From NCBI GenBank assembly GCA_963663385.2, contig CAXXXD010000004.1, positions 1,135,761-1,199,760 on the forward strand: a DNA stretch of 64,000 bases. The letters are read 5' to 3'. Origin of the DNA: Oceanispirochaeta sp. (GTDB lineage: Bacteria > Spirochaetota > Spirochaetia > DSM-2461). Below the pieces are notes generated by a model. That model was not told the DNA's origin and ran no database searches. It saw only the letters and a list, made by a program, of their open reading frames with translations. The translations under genes were made by a program, and so were the position numbers. Below are positions 1 to 64,000 of this stretch, one piece after another (the stretch's first letter is position 1; every line of letters begins with the position of its first letter).

Positions 1-351
1 CGTTCGGCAGATCTGATAATGGATCTGTCCCGGCATACGGTGGATTCCGCCCGGAGAGCCTCGGAAATGCTGAATTCTCTGATGCCGGAAATCAACAGGA
101 CCGCTTCTCTGGTACAGGACATCAGTCTGGCCAGCAGGGAACAGCATATGGGTGTTGTTCAGATCAATCAGGCGGTTCAGCAGCAGGACCATATTATCCA
201 GCAGAATGCCAGCGTATCCGAGGAGCTGACAGCAACGGCTGAAAATCTGGCCGGACAGGCCTCGGGTCTGCTGGAAGCTGTCCGGTACTTTCAGGTGGAG
301 GAAAACCGGTATCTTCGGGAACAGCCGAAATCGGCTTTGATTGACGGCTGA
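1..351 (+). CDS. Methyl-accepting chemotaxis protein, C-terminal part (starts before window)
   Basis: MCP signalling-domain tail: LVQDISLASREQ..GV.QIN.AV.Q.D...QQNAS.SEEL.ATAE.L; frame open from base 1. Confidence 0.9.
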   Translation, partial: RSADLIMDLSRHTVDSARRASEMLNSLMPEINRTASLVQDISLASREQHMGVVQINQAVQQQDHIIQQNASVSEELTATAENLAGQASGLLEAVRYFQVEENRYLREQPKSALIDG

Positions 352-419
352 TTAATATTGTGCCTTCCTGCTCATTATAGTTTACAATAGGCAGTATGAT
401 GAATCTTGCGTAAAGGAGA

Positions 420-1091
420 ATGAGTATGAAGGCATCCATTCAGGGGAATCCGTCTTTCAGCCATGTGCATATCGATCTGGATCCAGGTGAGAGCATTACC
501 GCAGAAAGCGGCGCCATGCAGTCCATGGCAGCCCGGCTGGATATGAAAGCCGTATCAAACGGCGGGTTTTTTTCCGCTCTGGGAAAGAAAATCTTCGGAG
601 GCGAATCCTATTTTGTCAATCAGTTCACCAATAGGGGCAGCGCCCCCATGCGCGTTACCATCTCCCAGGATGTTCCCGGAGAAATCCGGGCGCTGAAACT
701 GGACGGTACTCGGGATATCTGCCTTCAGAAAGGCTCCTACCTGGCCCATTCGGGGGATATAAAACTCAAAGCATCCTGGGCCGGTTTTATCTCCTGGTTC
801 TCAGGGGAGGGCCTTGTCAAACTGAAGGCATCAGGGAACGGTACCCTCTGGTTCGGCGCCTACGGCGGAATTATTGAAAGAAGAGTGGAGGGGAGTCTTA
901 AAGTGGACGACGGCCACCTGGTTGCCTATGATCCCTCTCTGAAACTGAAAGTCGCCCTGGCGGGGGGATTGTTCTCCAGTTTCTTCGGAGGCGAGGGATT
1001 CGTTACGAAAGTCAGGGGCAGCGGTACGGTTTATATACAGACCCGCAGTCTGAGGGGCCTGGCATCCTGGCTGAATCCCAAATTCCGGTAG
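420..1091 (+). CDS. AIM24 / TIGR00266 family protein (paralogue 1)
   Basis: L.PGESITAESGAM, GGES.F.N.F, VDDGHLVA, GGEG.V....G.GTV.IQTR motifs; RBS AAGGAG. Confidence 0.9.
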   Translation: MSMKASIQGNPSFSHVHIDLDPGESITAESGAMQSMAARLDMKAVSNGGFFSALGKKIFGGESYFVNQFTNRGSAPMRVTISQDVPGEIRALKLDGTRDICLQKGSYLAHSGDIKLKASWAGFISWFSGEGLVKLKASGNGTLWFGAYGGIIERRVEGSLKVDDGHLVAYDPSLKLKVALAGGLFSSFFGGEGFVTKVRGSGTVYIQTRSLRGLASWLNPKFR

Positions 1092-1106
1092 AGAAAGGAG
1101 AGAATT

Positions 1107-1805
1107 ATGCAGATTGAAGTTATAAACCGCCCGGCCAATACGGCAGCCAAAGTTCTTCTGGAACCTTCCGAAACCTTTACGGCCGAGGGGGGCGCCATGA
1201 TTGCCATGTCCGGCGATATGAATCTGGTTACCAGCGTCAACAAAAACGAAAAAAGCAAAGGCCGTAAGCTGCTGAAAGGCCTGGCCCGGACGCTGGGGGG
1301 AGAAGGGCTCTTTTTGAACCATTTTACAGCCGGCGTGAACGGCGGGGATGTCTTTCTGGCCCCTTCCCTTCCCGGGGACCTTGCGGTTATCGAGCTGGAC
1401 GGCAGCCGGGCCGTCAAAGTGCAGAACGGTTCATTCATGGCCTATGAAAACGGGGTGAATATGAATATCAGCTGGGAGGGATTCAAGAATGTTTTTTCCG
1501 GCGAAAACATGATCTGGCTGGAGATGTCCGGCAGGGGAAAGGTCCTGATAAATGCGTTCGGGATGATCTACCCGGTTAAAGTGGATGGTGAGTATATTGT
1601 GGATACCGGCAATATCGCCGCTTTTGATGAGACCCTGGAGTTTAAAATCTCCAAAGCGGGAAAGAGTCTTTTCTCCTCTATTATGGGAGGAGAAGGGCTG
1701 GTCTGCCGCTTTAAGGGTCGGGGAACCGTCTGGTGTCAGACCCATGCAGACAGGGCTTTCGGTACAAAACTGACCCCTCTGCTCACCCCGAAACAGGATA
1801 ACTAA
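1107..1805 (+). CDS. AIM24 / TIGR00266 family protein (paralogue 2)
   Basis: AEGGAMIAM, GGEGLFLN.F, VDTGNIAAF, GGEGLVCRF.G.GTVW.QT. Confidence 0.9.
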   Translation: MQIEVINRPANTAAKVLLEPSETFTAEGGAMIAMSGDMNLVTSVNKNEKSKGRKLLKGLARTLGGEGLFLNHFTAGVNGGDVFLAPSLPGDLAVIELDGSRAVKVQNGSFMAYENGVNMNISWEGFKNVFSGENMIWLEMSGRGKVLINAFGMIYPVKVDGEYIVDTGNIAAFDETLEFKISKAGKSLFSSIMGGEGLVCRFKGRGTVWCQTHADRAFGTKLTPLLTPKQDN

Positions 1806-1815
1806 GGAAGGAAAA

Positions 1816-2502
1816 ATGCAGGAAAATAGATCTGACTATAAATATGATATCGCCTCCGCACCGGATTTCGGGATGGTGAATATTACCGTGCCACAGGGAA
1901 AAACCCTCAAGGCCGAAGCTTCGGCCATGGCCTATATGGATTCCACCCTTAAAATGAAAACAAAAATGAAGGGCGGCCTGAAAAGGGCCCTGACGGGGGA
2001 GAAGCTTTTTATTAATGAGTTTACAGCAGATGCCGGGGATGCAGATATAGGTATAGCCCCGGGATGCCCCGGAGATATCGGCCACCTCTACCTGGAGAAC
2101 GACACGGTTTTTCTGCAGAGTTCCTCCTACCTGGCTTCCTCTCCGGATCTGGAAACGGGAATCGATTTTCAGGGATTCAAGGGGTTCTTTTCGGGAGAGA
2201 AGATTTTTATGATCCGCTGCAGCGGGACGGGAGACCTCTGGTTCAATACATTCGGCGGGCTGATAGCCATAGATGTCCGGGATAACTATGTGGTGGACAC
2301 CGGTTACATTGTGGGCTTTACGGAGGGCCTCAGCTACGATGTTCGTCCCGTGGCCGGGATGAAGAGCCTGTTTTTTTCCGGAGAGGGGCTGGTCTGCCGC
2401 TTTTCGGGAGAAGGAACCGTCTGGATTCAGACCAGGCAGTCCCCCGCCTTTGTGAGCTGGGCGGACGCCTTCCGGCGGGTTGAGAAAAAGAAGAAGGATT
2501 AG
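1816..2502 (+). CDS. AIM24 / TIGR00266 family protein (paralogue 3)
   Basis: AEASAMAYM, GEKLFINEF, VDTGYIVGF, SGEGLVCRFSGEGTVWIQTR. Confidence 0.9.
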   Translation: MQENRSDYKYDIASAPDFGMVNITVPQGKTLKAEASAMAYMDSTLKMKTKMKGGLKRALTGEKLFINEFTADAGDADIGIAPGCPGDIGHLYLENDTVFLQSSSYLASSPDLETGIDFQGFKGFFSGEKIFMIRCSGTGDLWFNTFGGLIAIDVRDNYVVDTGYIVGFTEGLSYDVRPVAGMKSLFFSGEGLVCRFSGEGTVWIQTRQSPAFVSWADAFRRVEKKKKD

Positions 2503-2594
2503 TCTGCCGTCAACCGCCGGTTACGACTCATAAAGTATTCCCATTGAACAGAACTCTGATGATACTGATGAAATTATAAGGAATTTCTGCTAGA

Positions 2595-2801
2595 ATGAAA
2601 GTTATGGATAAAACACAGTTACATCCCCAGTTTTTAATGAATGAACAGGGTAAAAAAACTTCTGTCCTTCTTCCCGTTGAGGAGTTTTATGAACTTCTTG
2701 AAGATCTGGAAGATCTGGCTGTTTGTGCTGAGCGAAGAAATGAGCCGACAATTCCCATGGAAGAGGTTATTAAAGAGTTAGGTCTTGAAGACCGTGTATA
2801 A
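2595..2801 (+). CDS. Type II antitoxin (RelB-like, small acidic)
   Basis: 68 aa, acidic C-terminus LLEDLEDL...IPMEEV.KELGL; overlaps downstream RelE toxin. Confidence 0.8.
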   Translation: MKVMDKTQLHPQFLMNEQGKKTSVLLPVEEFYELLEDLEDLAVCAERRNEPTIPMEEVIKELGLEDRV

Positions 2802-3048
2802 AATTGAATTCAAAAAATCAGCCTTGAAAGAGTTGAAAAAGCTTCCCCGGAAGGAACAAATTTCAATTTTATCAGCGATTAAAAAACTGGCGGAGAATCC
2901 CATACCTGTGGGATACAAGAAAATGGTCGGGTCAGAATCCACGTACAGAATCAGGGTTGGTAATTATAGAATCATTTACAATATCTACAAGAAAGAACTC
3001 TTTATAGAAATTATACGGGTCGGCCATAGAAAAGATATATATCGCTGA
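2785..3048 (+). CDS. relE: RelE/ParE family type II toxin
   Basis: YKIEFKKSALKEL, YRIRVGNYRIIY, VGHRKDIYR. Confidence 0.9.
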   Translation: MKTVYKIEFKKSALKELKKLPRKEQISILSAIKKLAENPIPVGYKKMVGSESTYRIRVGNYRIIYNIYKKELFIEIIRVGHRKDIYR

Positions 3049-3150
3049 GTTTAAAAGCCTTTTTCATGTTAAGCGTTGGTTCGGCCTGCGGTTACTGCCG
3101 GAAAAACTTCTTCAACGTGAAATGTCATTCCGGCGAAAAATAAAATCATG

Positions 3151-3209
3151 TCATAACAAGTATGTTGCTGCCGTTTCCCTTCGGTCACAGCAGAACAATG
3201 GTGTTATGA
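3151..3209. other. Isolated attC-like site (59 bp)
   Basis: TCATAAC-5nt-TGTTGCTG...CAGCAGAACA-5nt-GTTATGA: complementary R boxes and imperfect L boxes; orientation ambiguous. Confidence 0.7.
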
Positions 3210-3216
3210 TTTTATT

Positions 3217-3483
3217 CTATGCTAATATAACCTGCAGTAGAATAACCATTCCCATCACTAAAGCCATCATTATGAAAATAGCCCAAAATTGATTATTGAA
3301 ACACTTTCTCTGAAAATAAGGATAAAGTGTCCAAATACAAAGAAAAAATAATGGTATTCCAAGTAAAGTAGTTGGAAGTAAGTTGTATCTTTCCCTCATG
3401 AAGCTAAAAAAAGGTTCTAAGTGAGAAATTAACTTATCAATGTAGAATCTCTTTGTTAAAAATCTAGGTAAAAAATCACTCAT
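3217..3483 (-). CDS. Small membrane protein, candidate immunity protein for the adjacent RHS toxin tip
   Basis: ATG at 3483 overlaps the end of the RHS ORF; 88 aa with two hydrophobic segments; AT-rich. Confidence 0.55.
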   Translation of the reverse strand: MSDFLPRFLTKRFYIDKLISHLEPFFSFMRERYNLLPTTLLGIPLFFLCIWTLYPYFQRKCFNNQFWAIFIMMALVMGMVILLQVILA

Positions 3484-4270
3484 TATCTGTTTCTTCTTGC
3501 TCTTGATCTTCTTCTGGCTCTGGTTCGTTAACCTGGCTCTTGCCAACAAGTGATCCAACTATACTTGCTACTTTTAAAATAAAACTTGATCTAACAGTTG
3601 AAGAAGTTCCAGACTTTGTTGATACAAATTGACCTCTACCTGGATTTATCTGCTTGTGAAATCTCATTGATCCTGTATTAAAAGAGGGAAGAGTTTTTTT
3701 CGCTATAACATCGGCAGCAAATGAACCCATACTGGCAGTCGTATCTGCCGATAACTCGCCTTCGATGATATCAGCACCTGCATTCAATAAAAGACTTGCA
3801 CCATCAGCCATTAATGCTGCTGTTGCTGCTGTTCCCGCACCAGGAAGATTCCCCGTTATGGCTAAGCCTACAGTTGAGTAATTTGCAACATCTCCTGCTA
3901 TTGAAGAGGCACTGGCAGTATCTCTCAAAAACTCTACAGAAGCTCCTTTCCCAGCTTGAGTAAGATCTTCTTTAGCCTTCTCGTTACCACTTGCAGCTTT
4001 AATAATCGTAGCAGATGCACTTCTTGAATGATTTGCGTATAGACCAACTAAATCTTTTATTGAAGGCATTGTCCACATCCCAGTGGGATCGATGAATTTT
4101 TGAGGATTGTTTGAAACATAGATAAACCAGTTTTGGCCATCCCGAGCCGGGTCTTCAGATATGAATCTCCCGGTTCCGGCATCATACCACCTGGCATTGT
4201 AGTAGTATAACCCGGTGTCTTCATCGAGATCCTTTCCGGTATACTTCAAATCAGGATAGTTTCGTATCAC
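3476..4270 (-). pseudogene. Orphan RHS repeat-associated core plus C-terminal toxin-like domain (no RHS body)
   Basis: YTGKDLDEDTGLYYYNARWYD...GRFISEDP...NNP..FIDPTG followed by a ~200 aa variable tip; the core begins right after the TPR gene stop codon. Confidence 0.85.
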
Positions 4271-5006
4271 CCTGCTGTATCTCTTCTTTAAGTTTTTCCA
4301 GCTTCTCCCGCTTTACCGTACTGATATGGGTAAACTTCTGTTCCAGTCCCTTTGCCAGGGCTGCCAGGGCTTCCTCTTTTTTACTCTGGTGGTTCAGCAC
4401 CTGGGCGTAGTGGTACCAGGCCTCCGGAAAGGCTGGGTTCGTCTCCATCAGTTCGTCAAAGAGGGGAATCGCCTTTTCCCAGTTCCCCATCCTGATATAG
4501 GTCGCCCCCAGGTTATCCATTATCCCTTTGGAGCTGTCGTTGTACTCCCGGGCCTCCAGGTTCAGTTCCAGCGCCCCGGCCAGATCCCCCTGTTCCAGCA
4601 GATAGAACCCCAGGTTGGTATAAAGGATGGTGGTGGTATACCCCTCTTCTTTAAGATTCTTCAGGGCTTCCACGGCCTGGTCGACTTCCCCTCTGCTCCA
4701 CTGCAGAAGGGAGTAGTAGATAATCGCTTCCTCATGGGAAAACTTCTTTTCCCGTATACCCAGGAGGGGCTTCAGTACGGCCTCCGCATCCTCTTCAAAC
4801 CCTCTTGTTAAAAGGACATACCCGCAGGTCAGTTTGTTTTTGGGCTTCATCCCCGAACGGGCAGCCCCTTTAATCAGTTTGACAGCTTTGTCATACTGCT
4901 CTTTTTTAAGAGCCTGCAGCCCCCTGACAAATAGAAAGAAATTCCAGTATTTAATAAGAAGAAGAGCAATCAGGACTGCAATAATAAGAATAGCCTTGGT
5001 GTTCAT
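4251..5006 (-). CDS. Membrane-anchored tetratricopeptide repeat protein
   Basis: N-terminal TM helix; TPR motifs (YTNLGFYLL, MDNLGATY, PEAWYHYAQVL). Confidence 0.85.
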   Translation of the reverse strand: MNTKAILIIAVLIALLLIKYWNFFLFVRGLQALKKEQYDKAVKLIKGAARSGMKPKNKLTCGYVLLTRGFEEDAEAVLKPLLGIREKKFSHEEAIIYYSLLQWSRGEVDQAVEALKNLKEEGYTTTILYTNLGFYLLEQGDLAGALELNLEAREYNDSSKGIMDNLGATYIRMGNWEKAIPLFDELMETNPAFPEAWYHYAQVLNHQSKKEEALAALAKGLEQKFTHISTVKREKLEKLKEEIQQGDTKLS

Positions 5007-5127
5007 GGGAGCCTCCCGTATGAATTACCCTTAAATTATCACGGTTTTCCAATTCAATCCAGAAGGGAAAATATATGGATATTTAGTAAAGCAGCCTACT
5101 TCATAGTTAAGATCAGTAAAGAGTATT

Positions 5128-5172
5128 TCACCCCTCCTGAGGAGGGGCCGGGGGAGGTCCGGAGAGGGGTGA
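5128..5172. repeat. GC-rich intergenic palindrome (REP-like or terminator)
   Basis: TCACCCCTC...GAGGGGTGA outer stem with inner CCCCTCC-TGA-GGAGGGG. Confidence 0.5.
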
Positions 5173-5175
5173 TCT

Positions 5176-5592
5176 CTATTCCTGTTTTTCCAGAGGGATA
5201 AAATCAAAACTCTGGCGATAGCTGATATTCTCCGAAAGGATCCAGTCCCTCTCTTTTCCCCGTATAAGGGTCATGATCAGGGTTTTATCCCCTTTATTCC
5301 CGGTAGAAAGGTATACGGTTACAGACTTCAGGGACTGCTTGTTAACGGTCATCTCCCGGGTTCCCCTGCAGTAGGGATCCAGGATTTCTGCTATTGTATT
5401 CTGTTCTTCAGGGCTTAAATCACCTAGAAAAGGGGCCATCTGAATCAGTCCGGAAAAATCCCTGTCTGCTGCAAGGTCCAGAATCCCGTTGACCGTTTTT
5501 TCCGGCGGGCCGACGGGGGAACAGGACGGCAGAAGCAGAATAAGGCAGAGGAGAAATGTTGTTCTGTAAATGCGATATAAAACTCCGTTCAA
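5176..5592 (-). CDS. Hypothetical lipoprotein
   Basis: Hydrophobic signal ending LLPSC. Confidence 0.6.
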   Translation of the reverse strand: MNGVLYRIYRTTFLLCLILLLPSCSPVGPPEKTVNGILDLAADRDFSGLIQMAPFLGDLSPEEQNTIAEILDPYCRGTREMTVNKQSLKSVTVYLSTGNKGDKTLIMTLIRGKERDWILSENISYRQSFDFIPLEKQE

Positions 5593-5603
5593 AGGATTGC
5601 CTC

Positions 5604-5638
5604 AAAAAAATCCTGCACCGGAACCCCGATGCAGGATT
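5604..5638 (-). terminator. Rho-independent terminator
   Basis: AATCCTGCA...TGCAGGATT followed by a T-run on the minus strand. Confidence 0.7.
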
Positions 5639-5664
5639 GCTTAGTCAGTTGATCGTTACTTATA

Positions 5665-6066
5665 TCAGTTGTATTTTACAATAACACCGCTGATATGGGC
5701 TGTGGCGGGAGCGTACAGGCTGAATGTCAGGCCGTTCAGCAGAAGGTCGATAAAGGATGCTTCGTAGCGGATTTCCACATTTACAGCGGCATCGCCGGTG
5801 TATTTCTGAATCTCTCTCTGAATGGCGTCATAAATTTCCGTATCCATGGCGTCGGAGGTTGCGTTCAGAAAGTTGGAACCGCCGGAATTCCCCAGGAATT
5901 CGTTCACCTTAACGGCGATTTCAAACTCCCCGACCGTGTCGTATGAGGGAATTTCTCTTGTTACCTGAGCACCGGACAGCTGAAAGGTGGTACAGGATGT
6001 TAAGGCAACAGCTGCAATAACAAGCAGCATAATTACTTTTGTTACGTTTTTCATTTTTCTCTCCAT
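5665..6066 (-). CDS. Hypothetical lipoprotein
   Basis: Lipobox-like ALTSC; GGAG just upstream of a second ATG. Confidence 0.7.
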   Translation of the reverse strand: MERKMKNVTKVIMLLVIAAVALTSCTTFQLSGAQVTREIPSYDTVGEFEIAVKVNEFLGNSGGSNFLNATSDAMDTEIYDAIQREIQKYTGDAAVNVEIRYEASFIDLLLNGLTFSLYAPATAHISGVIVKYN

Positions 6067-6166
6067 AAGAAATAGTTCTAATAATATACTCCAATTCTAA
6101 GATTTCTCCATTATAAATCAAGAGATTGAGTAAAAATAAACAACTGATATATATTGTCTCGGCAGA

Positions 6167-6664
6167 TCAGGAGATAAAACGGCTGATTAATCTGACTATA
6201 CCCGGCATAAACACAACTACCGTAATAAGACGGAGAGTGTGCATAAGGGCGACAATATGAGCCTGGGCGCCGTAAGCGTCAGAGATCAGCACAATATTGG
6301 CCAGGCCTCCGGGAGAAGCGCTGAACAGGGCTGTAATCAGATCCATCCCCGTTACTCTGGAGATTATAAATCCCAGAATCAGGCTGAAAATCATAAGCCC
6401 GATGACCATCACAACGGCGGAAAAGAAGATGGACCCCAGTCCTTTTATGGTATTCATATTGAAATTCAGACCGATCGTGGCGCCGATAACAATCTGGAGA
6501 ATCGTATTGGCCTGGGGAGGGACATAGCCGGCATCGCTGATCAGATTATAGACAGCTGTAAATACCATGGCCCCGAAAAGGGCTCCCGCCGGTATCTTCA
6601 GTTTCATACCGATTATGCCGCCCAGTGTTCCAATCAGAAGGGTAGTGATGAATTTTCCTAACAT
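6167..6664 (-). CDS. AbrB-family (putative ammonia monooxygenase-like) membrane protein, single repeat
   Basis: KIPAGALFGAM, IGATIG, TALFSASPGGL, HTLRL motifs. Confidence 0.8.
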   Translation of the reverse strand: MLGKFITTLLIGTLGGIIGMKLKIPAGALFGAMVFTAVYNLISDAGYVPPQANTILQIVIGATIGLNFNMNTIKGLGSIFFSAVVMVIGLMIFSLILGFIISRVTGMDLITALFSASPGGLANIVLISDAYGAQAHIVALMHTLRLITVVVFMPGIVRLISRFIS

Positions 6665-6900
6665 AAGAGCTCCTTATGGTATACAGTATACAATAAGATG
6701 GTCTGATACAATATGCTTCCCCGGGGTCAGGGCCGGAATCTCCGGTATTCCGCCGGTGTCATATGTAGGATTTTTTAAACAAATAATAAAATTGCACCGG
6801 ACTCTCATATCCGCAGTTCCGGGTAATCTCTTTTATGGAGAGTTCGGTCATTTTCAGCTGGTACCAGGCGTGATCAATTCTGGCTTCGTTTATCATCTGT

Positions 6901-7348
6901 ATGGCTGCCTTTGACGATCCGGAGTGGATCCATACCATGCTGGCCTGGCTGAGGGAGAGAAAACGGCACTATATCAACTCTCTGAAAGGCGCCCGATACG
7001 ATATTTTGGAGCTGGGGGGCGGGGATGCATCCACAACTGTTATTTCTCCGGATATCTTCCGGAACTTTGTCGCCCCCTATGACAGCGTTCTGATTGCTGC
7101 CGCCAGAGATAAAACGCCGGGTCGGGGACAGGGTCTGCCTGATCGGCGGATTTGATCAGGGGACCTGTTTTTTACGGTCTACCCCGGCGGAAACGAGAAC
7201 AGCCGTCCGGGATGCTTTTGACGCGGCCGGAGAGGGCGGCGGATTCATCCTCTCTCCGTCCGATCATTTTTTCGATGCCCAACCGGAACTGATTGCAGCT
7301 TTTGCCTATGAAGCCCGAAATTGCGTTTACCGGACAGCAGAGAAGTGA
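6901..7348 (+). pseudogene. Remnant of a uroporphyrinogen decarboxylase / MtaA-family gene (5' truncated, internal deletion with frameshift)
   Basis: DDPEWIH...GGGDASTTVISPDIFRNFVAPYD in one frame; K.RVGDRVCLIGGFDQ...GGGFILSPSDHFF in another; the HxCG segment is missing. Confidence 0.75.
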
Positions 7349-7359
7349 GCTGAAAGCAA

Positions 7360-8598
7360 TCAGTTCGGGGGACAGGATGCCCGGAGCGTACGGTAGGCCG
7401 TCTGATACATATTGATCACCTTACCGGCAGGAATCTCTGCCAGGATATTGTGAATGGATGTGAATACGAACCCTCCGTCCTTCTTCAGGTAACGGCACAC
7501 CTCTTCAACTTCCCGGCTGACCTCTTCCTCTGTACCAAAGGGGAGAGTCGACTGACTGTTAATCCCGCCGCCCCACAGGGCAATCCGGTTCCGGCACTTG
7601 TCTTTCCACTCTTTGTAGCTGTGTTCTCCGGCGCTCCACTGGACCGGATTCAGCACGTCAAACCCGCTGTCAATCAGATCGTCCAGGATATCATAAATGG
7701 CGCCGCAGGAATGGAGGAATGATTTCAGGCCGGGGGCGAGGCTGTGCACGGCATCATTCATCTTCCTGTAATAAGGAACATAAAGTTTTCTGAAATATTC
7801 GGGAGGCAGTATGGGGGCGTTCTGGGTTCCCTGATCATCAGAGTTGCTCATCATTATATCGATATAAGGGGCAATTTCAGGTAATAGGCGTTCCGCATTA
7901 ATCAGAAAGTGCTTCATTTCCAGTTCATGGACCTCCTGAACATACTCCGGCTCTGTCAGGCAGAGCATGGACCAGGATGCCATCCCGTTACGGTATTTCA
8001 GTCCCATGGACAATCCGTTGAACATCACGGCCCTGTCCGTTGATTCCCGCACTCTCCTGCAGTAGGCCGCAATGGACTTTACTCTTTCGTCTGTCAGCAG
8101 CTCCGCCTGCAGCTCCGCCCGTAGTTCTTTCAGGTCTTCTCTGGGAGGATCCTGAGTCATAAGGTCGAACGACTCATCCCCATCAGCATTATCAAATACA
8201 TAGCTGGACGGAACCATTTTAAGATGCTGTTTTTCGCTGTCATACAAAATGGAGTCATCCTCCTGTATGCGAAAATCGTCAGGATTCTGCACAAGCGCGG
8301 GCAGTCTCCCGTTGAAATCGCAGGGAATCCATTTTTCCTTATCCTGAAAAGCGTTGGTCCATTTGTCCTCGCATACGGAAACGACATCACAATTCAGGGC
8401 ATCCAGAACATCCGTATCCGGCAGGGCCAGCATCTGGCACACATCATGGACTTTCGGACGCCGGGGGGGCAGTCCCAGTGATTCAACCAGTTCTGGGTAG
8501 GCAAAGCAGCTGATTCCTGTCGAAAGCATCCCTCCCATATCTATGGCGTGTATTTCCTCAAAAGACAGCGCTTTCATTACCCGTTCTCTTCTTGTCAT
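7360..8598 (-). CDS. Uroporphyrinogen decarboxylase / MtaA-CmuA methyltransferase family protein
   Basis: MTRRERV, DDQGTQ, FLHSCG, LNPVQWSA, WGGG, GGFVF..IHNI. Confidence 0.85.
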   Translation of the reverse strand: MTRRERVMKALSFEEIHAIDMGGMLSTGISCFAYPELVESLGLPPRRPKVHDVCQMLALPDTDVLDALNCDVVSVCEDKWTNAFQDKEKWIPCDFNGRLPALVQNPDDFRIQEDDSILYDSEKQHLKMVPSSYVFDNADGDESFDLMTQDPPREDLKELRAELQAELLTDERVKSIAAYCRRVRESTDRAVMFNGLSMGLKYRNGMASWSMLCLTEPEYVQEVHELEMKHFLINAERLLPEIAPYIDIMMSNSDDQGTQNAPILPPEYFRKLYVPYYRKMNDAVHSLAPGLKSFLHSCGAIYDILDDLIDSGFDVLNPVQWSAGEHSYKEWKDKCRNRIALWGGGINSQSTLPFGTEEEVSREVEEVCRYLKKDGGFVFTSIHNILAEIPAGKVINMYQTAYRTLRASCPPN

Positions 8599-8686
8599 AC
8601 TATAACACTCCGGTTATCTTTATATTATCCTGTTCTGTTATACTGTTCTTATTACAGGATAGCGAGTGATAAATAGGACAAGAAAT

Positions 8687-9592
8687 ATGCAAAAACGGCC
8701 ACTGGGTGAATGGTATGAATTGAAAAGACGGTATAACGGTACGGTATGTATGGGGAAATGGACTTTGTGGTTCCGTTCCGGTAATTATCTGGATTTCAAG
8801 GGATCGCGGAATCTGCAGCACCGCCACTCGTATTACGAGGTATGTCTTGTCCTGGGAGGGACGGGGACTTTCACTCATGGTGATCAGATTCACTCCCTTG
8901 AGACGGGGGATCTGTTTATCGCTGATCCCGGAGTTATACATGAAATCATATCTTCCCGGCAGGACAGTTTGAAAATCCAGTTTCTGTCTTTCAATTTTGA
9001 GAAGGATGAACAAAAACAGACAGATGAAGACGAAACCGTTCAGGATCGCTGTATAGGGGAATTCCTGAAAAATCATGACCAATTGATACATGACTGTTCC
9101 GATCTTGAGCATATCTTCCGGTCTCTGAAGGTGATCTCCCTGGAAGATAACCCTGTGAAACGGCATATCCGGAATGAAACTATGACCAAAACCCTGATTA
9201 TGGAAATAATCCTCTACAGTATCAATGAAATAGAAGAGCGGCATAAGGATGCCTCCGCGGATTCAAGGCTTCAGGCCGCTTTGATATATATGGAAGATAA
9301 CGCTTTCAGGAAACTGTCGGTCGGGGAAGTGTCAGCCCATGCTGCAATCAGTGCCAGAACCCTCCGGCGCTTGATGCATGGGTATTGCGGAATGACCGTT
9401 ATACAGAAGTGTTTCCGGATCAGGATGGAAGCCGCTGCAAGGCACCTGCTGGCCAATCCGGATCAGACGGTTTCCGAAGTGAGTTATCAGTTCGGCTTTG
9501 AGAATCCTTCTGATTTCTGCAGGGGCTTTAAAAAAACAATGCTCCTGTCACCCGGTAAATTCCGTGAAAACGAAGGCACTCTGTTCAGCTGA
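8687..9592 (+). CDS. AraC family regulator with cupin sensor domain
   Basis: HRHSYYEV cupin motif; C-terminal double HTH ending GFENPSDFCRGFKK...SPG.FR; divergent from the URO-D gene. Confidence 0.9.
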   Translation: MQKRPLGEWYELKRRYNGTVCMGKWTLWFRSGNYLDFKGSRNLQHRHSYYEVCLVLGGTGTFTHGDQIHSLETGDLFIADPGVIHEIISSRQDSLKIQFLSFNFEKDEQKQTDEDETVQDRCIGEFLKNHDQLIHDCSDLEHIFRSLKVISLEDNPVKRHIRNETMTKTLIMEIILYSINEIEERHKDASADSRLQAALIYMEDNAFRKLSVGEVSAHAAISARTLRRLMHGYCGMTVIQKCFRIRMEAAARHLLANPDQTVSEVSYQFGFENPSDFCRGFKKTMLLSPGKFRENEGTLFS

Positions 9593-9659
9593 ATGAACCG
9601 GTGCCATTTGCACCGACAGGCTTTTAAAATATTGGGGGCGTAACAGGGATCTGATGAAA

Positions 9660-11924
9660 TTACAGCATCTCTTTTACTTTGCTGAGTATAACATCTCTTC
9701 CAAAGGGCTTGTGAATGAAACCTGTTGAGTCTGATTCATTCACCTCTTTCATATTCTGATCGTTAAAATAGCCGGAAATGAAAAGGATCTTTATTTCAGG
9801 ATTGATCCGTTTTATCGCATCGGCGCAGTCGGCTCCCGTCATTTCAGGCATTACCATATCCATGATAATCAGATCAAACAGGTTCGGATTCTTTTTAAAC
9901 TGAAAAAGCCCGTTTTTCCCATTATCAGCGATAACAACGTGATACCCCTCTTTTTCAAGGATATTTGCCAGCATCTTCTGCAATACCGGCTCATCATCCA
10001 CAATCAGAATATTAACAGTTTTATCTGCAGGGCCGGCGGTATTTTCTGTTTCAGTATTATCTCCGGTTTCTGTATACGTCGGGATCAGAAGGGTAAATGA
10101 GGTAGCTTCATTCTGTATGCTTTTTATCTCTACCGCTCCGTTCAAATGTACGATTGTACTATACACTCCTGCCAGATCCAGACTGCTCCCTTTTTTTATG
10201 GATTCGCTCTTGTAGAATGGTTCGAAAATATGGGGCATGTCTTCCAATGGAATCCCGGCTCCTGTATCGGATATCTCCAGGGCAATGTATTGTCCCGGAC
10301 ACAGCTCATAAAGGCTTTTCCGGCAGTAACTATCATCCAGTATCCGGTTTTCGGTTGTCAGATTTATACTGCCCCCCCCGGGCATGGAATGAGCAGATCT
10401 CATAACCAGGCTCTCTATGGCCTGCTGAAGGTCAGCCTGTATTCCCCTGATCCGGAAGTCTTCCGCATCCAGACTGAAACCTGCTTTAACCCTTTGACCT
10501 ATCCTGTCCCGTAGGCCGGCCATACTTTCCCTGATGGCCGAATGTACATCCACCGGGGCATCGGAACGGCTGTTTCTCCTGGAAAATCCGGCAAGCTTCT
10601 GTATCAGTTTAATAGCCTGTCCGGATGATTCCCGGATCATTCCGGAATATTCCATGGCCTTTACATTGCCTCCCACTTCATCCCTGAGGAGTTCTGCTGC
10701 AGCCTGTAATCCGCCCAGTATGTTGTTGAAATCATGAGCAATGCCTCCGGCAAGATTTTCAAGGGCTTCCATTTTATCTCTATGCATAAAGCGTATCTGT
10801 CTGGTGTTTTCCTCTGTCATATCCCGGAAGACAATAACGATCCCTTCTATGGAACCGTCCTCCCCATGGATGGGAGCACCGGACTGATTGATGAGATGCT
10901 CTGTCCCGTTACCGGAAATAAGGATGGAGTGACTGACAGAGCGGCAGATCTGCCCTGTCTCCAGCACTTTGAGGATTATATTATCCTCTCTCTCCCGGCT
11001 TTCGGGGTTGATAATCTGCAGGATGCTGTCCAGCTCCCGGTCTTTTACAGCTTCCGCCTTCCACCCGGTCATTTTTTCCGCAATGGGGTTCATCTCTTTT
11101 ATTAAACCATCGGGATTGACAACAATGACTCCGTCTCCTATGGACCGCAGAGTCATCAACAGATTTTCCTGACTTTTTCTGAGCTCTTCTTCTGTTTTTT
11201 TGAGTTTGGTAATATCTGTTGCAATACCGATAAGAGCCTCTTCCCCGAAGATCTCTTTAGGACAGGGGGTTCTTGTTGTCTGCAGCCAGTGTATATTCCC
11301 ATAGGTATCACGGATCCGTTCATGGGCCAGGTGGATGGTTTTGCCGGTTTCAAATACCTCCCTGTCATCCTGAAGCATCCGCTTCACATCCTTTCTTTCG
11401 GGTTGTACATCAGCCTGAAGAGAGCCGACAACTTCGTCAACAGTAAGGCCCATCTGATCTGCCACAGCCTTGTTGACTTCCAGAAAGCGGCCCTCCCTGT
11501 TTTTGACGAAGATGAGAGAAGGGACCAGATCAAAAATCAGACGCATATGCCTTGAATCATTCTGTATCTGGTAGGATCCCGAAGCGTAGGAATTCACTCT
11601 GCGCCTTATAAGATCCGGGTGGAAGGGGACGGTTATGTAATCCCAGATATGGGAAGGCAGAGAATTCCCTTTCTTAAGCTCATCTTCTGAGCATACCATA
11701 AGGAGGGGGATATTTTTCTCCAGAGTGGATATATCAATATCGGGAGAATCCGTTATAATAAGGGACGGATTGTTCTCGTCAATCATCCTGTAAACCGTAC
11801 GGACATCCGGAGCATTTGAAAGGTGATAATTTTCCAGTATTTTCACCAGTTTCTCATTATAGTCCGGATTCAGGAAATAAAGCAGAACTTCTGTTTTTGA
11901 AGTGTACGATGTAGTCATTCCCAT
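9660..11924 (-). CDS. Hybrid sensor histidine kinase (2 PAS, HisKA, HATPase, receiver)
   Basis: PAS motifs, H-box GGIAHDFNNIL, DTGAGI, receiver ILIVDD..MDMVMP..KPF. Confidence 0.92.
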   Translation of the reverse strand: MGMTTSYTSKTEVLLYFLNPDYNEKLVKILENYHLSNAPDVRTVYRMIDENNPSLIITDSPDIDISTLEKNIPLLMVCSEDELKKGNSLPSHIWDYITVPFHPDLIRRRVNSYASGSYQIQNDSRHMRLIFDLVPSLIFVKNREGRFLEVNKAVADQMGLTVDEVVGSLQADVQPERKDVKRMLQDDREVFETGKTIHLAHERIRDTYGNIHWLQTTRTPCPKEIFGEEALIGIATDITKLKKTEEELRKSQENLLMTLRSIGDGVIVVNPDGLIKEMNPIAEKMTGWKAEAVKDRELDSILQIINPESREREDNIILKVLETGQICRSVSHSILISGNGTEHLINQSGAPIHGEDGSIEGIVIVFRDMTEENTRQIRFMHRDKMEALENLAGGIAHDFNNILGGLQAAAELLRDEVGGNVKAMEYSGMIRESSGQAIKLIQKLAGFSRRNSRSDAPVDVHSAIRESMAGLRDRIGQRVKAGFSLDAEDFRIRGIQADLQQAIESLVMRSAHSMPGGGSINLTTENRILDDSYCRKSLYELCPGQYIALEISDTGAGIPLEDMPHIFEPFYKSESIKKGSSLDLAGVYSTIVHLNGAVEIKSIQNEATSFTLLIPTYTETGDNTETENTAGPADKTVNILIVDDEPVLQKMLANILEKEGYHVVIADNGKNGLFQFKKNPNLFDLIIMDMVMPEMTGADCADAIKRINPEIKILFISGYFNDQNMKEVNESDSTGFIHKPFGRDVILSKVKEML

Positions 11925-11967
11925 ACTTAAAGCATAATATCCCGTAAAGAAATATTCTCTTTAAATT

Positions 11968-12834
11968 TTATTTTTCTACACAGATAAGGCTCATCGTTTC
12001 AACTCCGAGGCTTGAAGCTACAGGTTCGCATTTTGCCATGAAAAGCAGGTAGACATCCTGTCTGTCCACATCGTTCAGGGATTCGTAATTTCCCTGTCCC
12101 TTCGAAATAACTGTATCGGCTTCATAAAAAATCCTGCGGAATTCTTCGCTGGTTTCGCTTAATATGGTGCCGGGGCAGTTATTTCCGTTGTCGATTATCT
12201 CAACAATTTTGTCCAGGCCGGTCTCTGCCGCATCAAAGCGGGTTACATCGTTAATAATCGGTCCGCCCCTGACCCCATAGCGGATTATCAGATCGGGGAA
12301 CTCCTTCAAAAGGTATTCGATAAAGATTTTATCAAAAACAATCTCTCCGCAGTTATCTCCCAGATAAAGCAGGTCCTTTGAGCTGGCCAGCCTTTTCCTC
12401 AGTTTCCTGCTGTCATCCACAACAAGGGGTTTGTGTTCTATGGAATCTATATTCTGCAGGAGGGTCTCTTTGCTGAAACGATGGTTTGATCCGAAATCAA
12501 TCAGGTTTCCCGATATGGCCAGTTTCAGGGCTGCCGTAAAGCTGTCCTGTGACTGGTTGATAATCTTTTCAAGATCATCTGTCAAAGCCATTATCTCTCT
12601 GTTATAAAGGGATTTTATCTCCTTATAGGGGTCAGGATTTTCAGCCTTGTCGTATATTCTCTGATAAATATCCCGTCCCATCTGGGGCGGTTTCTGGTCC
12701 CAGGGAGAGTCATAAAGGTATTTGAGGACCTCTCTGGAAACCGCTTCCGTTTCTTCTACAGACATATTCAGGAGCTTTGATACCTTAAGAACCTGTTCCA
12801 GCATGCATGGTATGCAGTCATTTGTAATAATCAT
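11968..12834 (-). CDS. Damage-control phosphatase ARMT1 / DUF89 family
   Basis: CIPC, GNLIDFG, DNCGEIVFD, PIINDVT, SKGQGNYESL. Confidence 0.92.
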   Translation of the reverse strand: MIITNDCIPCMLEQVLKVSKLLNMSVEETEAVSREVLKYLYDSPWDQKPPQMGRDIYQRIYDKAENPDPYKEIKSLYNREIMALTDDLEKIINQSQDSFTAALKLAISGNLIDFGSNHRFSKETLLQNIDSIEHKPLVVDDSRKLRKRLASSKDLLYLGDNCGEIVFDKIFIEYLLKEFPDLIIRYGVRGGPIINDVTRFDAAETGLDKIVEIIDNGNNCPGTILSETSEEFRRIFYEADTVISKGQGNYESLNDVDRQDVYLLFMAKCEPVASSLGVETMSLICVEK

Positions 12835-12934
12835 ATGCCCACTATATAGGATTTAATCCTGTTAATCAGCAGGTTCCTGAATAAAATTTATCCATCCATT
12901 TGATTAGATGGATAAAATCTTTTAAATTATAAAA

Positions 12935-13252
12935 ATGAAACATACAAATCCCCTTGAAATAATAATAGAGAAAAACTTTACTGAATTGGAAATGGCCATC
13001 CATCCCAATGACGGGGAAGATCTGGATCTCTATACCCGAGAACAGTATATGATCTTCTATAGCGGTCAGTCTCTGGAAAAATTCAGGACGGGAGAGGGGC
13101 AGCTGGGTGAGGGTGAACTCCATCTGTTAAATGAATGCGCCATGGGGACGTTAAAGGTATCCGAATACCTCTGCGGAAGGCTGCAGTATTGCGAGAAAGC
13201 CATGCTGATCCGCGATGACAACAAACTCTTCCTAGCCTACCGGGATGAATGA
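12935..13252 (+). CDS. Hypothetical protein
   Basis: 105 aa ORF filling an intergenic gap; no motif recognised. Confidence 0.55.
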   Translation: MKHTNPLEIIIEKNFTELEMAIHPNDGEDLDLYTREQYMIFYSGQSLEKFRTGEGQLGEGELHLLNECAMGTLKVSEYLCGRLQYCEKAMLIRDDNKLFLAYRDE

Positions 13253-13258
13253 AATAAC

Positions 13259-13300
13259 TTGACCCCTCGACCCCGCTCGGGGATCTCGGGGGGGGGTAAC
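13259..13300. terminator. GC-rich hairpin between convergent genes
   Basis: ACCCCTCGA...TCGGGGGGGGGT inverted repeat. Confidence 0.5.
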
Positions 13301-13311
13301 CTTTTATCTTG

Positions 13312-14175
13312 TCAGCCTTTTACGGCACCCAGAGTCAGTCCTTTAACAAGGGATTTCTGGGTAACCCATCCGAGTATGACCGCAGGCAGAATGGCCACTG
13401 TTGATGATGCGGAGAGCTGTGCCACAAACATCCCCTGCTGTTCCCTGAACCGGGACATATAGACCGGCAGTGTCGCCGTTGAATTCCCGGTCAGGTTGAA
13501 TCCCAGAAAGAACTCATTCCATACAAAAATCGCAACAAGAAGCCCAGATGAAATCAAACCTGTTCTTACCAGGGGCAGCGCTATGGAGACAAGCTGTCTG
13601 AATCTGGAACAGCCGTCAATTTCCGATGCTTCTATAATGGATTTGGGAACATCGGAAAAGAAAGAGTGAAGCATCCAGACAACTATCGGTACATGAAAGC
13701 CTATGTAGGCTATCAGCAGCCCCAGAGGGGATTTTATCAGATTGAATTTCTGATACCAGGTATAAAGGGGGATAATAACGGCTACCGGCGGAAGAAGGAT
13801 CGTTGTAATAAACCATACATAGAACTTTTCCCCAGTATTTTTCTTTTTAAATTTGCCAAAAACCAGAACAAAAGAAGCCGGGACCGCCAGAAGCAGACAG
13901 AAAAGGGTGGTAAAGAATACCTGAAAGCAGGAATTTTTAAGATAACCAAACATATTTCTGTCGCTCAACACCATTTTAATGGTTTCCAGAGTCGGTTTAA
14001 ATATCAGACTGGGACGGACCGCCTGATGTTCCGTTTTGAAAGATGTCAGAAACATATAAAGAATGGGAGAAAAATAGATTATGGCTATGGCAAAAATAAC
14101 CAGAGTCAGAATGGTTAGCTTAATCCTTTTTTTCGTCCGGTGTTTTTTTTCTATATTGATTGTTGAATTTTCCAT
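13312..14175 (-). CDS. Carbohydrate ABC transporter permease (CUT1, SmoG-like)
   Basis: EAA motif IIEASEIDGCS; WNEFF; LVKGLTLGAVKG. Confidence 0.92.
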   Translation of the reverse strand: MENSTINIEKKHRTKKRIKLTILTLVIFAIAIIYFSPILYMFLTSFKTEHQAVRPSLIFKPTLETIKMVLSDRNMFGYLKNSCFQVFFTTLFCLLLAVPASFVLVFGKFKKKNTGEKFYVWFITTILLPPVAVIIPLYTWYQKFNLIKSPLGLLIAYIGFHVPIVVWMLHSFFSDVPKSIIEASEIDGCSRFRQLVSIALPLVRTGLISSGLLVAIFVWNEFFLGFNLTGNSTATLPVYMSRFREQQGMFVAQLSASSTVAILPAVILGWVTQKSLVKGLTLGAVKG

Positions 14176-14192
14176 CAGTAATCTCCCCCCTG

Positions 14193-15080
14193 TCACTCGT
14201 AGGTTGCACTGCGTTTCTTGATGATTCTGTAAAGAACATTTACGGCAATCAGAGTGATAATAACAGTCATGGTCGCAAGGGCTCCGGCACGGCCAACCTG
14301 GGAACCATTAAAAATCTCCATATAAACCGCATAGGGTAGGTTGTAGGAGCGTGTACCCGGTCCGCCCGCTGTGGTTACCAGGATCAAACCGATTTCCTTT
14401 ACGATAAAAATCAACCCCAGCATGATGGCTACCATCATATGCTGAGAGATCATGGGCAGTTTTATTTCGAAGGTCGCCCGGAACCAGCTGGCGCCGTCTA
14501 CTCTCATACTGTCTTCCACATCCTGCGGAATCCCCTGAAGACCAGCCAGGATAATCAGCACGAAAAAGGGAATCCACTGCCATGAGAACAGGAATATAAT
14601 AACTCCCATGGGGCGGTAGCTCAGAAGGTCTACCGGTGTCAGCCCCAGGGCCTTTGTTATAACACCGTACCAGCCGAAGGTAGTATTCAGTATGGTTGTT
14701 TTCCAGATAACACCGCTTGCCGTAGACATAACGAAGAAGGGGCCCATAATAAGAGTCCTGGCAATGTTGATACCAGGCACATGGTGGTCCAGCAATATTG
14801 AAAAAAGAAAACCGGCAACAGCACAAATGACAAGCGTTGAGAGGGTGAGCACAATGGTTTGCCAGAAAATAGTGTAGAATTCCGGTATTTCTGAAAAATC
14901 CGAAATCTTCAGAAAATAGGCGTAGTTTTTTAATCCGTTGAATTTGATGCCCAGATCAGGACGTGATAAATTCCATTTCAGAGTTGAAAAGATAATTGTC
15001 AGCAGAAATGGTATCTGAGTCATGACTGCTACAACAATTACCGCGGGTAATAGAAATAACCAGTCTCTTTCCTTTTTCAT
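14193..15080 (-). CDS. Carbohydrate ABC transporter permease (CUT1, SmoF-like)
   Basis: WQWIPF...LAGLQGIP....SMRVDGAS; TAGGPG. Confidence 0.92.
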   Translation of the reverse strand: MKKERDWLFLLPAVIVVAVMTQIPFLLTIIFSTLKWNLSRPDLGIKFNGLKNYAYFLKISDFSEIPEFYTIFWQTIVLTLSTLVICAVAGFLFSILLDHHVPGINIARTLIMGPFFVMSTASGVIWKTTILNTTFGWYGVITKALGLTPVDLLSYRPMGVIIFLFSWQWIPFFVLIILAGLQGIPQDVEDSMRVDGASWFRATFEIKLPMISQHMMVAIMLGLIFIVKEIGLILVTTAGGPGTRSYNLPYAVYMEIFNGSQVGRAGALATMTVIITLIAVNVLYRIIKKRSATYE

Positions 15081-15176
15081 AAGGTATCCTTAAAAAAGTC
15101 GAAGTGTTTTAAAAAAGTATAATATATATTTATTTAATGTCCCGAATTATTTTGAAATCATTATGTTGTTATGAAA

Positions 15177-15204
15177 TCCCGGGCAGCCTGAAGCTGCCCG
15201 GAAT
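15177..15204 (-). terminator. Stem-loop after the binding-protein gene (terminator or mRNA stabiliser)
   Basis: CCGGGCAGC-CTGAA-GCTGCCCGG. Confidence 0.55.
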
Positions 15205-15229
15205 AAAGATTTAAACTGAATTATGCCGA

Positions 15230-16603
15230 TTAACGGTAGTCACCATCAATGGCGACCTGGTTAAATACGTCTTCTGTTTTCTTAATGGCTTCGTCCAGTG
15301 TAATTTTGTCTACAACATAGTCAGCCAGGTACTGGGTCATTTTGGTTCCCGCATCGGCGAATTCGGGAATGGCAATATACTGCAGGCCCACATAGGGAAC
15401 AGGATCCATGGTGGGTTTGGTGAAATCGGTGGATTCCAGAGTCTTCAGTGTCATTTCTGCGTAAGGAGCCGATTTGTATGCATCCAGTTTATAGGTTGAC
15501 GAACGGGAAGCGGGCGGTGTAAGAGATCCGGTTGCATCCAGCTCGGTTGTCAGCTTGATATATTCTTTGGACGTTGCCCACAGGATAAAATCAAATGCCG
15601 CTTTTTTCTTGTCATCGCTGCTGTTGGGGTTGATTCCCATAGACCAGTTCCACAGCCATGCGGTGTTGGTTTTCATTTTCTGATGGGGAGGAAGAACGTA
15701 TCCGACTTTACCGGCCACAGCAGAACCTTCCGATTCCAGAGGAGGTGCAATGGATGTGGCATCGTAGTAGATACCGCATTTCCCGGACTGCATCAGGGCG
15801 ATACATTCGTTATAGGTATAGGAGAGGATATCTTCCTGGCCTGCTTCTCTCAGGATTTTCTTGTACATCTCCCAGGCTCCTCTCTGTTCGGGGGTATCAA
15901 TTGTGGCATTCCAGTCCATATCGTAAAAACGTCCGCCGAATGCATTAACCATTGTCACAAAAGGGGCGCCGCTCATGCCCCAACCGGGAGCGCCGCGCAT
16001 TGTCATACCTACGATTCCGTTGGCAGGATCATGTATTTTCTTGGCCAGTTCGTAGATTTCGTCCCATGAGGGAGAATCAGGCATTGTGAGGCCTTTTGCA
16101 GCAAACAGTTCTTTGTTGTACATAATAAAGGAGCTTTCACCGTAGAAGGGAAGAGCGTAGGAATCGCCGTCGAGAGACAGAGATCCAACCATCCCCTGGA
16201 TCAGGTCAGCACGGTCATACCAGTTTGCTTTATCAGCGCTGAGCTTATCAAAATAGGGTTCCATGTTTTCGAGCCACCCGAACTTAGCCCAGTTGGTTGC
16301 TTCATAAGGGCCAATTACAAAAATATCATAAGTATCACCGCCGGTAGAGGCTTCGGTGGTGAGTTTTTGACGAAGGTCGTTTTCGGGGAGTACGGAGATC
16401 TGCACATCTACCCCTTCGGCAGAGTAGTTTTCTCTTGCAATCTTTTCCAGGGCCTGATTAATCGGGTTGTTCGGCAGTGCAATGTTAACAACAGTCAGTC
16501 CGCCGCTGGTTTCTTCCTGTTGACCGCCGGCGAATACAAAAGTTCCTGATGCCAGTAATACCAGACATAGTAAAATTGACATTACCCTTAGATTCTTTTC
16601 CAT
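15230..16603 (-). CDS. Sugar/polyol ABC transporter substrate-binding protein (SmoE-like)
   Basis: Signal peptide; ENDLRQKLT, ALPFYGESS, WLWNW, PVPYVGLQY.AIPEF; RBS AAGGAG before ATG 16603. Confidence 0.9.
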   Translation of the reverse strand: MEKNLRVMSILLCLVLLASGTFVFAGGQQEETSGGLTVVNIALPNNPINQALEKIARENYSAEGVDVQISVLPENDLRQKLTTEASTGGDTYDIFVIGPYEATNWAKFGWLENMEPYFDKLSADKANWYDRADLIQGMVGSLSLDGDSYALPFYGESSFIMYNKELFAAKGLTMPDSPSWDEIYELAKKIHDPANGIVGMTMRGAPGWGMSGAPFVTMVNAFGGRFYDMDWNATIDTPEQRGAWEMYKKILREAGQEDILSYTYNECIALMQSGKCGIYYDATSIAPPLESEGSAVAGKVGYVLPPHQKMKTNTAWLWNWSMGINPNSSDDKKKAAFDFILWATSKEYIKLTTELDATGSLTPPASRSSTYKLDAYKSAPYAEMTLKTLESTDFTKPTMDPVPYVGLQYIAIPEFADAGTKMTQYLADYVVDKITLDEAIKKTEDVFNQVAIDGDYR

Positions 16604-16690
16604 AGAATACTCCTTAATTGATTTACTTAAAACCCGGATTCCCGAGTATTGAGTCCAAAACAACTCCCAACGGATAAAGCATTTTTTTTG

Positions 16691-16714
16691 TTAATCCATT
16701 ACGTAAACGATTAC
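16691..16714. promoter_or_regulatory. Putative LacI-family tandem operator
   Basis: TTAATCCATTAC GTAAACGATTAC; same motif at 17914, 18053 and 19168. Confidence 0.7.
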
Positions 16715-16816
16715 CTGTATTGTAAAATAATAGCATTGAAATATTTTCCGGTCAATAAATAATATATTATCGATATTCTATAAACTGTTTGTAAATAATC
16801 TTTTATACTTTCCCTG

Positions 16817-17854
16817 TCAGGCCAGTTCAATCTGTATCTTTACAGTTCCGGCGGAAGGGTCGGATGCCTTTTCGTAGGCTTCTATGCTCCGGTCAAAAGG
16901 GTATACGGCTGATACCAGCGGATTGACATCAATATCGCCGGATGCAATCAGGCGTATGGACCGGTCGTATTTGTTGGCATACCGGAAAACTGATTCAATA
17001 CGCAGTTCCCTGGACTGCAGTCCGGTGATACTGAACTGAGCCATATCATCCGCCGGGATGCCCACGAGAACAATACAACCGCCCGGAGCGGCAAATCGAT
17101 GAAGGTTTCTGAAAAGGTCCGGACTGCCCGATGCTTCAAATATCCGATCAACTCCCCAGTGGTCTGTTTCTTTCATAATCCTCTCGAGGGGATCTTCTTT
17201 TAAGGCATTAATCGGGATAATATTTTTATAATTTTCCGTAATGGCAAGTTTCTTCTCATTTATGTCCGAAATAAAAACTCTGCTGCAACCCCCTGCCAGG
17301 GCAGATAACGCAGTTAATATTCCGATGGTCCCGCAGCCCGTTACCAGAGCCGTGTCTCCGGGCGTAATCCTGGCCTTATCGGCTGCCTGCATACCAATGG
17401 CAAGAGGTTCAACCATAGCCCCTTCGGCATAACTTACATTTTCGGGGAGTTTAAATGTTAATGAAGCCGGATGAACAACGCTTTCACACAGGCAGCCATG
17501 AACAGGAGGGGTTGCCCAGAATACAACATCAGGATCCAGGTTATACATCCCCAGAAGGGTTTCCCTGCTTCCCATTCCGGGAATCCCCGGTTCCATGCAA
17601 ACCCTGTCTCCAGCCTTGAGATTTTTTACATTTTTTCCAACTTCAGTTATAATCCCCGATGCCTCATGTCCCAGAACCATCGGCTCTTTAACAATATACT
17701 TTCCTATCCCTCCGTTGAGATAGTAGTGGACATCACTGCCGCAGATGCCCACATTCCTTATGCTTATTCTAACATCGTTGTCACCGCAGGTAGCGTATAT
17801 ATCCATATCCTTGATGGCCAGAGTTTTTGTTTTCTCCAATACCAGGGCTTTCAT
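16817..17854 (-). CDS. Zn-dependent polyol (xylitol/sorbitol-type) dehydrogenase
   Basis: [47 protein letters not shown]. Confidence 0.92.
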
Positions 17855-17913
17855 AAAGGGCTCCTTAATTATCTCAAGTATCAATAGAATTCTGATTTGT
17901 TTCACAGTATAGA

Positions 17914-17937
17914 TAAATCGATTGCGTAAACGATTAC
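17914..17937. promoter_or_regulatory. Putative LacI-family tandem operator
   Basis: TAAATCGATTGC GTAAACGATTAC. Confidence 0.7.
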
Positions 17938-18052
17938 TTAATGGTATTACTGAATATTATATCTGTCAAATAAAAAATACTGCTTTCTACAGAAATAACC
18001 GGATAGTATAACTTGCTTGACGTTCGGGAAAGGCTGGTGTATTCTGGGATAG

Positions 18053-18074
18053 TTAATCGATTACGTAATGTTAC
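18053..18074. promoter_or_regulatory. Putative LacI operator upstream of the repressor gene (autoregulation)
   Basis: TTAATCGATTAC GTAATGTTAC just downstream of a TTGACG-17-TATTCT promoter-like pair. Confidence 0.65.
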
Positions 18075-18088
18075 GAGGAGAATTTTCT

Positions 18089-19099
18089 ATGGGTGCCTCC
18101 ATGAAGGATGTCGCAAGACTGGCCAATGTCTCTACTGCTACTGTTTCCCATGTTATTAACAATACGAGGAACGTGAATCCGGAAACACGGGATAAGGTTA
18201 TGAAGGCAATCAGGGATCTGCACTACAATGTAAATCCCGTAGCCAGAAATCTCAGAAGCGGGAGTTCCAGGGTAATCGGTTATGTGGTTTCCAATCTGGC
18301 AAACTACTTTTTTACAGACATTGCCCTCAGCATTGATTCCATACTGAGTGAAAAAGGGTACCACCTGATCTATATCAATTCCAATGAAGATCCGGCCAAG
18401 GAAGAAGACAATATAAGAAGCCTGATAATGCAGAATGTGGACGGCTTGATCATTGCTCCCGTAGGGCAGGACTGCAGTTATATGGAAAAGGTTATCGGGA
18501 ATCGCTGTCCCTGTGTTTTCTTTGACAGGAAGCCGAACGGTTTTGCACGCGACTATATTTTATCTACCAATTTTGAGGGGGCCTTCGAAGGGACTGAACA
18601 CCTTATAGAAAGAGGGCATACGCAGATCGGGTTTATAAATTCCCGTGTGGATGAAACTATGCTGGAACGTATGAACGGGTACAAAGCCGCCCTTGAAAAA
18701 CACGGGCTGCCTGTTCTGGATGATCTTATCTGTTCCGGAACGGGACAGCCCATGAGTATGGGGGAGCTTAGAACCGGGGAGTCTTACCAGTACGCCAGGT
18801 ACCTGTTTGAAGAGAAGAGAGTATCGGCTGTTTTCTGCGGCAACGCCCTGGCCGGAGTAGGCGCTATCAGTTATATAAAAGAAAAAGCGCTGGCCATTCC
18901 GGAAAAAGCCGGCGTTGTTACCTTTGACGATTCTTTCTGGCTTTCCATGTCGTCGCCGGCTGTCACAGCGGTTAATCAGAACAAATTTTCCATCGGGCAG
19001 CGTGCCGCCGGAACTCTTCTGGAAAGGATTGAAGGGGATAGCCGTCCCTATTCCGAATACCGGATTCCCACCAATCTTGTTGTAAGGGACTCCTGTTGA
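18089..19099 (+). CDS. LacI family transcriptional regulator
   Basis: SMKDVARLANVSTATVSHVIN HTH; periplasmic-binding-type core; RBS GAGGAG. Confidence 0.95.
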   Translation: MGASMKDVARLANVSTATVSHVINNTRNVNPETRDKVMKAIRDLHYNVNPVARNLRSGSSRVIGYVVSNLANYFFTDIALSIDSILSEKGYHLIYINSNEDPAKEEDNIRSLIMQNVDGLIIAPVGQDCSYMEKVIGNRCPCVFFDRKPNGFARDYILSTNFEGAFEGTEHLIERGHTQIGFINSRVDETMLERMNGYKAALEKHGLPVLDDLICSGTGQPMSMGELRTGESYQYARYLFEEKRVSAVFCGNALAGVGAISYIKEKALAIPEKAGVVTFDDSFWLSMSSPAVTAVNQNKFSIGQRAAGTLLERIEGDSRPYSEYRIPTNLVVRDSC

Positions 19100-19212
19100 T
19101 GTTCAGGAATCATAAATCGATAATTGAATAAGAAAAAAGGAGGTGCAGACAGTCTGAAAATTTCTGCAGAATCGATTGCGTAGCGAAATTTGCATGAAAT
19201 GTGAGGATTGTA

Positions 19213-19971
19213 ATGAGTACTCTTAATGGAAAAAACAAAACGGCTTATGTTACCGGCGGTGCAAGGGGAATAGGTAAAGCTGTCGCTCTGGGCCTTGCCC
19301 GAAATGGTGTTGATGTGGCTATTGTCGATATCGACAGGGATGCGGCAGCAGCTGTTGCAGCCGGGATAAAGGGGATGGGCCGCCGTTCCATGGCTATATC
19401 CTGTGATGTGACCGACCCGTCGGACGTAACAGCCATGGTCGGTAGTATCGTGTCGGAGTGGGGCCGCCTGGATATTGCTTTTAACAATGCCGGTATCTGT
19501 ATCAATGTTCCGGCAGAGGATATGAGCTATGAACAGTGGAAAAAAGTTACGGATATCAATCTGAATGGTGTCTTTCTTACCTCACAGGCTGCCGGGCGGG
19601 TCATGATTAAACAGAAGGGCGGGGTTATTATAAACACCGCTTCCATGTCCGGTCATATTGTCAATGTACCCCAGCCCCAGTGTGCCTACAATGCGTCCAA
19701 AGCGGCTGTTATAATGCTGACAAAATCCCTGGCTGTGGAATGGGCTCCCTATAATGTACGGGTTAACAGTTTAAGTCCCGGCTATATTGCTACTGAGATG
19801 ACAAAAGCCGCCCCGGAAGAGTGGAAATCCCGCTGGGTGGATCTGACTCCCGCCGGAAGAATGGGCAGTCCCGAAGAGCTGGTAGGCGCCATCCTTTATC
19901 TGGCTGATGATTCTTCATCCTATACAACCGGAATGGATCTTGTTGTGGACGGCGCATTTACCTGTATATAG
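19213..19971 (+). CDS. Short-chain dehydrogenase (polyol dehydrogenase / ketose reductase type)
   Basis: TGGARGIG, NNAGI, ASMSGHIVN.PQPQCAYNASKA, SPGYI.T. Confidence 0.9.
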   Translation: MSTLNGKNKTAYVTGGARGIGKAVALGLARNGVDVAIVDIDRDAAAAVAAGIKGMGRRSMAISCDVTDPSDVTAMVGSIVSEWGRLDIAFNNAGICINVPAEDMSYEQWKKVTDINLNGVFLTSQAAGRVMIKQKGGVIINTASMSGHIVNVPQPQCAYNASKAAVIMLTKSLAVEWAPYNVRVNSLSPGYIATEMTKAAPEEWKSRWVDLTPAGRMGSPEELVGAILYLADDSSSYTTGMDLVVDGAFTCI

Positions 19972-19985
19972 GAGAGAGGTGGAAT

Positions 19986-21533
19986 ATGCAGGAGTATATC
20001 CTGACTTATGATATAGGAACGACAGGAAACAAGTGCACTGTTTTTAACCGGAACGGTAAAAGCCTGGCTTCTGTAACGATACCCTATGAAACAGAGTACC
20101 TCAGGCCCGGCTGGGCGCAGCAGAATCCGGAGCATTACTGGGAAAGTGTCCTTCAGGGGACAAAGCAGCTAAGCCGGGAATTCCCTGAAATGGTAGAAGC
20201 TGTATCGTGTATAGGTCTAAGCGGCCATATGAACGGTATGCTCCCAGTGCGCAGGGACGGTACTCCTGCTTTTCCGGAGGTTATCCACTCGGATAACAGA
20301 AGCGCTTCCTTCTGTTCCCGAATCAGGGAACGAATCGATGACAGGAGTTTTTATGAGATAACGGGAAACCGGATTGATGCTCACCTGTCTCTGCCAAAGA
20401 TGCTGTGGTTCAAAGAGATTCACCCGAATCTGTATAAGAAGACCGCCTGGTTTCTCCAGAGCAAGGATTTCATTGCCGGAAGATTGACTGGTAATTACGG
20501 TTCCACAGACTATTCGGATGCCTCCCTGACCTGCGTGCTGGACCTGAACAGGAAGGTATGGTCCGAGAGGATTATGGAAGAGACCGGCCTTAACAGGGAA
20601 AAACTTCCCTGTCTGCTTCATTCTCATGACCCTGTGGGGACATTGGACCCGGTGCTTGCCCGGGAACTGGGACTTAAGGGGGGAATCCCCGTATTTGCCG
20701 GGGGGGGGGATGCCTCCTGTTCGGCCAGGGGCGCCGGCATCGGGGACTATACCACCGCACAGAACTATATAGGCAGCAGTTCCTGGATTTCCGTACTATC
20801 CCCCGAGCCTATGGTGGATGAGAAGAGGCGGGTCCAGAATTTCTACGACCTGGACGGGGAGAATATTAATGTCTGCGGAACCGTACAGTGCGCCGGGATT
20901 GCTCTGGACTGGATGATGCAGGAAATAGCCGAACAGCGTGAAGGCGGGGGATTTAACTACAGAGAGGTCGAGGCTCTGGCTTCCTGTTCCCCACCCGGCG
21001 CATCGGGACTGTTTTTCATCCCTTATCTGATGGGGGAGAGAACCCCCCACTGGAAATCTTTCTTAAAAGGTGGTTTTGCGGGTCTCTCTCTCATTCATAA
21101 AAGAGAGGATCTTGTCCGGGCGGTGTTTGAAGGGATAGCCTATGCCCTTAAGGATGTTCTTAATGTGTTTATTGAGAATGGAACGGATGTGGAGGAACTG
21201 TCCCTGACCGGAGGCGGAGCCCTCTCTCCTTTCTGGAATCAGATGATGAGCAGTATTTACGGAAAACCTGTTAAAAAGCCTGACTCTCCCAAACAGGCCA
21301 CCAGCCTGGGCGCTGCTATGGCGGCGGGAGTGGGCGCCGGGTTGTATGATTCCTATGAAGAGGCTGCGGGTATTGTCAATTTCAGTAACCCGATTATTCC
21401 GGAGAAAGAAACCGTAGCGTTGTATGACCGGGCATGGGAGACATTTCACAGGCTTTATGCTCCCTACGAGGAGCTTTCCGGGATTTTAGCTGAATATCAG
21501 TTAGATGTTTACAAACACGGAGATCAGGAGTGA
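19986..21533 (+). CDS. FGGY family carbohydrate kinase (xylulokinase-like)
   Basis: DIGTT, SGHMNG, TDYSDAS, GGGD, PYLMGERTP, RAVFEGIA, GGGA. Confidence 0.9.
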   Translation: MQEYILTYDIGTTGNKCTVFNRNGKSLASVTIPYETEYLRPGWAQQNPEHYWESVLQGTKQLSREFPEMVEAVSCIGLSGHMNGMLPVRRDGTPAFPEVIHSDNRSASFCSRIRERIDDRSFYEITGNRIDAHLSLPKMLWFKEIHPNLYKKTAWFLQSKDFIAGRLTGNYGSTDYSDASLTCVLDLNRKVWSERIMEETGLNREKLPCLLHSHDPVGTLDPVLARELGLKGGIPVFAGGGDASCSARGAGIGDYTTAQNYIGSSSWISVLSPEPMVDEKRRVQNFYDLDGENINVCGTVQCAGIALDWMMQEIAEQREGGGFNYREVEALASCSPPGASGLFFIPYLMGERTPHWKSFLKGGFAGLSLIHKREDLVRAVFEGIAYALKDVLNVFIENGTDVEELSLTGGGALSPFWNQMMSSIYGKPVKKPDSPKQATSLGAAMAAGVGAGLYDSYEEAAGIVNFSNPIIPEKETVALYDRAWETFHRLYAPYEELSGILAEYQLDVYKHGDQE

Positions 21534-22399
21534 AAATGAGACATGTCGGAATTTATTACGCCTATTGGACCCATGAGTGGGATGTGGATTTCTTTCCCTT
21601 TGTTAAAAAGGTAAAGGGGCTTGGGTTTGATCAGCTGGAAATAAACGGGGGCGCCCTTGTTCTGATGGATGACAATCAGAAAGACCGTCTGAAAAATGAA
21701 GCCCTTGAACAGGATATAAGGCTGAGCTACGGCATTGGCCTGACCCCGGATCACGATGTTTCCTCTCTGGATGAATCAGTCAGAAAAAACGGAGTGGCCT
21801 TTATGAAGGATATGATCCGTTCCGTCGCTTATATGGGCGGCGGGATGATCGGGGGAACGGTCCATAGCTACTGGCCGGCGGTTAACCCGGAGGATCTGGA
21901 TGAAAAAAGGCGGATACAGGACAGGAGTCTGGCCAGTATGCGGGAAATGATTCCCCTGGCGGAAGATTCCGGTGTTATTCTGAATGTAGAGGTGATAAAC
22001 CGGTTTGAGCAGTTTTTGTTGAATACCTGCGCGGAAGCGGTAGAATATGTCCGGGAGATAGACAGTCCCAACTGTAAAATCCTTCTGGATACATTTCATA
22101 TGAATATCGAAGAGGATTCCATAGGCGGCGCCATAAGGCAGGCAGGGGCCAATCTTGCCGCCCTTCATCTGGGGGAGACAAACAGAAAACCCCCGGGATG
22201 CGGAAGGATGCCCTGGGGAGAGATTAAAACGGCCCTGGATGACATCCGTTTTGACGGTCCTCTGGTTATGGAACCTTTTATTCAGCCGGGGGGAACGGTC
22301 GGCAAAAATATCGGGATATGGAGAGAGATCATGCCCGGAGCCGATCTGGATAAAGAAGCAGCCAGGTCTGCCGAATTTGTAAAAAACACTTTGTGCTGA
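21530..22399 (+). CDS. D-psicose / D-tagatose 3-epimerase family protein
   Basis: GIYYAYW..EW N-terminus; metal/catalytic motifs EVINRFE, LDTFHMNIEE, HLGETNR, VMEPF. Confidence 0.88.
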   Translation: MKMRHVGIYYAYWTHEWDVDFFPFVKKVKGLGFDQLEINGGALVLMDDNQKDRLKNEALEQDIRLSYGIGLTPDHDVSSLDESVRKNGVAFMKDMIRSVAYMGGGMIGGTVHSYWPAVNPEDLDEKRRIQDRSLASMREMIPLAEDSGVILNVEVINRFEQFLLNTCAEAVEYVREIDSPNCKILLDTFHMNIEEDSIGGAIRQAGANLAALHLGETNRKPPGCGRMPWGEIKTALDDIRFDGPLVMEPFIQPGGTVGKNIGIWREIMPGADLDKEAARSAEFVKNTLC

Positions 22400-22516
22400 A
22401 GCATGATAAAAAAGGGGAATACGCAAGTATTCTGTCCCTTTTTCAGTCATAAAGCGACAGAGACTTTTCTATGAAAAGTGCTCGAAAGCATATAGAAACA
22501 TATAGAGGAGAATTTT

Positions 22517-23455
22517 ATGATTATAAGCCTTGGTGAGGCTCTGATTGATTTTATCAGTCAGGAAAAATTGAATTTCAGCGGTTTTCCAGGGGGATCCCCT
22601 TTCAATACTTCTATTGCCGTTGCCCGTCAGGGGATACCCTGCCAGTTTCTGGGAAGAATGAGCCGGGATCTTTTTGGAAGACAACTGACACAGTATCTGA
22701 AAGACAATAAAGTAGGGACTGATCTGATTATTGAAACGGATGATGCGACAACCCTCTCTTTTGTGCAGAAACAGGCTGACGGATCAGCTCAGTACGCCTT
22801 TTTTGCCAACGGTACAGCCGACCGGTTCTGGACGGAAGAGGATCTGAAGTCCATCGTTCTGCCGAAGGAGGCAAAGATACTGCACTTCGGTTCCATCTCC
22901 TTTTCCCAGGAGCCCTGCGGTACAGTTCTTTCCCGGTTCCTCCAGGAAAAAGCTTCTCATCTCCTGCTCTCCTTCGATCCCAATATCCGGCCGTCCCTTG
23001 TGCCGGACAGGGCTATCTATATGGAGCGGTTTCATAAAATCTGCAAAATCTGCTCCGTCATCAAACTGAGCGATGAGGATCTGGAGTGGCTTTTCCCCGA
23101 TAAAACGATAGAACAGGCACTGTCCCTTCTGATGGATGAGGGAATTGCTCTTATCGCCCTGACTGAAGGGAAAGCGGGGGCTCGTCTTATTACAAAGAAG
23201 CAGAGTATCGTTTCTCCCTTATACGACCTGCCAGTAGCTGATACGGTCGGAGCAGGAGATACCTTTCATGGCGCCATTCTCACCTTTCTGCACCGGAAAC
23301 AGATTTTCACACGTCAGGAGGTGGAAAATCTCAGTGAGTCCGATCTGAGGGAGCTGGGGGATTTCGCCAATAAGGCGGCCGGTATTAACTGCCACCGCTC
23401 AGGAGCGAATCCGCCGACAGACAGGGAGATGAACAGCGGGGAATTTGCCCTATAG
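22517..23455 (+). CDS. PfkB family carbohydrate kinase (fructokinase-like)
   Basis: GEALIDF, PGGSPFN, FDPNIRP, DTVGAGDTF. Confidence 0.92.
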   Translation: MIISLGEALIDFISQEKLNFSGFPGGSPFNTSIAVARQGIPCQFLGRMSRDLFGRQLTQYLKDNKVGTDLIIETDDATTLSFVQKQADGSAQYAFFANGTADRFWTEEDLKSIVLPKEAKILHFGSISFSQEPCGTVLSRFLQEKASHLLLSFDPNIRPSLVPDRAIYMERFHKICKICSVIKLSDEDLEWLFPDKTIEQALSLLMDEGIALIALTEGKAGARLITKKQSIVSPLYDLPVADTVGAGDTFHGAILTFLHRKQIFTRQEVENLSESDLRELGDFANKAAGINCHRSGANPPTDREMNSGEFAL

Positions 23456-24196
23456 GATCAGTTCTGTAAGGTCTCTGATCATCCGGGAAGGGGCGCATTT
23501 TTTTTCATCCCCTTTCCGGTATTTTCCCGATTGTATCAGTATCCCCTTTAATCCCGCTTCTTCCGCTCCCCTGATATCAGTAGACCAGTCATCGCCGATG
23601 ACGCGGATTTCTCCGTCAGTTTCGTTTCCGGAATTCAGGAGGGAGCAGGCGATTTTGAAGTAACCGCGGGAAGGTTTGCCCATTACAGGGATATCCGTTT
23701 CAGAAGCCCTTTCCAGCAGAGAAGCAAAGGAGCCGGTATCCAGGAAGCGCTTTCCTTCTTTCAGATAGAACAGAGAGCCCGATGCGCTTACCGCAGGGAC
23801 CCCGTCCAGCAGGAACGTCAGGGCTTTCTGCAGGGAGTCATAGGCCATATTATCCCTTTCAAAATCGGCCAGAACCATAAACTCCGGATTCCGGTCGGTC
23901 CACTCGGCCCGGATCTGTTCCTTCTCGAGGACGGAACCGATTGTAAAGACCTTTGTGATGTTTTCTTTTTTCAGATACCCATTAATCGCGGAAAGGGGAT
24001 TGATAATCCTGTGGGGGGGGATGTCCATCCCTGCTGATGCAAGGCGTTCGCTCTGAAGACGGGGAGGTTTTACCGAATTGGTCATGATCAGAAAGTCCCC
24101 GTTATTTTTCTGCAGGTCCCCGATAAAAAGGGGGGATGAGTTTATCGCATGGGAGCCGGCCAGCAGGGTGCCGTCCAGGTCTATAAGGTATTTCAT
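23450..24196 (-). CDS. HAD-IIA family hydrolase (NagD-like)
   Basis: DLDGTL, MTN, MGKPS, IGDDWSTDI.GA...G, SGKY. Confidence 0.88.
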   Translation of the reverse strand: MKYLIDLDGTLLAGSHAINSSPLFIGDLQKNNGDFLIMTNSVKPPRLQSERLASAGMDIPPHRIINPLSAINGYLKKENITKVFTIGSVLEKEQIRAEWTDRNPEFMVLADFERDNMAYDSLQKALTFLLDGVPAVSASGSLFYLKEGKRFLDTGSFASLLERASETDIPVMGKPSRGYFKIACSLLNSGNETDGEIRVIGDDWSTDIRGAEEAGLKGILIQSGKYRKGDEKKCAPSRMIRDLTELIL

Positions 24197-24272
24197 GGTC
24201 TTATCATAAAGGAAAACAGGGGTTTTGAAAAATAGAATTCCAATTTGGGGCATATAGGGTTACTCTTAGGTC

Positions 24273-25907
24273 ATGAGTGATACCGATGTAGCAATCCTGC
24301 AGATAAAGAACAGGCTTAACCAGGAATTTGACCAGGCCATTGAAGAGTGTCTTCTGGAAAAACTGCCTGTTAAACAGGCACTCGGCAAGGTCCTTCCCGT
24401 GCTCTGCCGGAATATAGGCGCCCAGGATGTTCTTATCAGAACAATCGATGAAAATATGAAGCAGATCTCCTTAAAATCCGGAAACTTCAAACCCGAATGG
24501 TCTGCCATGGTCCCCAGGGAATTCCCTGAAAAGGAATTTGAACCTCAGGTATCCGATCTGGTGGAAGCCCGTCTTATTGTGGGTTCCCTGGATGTGGTGG
24601 ATCAGGTAATCGGTGTATGCGGTTTTATTTTCAGAGAAAAAATGTCTCCGGAGGAACTGGCAATAAAGGCCCATCTGGTTGATACGGCGGCGGAGATGCT
24701 GGATAACTACCTGGAGGGAATCGCCTCCAATGCCCGTAAACAGAGTATCACCATGTATTCCACGGAGGCCCTGCGGAACCGTATATTTGAAGCCGGGGCC
24801 GACAGGGCGGTAGCCCACCTCTGCGACGAATTGAAAATTGATCAGTTTATTCTCCTTTACGGGGATATGGACAGCGCTGCCGGGGAAGATCTCCGTTACC
24901 GGTTTTATGTGCATGGCGTAATGGAGCATAACTCCATTGATTCTCCCCAGCCCCGTTTCCTGGCTGCGCTGGATAACAAGGAGAAGGCTCTTGATGAAAA
25001 GGACCGTTCCTTTTCGGAGCTGCTCGGATCGGAGGGGGTAATCGAAAAGGCTCTGCACAACGGTTTGAATCACAGCCTGATCGGCAAGCTCATACTGAAA
25101 CCCCAGGGGGGAGGGCTCAATCCTGAAAGCATGGATATTATCCGGATTTTCGCGGAGTGCCTCTGCCAGCGGCTTTTTGACTATAACCGGGAAAGACGCT
25201 ACCTGGCCAGGTGCTTCTGCGCCGGGGATGTGCAGCGCCTTTTAAGTGAACCGGATTTTTACAATAAGTACCTCAGCCCCCGGGAGGAGGATATTGTTAT
25301 ACTCTATACGGATATTACCTCTTTTACGTCCATCTGTGAAAAAGTGCTTGGGAGCGCTTCTGAAATCGGAGATCTGGTTAACAGCTGGTCCCGGATGATC
25401 CTGGATATTCTCTACCGGCATGACGGGGTGTTCGACAAGATGGTGGGGGACTGCGTTATCGGGCTGTTCGGTCCTCCCTTTTTCGAATCGGATATGGAAA
25501 AACGGGTCAGGGATGCCCTGTCGGCATCGGAAGAGATTGTACGGGAGACCATTGCCCTGGGAAAGAGACTCGGACTGGAGGACAGGATCCGCGAGGCCGG
25601 CGCGGCGGATCACCTGACCACATCCAACGGGATTCACAGCGGGCCCACGTCTGTCGGATTCTTCGGCCCCAACGAAGACTATACGGGTTTCTCCTCAGCC
25701 ATGAACCATGCCGCCCGGCTTCAGGGGCATGCCGCGGCGGGGGATGTGCTTATTACCGAGAGCGCCCTGGCCCATCTGGAAGGGGGGCCTCTGGGGTTCG
25801 CTCTGCCGGGAGGCGGTTCGGTTGATTTTGAAGGCCCCCGGATGATTGTGGTTAAAAATGTGAGCGAGCCTCTTGACTACTACCGCTGCGTGTTTAACAG
25901 AGAGTAG
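24273..25907 (+). CDS. Class III adenylate/guanylate cyclase with an uncharacterised soluble N-terminal region
   Basis: YTDITSFT, FDKMVGDCV, GIHSG, MNHAARLQ, VKN. Confidence 0.88.
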   Translation: MSDTDVAILQIKNRLNQEFDQAIEECLLEKLPVKQALGKVLPVLCRNIGAQDVLIRTIDENMKQISLKSGNFKPEWSAMVPREFPEKEFEPQVSDLVEARLIVGSLDVVDQVIGVCGFIFREKMSPEELAIKAHLVDTAAEMLDNYLEGIASNARKQSITMYSTEALRNRIFEAGADRAVAHLCDELKIDQFILLYGDMDSAAGEDLRYRFYVHGVMEHNSIDSPQPRFLAALDNKEKALDEKDRSFSELLGSEGVIEKALHNGLNHSLIGKLILKPQGGGLNPESMDIIRIFAECLCQRLFDYNRERRYLARCFCAGDVQRLLSEPDFYNKYLSPREEDIVILYTDITSFTSICEKVLGSASEIGDLVNSWSRMILDILYRHDGVFDKMVGDCVIGLFGPPFFESDMEKRVRDALSASEEIVRETIALGKRLGLEDRIREAGAADHLTTSNGIHSGPTSVGFFGPNEDYTGFSSAMNHAARLQGHAAAGDVLITESALAHLEGGPLGFALPGGGSVDFEGPRMIVVKNVSEPLDYYRCVFNRE

Positions 25908-26979
25908 ATTCCCTTTCGATCAGCTGCCCGTCTATCAGGTAGCGCTTGGGAGAGGATGAGGGATTCTTAAAGCGCAGGTTCATCAGATCCACAGCCATAT
26001 GACCGATCTCCTCCCAGTCAACTTCAACAGAAGAGAGTGACACCTTCAGATGCCTGGCGTAGCGTGTGTTTCCGAAACCGGCAATCTGCATGTCTTCGGG
26101 AATCCTGATCTCCCTGTCCAGCATATCCGTCATCATGTCGGCGGCCAGTGAATCGGATGTACAGAAAAGGGCATCCACTCCCTCCGAACGGATTGCCTCT
26201 ATCTCCTTTATGTAAGATCGGCTGTCTCTGTCCAGGATCAGGGTGCTGCAGGGTTTATCTTCTTCGTTAGCCGCTTCCTTGAACCCTTTTATCAGCAGGG
26301 TATTGAGTACAGGGCTCTCCCTGTCCCAGCAGACGGCCGGATGAAGGGCTCCGCTTTTTAAAAATATTTTTCCGATTCTGTAGCCGATTGAATAACTGTC
26401 AATTCCGACAAAATCATGTTCTATTTCAAGAGGGAAATTTGACAAATTCCGGTAGAGAATCTGAACCGGTATGCCCGCATCCTGAAAAAGACTTATCATT
26501 TCGTAATACTTTTCTCTGGGGATATCCGAGGCGGGGTAAAGGAAAATCCCTGCTACTTTCTGACGGATATACTTATGGCAGAAATCAAATGACTGCTGTA
26601 TCCGTTCTTCTATGGAGCCAATCAGGGCTCCCGACCAGATAAGGGTGTAATCCTGGGATTCGCAGGAGCGGGCAATCTGGGAATAAAGGGGTTCCAGCAT
26701 CTCGTTACGGCCGATATCCGGCACGAGAAGGGCCATGAAGCGCTCTTCCTCATCTTCGGGAACATTCTTAACAAAAGTCCCCACGCCGACTTTCCGTTCA
26801 ATAAGACCCTCATCCTGCAGTTCATTCAGGGCCTTGGCAACGGTCGGGCGGGATATGCCGTACTCCTCCACAAGCATGAATTCCGTAGGCAGCTGCTCCC
26901 CTTTCTTATAGATACCGGTCTGTATCTTTTTAAAGAGATCATTGTAAATTATTCGGTTCTTCGATTCTCTGCTGCTCAT
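25894..26979 (-). CDS. GntR-HTH plus LacI-type sensor regulator (AraR-like architecture)
   Basis: LPTE..L...YGISRPTV.KAL..L...GLIERKVGVGTFV; C-terminal IPED..IAGF, LIEREST. Confidence 0.88.
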   Translation of the reverse strand: MSSRESKNRIIYNDLFKKIQTGIYKKGEQLPTEFMLVEEYGISRPTVAKALNELQDEGLIERKVGVGTFVKNVPEDEEERFMALLVPDIGRNEMLEPLYSQIARSCESQDYTLIWSGALIGSIEERIQQSFDFCHKYIRQKVAGIFLYPASDIPREKYYEMISLFQDAGIPVQILYRNLSNFPLEIEHDFVGIDSYSIGYRIGKIFLKSGALHPAVCWDRESPVLNTLLIKGFKEAANEEDKPCSTLILDRDSRSYIKEIEAIRSEGVDALFCTSDSLAADMMTDMLDREIRIPEDMQIAGFGNTRYARHLKVSLSSVEVDWEEIGHMAVDLMNLRFKNPSSSPKRYLIDGQLIERESTLC

Positions 26980-27050
26980 AGATCAATTTGTACCTGGAAG
27001 CTTATCAATTAATTTGACAAATGAATAGACTCCTAATATCATCACGTTAA

Positions 27051-28565
27051 ATGGATCCAATTCTTTCTCTATCAAACATCTCCCGTTCCTTTGCATCTGT
27101 ACCGGTTTTAAAGGGTATCTCACTCCAGTTCCATCCCGGGGAAATTCACTCCATTGTGGGAGAAAACGGGGCAGGTAAGACAACGCTGGTACACATTATA
27201 AGCGGACTTCTGAAACCTGACAATGGAGAAATTCTTGTATCCGGCCGGTACTGGTCCTCCCTATCCTATCAGACTGCTTTGAAAATGGGCATACTTATTG
27301 TCCGGCAGGATTTGATCATGCCCGAAGAGGCAACACTGTCCGAGTATATCTATATGGGGCGGGAACCGGGACGGTTCGGCCTGGTGGATTATCCGCAGAT
27401 GGAGAACGCCACCAGTGAAATCCTCTCCCGTCTGCAGCTGGACCTCTCCCCCCATTCCAGGGTGGGGCAGCTGAATCTGGCGGAGAAGCGGCTTGTTGCT
27501 GTTGCCCGGGCGGTCTCGCTGTCTCCGAAGGTTCTGATACTGGATGAAGCTACCAATTTTTTCTCTTCCGCGGAGGATGAAAAATTCACCAGGCTGATCA
27601 GGATCCTCCGGGACGAGGGAATGTGCGTTGTCCATATAAGCCATAAACTGGACGAGGTAATGCGCATATCAGACCGTATTACCATCCTGCGGGACGGAGA
27701 GCATGTTAAAACCCTTCCTACAGGTGAATTGACCCGTGATGAAGTGATAACCTACATGGTCGGGAGGGAGCGTAACCATACCTATTACTGGATTCCCCAC
27801 TACCCCTCGGGAGATAATATCCTTCATGTTGAGAATCTTACATTCGGAAAACGTATCCGGGATATCAGTTTCAACCTGAGAGAGGGGGAGGTCCTGGGCC
27901 TGGCCGGGCTGGTCGGTTCCGGGAGGACCACAATCGGGCGTATCCTGTTCGGTCTGGACCATCCGGATCAGGGACGTATCCGGATAAGGGGAGAAGAACG
28001 GGTTATTGCAAAACCGGCGGATGCCATGGATGCGGGGATTGCCTATATTTCCGATGACAGGCATAAATTCGGAATTCTGGAGCAGCAGTCGCTGGGGTTT
28101 AACCTGACCATCAATATTCTGAAAAGGATGAGCCGTTTTTTTTATGTGGTAAAGAAGAAGGAACGCTCCGCCATATCCGATGCCATGGAAAAGTACGTTC
28201 TCAGGCGCTATCGGCCGGATCAGGTCCTGAAAACCCTGAGCGGCGGCACACAGCAGAAAGTTTCCTTTGCCCGGTGTACCTCCGAAATGCCGGATATCCT
28301 GATTGTGGATGAACCTACCAGGGAAATTGATCTGGAAGGTCAGAAGGAGATCTACAGGATTATCAATAACCTGGCCGCCCAGAAGGTAGGGGTCATCCTT
28401 ATCTCTTCGGTGCTGGGGGATCTGATGAACAACTGCGACCGCATCCTGGTTCTCAAATCCGGAAAGATTGTCAGGGAGATGAGAAAAGCCGAGTTTAATG
28501 AGGAGATGATTATGCACTATGCTATCGATTCCCGGCTGTATACGGCAGAGGGGGATTTTTCGTGA
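27051..28565 (+). CDS. Monosaccharide ABC transporter ATP-binding protein (RbsA-like)
   Basis: GENGAGKTT; two ABC domains; LSGGTQQK, VDEPT. Confidence 0.9.
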   Translation: MDPILSLSNISRSFASVPVLKGISLQFHPGEIHSIVGENGAGKTTLVHIISGLLKPDNGEILVSGRYWSSLSYQTALKMGILIVRQDLIMPEEATLSEYIYMGREPGRFGLVDYPQMENATSEILSRLQLDLSPHSRVGQLNLAEKRLVAVARAVSLSPKVLILDEATNFFSSAEDEKFTRLIRILRDEGMCVVHISHKLDEVMRISDRITILRDGEHVKTLPTGELTRDEVITYMVGRERNHTYYWIPHYPSGDNILHVENLTFGKRIRDISFNLREGEVLGLAGLVGSGRTTIGRILFGLDHPDQGRIRIRGEERVIAKPADAMDAGIAYISDDRHKFGILEQQSLGFNLTINILKRMSRFFYVVKKKERSAISDAMEKYVLRRYRPDQVLKTLSGGTQQKVSFARCTSEMPDILIVDEPTREIDLEGQKEIYRIINNLAAQKVGVILISSVLGDLMNNCDRILVLKSGKIVREMRKAEFNEEMIMHYAIDSRLYTAEGDFS

Positions 28566-29494
28566 ACAGACACCTTCCCCTCTGTCTTCTTATGCTCCTG
28601 CTGCCCGCTCTGATAGGGGCGGCCGGAAGAAAGGAGTTTGAGGGCCGGACATTTGCGGCTACCTATATGACCCTGAATAACTCGTTCTTTGTGGCTCTGG
28701 ATGAGAGCATCCGTCAGGCCTGCGAAGAGAACGGGGACCGTCTTCTTTCCTATAATCCGGAATTTGATCAGGTTCGTCAGATGGATCAGGTGCAGGATAT
28801 GATTGCCCAGGAAGTGGACGGTATATTTCTGAATCCTGTGGACTGGAAGGGGATCCGTCCGGTCCTTGAAGAGGCTGATCAGGCGGGTATTCCTGTTTTT
28901 GTGGTGGATGCTCCCGTTTATGACAGGGCCCTGGTGGTATCGACCATTGCTTCCGACAACAGGATGGCCGGCCGTCTGATTGCCCTGGATCTTCTGGCCC
29001 GCAGAAAATCGGCAGACATTGTTCTGTTGGACCATCCCACCAACAAGCCTTCCATCGACCGGCTGGAGGGGTTTCTGGAAACCCTGGAAAATCATCCGGA
29101 ATTCAAGGTGGTGGCCGTCCACAGCGCTTTCGGGACACTGGAGGGGGCATTTCCCGCAATGGAAAATCTTCTGCAGTCTCATCCTGAACTGACTGTTGTC
29201 TTCGGGACGAACGATCCCACTTCCATCGGAGCCATTGCGGCGCTGGAGGCGGCCCAGAGGCTGGGTGATGTTCTGGTATACGGGATTGACGGATCCCCTG
29301 AAGGACAGGCTATGGTCCGGGAGTACAAGATGATGGCTACAGCCGCCCAGTCTCCCAGGAGCATGGGGTATACGGCTGTCGAAACGGCCCTCGCCTGGCT
29401 GAGGGGAGAAGAGGTCGAAAAGGATATTTCCATTCCGGTTACCCTGATAAACAGCGGGAATATCCACCTTTACCCCGAGGGGGAATGGCAGTGA
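28562..29494 (+). CDS. Monosaccharide ABC transporter substrate-binding protein (RbsB-like)
   Basis: TLNNSFF, IASDN..AG, NDPT, GIDGS, TAAQ.P. Confidence 0.9.
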   Translation: MNRHLPLCLLMLLLPALIGAAGRKEFEGRTFAATYMTLNNSFFVALDESIRQACEENGDRLLSYNPEFDQVRQMDQVQDMIAQEVDGIFLNPVDWKGIRPVLEEADQAGIPVFVVDAPVYDRALVVSTIASDNRMAGRLIALDLLARRKSADIVLLDHPTNKPSIDRLEGFLETLENHPEFKVVAVHSAFGTLEGAFPAMENLLQSHPELTVVFGTNDPTSIGAIAALEAAQRLGDVLVYGIDGSPEGQAMVREYKMMATAAQSPRSMGYTAVETALAWLRGEEVEKDISIPVTLINSGNIHLYPEGEWQ

Positions 29495-29522
29495 TTTCAT
29501 TGAAAATGCGGGAGGTTTCTCT

Positions 29523-30518
29523 TTGAAAATACTATGGCTGAATATGGCCGGCGATCCCCGGTCGATTAAGAGTCTGGGGAAGGATTTCGTTGAGGGGGCA
29601 AGGCGCTATGCGGCTACACTGGCCGGCCTTTTTTCTCTCTGTGTTGTAATGACCATTATGAGCCCGATTTTTCTGACATCCGGCAATCTGATGAATATTC
29701 TCCGTCAGGTTTCCACAAACGGCATGCTGGCCATGGCTATGACCTTTGTTATATTGACCGGAGGGATCGATCTTTCCGTCGGTTCCGTTATGGCTGTAAC
29801 AGGCACTTTTGCCGCCGGTCTGATATCCCAGTCGGGCTTTCCGGTCTGGGCTGCGGTTCTTCTGGCCCTTTTTCTGGGTTTTCTGTTTGGTTCCTTTAAC
29901 GGATTTATCATAGCCAATACGGGTATTCCTCCCTTTATTGTAACCCTGGCAACCATGAATATTGCCAGGGGACTCGGCTATATCTATACGGGAGGTCTGC
30001 CGGTCCGGGCTGTTGAAGCAGCCTACAATAGAATTGGACTGGGGTATATGGGACCCGTCCCCAATCCGGTCTTCTACCTCTTTGTTTTCTACTTTATTTT
30101 CAATTTTCTTCTGAAGAGAACCACCTTCGGCCGCCATGTGTATGCCATCGGAGACAGTACGGACGCCGCCTTTTTTGCGGGAATCAAGGTGAACCGCATA
30201 CGTTTTATGGTTTACGCCCTTTCCGGTCTGATTACGGCTTTTGCGGGGGTTGTCCTTTCGGCGCGCATGTACTCAGGACAGCCCACAGCCGGACAGGGGT
30301 TCGAACTGGATGCCATTGCCGCCTGTGTTCTGGGCGGTGTGAGTATGTCCGGCGGATCAGGACAGCTGGCCGGGACCCTCCTGGGGGCTATGATCATAGG
30401 TGTGTTAAACAACGGCCTGAACCTGCTGCATATCAATTCTTTCTGGCAGCTTGTCGTCAAAGGGCTGGTTATTCTGGTTGCCGTATATCTGGATGATCTG
30501 AAAAAGAAACGGGTTTAA
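29523..30518 (+). CDS. Monosaccharide ABC transporter permease (RbsC-like)
   Basis: [29 protein letters not shown]; start uncertain (ATG 29544 possible). Confidence 0.9.
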   Translation: MKILWLNMAGDPRSIKSLGKDFVEGARRYAATLAGLFSLCVVMTIMSPIFLTSGNLMNILRQVSTNGMLAMAMTFVILTGGIDLSVGSVMAVTGTFAAGLISQSGFPVWAAVLLALFLGFLFGSFNGFIIANTGIPPFIVTLATMNIARGLGYIYTGGLPVRAVEAAYNRIGLGYMGPVPNPVFYLFVFYFIFNFLLKRTTFGRHVYAIGDSTDAAFFAGIKVNRIRFMVYALSGLITAFAGVVLSARMYSGQPTAGQGFELDAIAACVLGGVSMSGGSGQLAGTLLGAMIIGVLNNGLNLLHINSFWQLVVKGLVILVAVYLDDLKKKRV

Positions 30519-30521
30519 AGA

Positions 30522-30574
30522 GCGGGGCCCTCTCCCCCCCCGGCTTCGCTCGGGGGCCAAGGGAGAAGGTCCGC
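30522..30574. terminator. GC-rich branched palindrome between convergent ABC operons
   Basis: GCGG..CC.TCTCCC...CCCCG-GCTTCGC-TCGGGG...GGGAGAAGG.CCGC. Confidence 0.5.
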
Positions 30575-30579
30575 CTGTG

Positions 30580-31536
30580 TCAGTGCCGCAGACGGGCGGT
30601 TCTGAACTTATCGATAATAACAGCGATGATAATGACAATACCTCTTATAACCAGCTGCCAGAAGTAGGAAATGTTCATAATGGTAAGACCGTTGTTCAGA
30701 AAGGCTATAATCAGGGCTCCCAGCAGGGTTCCGAATATGCCTCCCAGTCCTCCGGTCATACTGGTTCCCCCCAGGATAACCGCCGCAATGGCATCCAGTT
30801 CATACCCCTGTCCCAAAAGGCCGTTGGCGCTGTAGAGACGGCTGGAGAGCATAACCCCCGCCAGTCCGGATAACAGACCGCTCAAACCGTAGACGACCAG
30901 CATAATCTGCCAGGTTTTAATCCCCGTCAGTTTTGCCGCTTCTTCATTTCCACCAACTGCATAGATCCTAACGCCCGTAACGGTACGTCTTAAAAGAAAC
31001 CACATGGCCAGGATAACAATCAGGGCTATCACCGTCAGCCAGGGGAGGGGACCGAGGTATTCATTCCCCACCCAGGCGTAGTTCAGATCGTTATTGATAA
31101 CGGTTGTCCCGTTGGCCAGAAGGTATGCCGCCCCGCGGAAGGCTGTCATGGAACCCAGGGTAACGATAAAGGGAGGGAGTCCTACAAAGGAGATCAGGGC
31201 TCCGTTTATCACACCGATGAACAGACCGAACACCAGCCCCAGGGGGATGGCCAGGGGGGACAGGGCCGGATGCAGGGATACCGCTACCGAGATGACTGCC
31301 GAAGAGGCCAGAATGGATCCCACCGAAAGGTCTATTCCTCCGGTCAGGATGACAAGGGTCATTCCTGATGCCAGCACGATATTGATAGAGGCCTGTCTCA
31401 GGACATTTGTCATATTATGAGTAGACAAAAAATTCTCATTCAGTAAGGAAAAAAGCAGGATAATCAGAATAAGGATCGGGAAAATCCCCATATTTTTCAT
31501 AACATTGCTGTTGTTCAGCTTTTTGACGAGAGTCAT
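30580..31536 (-). CDS. Monosaccharide ABC transporter permease (RbsC-like)
   Basis: [31 protein letters not shown]. Confidence 0.92.
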
Positions 31537-33071
31537 ACGCTCTGTCCTCCTTTTACAAAGTTATAGTCCGGAGCCTGAACTCCCGTAGCATAGGAGATAA
31601 TATTCTCCTGGGTTATTTTTTCTTTATCCGCTATTTCTCCAACCATTTCGCCTTCCCGCATAACCAGTACGCGCTGGGCGATTCCGACAACTTCGGGCAG
31701 TTCGCTGGAGATGAATATGACTGCCACCCCCCGGGACGCCAGTTCTCCGATGATTCTGTAAATCTCGCTTTTGGCTCCCACATCGACCCCTCTGGTGGGT
31801 TCGTCCAGGATAAGGACCCGGGGATTGATCGCCAGCCAGCGGGCCAGCAGAACTTTCTGCTGATTCCCTCCCGACAGGGAGAGTACTTTAGCCGCCGGAG
31901 AGGCTACTTTTATATTCAGGTTAGAAATGGAATCCCTGGAAAACCGGGCATTGGTGCCTTTGGGCAGGATCCCTTTTGTGGACAGGGTCTGAAGAACATT
32001 CATTCCGATATTGTCGCTGACGCTCATATCCAGAAAGAGTCCCTGGGATTTCCGGTCTTCCGGGACATAACCTATACTATGCCTGATGGCATCTCCCGGT
32101 GAATTAATGGATATTTCCTCACCGTCAAGGTATATGGTCCCGCTTTGGGGGCGGTCTACTCCGAATATCATACGGGCCAGTTCGGTCCGTCCGGCTCCGA
32201 CCAGACCGGCTACTCCTACAATTTCACCGGCTCCCACTTCAAACGATATATTTTCAACCAGTTTGCCATCCGAGAAATTCTCAACAATGAAAGTTCCCTT
32301 TCGGACATTGGTATTAATTTCATGTTTATAAAAATCATCCAGGGAGCGTCCTACCATCATGGAGACAATTCTTCCGGGATCTATTTCATCATGTTCCAGT
32401 GTCCCAATGTACTCACCGTCTCTCAGGACACTGACTCTGTCGGCAATCCGGGATACTTCGTTCATTCTGTGACTGATGTATATGACAGAGATTCCCTGGT
32501 TCCGCAGAGAGAGTACAACTTCAAAGAGTTTATCCGTTTCCCTGTCGCTCAGAGCGGCAGTGGGTTCATCCATTATCAGAACCCTGCTTTCATGGTTCAG
32601 GGCCCGGGCTATTTCTATCTGCTGCTGTTCGGCTATACTGAGGCTGCCTGCCGAGTCCCCCGGAGAGAAGGAGGCTCCCAGTTTTTCTAGAATAAGCGCT
32701 GATTTTTTCAGCATGGCAGGACGGTCTACCAGTCCCCTGCGGGATATTTCACTGCCCATAAAAATGTTTTCTGCCACCGTCAGGTTCGGGGCCACGCTTA
32801 ATTCCTGATAAATCAGATTTACCCCGTGCCGGATAGCTTCAAGGGGATTGTTTATCTGCACTCTCTGACCGGATAGTTCAATATAACCCTCATCCGCCGA
32901 ATAAACTCCTGCCAGAATCTTCATCAGAGTACTTTTTCCGGCGCCGTTTTCTCCCATCAATACATGGACTTCCCCTTTCCGGACTTCCAGGCTGACCCTG
33001 TTAAGGGCTCTGACTCCCGGAAACTCCTTGCTGAGTCCATTCATCTTCAGGGTAATTTCCGTATTACTCAT
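31533..33071 (-). CDS. Monosaccharide ABC transporter ATP-binding protein (RbsA-like)
   Basis: [40 protein letters not shown]. Confidence 0.93.
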
Positions 33072-33088
33072 ATATTAAAACCTCATAA

Positions 33089-33319
33089 AAAAGGGCTGTC
33101 AAAAAGTGACCTCTGTCACTCTCCCTGCGTTAATTTTCTCCACGGAACTGGTCACAAGCTTTGCTTGTTGCTCGTTCATGCAACCTGGTTTGCTCATGTA
33201 CAGAAGTACATTCCGCAACCCTGGATGCTTGACCGGGCAGCCGGCTTGCCAGTGACCAGGTGGTTCAAAAATTGCCTTGGCAGATCAACAAATCTCGACT
33301 TTTTATAGGCAGCCCTTTT
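33089..33319. mobile_element. MITE-like structured element with IS1182-like terminal inverted repeats
   Basis: Ends AAAGGGCTGTCAAAAAGT / ACTTTTTATAGGCAGCCCTTT; nested internal stems (CTGGTCAC...GTGACCAG; TGTAC-AGAA-GTACA). Confidence 0.6.
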
Positions 33320-33331
33320 GTTTTTAGGGGA

Positions 33332-34294
33332 TTATTTACTGGTCCATCCCTGGAAGCTGTTTACATTTTCTTTTGTAATCAGCTCAACAGGAATCAGGAT
33401 CAGATCTTCAGCAGGTTTATTACCCTGAATAATATCCCAACCGATTTTTACAGCTGTTTCAGCCATGGTATAGGGGTCCTGAGCGGGAGTTGCTTCAAAG
33501 ATGCTGTCTGCTTCTTTAAGAACCACTTCCGCATCGGGAGAACCGTCAACACCGACAATAAACATTTCATCCTGTCTTTTTGCCTGTTTGATAGCCAGCT
33601 CACAACCGATACCGGTGGGGTCATTGATCGCAAATACAGCATCAACCGAATCAAAAGCTGTCAGGAGGTCTGTCATAACTCTCAAGCCCCCGTCACGGCT
33701 TCCGCCGGCATTCTGGTTTTCCGAAAGGATGTTGATTCCGGGGTATTTGGCAAATACCTCTTTCGCCCCGTTTACACGGTCGATTACAGCAGTTACAGGA
33801 GGTCCGTTAACGATAATAACGTTTCCGTTTTCTCCGATTTTATCGATAATGAACTCACCGGCCTGGACCCCGGCCTGATAGTTGTTGGACGTTACTGTAG
33901 CGTCAACACCGCCGTCGGCTCCGACATCTGCCGCAATAACGATAACTCCGGCGTCCTTGGCTCTGCGTACGGCAGGAGCAATCCCGGCGGAATCCACTGC
34001 ATTAAGAACGATGATCTGCACACCGTTGGCAATAAAGTTGTCAATCTGGTTAACCTGTTTGTTCAGGTCGTACTGGGCCGATTCGATATACACTTTTGCA
34101 TCGTCTCCGCCAATAGCTTTGGCGGCGGCTTTGGCACCTTCTCCCATCTGGAAGAAAAAGGGGTTCCCGATGTCACCTAAAGTAACACCTACAGCCTTCA
34201 GTTTAACTGGTCCTTCAGCAGTTTCCTGCTGACCCGCAGCGAACGCGCCGAATGAAATTGCAGCAATCAGGAGAATTGTTAATATTCTTTTCAC
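33332..34294 (-). CDS. Monosaccharide ABC transporter substrate-binding protein (RbsB-like)
   Basis: GTG start with AAGGAGG RBS; GNPFF, VTSNN.QAG, FAIND, GVDGSP, TPAQDP. Confidence 0.92.
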   Translation of the reverse strand: MKRILTILLIAAISFGAFAAGQQETAEGPVKLKAVGVTLGDIGNPFFFQMGEGAKAAAKAIGGDDAKVYIESAQYDLNKQVNQIDNFIANGVQIIVLNAVDSAGIAPAVRRAKDAGVIVIAADVGADGGVDATVTSNNYQAGVQAGEFIIDKIGENGNVIIVNGPPVTAVIDRVNGAKEVFAKYPGINILSENQNAGGSRDGGLRVMTDLLTAFDSVDAVFAINDPTGIGCELAIKQAKRQDEMFIVGVDGSPDAEVVLKEADSIFEATPAQDPYTMAETAVKIGWDIIQGNKPAEDLILIPVELITKENVNSFQGWTSK

Positions 34295-34590
34295 CTGTGC
34301 CTCCTTGTTTGATTTGATTTGTAAGGTTATTGTAAATTAGAATTTCCATTTGTCAACTTATAAATTTACAAATAATCAGCGCAAAGATAGCAAATAGTCG
34401 TTATATGTAAAGTTTATACTCTCTGTATCCCTTTTTAAGTCGTTAAGGGGAAAAGTTTTGTGTAAAATTTATTTCAGGGAAGCATCCTGTTGTAAAAAAA
34501 TATGTTTGTAATGTAAATTAAATGACAAGGGGGCGAAGTTTCAGGCCTGAGCGGCTGATTCCTTCACCCCCGATAGGCGGAGCCTGTGTT

Positions 34591-35967
34591 TCAGGCTGTT
34601 GCTTTACTGGCTTTTTTTGACATTATCAGGGAAGCTTTCTGTATGTTGCGGCTGTTTATCCAGCTGCTCAGGGGGCCCATCACCAGGTAGGACACCGCCA
34701 AAGCCGTAAATATTCCTGTGAATCCATAGTAACGGGAACCCAGCATGGCAAGGGGGATATAGACCCCGAACATCTGCAGAAGGGTCAGCATGGCAGAGTG
34801 TACCGGTTTTTTCATAACATTCAGTGTGGTAACTGCAATCATCATAATCCCCTGAAGACCGTAAGCCAAGGGAACAATTCTCAGATAGCGGAGAGCCACA
34901 TTCACTACACCCGGATCATCATTGATCACTCTGATAAGGGGTTTTCCGGCTATCAGGAACAGCAGATAGATTCCCAGTCCATAGGCAAGGGAGAAGCTGT
35001 TGGAGATCTTTATTCCCCGCTTTACCCTGTTTTGAAAACCGGCGCCCCAGTTCTGACCGATAAATACGGGAATCACCGCAATCAGAGCATTAACGAGCAT
35101 CAGGGCAAACATATCCAGTCTTGTGGCTACGCCGAAACCGGCTACCGCTTCCCGTCCATGAACCGCTATCAGGCCGGTGATTATTCCCGAACCGATGGGG
35201 ATAATCATTTTAGACAGGATGTTGGGAATTCCCACATGAAGGAGTTCTTTCCAGACATTCAGAACCAGAGAGATCTTATGGTCTTTGAAAGAGATGACTT
35301 TTTCCCGGTGTATCAGGATATACCAGGCAACGCAGAAAGTGACTCCTCTGGACATTACAGTTGCCAGAGCGGCTCCGGAAACGCCCATTTCCGGGAAGGG
35401 GCCAATGCCGAAAATCAGGAGGGGGTCCAGTATCATATTCAGAACCGCCGCAATGAGCATGACCTGAGAGGGAGTCTTCGTATCGCCCATCCCCCGGATA
35501 GCCGAGTTGGCGGTCATGGGAATAACAACAAAGATAACCCCCCAGTACCAGATGCTCATATAATCCCGGATTACTTCCAGTGTTACCCTATCGGCTCCCA
35601 GAAGTGTAAAAATCGGTGTAATGGTAAGCTGACCGGCCAGGACGAAGAAGGCAACCGTCAGAAAGGAGAGGGCCAATCCCCAGGTAATAAGCCTAGTCTG
35701 TTTTTCCCGGTCCTGCCGTCCTGCCGCCCGGGATACGGCGGCTGTCATCCCGACACCCAGTCCATGGGCAATGCTGCCGATGATCATGACAACGGGAAAG
35801 GTAAAAGACAGGGCCGCCAGCTCCACCGTTCCCAGTTGTCCCACATAGTAGGTGTCCACCAGATTGAAGACCAGCATTCCGAGTATGCCGAGTGTCATGG
35901 GGGCGGTCAGTCTGGCCAGAACCGTTCCCTCTTTTTCGCTGGTTATCATTTTAGTATTTTTATTCAC
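34591..35967 (-). CDS. MATE family efflux transporter
   Basis: NLVDTYYVG.LG..ELAA, RG.GDTKTP, LDPLLIFG, GAALAT; about 12 TM segments. Confidence 0.93.
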   Translation of the reverse strand: MNKNTKMITSEKEGTVLARLTAPMTLGILGMLVFNLVDTYYVGQLGTVELAALSFTFPVVMIIGSIAHGLGVGMTAAVSRAAGRQDREKQTRLITWGLALSFLTVAFFVLAGQLTITPIFTLLGADRVTLEVIRDYMSIWYWGVIFVVIPMTANSAIRGMGDTKTPSQVMLIAAVLNMILDPLLIFGIGPFPEMGVSGAALATVMSRGVTFCVAWYILIHREKVISFKDHKISLVLNVWKELLHVGIPNILSKMIIPIGSGIITGLIAVHGREAVAGFGVATRLDMFALMLVNALIAVIPVFIGQNWGAGFQNRVKRGIKISNSFSLAYGLGIYLLFLIAGKPLIRVINDDPGVVNVALRYLRIVPLAYGLQGIMMIAVTTLNVMKKPVHSAMLTLLQMFGVYIPLAMLGSRYYGFTGIFTALAVSYLVMGPLSSWINSRNIQKASLIMSKKASKATA

Positions 35968-36473
35968 TTTTCATTTCTCCTGTGCTGTCTGCAGCAAACC
36001 TGTTCCTCTCCGTTGTGGGTGATGATATTTTCATACATGATATGGAGATAATGCAGCGCTTCCTGCTCCTCTTCTTCACTCATCCCTTTACTGAGAATTC
36101 CCATGGAACTCTTCAATATTCTTCGAACCTCCGGTGCGATGGTCCGTCCCTTTTCTGTCAGATAAAGGCGGTAGGAGCGTTTGTCCTCCGGGTGCTGTTC
36201 CGACCGGATATAGTCCTGTTCGCTCAGTTTGCGGATGGCCTTGGCTGTTGTGGCCTTATCAATGGCCAGCAGTTTGCTCAACTCTTTCTGGGTTACCCCT
36301 TCATTCCTTGCAATGTGATTAAAGAACAGGTACTGACCGCTGCCGAATCCGAAGGCGGTAAACTCCCTGTTCAGATGAATCTGGAGATGCCTGTAAATAG
36401 CGGAGATGTGATGCCCGAAGGATTTTTTTACGCATTTTCTCTTGTCACAAATCATTTTTCTACTCCCTTTCAT
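35964..36473 (-). CDS. MarR family regulator
   Basis: TQKEL...L.IDKAT.AKA...L, DKRS..LYLT.KG. Confidence 0.92.
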   Translation of the reverse strand: MKGSRKMICDKRKCVKKSFGHHISAIYRHLQIHLNREFTAFGFGSGQYLFFNHIARNEGVTQKELSKLLAIDKATTAKAIRKLSEQDYIRSEQHPEDKRSYRLYLTEKGRTIAPEVRRILKSSMGILSKGMSEEEEQEALHYLHIMYENIITHNGEEQVCCRQHRRNEK

Positions 36474-36645
36474 CGCTCAAAATTAGTATGCCATTGCAAC
36501 TATCTATCTGAAATAATAGTAGGCTATTGCAACTAAGTCAAGAGAAAATAGTGTGTTATTGCAACTAAATCACACCCGGTTCAATAGAAAAAAGTGCCGG
36601 GATGCTTCGAGAACTACGGGATGAACTTTAGTGATCCATAGATAC

Positions 36646-36674
36646 TTGACAAAAATATTTCTCCCCATTATGTT
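36646..36674 (+). promoter_or_regulatory. Sigma70-type promoter of the rib operon
   Basis: TTGACA-17 bp-TATGTT, ending about 12 nt before the riboswitch. Confidence 0.7.
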
Positions 36675-36685
36675 GTGTTTAACAT

Positions 36686-36816
36686 GATTCTTCGGGGCAG
36701 GGTGAGCTTGTTAATAAGCAATTCCCTACCGGCGGTTAAAGCCCGCGAGCCTGTTGTAAACAGGTTGAACTGGTGAGATTCCAGTGCCGACAGTATAGTC
36801 TGGACGAGAGAAGAGT
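36686..36816 (+). ncRNA. FMN riboswitch (RFN element)
   Basis: TTCGGGGCAGGGTGA..ATTCCCTACCGGCGGT.AAAGCCCGCGA...CTGGTGAGATTCCAGTGCCGACAGTATAGTCTGGA.GAGAGAAG, upstream of ribD. Confidence 0.95.
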
Positions 36817-36836
36817 AACGTATAAGTGGATTACCA

Positions 36837-36874
36837 TGCCCCGGACAGGTCCAATCTGTTCGGGGTATTTTTTT
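36837..36874 (+). terminator. Riboswitch expression-platform terminator
   Basis: ATGCCCCGGACAG...CTGTTCGGGGTAT followed by a T-run. Confidence 0.8.
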
Positions 36875-36977
36875 GTTTGAAAGGATTTGGTGTCGCAGGG
36901 CATCAGATACTTTCTGATAGAAAATCCGCCCACCCGTCTTTTTTTCAATCACAGGCCCCGGAAAAGGGGCGTTATTC

Positions 36978-38084
36978 ATGCAAACAGATGAACTTTTTAT
37001 GAGGAAAGCTCTGGATCGGGCCCGTCTGGGAGAGGGGAAGGTGCTTCCCAATCCCATGGTGGGGGCTCTGATTGTCCGGGACGGCAGAATCCTTGGACAG
37101 GGGCACCATGCCTGTTACGGCGGGATCCATGCCGAAGCGGCGGCCCTGCGGGACTGCCGGGAAGATCCGAAGGGGGCGACCCTCTATGTTACCCTTGAAC
37201 CCTGCTGTCACAGGGGTGAGGGAAAACATAATCCGCCCTGTACGGATGCCATCCTGAAAGCGCAGATTTCCCGGGTTGTTATCAGCCGTCTGGATCCCAA
37301 TCCCGCTGTTTCCGGCAGGGGCGCCGGTATTCTGAGGCAGAAAGGCGTTGAGGTTCACTGCGGGATTCTGGAAAAAGAGTCGGCCCGGCTGAACCGGGTG
37401 TATGAAACCCTGATCTGCACCGACAGACCGTACGTCCATCTGAAAGCGGCCCTGACTCTGGACGGATTTCTGGCTGCCGCCGACGGCAGTTCCAGATGGA
37501 TCAGCGGGAGCGAATCCCGGGAGAAGGTGATGGCCTTCCGTTCCCGGTGCGACGGCATCCTGACCGGACGGGGCACCCTCTATGCGGATCTGCCGTCCCT
37601 GACGGTCCGTCATCCCGATAACAGCCACCGGAATGACCCGCAGCCTGCAAGGATTTTTCTCAGTACGAAAGGGCATATCCCCGGGGACTGGGAGAAGCCG
37701 GGCGGTCCTGTTCTTGTCTATCACGACAGGAGTGTTTCTCAGCCGGGTTGTCCGGAGTCTTTTCAATTCACCCCTGTCCCGGCAGGTGAAAACGGCCTTT
37801 CTCTTCCGGATGTCCTTTCCGACCTTCGCAGGCGGGGGATACGGCAGCTGCTGGTCGAGGGGGGATCCCGGGTGTACGGATCCTTTATCCGGAGCGGGCT
37901 CTGGGACAGACTGACCCTTTTCATCGCCCCTGTTCTTCTGGGCGAGGGAATCCCCTTTTCCGACGGACTGGATATCGGTTCCATAACTTCAAAACTGCAT
38001 CTGAAAGACGTAAGCTCCGTCCCCAGCGGGGATGACATTATGATCGACGGATACCGGGAGGCGCTGTCGTGTTTACCGGCCTGA
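36978..38084 (+). CDS. ribD: Riboflavin biosynthesis deaminase/reductase
   Basis: PNPMVGA, HAE, TLEPCCH, PPC, TLDG, LLVEGG. Confidence 0.95.
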   Translation: MQTDELFMRKALDRARLGEGKVLPNPMVGALIVRDGRILGQGHHACYGGIHAEAAALRDCREDPKGATLYVTLEPCCHRGEGKHNPPCTDAILKAQISRVVISRLDPNPAVSGRGAGILRQKGVEVHCGILEKESARLNRVYETLICTDRPYVHLKAALTLDGFLAAADGSSRWISGSESREKVMAFRSRCDGILTGRGTLYADLPSLTVRHPDNSHRNDPQPARIFLSTKGHIPGDWEKPGGPVLVYHDRSVSQPGCPESFQFTPVPAGENGLSLPDVLSDLRRRGIRQLLVEGGSRVYGSFIRSGLWDRLTLFIAPVLLGEGIPFSDGLDIGSITSKLHLKDVSSVPSGDDIMIDGYREALSCLPA

Positions 38085-38710
38085 TTCAATCTGTGGGTGT
38101 CATAAGGGGAACCCGGATAATCCCGGGCGGTTTTCTTCTGAATATACGCCACGGTTTCCCTGCCGCTCCGGAAAAAGGGGCCTCTGTTGCCGTAAACGGC
38201 GTCTGCCTGACCGTAACGGAGGACCGGCAGGGGATTTTCTCTGCGGAGTGTTACTGGGAAACCGCCCAGAAGACCAATCTGGACCGCCTGAAACCGGGAA
38301 TGAATGTCAATCTGGAAATGTCGCTCCGGGCGGACGGGGCCCTGGACGGTCACCTTGTGCAGGGACATGTCTCTTCGGTTGTACAGGTGATACGGACGCT
38401 TAAACGGGGCAGGGGGCTGGAGCTGACGGTCTCTTATCCGCCGGAACACGCTGACGCTCTGATACCCGAAGGATCGGTTGCCCTGGACGGGGTAAGTCTG
38501 ACTATAGCCGGTTTAGGGGCGGGGGAGCTGTCGGTTCAGCTGATAGGGGAAACCCTGGAGCAGACCACCCTGAAGGAGCGCCGCCCGGGGGACCTGGTCA
38601 ATATGGAAACGGATTTTCTTCTGAGGCGGCGCCGCCTGCCCGGACGGAGTGAGAAGAACAAAGAGCAAACAATAACAATGGGCCGTCTGGCCGAATGGGG
38701 GTATGTATGA
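38069..38710 (+). CDS. ribE: Riboflavin synthase
   Basis: MFTGLI, S.AVNGVCLTV, GHLVQGHV, GSVALDGVSLT. Confidence 0.95.
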   Translation: MFTGLIQSVGVIRGTRIIPGGFLLNIRHGFPAAPEKGASVAVNGVCLTVTEDRQGIFSAECYWETAQKTNLDRLKPGMNVNLEMSLRADGALDGHLVQGHVSSVVQVIRTLKRGRGLELTVSYPPEHADALIPEGSVALDGVSLTIAGLGAGELSVQLIGETLEQTTLKERRPGDLVNMETDFLLRRRRLPGRSEKNKEQTITMGRLAEWGYV

Positions 38711-39939
38711 AAAAGACAAGACTGACTGTAGAAGAAGCGATTGAGATTATAGGATCGGGGGGCATGATTATCATGACCGACGATGAAGACCGGGAAAATG
38801 AAGGGGATCTGGTAGGGGCGGCCCGTTTTGCCGATCCCGGTATGATCAATTTTATGGCTTCCCATGCGAAGGGACTGATCTGCTGCGCCATTGAAAAGAA
38901 GCTGTGCGAAAGGGCCGGTCTGGTTCCGCTTGATAGCAATGACGGCCCGGATGCCATCCACGGGACGAAATTCTGCACGCCCATTGATGCGATCAGGGGC
39001 TGTGAAACAGGGATTTCCGCCTACGACCGGTCCACTACCCTCAAACGGCTGGTGGCGGCCGACTGTCACCCCGATGATTTTGCCCGGCCCGGCCATATGT
39101 TTCCCTGTATGGAAGCCGACGGCGGCCTTAAGGTACGTCAGGGGCATACGGAGGCTACGGTGGAACTCTGCCGTCAGGCCGGACTGGAAGGGGCCGCCGC
39201 CATTTGCGAAATTATGGACAACGACGGGACGATGGCCCGCTGGGACCGTCTGAACGAGATGGCCGCCGAGTGGAACCTGGGAATCCTGACCATTGAGGAC
39301 CTGATGCTCTGGCTGGAAAAGAAGAAAAAAGAGGTGGAGAGCCTGCAGGATATACCTGTCAGACTCCCCACTGAGCGGGGGGATTTTCATATGGAATTCC
39401 TGACTCCCCGGGAGGGGGAACATAGTACGGGGGGGGATCATATCTGTCTGGTCAGAAAGAGTGATTTTTTTGAAACCAATCCGGAGGGACCCCTTGTGCG
39501 AATCCATTCGGAGTGTCTGACGGGGGATCTTTTTGCTTCCAGCCGCTGTGACTGCGGAAAGCAGCTGGCGGTTTCTCAGCAGATGATCGAAGAAGAGGGC
39601 GAGGGCTACCTGATCTACCTCCGTCAGGAGGGCCGGGGAATCGGGCTGAGAGCCAAAGCCGCCGCCTACCACCTGCAGGATGCCGGTCTGGATACTCTGG
39701 ACGCCAATCTGAAACTGGGCTATGAGGCAGATGCCAGGAGCTACCGTTCCGCAGCGGCGTACCTGAAAGCGAAGGGGCTGAAAAATATCCGCCTTCTGAC
39801 CAATAATCCCGATAAAATCCGCCAGCTGGAGAAAGAGGGCTTAAGGGTTACACGGGTTCCCCTGCTGATAGAAGCGGGGAAAGAGAACAGCCGCTATATA
39901 GAAACAAAACAGAACAGAATGGGCCATCTTTCGGCTTAA
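38707..39939 (+). CDS. ribBA: DHBP synthase / GTP cyclohydrolase II
   Basis: [49 protein letters not shown]. Confidence 0.95.
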
Positions 39940-39965
39940 TCAGAGATAAACAGGAGAATAAACGA

Positions 39966-40442
39966 ATGGACAATTTTAACAATGTAAAAGAAGGATACCT
40001 GAATGGAGAGGGGCTGAAGTTCACCCTGGTTGTGAGCCGGTTCAATGATCTGATTACCTCCCGGCTGGAAGAGGGCGCCATGGACTGCCTTGTCCGGCAC
40101 GGAGTCAAAAAGGAGGATCTGAAGGTTATCCGGGTGCCCGGCGCTTTTGAAATCCCCCTGGCTGCGGCCTGGGCGGCAGATGAAAAGACCGATGGCGTTG
40201 TCTGTCTGGGCGCGGTTATCCGGGGAGGAACCCCTCACTTCGATTATGTTAGTGCAGAGGTTTCCAAAGGGGTGGCTTCGGTCTCCCTGGAGAAGAAACT
40301 GCCCATGGGATTCGGCGTACTGACCTGCGATACCATGGAACAGGCTCTGGAAAGGGCCGGAGTCAAGGCGGGCAATAAGGGCTGGGAAGCCGCTGTTACC
40401 GCCCTGGAGATGGCGGCGCTGAGACGGGAAATGTCTGCCTGA
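39966..40442 (+). CDS. ribH: 6,7-dimethyl-8-ribityllumazine synthase
   Basis: [32 protein letters not shown]. Confidence 0.96.
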
Positions 40443-40570
40443 GCCCGATAAGGATGGAATTCCGGTTTCCCGGAGTCTCTGCCGGTATTCACTGGCAGAG
40501 AGGCTGGCGTATACCTTATTATTTAAAGAAGAAAATCAGATTTTTTACTAATAGATAAGGAGAAAACTGA

Positions 40571-41095
40571 ATGAAGAAAATAGTCTTAATGACTCTTGCC
40601 TGCAGTTTGCTGTTTCTGGCTTGTGAGGCCACTTCCAGCGGCTCCGGCAGCGGGGGAAAAATTTCCGGTACCGTATCGATTACGGCAAAGGTCAAAGTCG
40701 GCAGTTTTTCCGGAGACTACTGGTTTACCGACGACTATACGGGAGAGGAAGATGTTGTGTACCGGGAGTTTTCTGCGGGTACTACCGGGTCTTTTGCTCC
40801 CCTGGAGTACGTGGAACCTGACGAGAAGGGACGCTACACCCTGGCTCTGCCTTCGGATGTGACCGATACGGGGGATGTGATTGCCTGGATCGATGCAAAC
40901 GGGGACGGCCTGTTTGACCTGGGAACAGAGGCCGGGTATTTCCCCATTAAGGAGATAGACGGAACCCTATATGTAGTCTCCTTCGGCTATATGATATTCG
41001 GGGATACGGAGACGTACCTTGTGTCCTACGGTACCGGTCAAAATGACGATATCGAACTGGTAGGGTATTCGGGGTATAATTTTACCCTGGACTGA
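40571..41095 (+). CDS. Hypothetical lipoprotein
   Basis: Lipobox-like FLAC; Gly/Ser linker; DxNGDG Ca-binding-like motif; RBS AAGGAG. Confidence 0.7.
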   Translation: MKKIVLMTLACSLLFLACEATSSGSGSGGKISGTVSITAKVKVGSFSGDYWFTDDYTGEEDVVYREFSAGTTGSFAPLEYVEPDEKGRYTLALPSDVTDTGDVIAWIDANGDGLFDLGTEAGYFPIKEIDGTLYVVSFGYMIFGDTETYLVSYGTGQNDDIELVGYSGYNFTLD

Positions 41096-41191
41096 CGCCT
41101 TAATTATTCTCTCCTCCGCCCTGGCAGGGGGGATTTGACTTCCGCTCCCTTTTCCATGTCATAATGACGAAACCGGAATAAGGGAGAAATT

Positions 41192-41545
41192 ATGAAGAGC
41201 CTCTACCATATTGTCGACAGATCAATTTACAAAAAAGCTTCAGAGACGGGATTCTTCAGTCCGGACAGCGTTGCCGGCTAAGGTTCTATCCATTGCTCCT
41301 ATGCGGAACAGGTCTGCCGGATTGCCAACTGGCTTTATAAAGATGAAACCGATTTGATTTTGCTGGAAATAGACCGGGACAGGACCGGCTGTAAAGTGGC
41401 AGACGAAGATCTTTGTGAAATGAATGAGTTGTTTCCCCATATATACGGCAGTCTGCCGAACAGTGCGGTGATTGCCCGGCATGAATTCAAAGCCGGTTCC
41501 GACGGGATATTCAGACTGCCTGGTTCTGTCGGGGTATCCTGCTGA
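41192..41545 (+). pseudogene. DUF952 family gene with an in-frame TAA at codon 30
   Basis: MKSLYHIV...SVAG*GSIHCS..QV..IAN...LILLEID...FPHIYG.L; stop at 41279-41281 where the family usually has EGFIH; RBS GGGAG. Confidence 0.8.
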
Positions 41546-41849
41546 GTTGTTCTAAATTATTCTAACAGTTACAAAATAATCTCATTATTAGTTGATATCG
41601 GTTGAGCGGGTGATGTCTGCTTGATTTATCTATGGCAGGGGTAATCCTGTTTTTGCCGTGGGAAGGGAGGCTTTACTGCGGTTTTTTGGTTTTAGCTAAC
41701 TAAAGTTAGTATATATTTTACTTTTAAGAAGAGGGGCTTTGGTATAAAATGAAACTGGTTTTACGGATGCGCTGATGGGTTTCAGTGATTCGTCGATTAT
41801 TTATAGGTTATGTAGACATTGTTGCAGGGTATTTTGTTTTAATGGGAAT

Positions 41850-41880
41850 TACCTTGTTCAAGAGATAATAAGTTATATTC
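41850..41880 (+). other. Candidate attI-like site / 5' boundary of the cassette array
   Basis: GTTATATTC at 41872 is the 9-bp complement of GAATATAA|C closing the first cassette; no attC hairpin seen upstream. Confidence 0.55.
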
Positions 41881-41921
41881 GCAGAATGGTTTAATATTTA
41901 TTTATTATAAATGGAGAAACA

Positions 41922-42794
41922 ATGTTAATGTCTTTAGAATTAACAATTTTAGCTGATACAAATTCAAAAATTGGAGAAGAATATAAAACAAATGGAGTTT
42001 CTTATTTAATCGAAATATATAATGATGAAAATTCAATAGAAATACTTTTTGATACAGGGTATGATGGAAAGCAATTAATTAATATTGCTGGAAAACTCAA
42101 TAAAGATTTATCAAAAGTTAATAATATAATCTTAAGTCATGGCCATTTCGATCATACTAATGGACTCTCAACTGTTCTTCATTCAAATAAAAATAAGCCG
42201 AAAATTTACTGCAATGAAAATATTTTTTACAAAAAAATACTAAATTATAATACTCCTGATGCACGGGATATTGGTATTACTGCAAATAATGAGATTAAAT
42301 TCATACAGAACAATACAAACATTCAATATATTAAAGAGAATATGGAAATATTTCCAGGAGTCTGGACCATATCAAATATTCCCAGAAATATTGAAACAAA
42401 TACAATTTCAGGAAATTTAACGAATGTATATAGGGAAAATCCTGATGGAGATTATATCACGGATCCTATAGATGAAGATTCATCTCTACTCATAGAGCTA
42501 AATAAAGAAGAATTATTTCTTATCATTGGTTGCGGGCATAGCGGTATTAAAAATACTATCAAACACATTAATGACAATTTCAACGGAAAAAAAATAATCG
42601 GGATTGTAGGAGGATTACAACTTCATGATAAAGATATTAAGCAAATTGAAGATGTATATTCGTACATTAATAAGTTAAATTTAGAATATTTCTGTCCTAT
42701 TCATAGCACTGGAGAAACAGCAATTAGTTTATTTAAAGAAAATATGGGAAAAGAATTTATAAGTGGTGGGGTTGGAACTGTAATATCAATATAA
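41922..42794 (+). CDS. MBL-fold metallo-hydrolase (COG1237-like), gene cassette 1
   Basis: LFDTG, SHGHFDHTNG, GCGHSG, HSTG; very AT-rich; attC R'' starts a few bp after the stop. Confidence 0.85.
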   Translation: MLMSLELTILADTNSKIGEEYKTNGVSYLIEIYNDENSIEILFDTGYDGKQLINIAGKLNKDLSKVNNIILSHGHFDHTNGLSTVLHSNKNKPKIYCNENIFYKKILNYNTPDARDIGITANNEIKFIQNNTNIQYIKENMEIFPGVWTISNIPRNIETNTISGNLTNVYRENPDGDYITDPIDEDSSLLIELNKEELFLIIGCGHSGIKNTIKHINDNFNGKKIIGIVGGLQLHDKDIKQIEDVYSYINKLNLEYFCPIHSTGETAISLFKENMGKEFISGGVGTVISI

Positions 42795-42807
42795 AATCGG
42801 AATATAA

Positions 42808-44796
42808 ATCGGGTAGCCGGAGGCTTTTAACCTCCAGCCCCCACACCACCCTGCATGCGGGTCCGCACAGGGCGGTTCACTCCATGGAGCAAACGAAACT
42901 ATAATTTGATCATGTGTAGCCCTGGATTTTACACCAGAGGGCCTTAATATTGATCAATCCTTGCTCTTCCAACCATTTATTGGACATAGCGGCATTGGTT
43001 GCATAGCCTTTTGACAGATGCCAGTAGGACTTACTACTTGCTCCTGTCATAATGGCAAAATCTTTCGGAATACCCAGCTCCATCAGTTTCCTGACTTTTG
43101 TTCTGGGGTAACGCCACTGTTTCCAGTAGCACATACGGATTCTTCTTCTCAGCCATTCATCAATTGATTGTAGAGGTCTGTAATATTGGGAAATACCATA
43201 ATAGTTCATCCACCCCCGGATATACTCGTTAAGTTTCCGGAATCGATATTCCATTGATACCCCCCAAGACCGTCTTGTCAAATGCTTTAACTGATATTGA
43301 AACTCCCGAAAGGATGATTCAGTCCATCGGATTTTCTTACCCTTGAAAGTGAATCCCAGAAAACTGCATTCGGAGATTTTACACACCTTGCTTTTCTTCT
43401 GGTTTACAACCAATTTTAACCTGCGACTGAGATAATCACTTATTTCAGTCAATATAGCTTTTCCATCACACAGGCGTTTTGATACAATTAATGCATCATC
43501 TGCGTAACGTGCAAAGCACAGGTTTCTCCGTTCCAACTCCTTATCGAAATTATCAAGAAGGATATTGGAAAGTAGAGGTGATAACGGGCCTCCTTGAGGA
43601 GTCCCGATTTCAGTAGGGATTTTAATCCCATCCTTGTCCATAATACCGGCTCTCAGGTAGCGGCCAATCAATTTCAGGACTGATTTGTCCCGGACTTTCT
43701 TAGCCACACAATGCATCAGAATATCGTGATTTACCGTATCAAAGAACTTTTCCAAGTCCAGATCAACTGCATACTTGTATCCCGATTTAACATAGGTATT
43801 TACCTGTCGTACTGCTCCGTGAGCCGATCTTCCCGGCCTGAATCCAAAACTGCTTTCCGAAAAATCCGAATCGAATAGAGGATTCAAAACCTGTGAAATA
43901 GCCTGTTGGATAACCCTGTCTAAAATAGTGGGAATACCCAGCATTCGCATACCTCCGGATCTCTTGGGGATTTCCACCCTGAGCACCGGAGAGGGTACAT
44001 AGTACCCCAAAAGCAAAGCTTGCTTGATTTTACTCCATCTTCTGCGTAGATATTCCGGAAATTTCTCAATAGTCATGCCATTGACTCCCGGACTGCCGCC
44101 ATTGCGTTTGACCTGTTTCCAGGCCTTACGCATGTTTTCAGATGATAAAATCAAATCCATCATAGAATCGTTCAAGGCTGGTTTCTCCATAATTCGCCAA
44201 AAGTTATTTCGGCCAGTGCTAAAATTGTTCCTTTGAGAACCATAAGGCTCCTCCTTGTGAAATGTTCAGGCCTTCACCGTGAACCGGACATTACTCCGGG
44301 CGTTGGTTACTATGCCTTCTGCTGACTTCTGCCTGCTAATCAACGAGATTGCTCCCGTTGATGCTATACCGTGCTTTTAAACCTGTGACGACTTATTTGT
44401 ACTCAAGATAATCTTGCTCATTTCCAGAGTGTCACCCTCTGAAAAGCCGGGGATTGGTTTTCCGGTTCCCTACCGGATTCTCAGTTTAAAAGAACACATC
44501 ACCGCCCCGCAGACAGATCTCCCCGAATAAGACTGTACACTGTCCCCGGACAACCCTGTGATTTACCCTATTCCATACCCACGGGGCATCGTCATCATTG
44601 GCTGACTCGCCTCTGGAACTGAGCCTTCTATCACATTCTTGTACATGGGCTCCCGGTTTTGCATTCCGGCTTCCTCCAGACATTCCCTCGCGGAAATGCC
44701 CTTGCCTTCAGCTAACAGTTGGTATAGCATGTTCACTATACGTGGGCACCTGTAGAGGACTTTCACCTCATTAGCGTACAGCCATGTCGGGCGTAC
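42808..44796 (-). mobile_element. Group II intron, class IIC-attC type
   Basis: 5' GTACGCCCGACATGG; 3' domain V/VI GAACCGCCCTGTGCGGACCCGCATGCAGGGTGGTGT...CTACCCGAT with CGC triad; inserted antisense in the attC R'' box. Confidence 0.92.
42910..44190 (-). CDS. ltrA: Group II intron reverse transcriptase/maturase, no endonuclease domain
   Basis: R.LGIPT..DR..QQA, SFGFRPGRSAH.A, DLEKFFD, GTPQGGPLSPLLSN, RYADD, FLGF, GWMNYY. Confidence 0.95.
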   Translation of the reverse strand: MEKPALNDSMMDLILSSENMRKAWKQVKRNGGSPGVNGMTIEKFPEYLRRRWSKIKQALLLGYYVPSPVLRVEIPKRSGGMRMLGIPTILDRVIQQAISQVLNPLFDSDFSESSFGFRPGRSAHGAVRQVNTYVKSGYKYAVDLDLEKFFDTVNHDILMHCVAKKVRDKSVLKLIGRYLRAGIMDKDGIKIPTEIGTPQGGPLSPLLSNILLDNFDKELERRNLCFARYADDALIVSKRLCDGKAILTEISDYLSRRLKLVVNQKKSKVCKISECSFLGFTFKGKKIRWTESSFREFQYQLKHLTRRSWGVSMEYRFRKLNEYIRGWMNYYGISQYYRPLQSIDEWLRRRIRMCYWKQWRYPRTKVRKLMELGIPKDFAIMTGASSKSYWHLSKGYATNAAMSNKWLEEQGLINIKALWCKIQGYT

Positions 44797-44892
44797 CAAT
44801 CAAATGCAACTGTCAACTTTTTTGTCATAGTTTTTGAGTGCTCAAAAACTACGCCAACCCTACGGGACAAAGTTGCAGCTGATTTGGGCGTT

Positions 44893-46683
44893 GAGACTGT
44901 AGAAAAAGTCACCTTTTCTACAGCTCTCAGCCAAAACATGGTAAAATTCTATAAAAGGGAGGTTTTCAATAATGGCCAGATATAAAGAGTATTCTTATAC
45001 CCAGACAATGATGATCCCCGTAAGCTTTGAAAAACAGATTTTACCAGGAACATTCGAATATACATTATGCCATCTGATAGACAATCAAATAGATATGTCC
45101 GCATTTGAAAACCATTACGAAAATGATGAAACAGGAGCACCGGCTTATGACCCAGCAATCCTTTTAAAAATAGTCCTTTACGCCTATTCAAAAGGCATAA
45201 ACAGCAGCAGAAAAATTGAACAGTTATGCCGGGAGAATATCGTCTGTATGGCACTGGCTGCCGATTCCAGACCCCACTTTACAACCATTGCCGATTTTAT
45301 CTCTTCCCGTCATAAAGAGTGCCAAACCCTATTTACCATGATACTCTCTGTTTGCTACACACAGGGACTGATCGGCAAAAACATGTTTGCCATTGACGGC
45401 TGCAAGATCTCCTCAAACTGTTCAAAGGAATGGAGCGGAACCAAAGCGGAACTATTTGCCAAAACAAAGAAAATAGAGAAATCCGTAAACTATCTGATTG
45501 AAAAACACAAGAATACGGATGCCAGTTGGGAAGATAAAGAGCAGCGTAAAAAAGAAAAGAAAGCCATCAAAAAGCTAAAGGCTAAAACAGATAAAATCTA
45601 CAAATGGCTGGATACCCATTATGACCGGTTCGGTAGTCAGGATCAGCCCATCAAAAGCAATATTGTGGATAACGAAAGCGCCAAAATGTCTACCGGACAC
45701 GGTGTTATACAGGGTTACAACGGCATTGCCGCCGTAGATGACAAACATCAGCTGATCATATTTGCCGACACCTACGGCGATGCAAACGAATCAGGACACC
45801 TTACAGAGATTCTGGAAGGAATTGATAAGAGCTGTAAAAACTCCCATATAGATGATGAGATCTACAAGCATGTGACGGTCACAGCGGATACAGGATTCCA
45901 TAATAAAAAGAACATGCAAATGATCAGCGAGAAGAAGATAGATGCCTATATCCCGGACAATCAGTTCAGGAAAAGGCATGTTGCCTTCCAGGATGCCGGA
46001 AAATACAAAAAGAAAGTCGCCAACTGGAAACCGGAAAAAGGAAAGCACTATTTTCGTCCGGAAGACTTTTATATGGATACGGCAAACAACCAACTGATCT
46101 GTCCTGCCGGACATGCCATGTGGCTGAAATCCCCCAACTTCAGAAGCAATGACGGTCGGTATACCGGAAAATCTTATCAAGGGCATATACGCAATTGTCG
46201 CGACTGTAAACTTCGTTCAAAATGTATAAGAAAGGAAACGACAAAAGCCCGTCAGGTTGCCATACTAAAGGAAGTGCCGGAAAGAAAAGGGAGCAATCCC
46301 ATGGCCGATATGAAGGAGAAAATTGATACGCCCTATGGACGATCAGTTTATGCAAAACGGATGAGTACGGTAGAACCTGTATTCGGACATATTGCCGGAA
46401 TGAAAAAGCTGAATCGCTTTACTTTACGGGGTACGGAAAAGGTCCGGACACAGTGGTTGTTGTACTGTATGGTGCATAATATCGGGAAAATCCAGCAGTA
46501 TAGTGCGTAGGAATACGGAAAAGTGCTAAAGAATGGGTATAGCGTTGGATAAAACCAATTGTAGTTGAATATAGCCGGTTTTAATCGGATTGAATATTGA
46601 AATTAATGAGATGATTGATTTTTCGGAATGAGTGCTTTCAAGGGAGCCTTGAAAAAACCCAGTTTGAGTTTTTCTACAGTCTC
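44893..46683 (+). mobile_element. IS1182-family element, copy 1 (1791 bp)
   Basis: TIRs GAGACTGTAGAAAA / TTTTCTACAGTCTC; GTT duplicated on both sides. Confidence 0.92.
44972..46510 (+). CDS. IS1182-family transposase
   Basis: GAPAYDP..LLK..LYAY..G..SSR.IE, P.F.TI..F, AIDG.K, GYN, ADTGF, CPAG, R..TVEPVFG. Confidence 0.93.
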   Translation: MARYKEYSYTQTMMIPVSFEKQILPGTFEYTLCHLIDNQIDMSAFENHYENDETGAPAYDPAILLKIVLYAYSKGINSSRKIEQLCRENIVCMALAADSRPHFTTIADFISSRHKECQTLFTMILSVCYTQGLIGKNMFAIDGCKISSNCSKEWSGTKAELFAKTKKIEKSVNYLIEKHKNTDASWEDKEQRKKEKKAIKKLKAKTDKIYKWLDTHYDRFGSQDQPIKSNIVDNESAKMSTGHGVIQGYNGIAAVDDKHQLIIFADTYGDANESGHLTEILEGIDKSCKNSHIDDEIYKHVTVTADTGFHNKKNMQMISEKKIDAYIPDNQFRKRHVAFQDAGKYKKKVANWKPEKGKHYFRPEDFYMDTANNQLICPAGHAMWLKSPNFRSNDGRYTGKSYQGHIRNCRDCKLRSKCIRKETTKARQVAILKEVPERKGSNPMADMKEKIDTPYGRSVYAKRMSTVEPVFGHIAGMKKLNRFTLRGTEKVRTQWLLYCMVHNIGKIQQYSA

Positions 46684-46724
46684 GTTATATTGTGGTGTGC
46701 CCCACTAAAAGTGGACAACTCTAA

Positions 46725-47055
46725 CTATGCACTTAAAGCCATTGCTTCCTCGAATTCCGCTGGACTCTGATAACCGATAGAAGAATGCTTTCGTTTACGG
46801 TTATAGAATACCTCGATATATTCGAAAATGCCAGCACGAGCTTGTTCACTGTTCTGATAATTGCTTGGGTAGATCAGTTCAACTTTAGATCTTGAAAAGA
46901 ATGACTCCATAGGAGCATTATCCCAACAGTTTCCTTTTCGGCTCATACTCAAAGAACACCCCCATGATTGAGCAAAATCTATATATTTTTGTGATCGATA
47001 TTGTACTCCTCTGTCAGAGTGTAGAATTGGACCTTCACCTTTTTTAATCTTTCTC
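46725..47055 (-). pseudogene. IS3 orfB, C-terminal fragment
   Basis: LHSDRGVQY, SMSRKGNCWDNAPMESFF, YNRKRKHS. Confidence 0.9.
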
Positions 47056-47102
47056 GTAAGCGGTAATTCTTCCCACATTGACAGCATTTTAGGACTGATG
47101 GA

Positions 47103-48665
47103 TCAGATTGCAATATCTTCAGCAGTTAAGTTATAGGGAAGTAATTTTTCATAATCACTCTGTTTTTCACAGCAGGGCAATTCCCGGAAGATAAAGTACA
47201 AGTAAGCATAAACTGGAAGATTGTTCATCTTCGCAGATTCAACGAGACTGTACAGAATTGCCGATGATTCAGCACCTTTCGGGCTTCCGGCAAAAAGCCA
47301 GTTTTTTCTCCCGATTACGAAGGGTCTGATTGCATTTTCAGCGCTATTGTTCGAAGGAGTCAAAACAGGATTTTTCAGATATAGAACCAACTGCTCCCAG
47401 TTGCTCAATGTATACTTCATCGCCTTACCGAACTCTAAAGAAGGAGGTACTTGAGGATAAAGCTTCGTCAGTTTTTTCTGTAACTTATCTAGTATCGGTT
47501 CTGCTCTATTTTGTCGCTGTTTATGAAACCCTTTTAGCGAATAATTATCCCGTAATGATTCCAGTTCAAACAGATCCTTTATCAGGTCGAGAATTTGCTT
47601 TGCTTCTGCATCTTTTTTCTTGGTTGATTCCCAATATTGGAAGAACTTTCTTCTGGCATGGGCCCAGCATAAGACATGCTTTATATCTCCATCAACTTTT
47701 TTTCGGGCAGTATGGTAGGCCTCAAAATCATCAGTTTGAACCCAGCCAGAGTAATTTTCCAAGAAATCCAACGGAATTGCATGGGATCGGCCTTGCTCAT
47801 ACTGAAATATGACACATTTTTTATCGGGATCTCCTCTGAGAAAGACCCACATCCATGATTTATCTGAAGCTTTTCGTTTCGGTTCCTTTAGAACCTGAAC
47901 TCTCGTCTCATCGGCATTAATAATGGAACCGGATTTAATGTTTTCTTTCAGCAAATCATATAGAGGCTTACATGCCGTTGCCGATTTTATCGTAAGATTG
48001 CTCAATGTCGCCCGGGGGATCGGTATGCCTATCTGGTTTAACCGTTTTGATTGCCTGTAGAAAGGAAGAGCGAACTCAAACTTTTCGCTTATACTCCAAG
48101 CGAGCAGGCTTTCATCGGCAATACTGCCCGCGACCAGATGCTTTGCTCCTTCTGCGGTCTGTACAGCAGCTTCATCAAGAGTCGTCCCTTCACAATTCTT
48201 GCAGGAGTACTTTTTTCTACGTTCCTGAATAACAACGACTTTTGACGGAATAATTTTTGCTCTCTCGGAAACATCTTCACCGATACAGGTCTTTTCTGTT
48301 CCGCAGGCACAGATCTTATCTTTATCCGGAATATCATATTCCACGATCTCTCTCGGCAGATCTGCCGGCAGAGGTTTCCGGCCGGATTTTTTAATATTTT
48401 TCTTGTAGGAACCGACCTCAACCGTTTCAATAACATTTTTCTCCTGCTCTTCATCATTCTGAGCAAAAGCACTATCTTCCGCTTCATTGAAGAGAGAAGC
48501 TTGTTTCTTATCTTCGGCAGTTATCTTCTCTGATTTTGTTCCAAAGTGCAGGAGGTTCAGTTTTGCTACTTGCTCCTGGAGAATGGCATTAAGTCTTTTC
48601 AGTTCAGCAATTTCTATTTTTTGTGCATCAAGTTGTTCTCTTAAATGCTGTTCTTCATTCTCCAT
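47103..48665 (-). CDS. tnpC: IS66 transposase TnpC
   Basis: GRKPLP..LPR, zinc finger, ADET, CWAHARRKF, NN.AENAIRP..GRKNWLF. Confidence 0.95.
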   Translation of the reverse strand: MENEEQHLREQLDAQKIEIAELKRLNAILQEQVAKLNLLHFGTKSEKITAEDKKQASLFNEAEDSAFAQNDEEQEKNVIETVEVGSYKKNIKKSGRKPLPADLPREIVEYDIPDKDKICACGTEKTCIGEDVSERAKIIPSKVVVIQERRKKYSCKNCEGTTLDEAAVQTAEGAKHLVAGSIADESLLAWSISEKFEFALPFYRQSKRLNQIGIPIPRATLSNLTIKSATACKPLYDLLKENIKSGSIINADETRVQVLKEPKRKASDKSWMWVFLRGDPDKKCVIFQYEQGRSHAIPLDFLENYSGWVQTDDFEAYHTARKKVDGDIKHVLCWAHARRKFFQYWESTKKKDAEAKQILDLIKDLFELESLRDNYSLKGFHKQRQNRAEPILDKLQKKLTKLYPQVPPSLEFGKAMKYTLSNWEQLVLYLKNPVLTPSNNSAENAIRPFVIGRKNWLFAGSPKGAESSAILYSLVESAKMNNLPVYAYLYFIFRELPCCEKQSDYEKLLPYNLTAEDIAI

Positions 48666-48704
48666 ACGGGGAATTCTATCAAAGTTTCTATAATTATAAA
48701 ATCT

Positions 48705-49049
48705 CTAAATACGGGAATATGATAATTTTTTATGCGCTTTGAAAAAGTCTATTCCCGTCAGGAGCATTTTCAATTCATCCATGCTGATCTCTTTAGCATC
48801 TTCATCTGTTTCCGGCCAGGGATATCTGTTCTCTTCCAGTCTCTTCTGCCAGAGACAAAAACCGGTATTATCCCAGTAGACAATTTTCAGAAGTTTTCTC
48901 TGCCGGTTACAAAAGAGGAATAGCGATTTGGCGAATAAATCATGATTCATTTCATTCTGGATAAACAGAGATAATCCGTTGATCGCTTTTCTTAAGTCTG
49001 TCGTGCCGGGTCTCAGAAAGATCCGGTATTCGTTCAGGTCAACAAACAT
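48705..49049 (-). CDS. tnpB: IS66 accessory protein TnpB
   Basis: TDLRK.I.GL, LFLFCNR.R..LKI.YWD..GF.LW.KRLE. Confidence 0.95.
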   Translation of the reverse strand: MFVDLNEYRIFLRPGTTDLRKAINGLSLFIQNEMNHDLFAKSLFLFCNRQRKLLKIVYWDNTGFCLWQKRLEENRYPWPETDEDAKEISMDELKMLLTGIDFFKAHKKLSYSRI

Positions 49050-49345
49050 TACAACTCTCTCAGAATCTTCAGAAGATCTATCAGGGATTGCCTGTTATAA
49101 CCTGATGCCAGATCCAATGAGAAATCCTTGTATCTGAGTATCATTGTGGGGTTTTGTGGCTGTAATACCGGGGCTTTCTGTTTGATTTCAATAAAACTGC
49201 TTTTCTTTAATTTTTTTCGATTCTTGTAGAAAGATGTATAGTGAACTCCTTTATCTGCGCAGAACTCAGAAATTGTTTTCCCGCTCTGTTTTTGTTCTTC
49301 GATTAATTCAGGCCAATTCCAGTTGGTCATATTAGGTTCCTCCAT
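49049..49345 (-). CDS. tnpA: IS66 accessory protein TnpA
   Basis: W..LIEEQ..SG.TI.EFC HTH; first gene of the element. Confidence 0.85.
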   Translation of the reverse strand: MEEPNMTNWNWPELIEEQKQSGKTISEFCADKGVHYTSFYKNRKKLKKSSFIEIKQKAPVLQPQNPTMILRYKDFSLDLASGYNRQSLIDLLKILREL

Positions 49346-49407
49346 GATTTTTCATGGAGTATATAATCATTTCGAAATCACGCAAGATGGAGAGAATTAC
49401 CGCTTAC

Positions 49408-49641
49408 TCTTTCTCCTGGCAAAAGCAACAGATAATGCTTCAATAACTAATTTCTCAGTCATGTCGTCGCCTAGAGCCCAACCAATGATCTTTCTGGAAT
49501 ATAAGTCCATTACAGTTGCGAGATACATCCAGCGATTATTAACCCAGATATAGGTGATGTCTGAAGTCCATTTCTGATTAGGGCCGGTGGCTGTGAAATC
49601 TCTCCAAAGCAAATTATCAGAAACGTTGTTCATTGCCAGAC
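49408..49641 (-). pseudogene. IS3 orfB, middle fragment
   Basis: NLL.RDF.A..PNQKW.SDITY, YLA.V.DLYSR.IIGW. Confidence 0.9.
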
Positions 49642-49765
49642 TGTGAGCAACGGTGCTAGAGTTCCTACATTCAGCGGCGAAAAAGTTCCGCTTTTACTGA
49701 CATAAAAAGGGGCAAATATCCTAAAGTAGAGATTACCACACCTACTACAAAAGGAACCTGCCCCT

Positions 49766-51049
49766 ATGTGTCAAAAGGAAGATCGCATGCATGTAGCACG
49801 CATCATGGCCAACGAAGGCCATACTCAAAAGTATATCGCTGAGTATCTTGGTGTCAGCGACCGGATGGTAAGGAAATACCTGAATCCGGACTTCAGAACC
49901 CGTCCCAGGAAATCCCGGGAAAGCATCCTTAAACCATTCTACCCCATAATAGAAGATACCTTGGAAAATGATCCATACTTCAACCTCGTTTATCTTCATG
50001 AGAGACTACAAAACTCCGGTTATTCTGGAAAAATGACAATCCTACGTGACTATGCCCGGAAGTACAGGAAGAAACTGATTGAGAAAGCAGTAATCCGCTT
50101 TGAAACAGAGCCGGGAAGACAGGCCCAAGTTGACTGGAAAGAATGCGGAAAAATGGAGATTGATGGCAAACTTCAGAAAGTATATGCATTTGTCATGCTG
50201 CTGGGATATAGTAGGATCCCGTTTGTCCTTTTCTCCTTGGATATGACCTCGCCGACATTGCTCCAAGCCCATCTGATGGCATTCCGGTTCTTCGGTGCTG
50301 TTCCGAAGGAAATTCTTTACGACAACATGAGAACAGCCTGGTACAACAACGGCGGTGTCTGGCACGTGAACTCAAAGCTCCTGGCCTTTGCTTCAGCCTG
50401 TGGTTTCACTCCTCTTCGCTGCCAAGTTCGTAGACCGCAAACTAAGGGAAAGGTAGAGCGTTTTATCGGTTACCTGGGCCACAACTTCTTGATCCGTGAA
50501 GAAGCAATGAAGAGCCGCTCAATAAACGATTTAAACCTGACTGTCTCCAAATGGATCAAAACAGTAGTGGAACAGCAGATGAGCCAATTTAAACAGACTC
50601 GAAAAGAGAGATTTGAGTACGAAAGGCAGTTTATGAACCCTTGGAACCCTGAGGCAGCTCCAGATGTAAGGCTGGTTAAAGAACTGCTTGTCTCCAGAGA
50701 AGGGTTTATTCGTTTTGAATCAAACAAGTACAGCATTCCCGCGGACTTCATAGGACAAGTTGCGACACTGAAAGTAGATACGCTGGCAAGAACTGCCGCT
50801 ATCTTCATTGATGGGGCCCCTGTTAGAACCTTCAAGCTTCTGACAAAAGGTGCGAAATTAGAATCTATCCGAAAGATTGATACCGACTCACTGGTTAAAC
50901 GCTGGAAGAAAGAGAATCGCATGACAAAAAGGAATGTCGTTGCCAGTGTCCCGGAAATAAAGAATACTCCCAGGTCATCATTGATGCATACAGAGGTTGA
51001 TACACGCCATCCTGAAAGCTACGACAAGCTTATGGGGGTAACAGCATGA
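49766..51049 (+). CDS. istA: IS21 transposase IstA
   Basis: RFET.PG.QAQVDW, P.EILYDN, PQTKGKVER. Confidence 0.95.
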   Translation: MCQKEDRMHVARIMANEGHTQKYIAEYLGVSDRMVRKYLNPDFRTRPRKSRESILKPFYPIIEDTLENDPYFNLVYLHERLQNSGYSGKMTILRDYARKYRKKLIEKAVIRFETEPGRQAQVDWKECGKMEIDGKLQKVYAFVMLLGYSRIPFVLFSLDMTSPTLLQAHLMAFRFFGAVPKEILYDNMRTAWYNNGGVWHVNSKLLAFASACGFTPLRCQVRRPQTKGKVERFIGYLGHNFLIREEAMKSRSINDLNLTVSKWIKTVVEQQMSQFKQTRKERFEYERQFMNPWNPEAAPDVRLVKELLVSREGFIRFESNKYSIPADFIGQVATLKVDTLARTAAIFIDGAPVRTFKLLTKGAKLESIRKIDTDSLVKRWKKENRMTKRNVVASVPEIKNTPRSSLMHTEVDTRHPESYDKLMGVTA

Positions 51050-51810
51050 ATGTACTGCAGGAGACCATAGAGATCAGGATGAACGACTTAGGGCTGGAGT
51101 TTATGGCGGCGGGGTTGGAGAGCTTCCTTGAAGCTCAATCTCACACAGAAAACACTCTCTCTCAGTCAATTGCAGACCTATTGGAACTGGAGTACGTTCC
51201 CCGTAAGGAGAGAGCTGCAAAAAGCCGTCTGAAGCTCTCTGGAATGCCATCGATCAAGCTATTAGAGGACTTCGACCTATCCTGGTTGAAGGGAGGATTG
51301 ACCGCTGCTCAACTGGCAGAGTTTTCTAGTCTGGCTTTCATTGAAAGAAAGGAAAATCTAGTACTGATGGGGCCAAGTGGATTGGGTAAAACCCATTTGA
51401 TGCTAGCTCTGGCTCATAAAGCCTGTCAGAATGGTTATACTGTATGGTATACAAGCTGCATCGATCTGATGGAGAATCTGACCCATGCCCGGGAGCAGGG
51501 GCGGTTGAAGCGACGGCTTACCTGGCTTAGAAAGCCTCATCTCATCCTTATCGATGAAGTTGGCTACGAGAACCTGACGAAAGAACAGGCCAACTTGTTT
51601 TTTCAGATTGTAAACACCCGCTATGAACAAGGCAGTATGATCATCACCACAAACAAGTCTTTCGGTCGTTGGGCTGAGATTCTGGATGATGAAGCCATTG
51701 CGACAGCGACTATAGACAGGCTCCTTCACCATGCACATGTCCTGAGTCTTAAAGGGGATTCATACCGGATGAAAGACCGGTTGAAAATAGGGATCGTTGA
51801 TCCTGTTTAA
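51046..51810 (+). CDS. istB: IS21 helper ATPase IstB
   Basis: GPSGLGKTHL, LILIDEVGY, TIDRLLHH, G.SYR. Confidence 0.95.
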   Translation: MNVLQETIEIRMNDLGLEFMAAGLESFLEAQSHTENTLSQSIADLLELEYVPRKERAAKSRLKLSGMPSIKLLEDFDLSWLKGGLTAAQLAEFSSLAFIERKENLVLMGPSGLGKTHLMLALAHKACQNGYTVWYTSCIDLMENLTHAREQGRLKRRLTWLRKPHLILIDEVGYENLTKEQANLFFQIVNTRYEQGSMIITTNKSFGRWAEILDDEAIATATIDRLLHHAHVLSLKGDSYRMKDRLKIGIVDPV

Positions 51811-51872
51811 TTTTACCCAGAAGCGGAACTTTTAAACCGTTGAAATGAGGAACTTTTTCACCGCTGTTGACA

Positions 51873-52194
51873 CCAGACTGTGGCGTGGATATTTAAATCC
51901 TCGCCCGTTGTGAGCTTTTATCCCTTTATCCTTCATGATTTGTGCTATAAGGTTTTCTGAGCAGGAATAACCGAGGTCTTTAAGCTCTGATGCGATGCGA
52001 CGAGATCCATAAGCAGCTTTGAAGCTCTCATAAGTATTTTTTACTAAGATTTCCAGGCGGTTCTTTCTTTGCAACATCTTACCTGGTGTCCAGTGAGTCC
52101 ATTTGTAGTAGCCAGATCTGGATACATCGAGCATACGGCACATTAAGGTGATAGAAAATTGCTTTTTGTGTTCTCTTATCATGGCGTATTTCAC
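51873..52194 (-). pseudogene. IS3 orfB, N-terminal fragment
   Basis: MCR.L.VSRSGYY.W, YGSRRI..EL. Confidence 0.88.
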
Positions 52195-52499
52195 TTCTGG
52201 CCGTTGGCGAAATACGCTGCGGCTTTTTTTAAGAAATCTACTTCTTCCTTGAGCTTCTTATTCTCTCTGCGAAGTTTTCTAACCTCTTCACTTTCATTCT
52301 TGGAATAGTCGACTCCGTCCATTGTGTTGAACTGTTTATCTGATAACCGGGTAAATTGTCTTTTCCAGTTATAGATTTGCTGAGCGCTGATCCCTAGCTC
52401 CTCAGCGACCTTTCTAGCTGAATTACCCTCTTGCTCTGATCGTCTCACCGCCTCTCTACGGAAGTCCTCCGCATAGGCCTGAACTTTCTTTCGCGACAT
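52191..52499 (-). CDS. IS3 orfA (HTH), with an A7G -1 frameshift motif at 52223-52230
   Basis: FRREAV, VAEELGIS...IYNWK, LKEE..FLKKAAAYFA. Confidence 0.9.
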   Translation of the reverse strand: MSRKKVQAYAEDFRREAVRRSEQEGNSARKVAEELGISAQQIYNWKRQFTRLSDKQFNTMDGVDYSKNESEEVRKLRRENKKLKEEVDFLKKAAAYFANGQK

Positions 52500-52786
52500 T
52501 TAAACACCCTCCATAATCAATCATAATCTAACTATAGTAGGTGTCCACTTTCTTTGGGGCACTGTGATCGAACACATTTTGTACTTCTGGTTCTTTCATA
52601 ATTGCCAGATGATTTAGTAGGTTTTAGGGTTTTGATACGGGTTGATTGATGCTCACACTACACTGATTATCTATCTTTGACGCCGGTTGCGGCTGGCAGA
52701 AGTGGAAATAAGGGCATTCGCCTTCACCTACGTTTATTAAGATATTCTTGCCTGATATGGTATCGGTGATTTACAAAATGCTGTAG

Positions 52787-52961
52787 ACATAACAAGAAAA
52801 TGATACTGTCGTCGCTACAGATCACATTTCTTGCAGAGATACAGAATGCTGATAAATAGTTCTTTCTTAAAAACAAATTACTGTTTAAAATAAGTCTGCA
52901 AGAAAAGCGCCTGTACCTGTCCTTCGGCCAGGCCGCTCCGCAGCATATTTTGGCGTTATAC
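52787..52961 (+). other. attC site 2 (175 bp)
   Basis: ACATAAC AAGAA AATGATACTG...CAGCATATT TTGGC GTTATAC; internal stem TTTCTTGCAGA/TCTGCAAGAAA. Confidence 0.75.
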
Positions 52962-52980
52962 GGATAAAGGGTAATAAATA

Positions 52981-53913
52981 ATGGATTTTGAAATTGTCAT
53001 TGATGAAAGTTTTATACATCTCTGTAGTGATGATACATTAGAGCCAATCGAGAATAAGTATGTTCTATCTCTAATAAATGATTACGAAGATGGTAAATGG
53101 AGATATGGCAAATTTCATAACTTTATTTGGGATAATATTGCTGAAACGTCCTTATCATATTCTGAGAGAGAGAGTCTAATCGATCAACCGCATTCAAAAT
53201 TAGTAGCGGCAGCACAAAGTTTACGTTTAACTGATGCTGATAAAGATGACATAGGTAAAGGTAGTGAATTAGCTGAAATAATACTCTATGGAATTATGAA
53301 ACACCATTTTAATGCTTTACCAGTAGTTCCAAAAATATTCTATAAACAAAATTCTCAGGATAATGCTAAAGGTGCTGACTCTGTTCATATTGTTGTCGAT
53401 AAAGATGAAAACTTTACAATATGGTTTGGAGAAGCAAAATTTTTTAATGATATTAGTAATACTAGATTAGGAAATATTATAATCTCAGTAGGAAACTCTT
53501 TACGTACGGATAAGCTGAAAAGAGAAAATAGTATAATAACAAATCTTAATGATTTAGATCCCTTAATTGATAACAAAGAACTGACAGAAGAAATTAAGAG
53601 ATGTTTATCATACAAGAATTCTATTGATGAATTGAAGCCTAAATTACATATTCCTATATTGCTTTTACATGAATGTGAAATAACGAAATTGAACACAAGT
53701 TTATCACAGCAACACATTGATGAGATTAAAGAATATCATTCAGATAGAGCAAATGCATACTATAAAAAACATATTAAAAAACTATCTGAATTACATTTAT
53801 ATAATGAAATTACATTTCATCTTATTTTGTTTCCAGTTCCTTTGAAAGAAAAGATTGTAAATAGATTTACGAGAACAGTGAAAAACTATAAAGACGAGTA
53901 TGAAAATGATTGA
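52981..53913 (+). CDS. hamA: Hachiman anti-phage protein HamA (DUF1837 nuclease)
   Basis: G.ELAEIILY, KGADSVH, WFGEAKF motifs; overlaps the helicase gene. Confidence 0.85.
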   Translation: MDFEIVIDESFIHLCSDDTLEPIENKYVLSLINDYEDGKWRYGKFHNFIWDNIAETSLSYSERESLIDQPHSKLVAAAQSLRLTDADKDDIGKGSELAEIILYGIMKHHFNALPVVPKIFYKQNSQDNAKGADSVHIVVDKDENFTIWFGEAKFFNDISNTRLGNIIISVGNSLRTDKLKRENSIITNLNDLDPLIDNKELTEEIKRCLSYKNSIDELKPKLHIPILLLHECEITKLNTSLSQQHIDEIKEYHSDRANAYYKKHIKKLSELHLYNEITFHLILFPVPLKEKIVNRFTRTVKNYKDEYEND

Positions 53914-55987
53914 TGTCTTTGAGAAATTACACATAATAAATGACAATATTACAAATAACCAGTATGATTTAGCTCGCAATCGAATAATAATTCTTCTTGG
54001 ATATATCCACAATAGAAGACTAGATTTCCCACCAGCTTTAAATCATTTCATCAGACAAGTTGGACTTTATCCCTATTTAAATATTGATAGTGCTTCATGG
54101 CAAGAAAAGTTTATATATGAAGCTTTTAAAGTTGATGTAGGAGATCAAAAACTAACGTTACATAGGGAACAATCGAATCTTCTTAAACAACTTATTGAAG
54201 GTAAAGATATTGCAGTAAGTGCACCAACAAGTTTTGGTAAAAGTTTTGTAATAGATTCATATATTGCAATTAAAAAGCCAAAGAATGTATTAATAATAGT
54301 ACCAACAATAGCATTAACTGATGAAACAAGGCGGAGAATACAGAATAAATTTGGTACTGAATATAAAATTATAACAACTACTGAAATCACTCTTGCAGAG
54401 AAGAACATATTTATTTTTCCACAAGAAAGAGCTGCTCATTATTCTGATAAAATTGAGAATTTAGATATTCTTATTATTGATGAATTTTATAAGGCAAGTA
54501 AAAAATATGATAAAGAACGTTCTCCATCTTTATTAAGAGCTATAGTAAAATTAAGCAAAAAAGCAGATCAAAGATATTTTTTAGCACCAAATATTAATAA
54601 ATTAAATGATAGCTTATTCACGAAAAATATGGAATTTATATCGCTTGATTTCAATACTGTCTATTTAAAGAAATATGATATGGTTGAAGAAATAAATGAA
54701 GATTATACAAAGAGCGATGCATTACTTGATATTTGCAAAAAATATAAGGGGAAGACATTAATATATGCAGGTACATATGCGTGCATTAAAGAAATATCAA
54801 ATTTATTTATAGAAGCATTACCTCTAAAGAATAGTCGTTTATTAAAAGATTTCGCTGATTGGCTTGACTCTAACTACACAAAAAATTGGCAACTAACAAG
54901 TCTAATTCGTAGAGGTTGTGGTATTCATAATGGAAAGTTACATCGTTCTTTAAGTCAAATACAAATAAAATTGTTTGAAGAAATTACTGGTTTATCAAGA
55001 ATTATTTCGACCTCTTCAATAATTGAAGGAGTTAATACTTCTGCTGAAAATATAGTTCTATGGAGAAATAAGAACGGAAATCAAAAACTTAATGATTTCA
55101 CATATAAAAATATTATTGGTAGAGGTGGGAGGATGTTCAAGTACTTTGTTGGGAATATTTTCCTTCTTGAAAGTCCACCAGAACAGGAAGAGAATCAGTT
55201 AGATCTTGAATTTACTGAAGAAATAGCATTAAGCGTTGATGAAGAACTATATCAAACGGAGTTAACAAAAGAGCAAGTTGCAAAAATCATTGAGAAGAAG
55301 GATGAGATAGATAATTTAATAGGTCATGAATCTTATTTGAAACTTGATAGAGATGGAATCTTTAATGATAGTGACACTACAACAATTATAAATATAACTA
55401 AGGATCTTCTTAATAACCCGGAACAATGGAATGGATTTACATATTTAAATTCAAGTGATCCGTCTCAATGGGAAAGTTTACTCTATAAAATAATTAAACT
55501 TATGCCTGGTTCAGTTGGTACCACATATAAGAAGTTTGTGAACTTTGTAATGATTATTTCTGATAACTGGAATAAATCAATGCAAGAATTATTAAATGAA
55601 TTATCAAGAGTTGATATTAGCATAGATGAATTTTTTGATTTAGAAAGAACCGTAAGTTTTAAATTTTCTTCCTTTCTAAACGATTTAAATTCTATTCAGA
55701 AAGAAATATTCAAGACAGAGAAATATGATATTTCTCCTTTTATTGCTAAGGTATCTCATGTATTTTTACCTCCTAATGTTTATATATTAGAGGAGTATGG
55801 TCTCCCAAGAATGATTTCCAAAAAGATACATAAGTCTAATGTTTTAAATTTGGAAGAAAGAATTGAAATCCATGATTTATTGAAAGAGTTCAATAGTATT
55901 GGATATGCTGAATTGATCAAAAAAACAAATAGAATAGAAGAATTTGATAAATATATATTACAACATTTTTACGATGGTTTACGATGA
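53900..55987 (+). CDS. hamB: Hachiman SF2 DEAD/DEAH-box helicase HamB
   Basis: SAPTSFGKS, VPTIAL, IIDEFY, HNG.L, TSSIIEGVNT, N..GRGGR. Confidence 0.85.
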   Translation: MKMIDVFEKLHIINDNITNNQYDLARNRIIILLGYIHNRRLDFPPALNHFIRQVGLYPYLNIDSASWQEKFIYEAFKVDVGDQKLTLHREQSNLLKQLIEGKDIAVSAPTSFGKSFVIDSYIAIKKPKNVLIIVPTIALTDETRRRIQNKFGTEYKIITTTEITLAEKNIFIFPQERAAHYSDKIENLDILIIDEFYKASKKYDKERSPSLLRAIVKLSKKADQRYFLAPNINKLNDSLFTKNMEFISLDFNTVYLKKYDMVEEINEDYTKSDALLDICKKYKGKTLIYAGTYACIKEISNLFIEALPLKNSRLLKDFADWLDSNYTKNWQLTSLIRRGCGIHNGKLHRSLSQIQIKLFEEITGLSRIISTSSIIEGVNTSAENIVLWRNKNGNQKLNDFTYKNIIGRGGRMFKYFVGNIFLLESPPEQEENQLDLEFTEEIALSVDEELYQTELTKEQVAKIIEKKDEIDNLIGHESYLKLDRDGIFNDSDTTTIINITKDLLNNPEQWNGFTYLNSSDPSQWESLLYKIIKLMPGSVGTTYKKFVNFVMIISDNWNKSMQELLNELSRVDISIDEFFDLERTVSFKFSSFLNDLNSIQKEIFKTEKYDISPFIAKVSHVFLPPNVYILEEYGLPRMISKKIHKSNVLNLEERIEIHDLLKEFNSIGYAELIKKTNRIEEFDKYILQHFYDGLR

Positions 55988-56091
55988 CCGTATAACAATC
56001 GCATGAAACTGAATTTTTCTTTGTCATGCTTTTTGCCTGCGCAAAAATCCTGCCAACCTTACGGGACGAAAAATCAGCTTATGCGGGCGTT

Positions 56092-57882
56092 GAGACTGTA
56101 GAAAAAGTCACCTTTTCTACAGCTCTCAGCCAAAACATGGTAAAATTCTATAAAAGGGAGGTTTTCAATAATGGCCAGATATAAAGAGTATTCTTATACC
56201 CAGACAATGATGATCCCCGTAAGCTTTAAAAAACAGATTTTACCAGGAACATTCGAATATACATTATGCCATCTGATAGACAATCAAATTGATATGTCAG
56301 TTTTTGAAAACCACTACGAAAATGATGAAACCGGAGCTCCCGCCTACGACCCTGCCATCCTCTTAAAAATAGTCCTTTACGCCTATTCAAAAGGCATAAA
56401 CAGCAGCAGAAAAATTGAACAGTTATGCCGGGAGAATATCGTCTGTATGGCTCTGGCTGCCGATTCCAGACCCCACTTTACAACCATTGCCGATTTTATC
56501 TCTTCCCGTCATAAAGAGTGCCAATCCCTCTTTACCATGATACTCTCTGTTTGCTACACACAGGGACTGATCGGCAAAAACATGTTTGCCATTGACGGCT
56601 GCAAGATCTCCTCAAACTGTTCAAAGGAATGGAGCGGAACCAAAGCGGAACTATTTGCCAAAACAAAGAAAATAGAAAAATCCGTAAACTATCTGATTGA
56701 AAAACACAAGAATACAGATGCCAGCTGGGAAGAGAAAGAGCAGCGTAAAAAAGAAAAGAAAGCCATCAAAAAGCTAAAGGCTAAAACAGATAAAATCTAC
56801 AAATGGCTGGATACCCATTATGACCGGTTCGGTAGTCAGGATCAGCCCATCAAAAGCAATATTGTGGATAACGAAAGCGCCAAAATGTCTACCGGACACG
56901 GTGTTATACAGGGTTACAACGGCATTGCCGCCGTAGATGACAAACATCAGCTGATCATATTTGCCGACACCTACGGCGATGCAAACGAATCAGGACACCT
57001 TACAGAGATTCTGGAAGGAATTGATAAGAGCTGTAAAAACTCCCATATAGATGATGAGATCTACAAGCATGTGACGGTCACAGCGGATACAGGATTCCAT
57101 AATAAAAAGAACATGCAAATGATCAGCGAGAAGAAGATAGATGCCTATATCCCGGACAATCAGTTCAGGAAAAGGCATGTTGCCTTCCAGGATGCCGGAA
57201 AATACAAAAAGAAAGTCGCCAACTGGAAACCGGAAAAAGGAAAGCACTATTTTCGTCCGGAAGACTTTTATATGGATACGGCAAACAACCAACTGATCTG
57301 TCCTGCCGGACATGCCATGTGGCTGAAATCCCCCAACTTCAGAAGCAATGACGGTCGGTATACCGGAAAATCTTATCAAGGGCATATACGCAATTGTCGC
57401 GACTGTAAACTTCGTTCAAAATGTATAAGAAAGGAAACGACAAAGGCCCGTCAGGTTGCCATACTGAAGGAAGTGCCGGATGGAAAAGGGAGCAATCCCA
57501 TGGCCGGTATGAAGGAGAAAATTGATACGCCCTATGGACGATCAGTTTATGCAAAACGGATGAGTACGGTAGAACCTGTATTCGGACATATTGCCGGAAT
57601 GAAAAAGCTGAATCGCTTTACTTTACGGGGTACGGAAAAGGTCCGGACACAGTGGTTGTTGTACTGTATGGTGCATAATATCGGGAAAATCCAGCAGTAT
57701 AGTGCGTAGGAATACGGAAAAGTGCTAAAGAATGGGTATAGCGTTGGATAAAACCAATTGTAGTTGAATATAGCCGGTTTTAATCGGATTGAATATTGAA
57801 ATCAAAGAGATGAATGATTTTTCCAAATGAGTGCTTTCAGGGGAACCTTGAAAATACCCAGTTTGAGTTTTTCTACAGTCTC
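56092..57882 (+). mobile_element. IS1182-family element, copy 2 (1791 bp)
   Basis: Same TIRs and length as copy 1; GTT duplicated. Confidence 0.92.
56171..57709 (+). CDS. IS1182-family transposase
   Basis: Near-identical to 44972-46510. Confidence 0.93.
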   Translation: MARYKEYSYTQTMMIPVSFKKQILPGTFEYTLCHLIDNQIDMSVFENHYENDETGAPAYDPAILLKIVLYAYSKGINSSRKIEQLCRENIVCMALAADSRPHFTTIADFISSRHKECQSLFTMILSVCYTQGLIGKNMFAIDGCKISSNCSKEWSGTKAELFAKTKKIEKSVNYLIEKHKNTDASWEEKEQRKKEKKAIKKLKAKTDKIYKWLDTHYDRFGSQDQPIKSNIVDNESAKMSTGHGVIQGYNGIAAVDDKHQLIIFADTYGDANESGHLTEILEGIDKSCKNSHIDDEIYKHVTVTADTGFHNKKNMQMISEKKIDAYIPDNQFRKRHVAFQDAGKYKKKVANWKPEKGKHYFRPEDFYMDTANNQLICPAGHAMWLKSPNFRSNDGRYTGKSYQGHIRNCRDCKLRSKCIRKETTKARQVAILKEVPDGKGSNPMAGMKEKIDTPYGRSVYAKRMSTVEPVFGHIAGMKKLNRFTLRGTEKVRTQWLLYCMVHNIGKIQQYSA

Positions 57883-57926
57883 GTTATGCCAAAAAAAAGT
57901 ACTCATACTAAGAGGTGTGGACAAAA

Positions 57927-59660
57927 ATGTTAAACTCAAATATCCTCAAACAAAAATTGGCTGCAATTGATGGGCAGGATTATGCAGGCTATCAGTCTCT
58001 TTTGGGTACATACGATTTCAATCTATTTACGCTGATTATTCAGCAAATACCCAAAGATCCATACGCTCCACCGCACACCGGTATTTACCGGATTCAGGTT
58101 CGACGCAAAGATCACTGCATTATTCGTTTGAAAATTGAATCAAAAGTGCAAAGGATTGTATGCGCTGATTTCCTGGCAAGATATTTTTTCGATTCCAGTC
58201 AACGAATTTCCAAAGGTATTCGCGGAACAGGATTCAGCGGAATTATTACAATTAATCAACCGGGTCAAGCTATTTTAGAAAGAAACAGCGTGGTCATCAC
58301 GGATGACATTATCGAAATACGTTGCTTTTTAGGGCTTCCTGCGGATGGCAGAAAAATTATTTCCAAAATTGCCGAAAACATGCTTTTCAATGAGCTTCCA
58401 AAAATTGTCAACGAATCGTTGTTACATGAAAATATTGACCATGAGGCGTTAACTGCACACATCGAGGTAGCAGAAGATGCCGAGTATCTCCGCAATAAAC
58501 TTCATTCTCTCGGACTCATCGCTTTTATTGCAGACAATTCAATCCTTCCTCGCGAAAGCGGTCCAAGTGATAAACCGATGTCCAATAAATCAGCAATCCC
58601 TTTTTCTACGCCAGATAGTCTCATGAAGGAAATAGAACTTCCACATGCCGGAAAGATAACAGGTATGGGTGTCCCCAAAGGGATTACGTTAATTACCGGC
58701 GGAGGTTACCATGGGAAATCGACATTACTCAATGCCCTGGATGTCGCTATATATGATCACATTCCGGGAGATGGCCGGGAACGATGTGTTTCAAATGCAC
58801 AAACAGTCAAGATACGGGCATATAGCGGACGATCTGTCGTAAAAACAGATATATCACCTTTCATTAAGAATCTTCCATTCCAAAAAGATACGACATCGTT
58901 TTGCACAGAGAATGCCAGTGGTAGTACCTCACAAGCCGCAAATATTATAGAGGCTATTGAAGTAGGTGCTGAGGTATTGTTAATGGATGAAGACACATGC
59001 GCAACGAATTTTATGATCCGTGACAGCAAAATGCAGCAATTGGTAAACAAAGAAGATGAGCCAATAACGACTTTTATTGATAAGGTAAAGCAGCTTTATT
59101 TTGAAAAGAATATCTCAACCGTTCTGGTTTTGGGAGGTGTGGGTGATTATTTCGATATTTCTGATTTGGTTATCCAGATGAAAAATTATCAACCATTAGA
59201 TATGACTTCCGAGGCGCATAAGATTGCGGAATTGTTTCCAGCGAAACGTAAGGTTGAAGATGAAGCTTACCCATTTCATATTCGTGAGCGAATTCCGGTA
59301 TCTGAGAGCATCGATCCACTCAATGATTATGGAAAATTCACTATCTATGCGAAAGAGACTCATCGGTTAAATTTTGGGAAACAGGTGATTGATCTCACGG
59401 ATGTGGAGCAGCTTATGGAATTATCTCAAACAAAAGCTTTAGGGTATGCCATTGAATACGCAAAAAAAATCATGGATAAAGAAATGTCACTGCGTGATAT
59501 TGTTAATCGCGTAACAAAAGAAATTGACGAGCATGGCATTGATGTTATCAGCGATAAGATTTCTGGTCATTTTGCTTGGTTTAGAGCGCTTGAATTAGCT
59601 TTTACTTTGAACCGTCTCAGAGGTCTTGATGCCATTCAAAAAGATGTTGATGAAATCTGA
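57927..59660 (+). CDS. Predicted ABC-class ATPase (COG3044 / PF09818-like), gene cassette
   Basis: DPYAPP, LPR.SG..D.PM, GGGYHGKSTLL, H..GDGRE, NASGSTSQA, LLMDEDTCATNFM.RD. Confidence 0.88.
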   Translation: MLNSNILKQKLAAIDGQDYAGYQSLLGTYDFNLFTLIIQQIPKDPYAPPHTGIYRIQVRRKDHCIIRLKIESKVQRIVCADFLARYFFDSSQRISKGIRGTGFSGIITINQPGQAILERNSVVITDDIIEIRCFLGLPADGRKIISKIAENMLFNELPKIVNESLLHENIDHEALTAHIEVAEDAEYLRNKLHSLGLIAFIADNSILPRESGPSDKPMSNKSAIPFSTPDSLMKEIELPHAGKITGMGVPKGITLITGGGYHGKSTLLNALDVAIYDHIPGDGRERCVSNAQTVKIRAYSGRSVVKTDISPFIKNLPFQKDTTSFCTENASGSTSQAANIIEAIEVGAEVLLMDEDTCATNFMIRDSKMQQLVNKEDEPITTFIDKVKQLYFEKNISTVLVLGGVGDYFDISDLVIQMKNYQPLDMTSEAHKIAELFPAKRKVEDEAYPFHIRERIPVSESIDPLNDYGKFTIYAKETHRLNFGKQVIDLTDVEQLMELSQTKALGYAIEYAKKIMDKEMSLRDIVNRVTKEIDEHGIDVISDKISGHFAWFRALELAFTLNRLRGLDAIQKDVDEI

Positions 59661-59664
59661 ATGA

Positions 59665-59685
59665 GGCACAACCCAGGCGTTATAT
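59665..59685 (+). other. Internally deleted attC remnant (R'' and R' only)
   Basis: GGCACAAC CCAGGC GTTATAT, 4 bp after the ATPase stop; GGCACAAC is a 7/8 complement of GTTATGCC that opens this cassette. Confidence 0.55.
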
Positions 59686-59748
59686 CGCTTGAGAAAATAA
59701 TTTAAATAAACTATTATTGCAATATACGTTACTGTAATGGTGGTTGCT

Positions 59749-61071
59749 ATGAAGTTCTATGATAGAGAAGAAGAACTAGAGATACTAAATGATATATATG
59801 CCCAATGTAATGAATCCTACGGGAAAATTACTGTCTTAACAGGAAGAAGACGTATTGGTAAAACCTTGTTGGCAAAGAAATACGCAGAAGATAAGGATTC
59901 AGTGTATTTATTTACCAGTAAAAAAGCTGAGAGACTTCTTTGTGAAGAATTGTTACATGAATACGAAGATTTTATAAACAGTAAACATATAGGTCAAATT
60001 CATAATTTTTCAGAACTGTTCGAATTATTTGTGCAAGAAGGTTGTAAGAAACCATTTGTACTGATCATTGATGAATTCCAGGAATTTAAAAATATCAATA
60101 CAAGTGTTTTTTCAGATATTCAAAGAATATGGGATAAGTATAAGTTTGATACTCACATCCATATTATTTTCATCGGATCAATCTACTCCCTGATGACTGA
60201 TATATTCCAAAATGAAAAAGAACCTCTCTATGGTAGAGCAGATAGAATCCTTTATATTAAACCATTTACAGTCAGTACAATTAAACAGATATTAGTTGAC
60301 TATGACAAATACGATACCCAGAATCTATTCTTCAATTTTCTACTAACGGGAGGAGTCCCTCGCTATATTGAACTGTTTTTGGAAAGTAAGAACTTCACAA
60401 AAGATCAAATGATTGATCAGATTCTTGAGAAGGATTCCTTTTTTATTGAAGAAGGAAAGAATTTATTGATTCAGGAATTTGGAAAAGACTATGGAATCTA
60501 TTTCTCAATTTTAGAAATGATTGCATCTGGAAGGACGTCAAGGAGCGAGATTGAATCAATATTAGAAAAGAGTATTGGTGGTTATCTTGGCCGACTTGAA
60601 AATGAATATGATATTATCAGAAAGTATAAACCTATTGGTTCAAGAAAAGACGGAAGAAATCAAAAATATGAAATAAAAGATAATTTCATTAAGTTCTGGT
60701 TTAGGTTTGTTTATAAAAACATGTCTTTAATCCAAGATGGTAGATTTGATTATATCAAAAGAGTACTTGAAAGAGATTTAGCAACATTCTCTGGTCCTAT
60801 ATTGGAAAAACTGTTCATAGAAATACTAAGTAAATCTTCAGATTATGGGTTTATTGGAAACTATTGGGAAAAAGGAAATCTTAATGAAATAGATATAGTT
60901 GCTGTAGATGATATAGATAAAAAAATATATTTTGCAGAAGTAAAACTAAATAAAGACAAAATAAAAATTGGAAAGCTAAAAACTAAATCTGAAAAGTTAA
61001 TACAGAAATATAAGGGCTATAGTATAATATACGAGGGATTATCATTAGAGGATGTTGATAATAAACTATAA
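59749..61071 (+). CDS. AAA ATPase (archaeal ATPase type) with DUF234 / PD-(D/E)XK C-terminus, gene cassette
   Basis: FYDREEEL, GRRRIGKT, IIDEFQ, GG.P.Y, D.F..FWFRF, EIDIVA...FAEVK. Confidence 0.88.
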   Translation: MKFYDREEELEILNDIYAQCNESYGKITVLTGRRRIGKTLLAKKYAEDKDSVYLFTSKKAERLLCEELLHEYEDFINSKHIGQIHNFSELFELFVQEGCKKPFVLIIDEFQEFKNINTSVFSDIQRIWDKYKFDTHIHIIFIGSIYSLMTDIFQNEKEPLYGRADRILYIKPFTVSTIKQILVDYDKYDTQNLFFNFLLTGGVPRYIELFLESKNFTKDQMIDQILEKDSFFIEEGKNLLIQEFGKDYGIYFSILEMIASGRTSRSEIESILEKSIGGYLGRLENEYDIIRKYKPIGSRKDGRNQKYEIKDNFIKFWFRFVYKNMSLIQDGRFDYIKRVLERDLATFSGPILEKLFIEILSKSSDYGFIGNYWEKGNLNEIDIVAVDDIDKKIYFAEVKLNKDKIKIGKLKTKSEKLIQKYKGYSIIYEGLSLEDVDNKL

Positions 61072-61077
61072 GAAGAG

Positions 61078-61188
61078 GCATAACAATGATTTGAAATTGT
61101 AAGGCAGGCTGATCATATTCTGTGCTGTCTGCTACGCAGGCACAGAATACGCCAGCTAGACAGCTCACAATATAAAACGGCGTTATGC
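61078..61188 (+). other. attC site (111 bp), intact
   Basis: GCATAAC AATGA TTTGAAATTGT...ACAATATAAA ACGGC GTTATGC; inner stem TATTCTGTGC/GCACAGAATA. Confidence 0.85.
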
Positions 61189-61257
61189 TTCAAAATATAT
61201 ACGATACAAACATATATAAAAGTTGATATCTAAAGAATATAGTTATACAATAGTATT

Positions 61258-61670
61258 ATGGAAGAACTATTATACCAATATAATCCCTGGTGGGAAGAAG
61301 AATACAATGCTGATGATCTAATTCCAAGAACCAATTATTTCACAAAGCTCAAATCATCATTGGAAAACCGATCAATTATATTCTTAACAGGGTTACGTCG
61401 AGTAGGCAAAACATCATTGATGAAACTACTAATTTCTTACTTGATAGAAAATAAGACAAAATCATCACATATATTGTACATCAGCTTAGATGACTACACA
61501 CTCCGAGATAAATTGCTTGAAGACATTCTGATTGAATACCGAAGAATACATAAATTATCACTATCAGAACAAATATACATTTTCTTCGATGAGGTGACTT
61601 ACAAAGAAGATTATCAACAACAGCTCAAAAATATTTACGATAAACAGACTGTTAAAATTTACGCTACTTC
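61258..61670 (+). pseudogene. AAA+ ATPase (COG1373-like), gene cassette interrupted by IS66
   Basis: YNPWW, GLRRVGKT, FFDEV; reading frame runs into the IS66 end at 61671. Confidence 0.85.
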
Positions 61671-61717
61671 GTAAGCGGTAATTCTTCCCACATTGACAGC
61701 ATTTTAGGACTGATGGA

Positions 61718-63280
61718 TCAGATTGCAATATCTTCAGCAGTTAAATTATAGGGAAGTAATTTTTCATAATCACTCTGTTTTTCACAGCAGGGCAATTCCC
61801 GGAAGATAAAGTACAAGTAAGCATAAACTGGAAGATTGTTCATCTTCGCAGATTCAACGAGACTGTACAGAATTGCCGATGATTCAGCACCTTTCGGGCT
61901 TCCGGCAAAAAGCCAGTTTTTTCTCCCGATTACGAAGGGTCTGATTGCATTTTCAGCGCTATTGTTCGAAGGAGTCAAAACAGGATTTTTCAGATATAGA
62001 ACCAACTGCTCCCAGTTGCTCAATGTATACTTCATCGCCTTACCGAACTCTAAAGAAGGAGGTACTTGAGGATAAAGCTTCGTCAGTTTTTTCTGTAACT
62101 TATCTAGTATCGGTTCTGCTCTATTTTGTCGCTGTTTATGAAACCCTTTTAGCGAATAATTATCCCGTAATGATTCCAGTTCAAACAGATCCTTTATCAG
62201 GTCGAGAATTTGCTTTGCTTCTGCATCTTTTTTCTTGGTTGATTCCCAATATTGGAAGAACTTTCTTCTGGCATGGGCCCAGCATAAGACATGCTTTATA
62301 TCTCCATCAACTTTTTTTCGGGCAGTATGGTAGGCCTCAAAATCATCAGTTTGAACCCAGCCAGAGTAATTTTCCAAGAAATCCAACGGAATTGCATGGG
62401 ATCGGCCTTGCTCATACTGAAATATGACACATTTTTTATCGGGATCTCCTCTGAGAAAGACCCACATCCATGATTTATCTGAAGCTTTTCGTTTCGGTTC
62501 CTTTAGAACCTGAACTCTCGTCTCATCGGCATTAATAATGGAACCGGATTTAATGTTTTCTTTCAGCAAATCATATAGAGGCTTACATGCCGTTGCCGAT
62601 TTTATCGTAAGATTGCTCAATGTCGCCCGGGGGATCGGTATGCCTATCTGGTTTAACCGTTTTGATTGCCTGTAGAAAGGAAGAGCGAACTCAAACTTTT
62701 CGCTTATACTCCAAGCGAGCAGGCTTTCATCGGCAATACTGCCCGCGACCAGATGCTTTGCTCCTTCTGCGGTCTGTACAGCAGCTTCATCAAGAGTCGT
62801 CCCTTCACAATTCTTGCAGGAGTACTTTTTTCTACGTTCCTGAATAACAACGACTTTTGACGGAATAATTTTTGCTCTCTCGGAAACATCTTCACCGATA
62901 CAGGTCTTTTCTGTTCCGCAGGCACAGATCTTATCTTTATCCGGAATATCATATTCCACGATCTCTCTCGGCAGATCTGCCGGCAGAGGTTTCCGGCCGG
63001 ATTTTTTAATATTTTTCTTGTAGGAACCGACCTCAACCGTTTCAATAACATTTTTCTCCTGCTCTTCATCATTCTGAGCAAAAGCACTATCTTCCGCTTC
63101 ATTGAAGAGAGAAGCTTGTTTCTTATCTTCGGCAGTTATCTTCTCTGATTTTGTTCCAAAGTGCAGGAGGTTCAGTTTTGCTACTTGCTCCTGGAGAATG
63201 GCATTAAGTCTTTTCAGTTCAGCAATTTCTATTTTTTGTGCATCAAGTTGTTCTCTTAAATGCTGTTCTTCATTCTCCAT
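61718..63280 (-). CDS. tnpC: IS66 transposase TnpC
   Basis: Same protein as 47103-48665. Confidence 0.95.
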   Translation of the reverse strand: MENEEQHLREQLDAQKIEIAELKRLNAILQEQVAKLNLLHFGTKSEKITAEDKKQASLFNEAEDSAFAQNDEEQEKNVIETVEVGSYKKNIKKSGRKPLPADLPREIVEYDIPDKDKICACGTEKTCIGEDVSERAKIIPSKVVVIQERRKKYSCKNCEGTTLDEAAVQTAEGAKHLVAGSIADESLLAWSISEKFEFALPFYRQSKRLNQIGIPIPRATLSNLTIKSATACKPLYDLLKENIKSGSIINADETRVQVLKEPKRKASDKSWMWVFLRGDPDKKCVIFQYEQGRSHAIPLDFLENYSGWVQTDDFEAYHTARKKVDGDIKHVLCWAHARRKFFQYWESTKKKDAEAKQILDLIKDLFELESLRDNYSLKGFHKQRQNRAEPILDKLQKKLTKLYPQVPPSLEFGKAMKYTLSNWEQLVLYLKNPVLTPSNNSAENAIRPFVIGRKNWLFAGSPKGAESSAILYSLVESAKMNNLPVYAYLYFIFRELPCCEKQSDYEKLLPYNLTAEDIAI

Positions 63281-63319
63281 ACGGGGAATTCTATCAAAGT
63301 TTCTATAATTATAAAATCT

Positions 63320-63664
63320 CTAAATACGGGAATATGATAATTTTTTATGCGCTTTGAAAAAGTCTATTCCCGTCAGGAGCATTTTCAATTCATCCATGCT
63401 GATCTCTTTAGCATCTTCATCTGTTTCCGGCCAGGGATATCTGTTCTCTTCCAGTCTCTTCTGCCAGAGACAAAAACCGGTATTATCCCAGTAGACAATT
63501 TTCAGAAGTTTTCTCTGCCGGTTACAAAAGAGGAATAGCGATTTGGCGAATAAATCATGATTCATTTCATTCTGGATAAACAGAGATAATCCGTTGATCG
63601 CTTTTCTTAAGTCTGTCGTGCCGGGTCTCAGAAAGATCCGGTATTCGTTCAGGTCAACAAACAT
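63320..63664 (-). CDS. tnpB: IS66 accessory protein TnpB
   Basis: Same protein as 48705-49049. Confidence 0.95.
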   Translation of the reverse strand: MFVDLNEYRIFLRPGTTDLRKAINGLSLFIQNEMNHDLFAKSLFLFCNRQRKLLKIVYWDNTGFCLWQKRLEENRYPWPETDEDAKEISMDELKMLLTGIDFFKAHKKLSYSRI

Positions 63665-63960
63665 TACAACTCTCTCAGAATCTTCAGAAGATCTATCAGG
63701 GATTGCCTGTTATAACCTGATGCCAGATCCAATGAGAAATCCTTGTATCTGAGTATCATTGTGGGGTTTTGTGGCTGTAATACCGGGGCTTTCTGTTTGA
63801 TTTCAATAAAACTGCTTTTCTTTAATTTTTTTCGATTCTTGTAGAAAGATGTATAGTGAACTCCTTTATCTGCGCAGAACTCAGAAATTGTTTTCCCGCT
63901 CTGTTTTTGTTCTTCGATTAATTCAGGCCAATTCCAGTTGGTCATATTAGGTTCCTCCAT
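63664..63960 (-). CDS. tnpA: IS66 accessory protein TnpA
   Basis: Same protein as 49049-49345. Confidence 0.85.
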   Translation of the reverse strand: MEEPNMTNWNWPELIEEQKQSGKTISEFCADKGVHYTSFYKNRKKLKKSSFIEIKQKAPVLQPQNPTMILRYKDFSLDLASGYNRQSLIDLLKILREL

Positions 63961-64000
63961 GATTTTTCATGGAGTATATAATCATTTCGAAATCACGCAA

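Follow-up and report, generated by a model that had tools for sequence, protein, structure and literature searches.

The analysed window is a stretch of 64,000 nucleotides from an Oceanispirochaeta sp. contig and contains an integron cassette array, whose attC site between cassettes 1 and 2 is called attC1 here. From left to right, this site is organised as ATATAA, an antisense intron, an attC body with GTT, an IS1182 element, GTTATAT and an IS3-type element. A group IIC intron, an IS1182-family element and an IS3-type element, three unrelated mobile elements, are thus found on one attC. The features are as follows:

41695..41878, + strand: attI-like site at the head of the array, with a conserved core (41851-41878) and the crossover G at 41872
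41922..42794, + strand: cassette 1 gene, 290 aa, metallo-beta-lactamase-fold hydrolase
42802..42807, + strand: first six R'' bases of attC1 (ATATAA), severed from the remaining site by the intron
42808..44796, - strand: group IIC intron, 1989 nt, GTACG...CCCGAT (Rfam RF00029, RF01998, RF02001)
42910..44190, - strand: intron RT/maturase, 426 aa (TIGR04416 above cut-off; Pfam RVT_1 and GIIM only)
44797..44892, + strand: attC1 body with the last C of R'', L'' (44803-44810), L' (44878-44884) and the R' GTT (44890-44892), which is the left one of the two GTT copies
44893..46683, + strand: IS1182-family element, 1791 bp, perfect 15-bp terminal inverted repeats, transposase at 44972-46510
46684..46692, + strand: right GTT copy, start of cassette 2 (GTTAT) and ATTG, the left copy of the 4 bp duplicated by the IS3-type element
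46693..52566, - strand: IS3-type element, directly behind GTTAT, in the orientation opposite to its relatives
47056-49407: IS66 within the IS3-type element
49642-51872: IS21 within the IS3-type element
52567..52961, + strand: remainder of cassette 2, gene-less, with its own empty attC (52787-52961)
55990..57889, + strand: second attC, with IS1182 only (IS at 56092-57882, GTT repeat), downstream of hamAB-like genes

The attI-like site is 70-74% identical to the stretches that head the arrays on contig C2, beside the only intI of the genome (TIGR02249 match, C2:1687729-1688955), and on contig C3, and its core is also present on contig C1. No intI was found near the array of the window, which is therefore not a complete integron (intI beside attI) and is termed an orphan attI array; the genome has three such arrays and one complete integron. 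The lack of a neighbouring intI is shared with CALIN arrays as defined in PMC7923331, but the present array retains a copy of the genome's attI. The start of cassette 1 at attI (41872-41878) also reads GTTATAT. The cassette 1 protein is assigned by its fold only, with a score under the class B beta-lactamase cut-off, and the cassette is placed between attI and the one that comes first at other attI sites: cassette 2 is the first cassette at the attI of C1 and C2, and a variant of it is first at C3.

An earlier sequence-only reading had described one attC occupied at both ends, with the boundaries ATATAA/intron/C AATCA...GGGC GTT/IS1182/GTTATAT. On re-reading the sequence all of its coordinates and boundaries hold, and two unrelated elements do lie on opposite arms of the hairpin, the intron in R'' and IS1182 at R'. 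It had also proposed that excision of both elements restores an attC of ~106 bp. After removal of the intron (42808-44796) and of IS1182 (44893-46683, with GTT duplicated), the rejoined site is 106 bp long, and its bottom strand folds at -25.9 kcal/mol with a z of -7.3, equally stable shuffles being 0/200 (the string folded included one additional flanking base). The R'' and R' boxes (RYYYAAC ... GTTRRRY) are paired in this fold. L'' (AATGCAAC) and L' (GCTGATT) form 6/7 Watson-Crick pairs and one wobble when position 4, the extra base of L'', is omitted, and the minimum-energy fold puts the L'' bulge one base off from the position read in the sequence. The perfect ATATAAC/GTTATAT complementarity that had been pointed out is present (GTTATAT after IS1182, 46684-46690), but is partly luck, because TTATAT belongs to the following cassette and the start of cassette 1 happens to have the same seven letters. 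An empty attC nearly identical to attC1 is located on contig C1 at ~30,210. An assembly artefact that joined three repeats is highly improbable: although each of the three neighbours is a repeat or includes one, and the entire stretch is not covered by any public contig, taking the elements out recovers, almost base for base, an attC that folds well and the known beginning of cassette 2, a contig of run X7 spans 44605-44916 with no difference, covering the intron end, the attC and 24 IS bases (31 are needed for the IS joint), and an independent double case is found in G440. In the contigs of four public runs no joint restoring the empty site was found, a result without evidential weight.

The intron half of this arrangement is an already known phenomenon (PMC3001079, PMC7923331). 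Like the IIC-attC introns (S.ma.I2, G.s.I1 and those of class 1 integrons), the intron occupies the bottom strand of R'' and runs antisense to the cassettes, and its RT shows no endonuclease domain by Pfam; occasional use of terminator-like hairpins and the 5' end GTACGCCC are shared as well. Sequence reading reveals the marks of a IIC RNA: a domain V CGC triad, a GUGYG-like start, an AY end and a bulged A. The intron begins with GUACG, as in the G.s.I1 primer given in PMC3001079. The RT is 48-52% identical to RTs of class 1 integron introns, and in a 17-row tree it falls, apart from terminator-type introns, into a clade of 10 rows with class 1 integron attC introns (support 98/99), the references being unnamed introns from class 1 integrons and not named type strains. 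The fold of the whole domain I gave a z of -1.8, and EBS1 was read from the alignment only. Seven full-length copies occur in the genome, with 0-9 base differences between them, and recent mobility is suggested by five copies on C2 that show no difference at all. The exon ends in TTG at 8/8 genome copies that have a 5' end; six of these eight are bottom-strand R'' insertions antisense to cassettes, one lies behind a terminator-like hairpin and one inside an IS66. The insertion at TTG/TTA is one base earlier than in IIC-attC introns, the proteobacterial introns examined all using TTGT/TA (5/5). The TTGT/T register is reported as a majority consensus and no absolute rule (PMC7923331). Since its target is TTG/T instead of TTGT/T, we term the intron a register variant within the IIC-attC clade.

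The insertions of the intron and of IS1182 are predicted not to be equivalent in effect, only the IS1182 allele retaining GTT/AAC pairing. The intron converts AAC to ACC, and the pairing of the R boxes is absent from the fold of the present allele, while the IS1182-only allele still pairs GTT with AAC at -23.1 kcal/mol. A mismatch at the same middle position of the triplet is reported to have lowered IntI1 recombination from 2.2e-3 to 6e-6 (PMC2811028). Because the intron mispairs the recombination triplet, recombination of attC1 is likely crippled. The intron had been expected to lock cassette 1 in place; the effect is better stated as a likely fusion of cassette 1 with cassette 2, giving a single unit of 11 kb in an array that has its sole integrase on another contig. 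IS1182, being placed at the crossover GTT with an end that resupplies the GTTRRR core, likely spares the site, and an attC1 with IS1182 would likely still be usable.

The IS1182 transposase matches NF033551 with 286 bits (cut-off 270), and the element is flanked by a 3-bp GTT repeat, with ends defined from five full copies. The copies of the genome differ by 34-140 bases and appear mosaic, which weakens dating. Outside this genome 117 loci were collected, 69 of them two-ended, and GTT or its complement stands on both flanks of 66 (63 GTT/GTT, 3 AAC/AAC, 3 other); these loci are best matches and mutually related, so that the counts are not independent. Insertion in R'' was considered for the AAC-flanked copies and rejected, as they are reversed copies at R'. 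By a strict attC rule, which misses genuine sites, attC1 among them, 41 of 87 scoreable flanks have the IS at R' and none at R'', compared with a background below 1% (3/500 random GTT sites, 1/350 shuffles). Three purines directly follow GTT from the left end of the IS in 79/85 cases.

Two other accounts of this pattern were weighed. In the first, which we consider unlikely though it deserves attention, both IS recognise only a short motif (about YGTTR for IS1182, GTTAT for the IS3 type) and not the hairpin, and motif-rich, insertion-tolerant arrays mimic attC specificity. The context of the IS1182 motif is indeed biased (C before GTT in 66/85, A after it in 56/75), about half of the flanks lack an attC by the strict rule (46/87 for IS1182), and insertions off arrays and outside attC exist, with IS1182 at C3:287670 and an IS3 relative at L206, where the motif differs by one base. 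However, 8/9 IS1182 sites or remnants in the 5.3-Mb genome sit in four arrays, the hairpin is constantly on one side of the IS, with R' and never R'', and recognition of a stem-loop structure is reported for IS1272, a relative of IS1182 (PMC5678879). The genome offered no IS1182 of a non-attC kind as a control, 7/7 matches belonging to the present lineage. It is still less likely that IS1182 is excised in circular form, its ends joined through GTT, and then integrated at G/TT by the integron integrase, a route that would also produce the GTT repeat. In its favour, the repeated bases are precisely the crossover triplet, the orientation is constant within a lineage (all G675 ends examined are reversed), and end-GTT-end junctions are seen in tandem copies (L049, L122, L224, L226). 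Against such a route, the transposase frames are intact with the invariant acidic residues, the IS3-type element in the same neighbourhood shows an ordinary 4-bp duplication, and genomes G216 and G149 (94% and 99% complete) each carry at least three copies at GTT and have no TIGR02249 match, another tyrosine recombinase being possible there.

IS1272/TnSha1 of staphylococci also has an IS1182-family transposase, with a target reported to be a stem-loop structure (PMC5678879). IS1272 replaces the stem-loop without duplication, whereas in the present lineage the hairpin is preserved and the triplet repeated at its base is always GTT. The IS1111-attC group (ISKpn4, ISPst6) likewise occupies a fixed attC position, but its transposase is of the DEDD type and works with a guide RNA (PMC11187229), unlike the DDE elements of the window, IS1182 with inverted repeats and GTT and the IS3 type with a 4-bp repeat. 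The IS1182 and IS3-type proteins of the window gave no match to NF033542 (IS110-type DEDD transposase).

A candidate hybrid promoter formed by the right end of IS1182 and GTTATAT (46664-46691, 9/12 match) was discarded, the 22 sites found comparing with 15.8 +/- 3.7 expected.

The IS3-type element had been mentioned only as starting within a few bases of the site. It does start there, at 46693, and is on sequence grounds a third core-site specialist rather than a bystander. Its proteins (OrfA helix-turn-helix and OrfB integrase core) match NF033516 in three pieces, each under the cut-off because the element is split, and its 4-bp duplication is ATTG/ATCG, with one mismatch. Intact relatives are ~1.27 kb long, compared with the ~1.3 kb expected of the IS3 family. 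Termini of this family read 5'-TG...CA-3'. The ends set by the duplications begin with CAGA, CGGA or CACA and finish with ACCA, and hence we use the label 'IS3-type'. GTTAT or GTTAA stands at -9 to -5 in 15/18 spirochaete relatives, and a 4-bp duplication is found in 11 of the 16 two-ended ones. Among the 15 core-adjacent relatives, 12 of which come from a single genus, the strict rule recognises an attC in eight and does not in seven. Relatives also lie directly after an attC in 3/3 gammaproteobacterial records examined (Vibrio/Pseudoalteromonas). Family searches yielded no further genus with relatives, and viral contigs gave weak partial matches only. The junction pattern had five matches in 401 genomes against four for the control, the two examined not being IS ends, and matched 0/400 genomes of the G675 class. 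Some IS3 members, such as IS1397, target REP sequences, so that site preference within the family is shared with these. IS3-family copies inside cassette arrays, as here, are known from the Vibrio cholerae chromosomal integron (PMC11023631); the relevant portion of that source places the copy in a cassette coding sequence and describes no duplication or targeting, whereas the GTT offset found here is constant across spirochaetes, Vibrio and Pseudoalteromonas.

Joint occupation by intron and IS1182 was tallied over 23 sites of the genome (both 2, intron only 5, IS only 5, neither 11). The two double sites compare with 2.1 expected (Fisher p = 1; a hand tally omitting 8/31 junctions, with little power), and the pile-up on attC1 is likely due to chance. 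The combination recurs: a relic lies at C2:1653332-1652850, another genus has a case at G440:C155, and at locus L013 an IS110-family element and IS1182 lie at opposite ends of one attC. This recurrence could speak for cooperation between the elements, or for selection of double occupancy that freezes a useful cassette, but both are very unlikely: the frequency is at chance level in this genome, in G407, with its 12 intron RT matches and a single IS1182, no double site fits the pattern, and the intron by itself would cripple the site.

Three unrelated elements thus occupy three fixed positions of one attC. We consider it probable that their arrivals were independent, each lineage being likely to home on the cassette sites of integrons. 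Relatives of all three occupy the same respective positions elsewhere. As IIC-attC introns are described to do, the intron would reverse-splice beside the hairpin of the bottom strand; the resulting triplet mismatch would largely stop recombination and leave cassettes 1 and 2 fused. IS1182 and the IS3-type element would insert through their own DDE transposases, keep the site recombinable and ride as the leading end of the cassette that follows; such a pile-up would require neither cooperation nor selection. We weakly infer that the intron arrived last. Strains with the empty or singly occupied site had been suggested for ordering the events, but the same cassette was present in 0/40 relatives. 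A broader proposal, which we advance tentatively and hold to be somewhat doubtful, is that the attC core is a niche split by position among several unrelated specialists. Two widespread DDE lineages, IS1182 at the crossover GTT and the IS3 type at GTTAT+4, would recognise the folded site, or the site bound by integrase, with no need of a guide RNA. They would spare its function and then move along as the leading portion of the cassette behind it, whereas introns and IS1111 elements would occupy the opposite arm and abolish the site.

A literature search, which did not cover ISfinder, supplementary IS tables and several key papers, found no paper on targeting of attC by IS1182 or IS3, and the attC-homing habit of both lineages appears undescribed in print. 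The attC-targeting elements found in the literature, IIC-attC introns and IS1111-type IS, are RNA-guided; two DDE lineages finding the sequence-diverse attC would, if true, represent a protein-only route to structure-directed insertion. Site-sparing insertions would let IS spread via cassette excision and site-breaking ones would fuse cassettes, and together they would explain the decay of sedentary arrays. Programs that search for integrons overlook attC sites with such insertions. Apart from providing four natural alleles (empty, intron, IS, both) within a single genome, the double occupancy as such contributes little. The attC at 55990-57889 is a singly occupied comparison for attC1.

The first junction of the cassette array, in a window forming the end of contig C4 of the 5.3-Mb genome, carries three mobile elements:

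42808-44796, minus strand, group IIC intron (Rfam matches; reverse transcriptase, TIGR04416), in R''
44893-46683, IS1182 (NF033551 match), in R', with GTT on each side
46693-52566, reversed, IS3-type element split by IS66 and IS21, with ATTG/ATCG at its ends, directly after GTTAT

The sequence-only reading, which placed the intron and IS1182 in one attC, was confirmed, as excision of both gave a well-folding site of 106 bp. The rejoined bottom strand, whose folding had been proposed as a check, formed an attC-like hairpin of -25.9 kcal/mol (z -7.3, with 0/200 shuffles equally stable). An empty, near-identical attC was found on contig C1, and we consider an assembly error at the junction extremely unlikely. 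The perfect 7-bp match pointed out earlier is real but partly luck, since both cassettes start with GTTATAT. In the fold of the allele carrying only IS1182 (-23.1), the pairing of the GTT/AAC triplet was kept; in the present allele, AAC is changed to ACC through the intron end and the R box is unpaired. The present site is likely crippled by this mismatch, since in the available text of PMC2811028 recombination by IntI1, a different integrase, fell ~370-fold when the triplet was mispaired at its middle base. Cassettes 1 and 2 would then form one fused unit of 11 kb (41872-52961).

Both elements of the earlier reading are present, but the specialists at the junction number three, since most relatives of the IS3-type element share its offset after GTTAT/attC. 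The arrangement is probably best read as independent homing, in which the intron would reach the site by reverse splicing, and IS1182 and the IS3-type element would each insert via their own DDE transposase.

The closest named transposase relative came from an Oceanispirochaeta MAG (90%), which makes a Spirochaetaceae host likely. Within this genome, GTTAT followed all seven right ends found by BLAST, and eight of nine IS1182 sites or remnants lay in arrays. The survey outside this genome comprised 117 loci, with two ends found in 69, one end in 36 and none in 12. The two-ended loci were flanked by GTT/GTT (63), AAC/AAC (3) or other triplets (3), and the one-ended loci by GTT (33), AAC (2) or another (1). 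The AAC-flanked copies occupy the same R' triplet but in reversed orientation, which is fixed within a lineage. Under a strict attC rule of our own making, which misses real sites including the window attC, 41 of 87 scoreable flanks passed and 46 failed, with the IS at R' in all passing cases and at R'' in none; the background was 3/500 random GTT sites and 1/350 shuffles. Targeting by sequence alone, partly compatible with independent homing, is in our view rather unlikely. Since the first four bases of IS1182 gave GTTRRR in 79/85 cases (GTTRRRY in 45/85), its insertion would rebuild the core, and the IS would become the front of the next cassette.

In four other genomes (G216, G281, G289 and G149; loci L025-L027, L030, L037-L039 and L044-L046), IS1182 was found at GTT beside long hairpin-like repeats, and in the first three the genes adjoining these copies point toward the IS. 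Searches of G216 and G149 with TIGR02249 gave no match, which raises the possibility of an integron-like system built on a different recombinase in these genomes. An IS1182 circle integrated by the integron integrase predicts the same GTT repeat; however, several copies reside in these two genomes, where no IntI is detectable, which makes this route improbable.

Among 18 relatives of the IS3-type element from seven spirochaete genomes, GTTAT/GTTAA occurred at the same offset as in the window in 15 and shifted by one base in one; of the others, one had a one-base motif variant outside attC and one lacked the motif. A 4-bp duplication was seen in 11 of 16 two-ended relatives. The attC rule was passed by 8 of the 15 core-adjacent relatives, 12 of which came from one genus, and intI was present in all four genomes searched for it. 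Three of five plasmid-collection hits, from Vibrio campbellii, V. alginolyticus and Pseudoalteromonas, were sampled. An attC preceded the element in all three, and the two Vibrio copies showed the same offset as in the window, one with a clean duplication.

The seven full intron copies of this genome differ by 0-9 of 1989 bases, five being identical. TTG precedes all eight copies having a 5' end, of which six lie in an attC R'', one behind a terminator-like hairpin and one inside IS66. In a 17-row tree, the reverse transcriptase joined class 1 integron attC introns (98/99), separate from terminator-type introns, and the insertion behaviour matches that given for IIC-attC introns in the available text of PMC3001079 and PMC7923331. 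In contrast, five proteobacterial introns insert between TTGT and TA, one base further on, and the window intron is thus a register variant of this known group. Eleven intron junctions in genome G407 were preceded by TTG (9), ATG (1) or TTA (1). The insertion point in R'' varies by intron lineage, because a 71%-identical intron (L165, G407 C1:1046735) uses another register, between GTTA and TA on the bottom strand. Relics of a second group II intron type (Rfam D1D4-2, starting GTGTG) were noticed at C3:~756347 (L004) and C1:~28800 (L005) of the Oceanispirochaeta genome, each within the L'' region of an attC-like site and oriented as the cassettes.

Junction occupancy was tallied by hand over 31 junctions in four arrays, leaving out eight with a lost or unreadable attC: both elements in two (one a relic), intron only in five, IS1182 only in five and neither in eleven. 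Double occupancy was 2 against 2.1 expected (Fisher p = 1, with low power), or, dropping the relic, 1 against 1.6 (p = 0.63). Among 38 family genomes, a pattern search detected an intron-attC-IS junction in the window and in G440, of another genus, where the IS end survives only as a stub; at locus L013, one attC is common to an IS110-family element and a tandem IS1182. The counts match chance and cases recur in G440 and L013, so that sharing of an attC is a repeated event, unremarkable wherever each element is common. Cooperation between the elements is very unlikely. Cassette 1 was likely integrated while its attC was still intact. The smaller divergence among intron copies (0-9 bases, against 34-140 for IS1182) weakly suggests that the intron arrived last, although the IS1182 copies are mosaic and may have hitch-hiked on cassette 2, which weakens the dating; the hairpin carrying only the IS would still be a target for the intron.

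Parasites of attC are as such of a known kind. In the available text, IS1111 elements show RNA-guided attC targeting (PMC11187229), structure targeting is reported for IS1272, related to the IS1182 lineage (PMC5678879), and the V. cholerae array holds untargeted IS3 copies (PMC11023631). We found no published account of attC targeting by IS1182 or IS3, a provisional result, as ISfinder and several key papers were not covered; the available portions of PMC8876359, PMC12444791, PMC1382264, PMC13656550 and PMC9137128 contained nothing on it.

No integrase lies near the window array, and the sole IntI of the genome is on C2. The 180 bases upstream of cassette 1 resemble the attI adjoining this intI, and a core of ~25 bases is common to the heads of four arrays, each headed by one attI copy:

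window 41695-41878
C1:37709-37742
C2:1687449-1687632
C3:727342-727525

Three of these arrays are without integrase, and the single intI could serve them at most in trans. Cassette 1 was likely integrated in front of the gene-less cassette 2, since the latter is the leading cassette at the attI sites of C1 and C2 (a variant leads at C3). This ~400-bp cassette, with a long attC of ~175 bp, is present at least seven times (window 46684-52961, C1, C2 and, at several positions, C3), usually as the first cassette behind attI, and may carry a promoter or RNA. By Pfam, cassette 3 (52981-55987) encodes a Hachiman-like defence pair, HamA and a helicase. A short gene upstream of attI (41193-41545) has an in-frame stop near 41279, and a truncated attC with only ~10 bases from R'' to R' follows an ABC-ATPase cassette (59658-59686). 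Distally in the complete integron (C2:1650900-1675300), intron, IS66 and IS21 are nested in one another and attC sites are deleted.

What the first reader, a model, noticed from the sequence alone, without database searches (positions are those of the whole stretch)
44797..57889. IS1182 element that appears to target the attC R' crossover triplet (GTT) in a fixed orientation
Seen: both 1791-bp copies sit at the same position, ...GGGC-GTT[GAGACTG...CAGTCTC]GTT-AT, at the end of two different but related attC hairpins (44797-44892 and 55990-56091). Both have the same orientation and duplicate GTT. The attC sites at 52787 and 61078, which differ in sequence, are not hit. Known: attC targeting is established for IS1111-attC (IS110 family) and group IIC-attC introns, and IS1182 members tend to insert at palindromes. 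Inference: this is a DDE element specialised for attC. The upstream attC keeps its G/TT crossover (now GTTGAGA), so the IS falls inside the downstream cassette and could be carried by integrase-mediated excision without destroying the site. I cannot verify from here whether this has been reported.
Basis: partly seen in the sequence, partly recalled or inferred. Interest (0 to 1): 0.82.

Follow-up and report, generated by a model that had tools for sequence, protein, structure and literature searches.

The report
IS1182 transposon targeting integron attC sites
Two copies of a cut-and-paste jumping gene sit on the same three letters (GTT) at the recombination point of two integron cassette sites, and its relatives in many bacteria do the same, a homing habit I found described only for unrelated kinds of mobile element.

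Summary
Confirmed. Both 1791-bp copies (44893-46683, 56092-57882; 98.1% identical) are IS1182-family DDE elements with 15-bp terminal inverted repeats and GTT on both sides. Both face the same way at the R' end of an attC. In this genome 5 of 6 copies with an intact left flank abut one of 20 attC sites, against 160,948 GTT triplets; the sixth is off-target. Among relatives (40-100% transposase identity), 44 of 51 elements with both ends read GTT|IS|GTT. Another genome holds empty and filled copies of the same cassette-attC unit, which shows the 3-bp duplication directly. Thirteen distant IS1182 controls showed no such flanks. Most likely the transposase cuts the duplex GTT beside the attC hairpin arm. 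Ten literature searches found no description. This scan has reported the same lineage on other DNA before.

The parts
41850..41874 (+). attI-like site at the head of the array (GTT at 41872-41874); no integrase gene beside it
   Evidence: Same 25-mer lies upstream of the genome's intI (C2:1687477) and heads two more arrays; the attI label is inferred from position
41922..42794 (+). First cassette gene, metallo-beta-lactamase-fold protein
   Evidence: Pfam PF00753, E 5e-9
42802..42807 (+). Left fragment of attC1 R'' box (ATATAA), cut off by the intron
42808..44796 (-). Group II intron (IIC-attC type) inserted antisense in R'' of attC1; RT/maturase 42910-44190
   Evidence: TIGR04416 401 bits; three Rfam group II domains; junctions
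44797..44892 (+). Remainder of attC1 up to the R' triplet GTT (44890-44892, left copy of the duplication)
   Evidence: CM 88.8 bits; bottom-strand fold z -5.2; 92 of 96 identical to the IS-free attC at C1:30211-30106
44893..46683 (+). IS1182 copy 1, 1791 bp, 15-bp terminal inverted repeats
44972..46510 (+). Transposase of copy 1, 512 aa, DDE type
   Evidence: NF033551 286 bits, cut-off 270; model's best fold match is Tn5 transposase
46684..46686 (+). Right copy of the GTT duplication; start of a ~230-nt non-coding cassette
46691..52567 (-). IS3-family element inserted 7 nt after copy 1, with an IS66 and an IS21 nested inside it
   Evidence: Pfam; ends
52787..52961 (+). attC of the 175-nt class, IS-free
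   Evidence: CM 38.1 bits
52981..55987 (+). Hachiman hamAB anti-phage cassette
   Evidence: PADLOC HamA E 6e-144, HamB E 2e-233
55990..56091 (+). attC2, from R'' GTATAAC to the R' triplet GTT (56089-56091, left copy of the duplication)
   Evidence: CM 81.7 bits; fold
56092..57882 (+). IS1182 copy 2, 1791 bp
56171..57709 (+). Transposase of copy 2, 512 aa
57883..57885 (+). Right copy of the GTT duplication; start of the next cassette (ABC-class ATPase 57915-59660)
59666..59685 (+). Collapsed attC: an R''-like and an R'-like box six bases apart, interior lost
   Evidence: Read from sequence; not scored by the model
61078..61188 (+). attC, IS-free
   Evidence: one of the five training sites; fold z -3.05

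Best explanation
This is an autonomous IS1182-family DDE insertion sequence from a widespread lineage that has specialised on integron attC sites. Shown: it inserts with a 3-bp staggered cut that duplicates exactly the GTT/AAC triplet of the R' box, leaves the rest of the site intact, and has one polarity per clade. Inferred: a clean duplication at R' alone means both strand transfers hit the R' duplex. The transposase therefore does not attack the folded R''/R' stem, which would delete the hairpin as IS1272 does. It most likely reads Y-GTT-R in duplex DNA and is positioned by the neighbouring L''/L' arm, probably extruded as a hairpin or cruciform, with some sequence preference in the L' box; that asymmetry sets orientation. 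The result is a safe-harbour insertion between cassettes. No gene is hit, the upstream attC keeps its crossover triplet (losing up to 4 outer R-box pairs, 0.3-1.6 kcal/mol), and the second GTT restores the original start of the downstream cassette.
For: Own genome: 5 of 6 left ends with a flank abut one of 20 model-detected attC sites; 8 of 8 right ends are followed by GTTAT. Chance of 5 or more of 6 is 2e-19 against all 160,948 GTT and 5e-10 against the 2,198 sites of the best short motif. Relatives: 52 of 59 distinct left ends follow GTT; 52 of 61 right ends precede GTT; 44 of 51 two-ended elements are GTT/GTT, 5 AAC/AAC, 2 have one changed base. Strict attC stem score of 8 or more: 21 of 55 distinct targets, against 6 of 1500 genome GTT, 11 of 1500 locus GTT and 6 of 1100 shuffles. 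In G369 one cassette-attC unit occurs five times, twice empty (one GTT) and three times filled; one filled copy has lost its left junction. Eight of 8 intact left ends in fetched arrays of G369, G417, G011 and G002 abut model hits. None of 13 distant IS1182 (33.7% identity or less) with a called inverted repeat has GTT flanks. Nine of 10 IS holders in the family have IntI, against 15 of 28 non-holders (kin are not independent).
Against: Off-target insertions exist: C3:287670 lies after a response-regulator gene with no model hit and no convincing hairpin; L129 lies inside an IS66 coding sequence. Among 28 targets of elements at 55% identity or more, 8 did not pass the model or a stem score of 7 (L013, L028, L031, L038, L050, L051, L076, L077). 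In the full set 34 of 55 fail the strict score; many look like attC of other geometry by eye but I did not prove it. Three IS-rich genomes of another spirochaete class have no IntI by TIGR02249 at E 1e-40. All data are surviving insertions, so selection inflates the preference. No experiment shows what the transposase reads.
Confidence: 0.72

Rival explanations
1. Pure double-stranded sequence recognition: the transposase reads an asymmetric motif (roughly T-N-A-N6-Y-GTT-R, the L' box plus R') and attC sites are simply the best matches; no hairpin is needed.
For: A pyrimidine precedes GTT in 54 of 55 targets. T at -13 with A at -11 occurs in 32 of 55 targets and in 22 of 28 close relatives. 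The off-target sites L031 and L129 carry the motif. A clean duplication needs duplex DNA at the triplet.
Against: The motif occurs 2,198 times in this genome (368 outside long ORFs), yet 5 of 6 copies are at attC. A matrix trained on 22 hairpin-positive targets put only 4 of 8 hairpin-negative targets above the 90th percentile of genome GTT. attC sites of very different sequence and length (57-173 nt) are hit.
Confidence: 0.17
2. Integrase-guided targeting: the transposase is recruited by IntI bound at attC, or captures the IntI-cleaved site.
For: The duplicated triplet contains the IntI cleavage point (A/C of RYYYAAC, PMC7439510 passages). Nine of 10 holders in the family have IntI.
Against: None of four attI-like sites in this genome is followed by the IS. 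Three genomes with 4-12 end matches lack a TIGR02249 hit. The element has normal DDE ends and a 3-bp duplication, not a single crossover.
Confidence: 0.06
3. Weak GTT preference plus selection: the IS lands at many GTT sites and only insertions between cassettes survive.
For: About 87% of the genome lies in long ORFs; off-target copies exist; only survivors are seen.
Against: 21,528 GTT and 4,001 YGTTR lie outside long ORFs, against about 21 attC. Offset and polarity at attC are exact. Other IS (IS3, IS66, IS21) persist in the same arrays at unrelated positions.
Confidence: 0.04
4. The pattern comes from copying of IS-bearing units (segmental duplication, or IntI moving IS-carrying cassettes, including to genomic attG sites) rather than repeated targeting.
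For: Geometry allows it: the IS sits at the start of the downstream cassette, whose first 7 nt match the next R'' at 7/7, 6/7, 6/7 and 7/7 positions. IntI can insert cassettes at GWT sites (10.1101/2022.09.11.507474 passages). In G369 three copies follow the same attC.
Against: Seven right flanks searched in this genome are each unique. The non-coding cassette behind copy 1 has seven other matches, none starting with the IS. In G369 the downstream cassettes differ, and the upstream units differ while the two IS copies compared are identical. No attC follows the off-target copy within L105.
Confidence: 0.01

Closest known systems
IS1272 / TnSha1 of staphylococci (IS1182 family; PMC4923244 passages, PMC5678879 abstract and outline)
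   Same: Same transposase family; terminal inverted repeats; targets stem-loop-forming sequences.
   Different: IS1272 hits terminators with no primary-sequence consensus, deletes part of the hairpin, makes no duplication and inserts in both orientations. This element duplicates GTT, leaves the hairpin whole, has one polarity per clade and targets attC.
IS1111-attC group (ISPa21, ISPst6, ISKpn4; seen through PMC3001079 and PMC11187229 passages; Tetu and Holmes 2008 and Post and Hall 2009 seen only as reference entries)
   Same: Insertion sequences specialised on attC sites of cassette arrays, at a fixed position and orientation.
   Different: DEDD transposase guided by a seekRNA, sub-terminal repeats, insertion near the 5' end of attC and antisense. 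Here a DDE enzyme with true terminal repeats and a 3-bp duplication inserts at the 3' (R') crossover, sense to the cassettes in the main clade.
Group IIC-attC introns (S.ma.I2 and relatives; PMC3001079 and PMC7923331 passages)
   Same: Parasites of attC that use the site's hairpin; one occupies the other end of attC1 in this window.
   Different: Retroelements that base-pair with the target and insert antisense in R''; unrelated chemistry.
Tn5/IS50 transposase (PDB 1muh)
   Same: Best structural match of the predicted model (Foldseek E 5e-4, TM about 0.35), consistent with an RNase H-fold DDE enzyme.
   Different: 8% identity, rmsd 15; Tn5 has little target specificity and a 9-bp duplication (recalled). 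No solved IS1182 relative found by sequence (best E 0.33).

Membership tests
IS1182 family | Transposase matches the curated IS1182 model above its cut-off | tested here: met
   NF033551 286.2 bits, cut-off 270
IS1182 family | DDE catalytic residues and the Y-R-E helix motif (motif recalled) | tested here: met
   D142, D233, D306, Y460, R463, E468 invariant in 26 relatives; which second Asp is catalytic was not determined
IS1182 family | Single ORF bounded by terminal inverted repeats | tested here: met
   One 512-aa ORF; 15-bp perfect repeats at both ends
IS1182 family | Transposition activity | not testable with these tools
   Indirect only: intact ORFs in five copies, empty and filled alleles in G369
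IS1272-like stem-loop-replacing IS1182 | No target duplication; part of the hairpin deleted | tested here: not met
   3-bp duplication, hairpin intact
IS1111-attC group | DEDD (IS110-type) transposase | tested here: not met
   Only DDE/IS1182 models hit
IS1111-attC group | Sub-terminal repeats; insertion near the 5' end of attC, antisense | tested here: not met
   Terminal repeats, insertion at R', sense; position of that group from PMC3001079 passage
IS1111-attC group | seekRNA encoded in a long non-coding region | not tested
   Non-coding ends are 79 and 173 nt; no RNA run holds the stretch
attC site (the targets) | R'' (RYYYAAC-like) and R' (GTT) boxes, bottom strand folding better, extrahelical bases | tested here: met
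   attC2: bottom z -4.6, top z -1.3, two bulged bases. attC1: met only if the intron is disregarded
attC site (the targets) | Lies in an array of co-oriented cassettes in a genome with IntI | tested here: met
   Four clusters of model hits; IntI 381 bits at C2:1688005, not adjacent to this array
attC site (the targets) | Scores with the IntegronFinder attC model; recombined by IntI | not testable with these tools
   Model not held; a home-made model from five sites was used
Group IIC-attC intron (the neighbour at 42808-44796) | Group II RT and RNA domains; antisense insertion in R'' | tested here: met
Group IIC-attC intron (the neighbour at 42808-44796) | Insertion at TTGT/T; class C by phylogeny | tested here: inconclusive
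   Same 5-mer, but my junction reads one base earlier (against PMC7923331 passage); no intron tree built

The most novel reading that the evidence does not exclude
An old, cross-phylum lineage of single-protein DDE transposases recognises the folded attC arm itself, with no RNA guide or helper protein, and inserts at the integrase crossover so that the site stays usable and the IS becomes part of a mobile cassette. The lineage has switched insertion polarity at least twice and also colonises attC-like arrays in genomes with no recognisable IntI.
Probability: 0.35. Interest if true: 0.85.

Novelty: new variant of a known kind. Interest (0 to 1): 0.7.

Why it matters
Integron arrays were known to have two specialised parasites, an RNA-guided IS110-type group and group II introns. 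This adds a third, mechanistically unrelated one that uses classical DDE chemistry at the opposite end of the site, exactly at the crossover triplet. It makes a clear question testable: how a lone DDE transposase achieves base-exact, oriented targeting of sites defined mostly by structure. The two polarity-flipped clades are natural controls for mapping the targeting determinant. It also bears on annotation: an IS end directly after GTT marks attC sites and arrays, including ones in genomes without a detectable integrase. If the specificity transfers, it is a compact site-specific insertion tool for cassette arrays.

Tried and rejected
Segmental duplication: rejected. Empty allele of window site 2: not found. 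The only homologue of the downstream ATPase gene in 37 family genomes is 75% identical and not in a cassette. Four sequencing runs laid as contigs showed the filled junction or no cover, and no joint skipping the IS; no RNA holder listed. Empty allele of the off-target site: relatives match only the upstream gene at 65-76%, not the junction. Hitchhiking: no IS behind any of four attI-like sites, no repeated IS-plus-cassette unit. First structural score was biased to this genome's attC geometry (18 of 55 at its middle threshold); it was replaced by the box-based score, and both are reported. The model R1 was built on the top strand from five sites and misses distant attC classes. Sequence-motif matrix on hairpin-negative sites: mixed. 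Outward promoter or terminator at the IS ends: none by consensus scan. G000:C2:1828760 matches the end pattern but lies in an unrelated coding stretch and was treated as chance. Rows dropped before counts: 16 of 91 loci with no end called, L089 (spurious end), duplicates L034 and L035, and flanks under 120 nt for the structural score. Four of the uncalled loci (L016, L021, L042, L051 right end) were later read by hand and also showed GTT. The tree is the quick IQ-TREE search, midpoint-rooted, without outgroup. A search for tyrosine recombinases in IntI-negative holders was uninformative. Plasmid collection: 3 records matched, none with annotation at the site. Sequence search of solved structures: nothing significant. 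Papers checked and irrelevant: PMC9137128, PMC5395568, PMC13186806, PMC12444791 (passages).
Full report
Observation. The window holds two 1791-bp copies of one element at 44893-46683 and 56092-57882, differing at 34 positions. Each has one 512-aa ORF that passes the curated IS1182 model (286 bits, cut-off 270), perfect 15-bp terminal inverted repeats, and GTT on both sides in the same orientation. A predicted structure (pLDDT 79.8) matches Tn5 transposase best, though weakly (E 5e-4, TM 0.35). D142, D233, D306, Y460, R463 and E468 are invariant among 26 relatives.

The targets are attC sites. attC2 (55990-56095) runs from GTATAAC to GTT and folds as a bulged hairpin on the bottom strand (z -4.6) but not the top (z -1.3). 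attC1 is the same kind of site, 92 of 96 identical to an IS-free attC on C1, but its R'' box is split by a group II intron at 42808-44796, antisense. That site is therefore hit at both ends by two unrelated parasites. The array starts at an attI-like 25-mer at 41850 that also lies upstream of the genome's single intI and heads two more arrays. It carries a Hachiman hamAB cassette. The closest named record (90% identical transposase) is titled Oceanispirochaeta sp., so the host is probably a spirochaete of that group.

Whole genome. A covariance model from five IS-free attC sites finds 20 sites, all in four clusters. The IS has five full-length copies (one split by an IS66), one 438-bp deletion derivative and several fragments. 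Six left ends keep their flank; five abut an attC at the same nucleotide. A seventh, decayed end (C3:755303) also follows an attC. All eight right ends are followed by GTTAT. The exception, C3:287670, follows a response-regulator gene with no attC. With 160,948 GTT triplets on both strands, five or more of six at attC has probability 2e-19; against the 2,198 sites of the best short motif it is 5e-10. These figures treat copies as independent; their flanks all differ and the copies are 92-98% identical.

Relatives. I gathered 91 loci from the family, the phylum, a genome collection and metagenomes; 16 had no end called and one call was spurious. Of distinct ends, 52 of 59 left ends follow GTT and 52 of 61 right ends precede GTT. 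Of 51 two-ended elements, 44 read GTT/GTT, 5 AAC/AAC and 2 differ by one base. A strict attC stem score was reached by 21 of 55 distinct targets, against 0.4%, 0.7% and 0.5% of three controls. Among the 28 targets of elements at 55% identity or more, 20 pass the model or a stem score of 7 and 8 do not (my tally). Many distant targets look like attC of other geometry by eye but are not counted. In arrays fetched from four other genomes (G369, G417, G011, G002), 8 of 8 intact left ends abut model hits. A Pseudoalteromonas replicon shows the same arrangement by eye. Control: of 31 loci screened de novo, 13 distant IS1182 (33.7% identity or less) gave an inverted-repeat call, two of them doubtful; none has GTT flanks, and they show CTAG, A/T-rich terminator-like or other targets.

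Empty and filled alleles. G369 carries one cassette-plus-attC unit five times. Two copies read GTT followed directly by the next cassette. Three carry the IS; two have GTT on both sides and the third has lost its left junction by deletion. This shows the 3-bp duplication directly. The two IS copies compared are identical while the upstream units differ at several positions and the downstream cassettes are unrelated, which fits repeated insertion better than copying.

Orientation. In the main clade the transposase gene points with the cassettes. Eight loci read AAC at the right end, with the attC beyond it; two of seven scored pass the strict score at 11.5 and 12. The six of these in the tree form two separate well-supported groups (quick tree, no outgroup). 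Polarity is thus fixed per clade but has changed at least twice.

Mechanism. Shown: base-exact insertion, duplication of the triplet, intact hairpin, clade-fixed polarity. Known: IntI cleaves between A and C of the R box, and the AAC triplet, stem and extrahelical bases are essential (PMC7439510 passages). Inferred: a duplication confined to R' requires both transposon ends to attack the R' duplex. Attack on the folded R''/R' stem would delete the hairpin, as reported for IS1272 (PMC4923244 passages; PMC5678879 abstract). I therefore favour recognition of Y-GTT-R in duplex DNA next to the L arm, probably extruded, with a minor sequence preference (Y before GTT in 54 of 55; T-13 with A-11 in 32 of 55). 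Sequence alone is a real rival but does not explain the enrichment, and a matrix test on eight hairpin-negative sites was mixed. After insertion the upstream attC keeps its triplet and loses 0.3-1.6 kcal/mol in three sites compared. The 7 nt after the IS match the next R'' at 7/7, 6/7, 6/7 and 7/7 positions, so the IS sits at the start of the downstream cassette. Hitchhiking is geometrically possible, but no case was seen. For copy 1 the upstream site is split by the intron, so its use by IntI is doubtful.

Against the reading. Off-target sites exist (C3:287670; L129 inside an IS66 gene). Three genomes of another spirochaete class with 4-12 end matches have no IntI by TIGR02249, and one family holder lacks it. 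All insertions seen are survivors. No empty allele of the two window sites was found in other samples.

Prior art. Ten full-text searches returned no paper describing IS1182 insertion at attC; most hits were seen as listings only. Described attC specialists are the IS1111-attC group and group IIC-attC introns (passages of PMC3001079, PMC11187229, PMC7923331, PMC12444791). The library lacks most subscription papers; ISfinder and TnCentral could not be checked, and no supplements were read, so a prior mention cannot be excluded. Earlier notes of this scan report the same lineage in other genomes; they are unchecked AI notes and are not counted as support. They pointed me to IS1272 as the closest family member.

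Verdict. Real, far beyond chance, and apparently undescribed: an attC-specialised lineage within IS1182. New variant of a known kind; interest 0.7.

Noticed in passing
window 41850-41874; G000 C1:37737, C2:1687477, C3:727497: Four copies of an attI-like 25-mer, each heading a cassette array; only one lies beside intI. One integrase may serve four arrays.
   Followed up: partly
window 52568-52790 and seven other places in G000: A ~230-nt non-coding cassette with a 175-nt attC recurs, first behind three of the four attI-like sites. A different short cassette recurs five times in G369. Function unknown.
   Followed up: partly
window 42808-44796: The group II intron has seven full-length copies in the genome; five sit in attC R'' boxes and two at non-attC sites.
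   Followed up: partly
window 46691-52567: An IS3-family element inserted 7 nt after the right end of copy 1, with an IS66 and an IS21 nested inside it.
   Followed up: no
window 59666-59685: Collapsed attC (R'' and R' boxes six bases apart) fusing two ATPase cassettes; the second gene matches PADLOC PDC-S27.
   Followed up: no
window 56092-56127 and 44893-44928: The left end of the IS folds on itself: the terminal repeat is followed by an inverted copy (z -4.6). It is weaker or absent in more distant relatives.
   Followed up: partly
G000 C3:727743-727918: One inverted attC at the head of the C3 array.
   Followed up: no
G000 arrays: The five attC hits lie in the three arrays whose top strand is the G-rich strand locally; none of the four model-detected attC in the intI-linked C2 array (opposite skew, all intron-split) carries the IS. 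Numbers are small.
   Followed up: partly
L155 (G036:C1:1358755-1363200): A distant IS1182 lies within a sequence ending ATTGAAAC that resembles a CRISPR repeat (recalled motif).
   Followed up: no
L173, L174 (G318:C10, G253:C2): Several IS copies of two types sit at long palindromic attC-like repeats in genomes with no TIGR02249 integrase hit.
   Followed up: partly
G000 C3:755303 and C3:759418-759451: Cassettes that begin with a decayed IS left end or keep only a 34-bp right end: scars of old insertions absorbed into cassette starts.
   Followed up: partly
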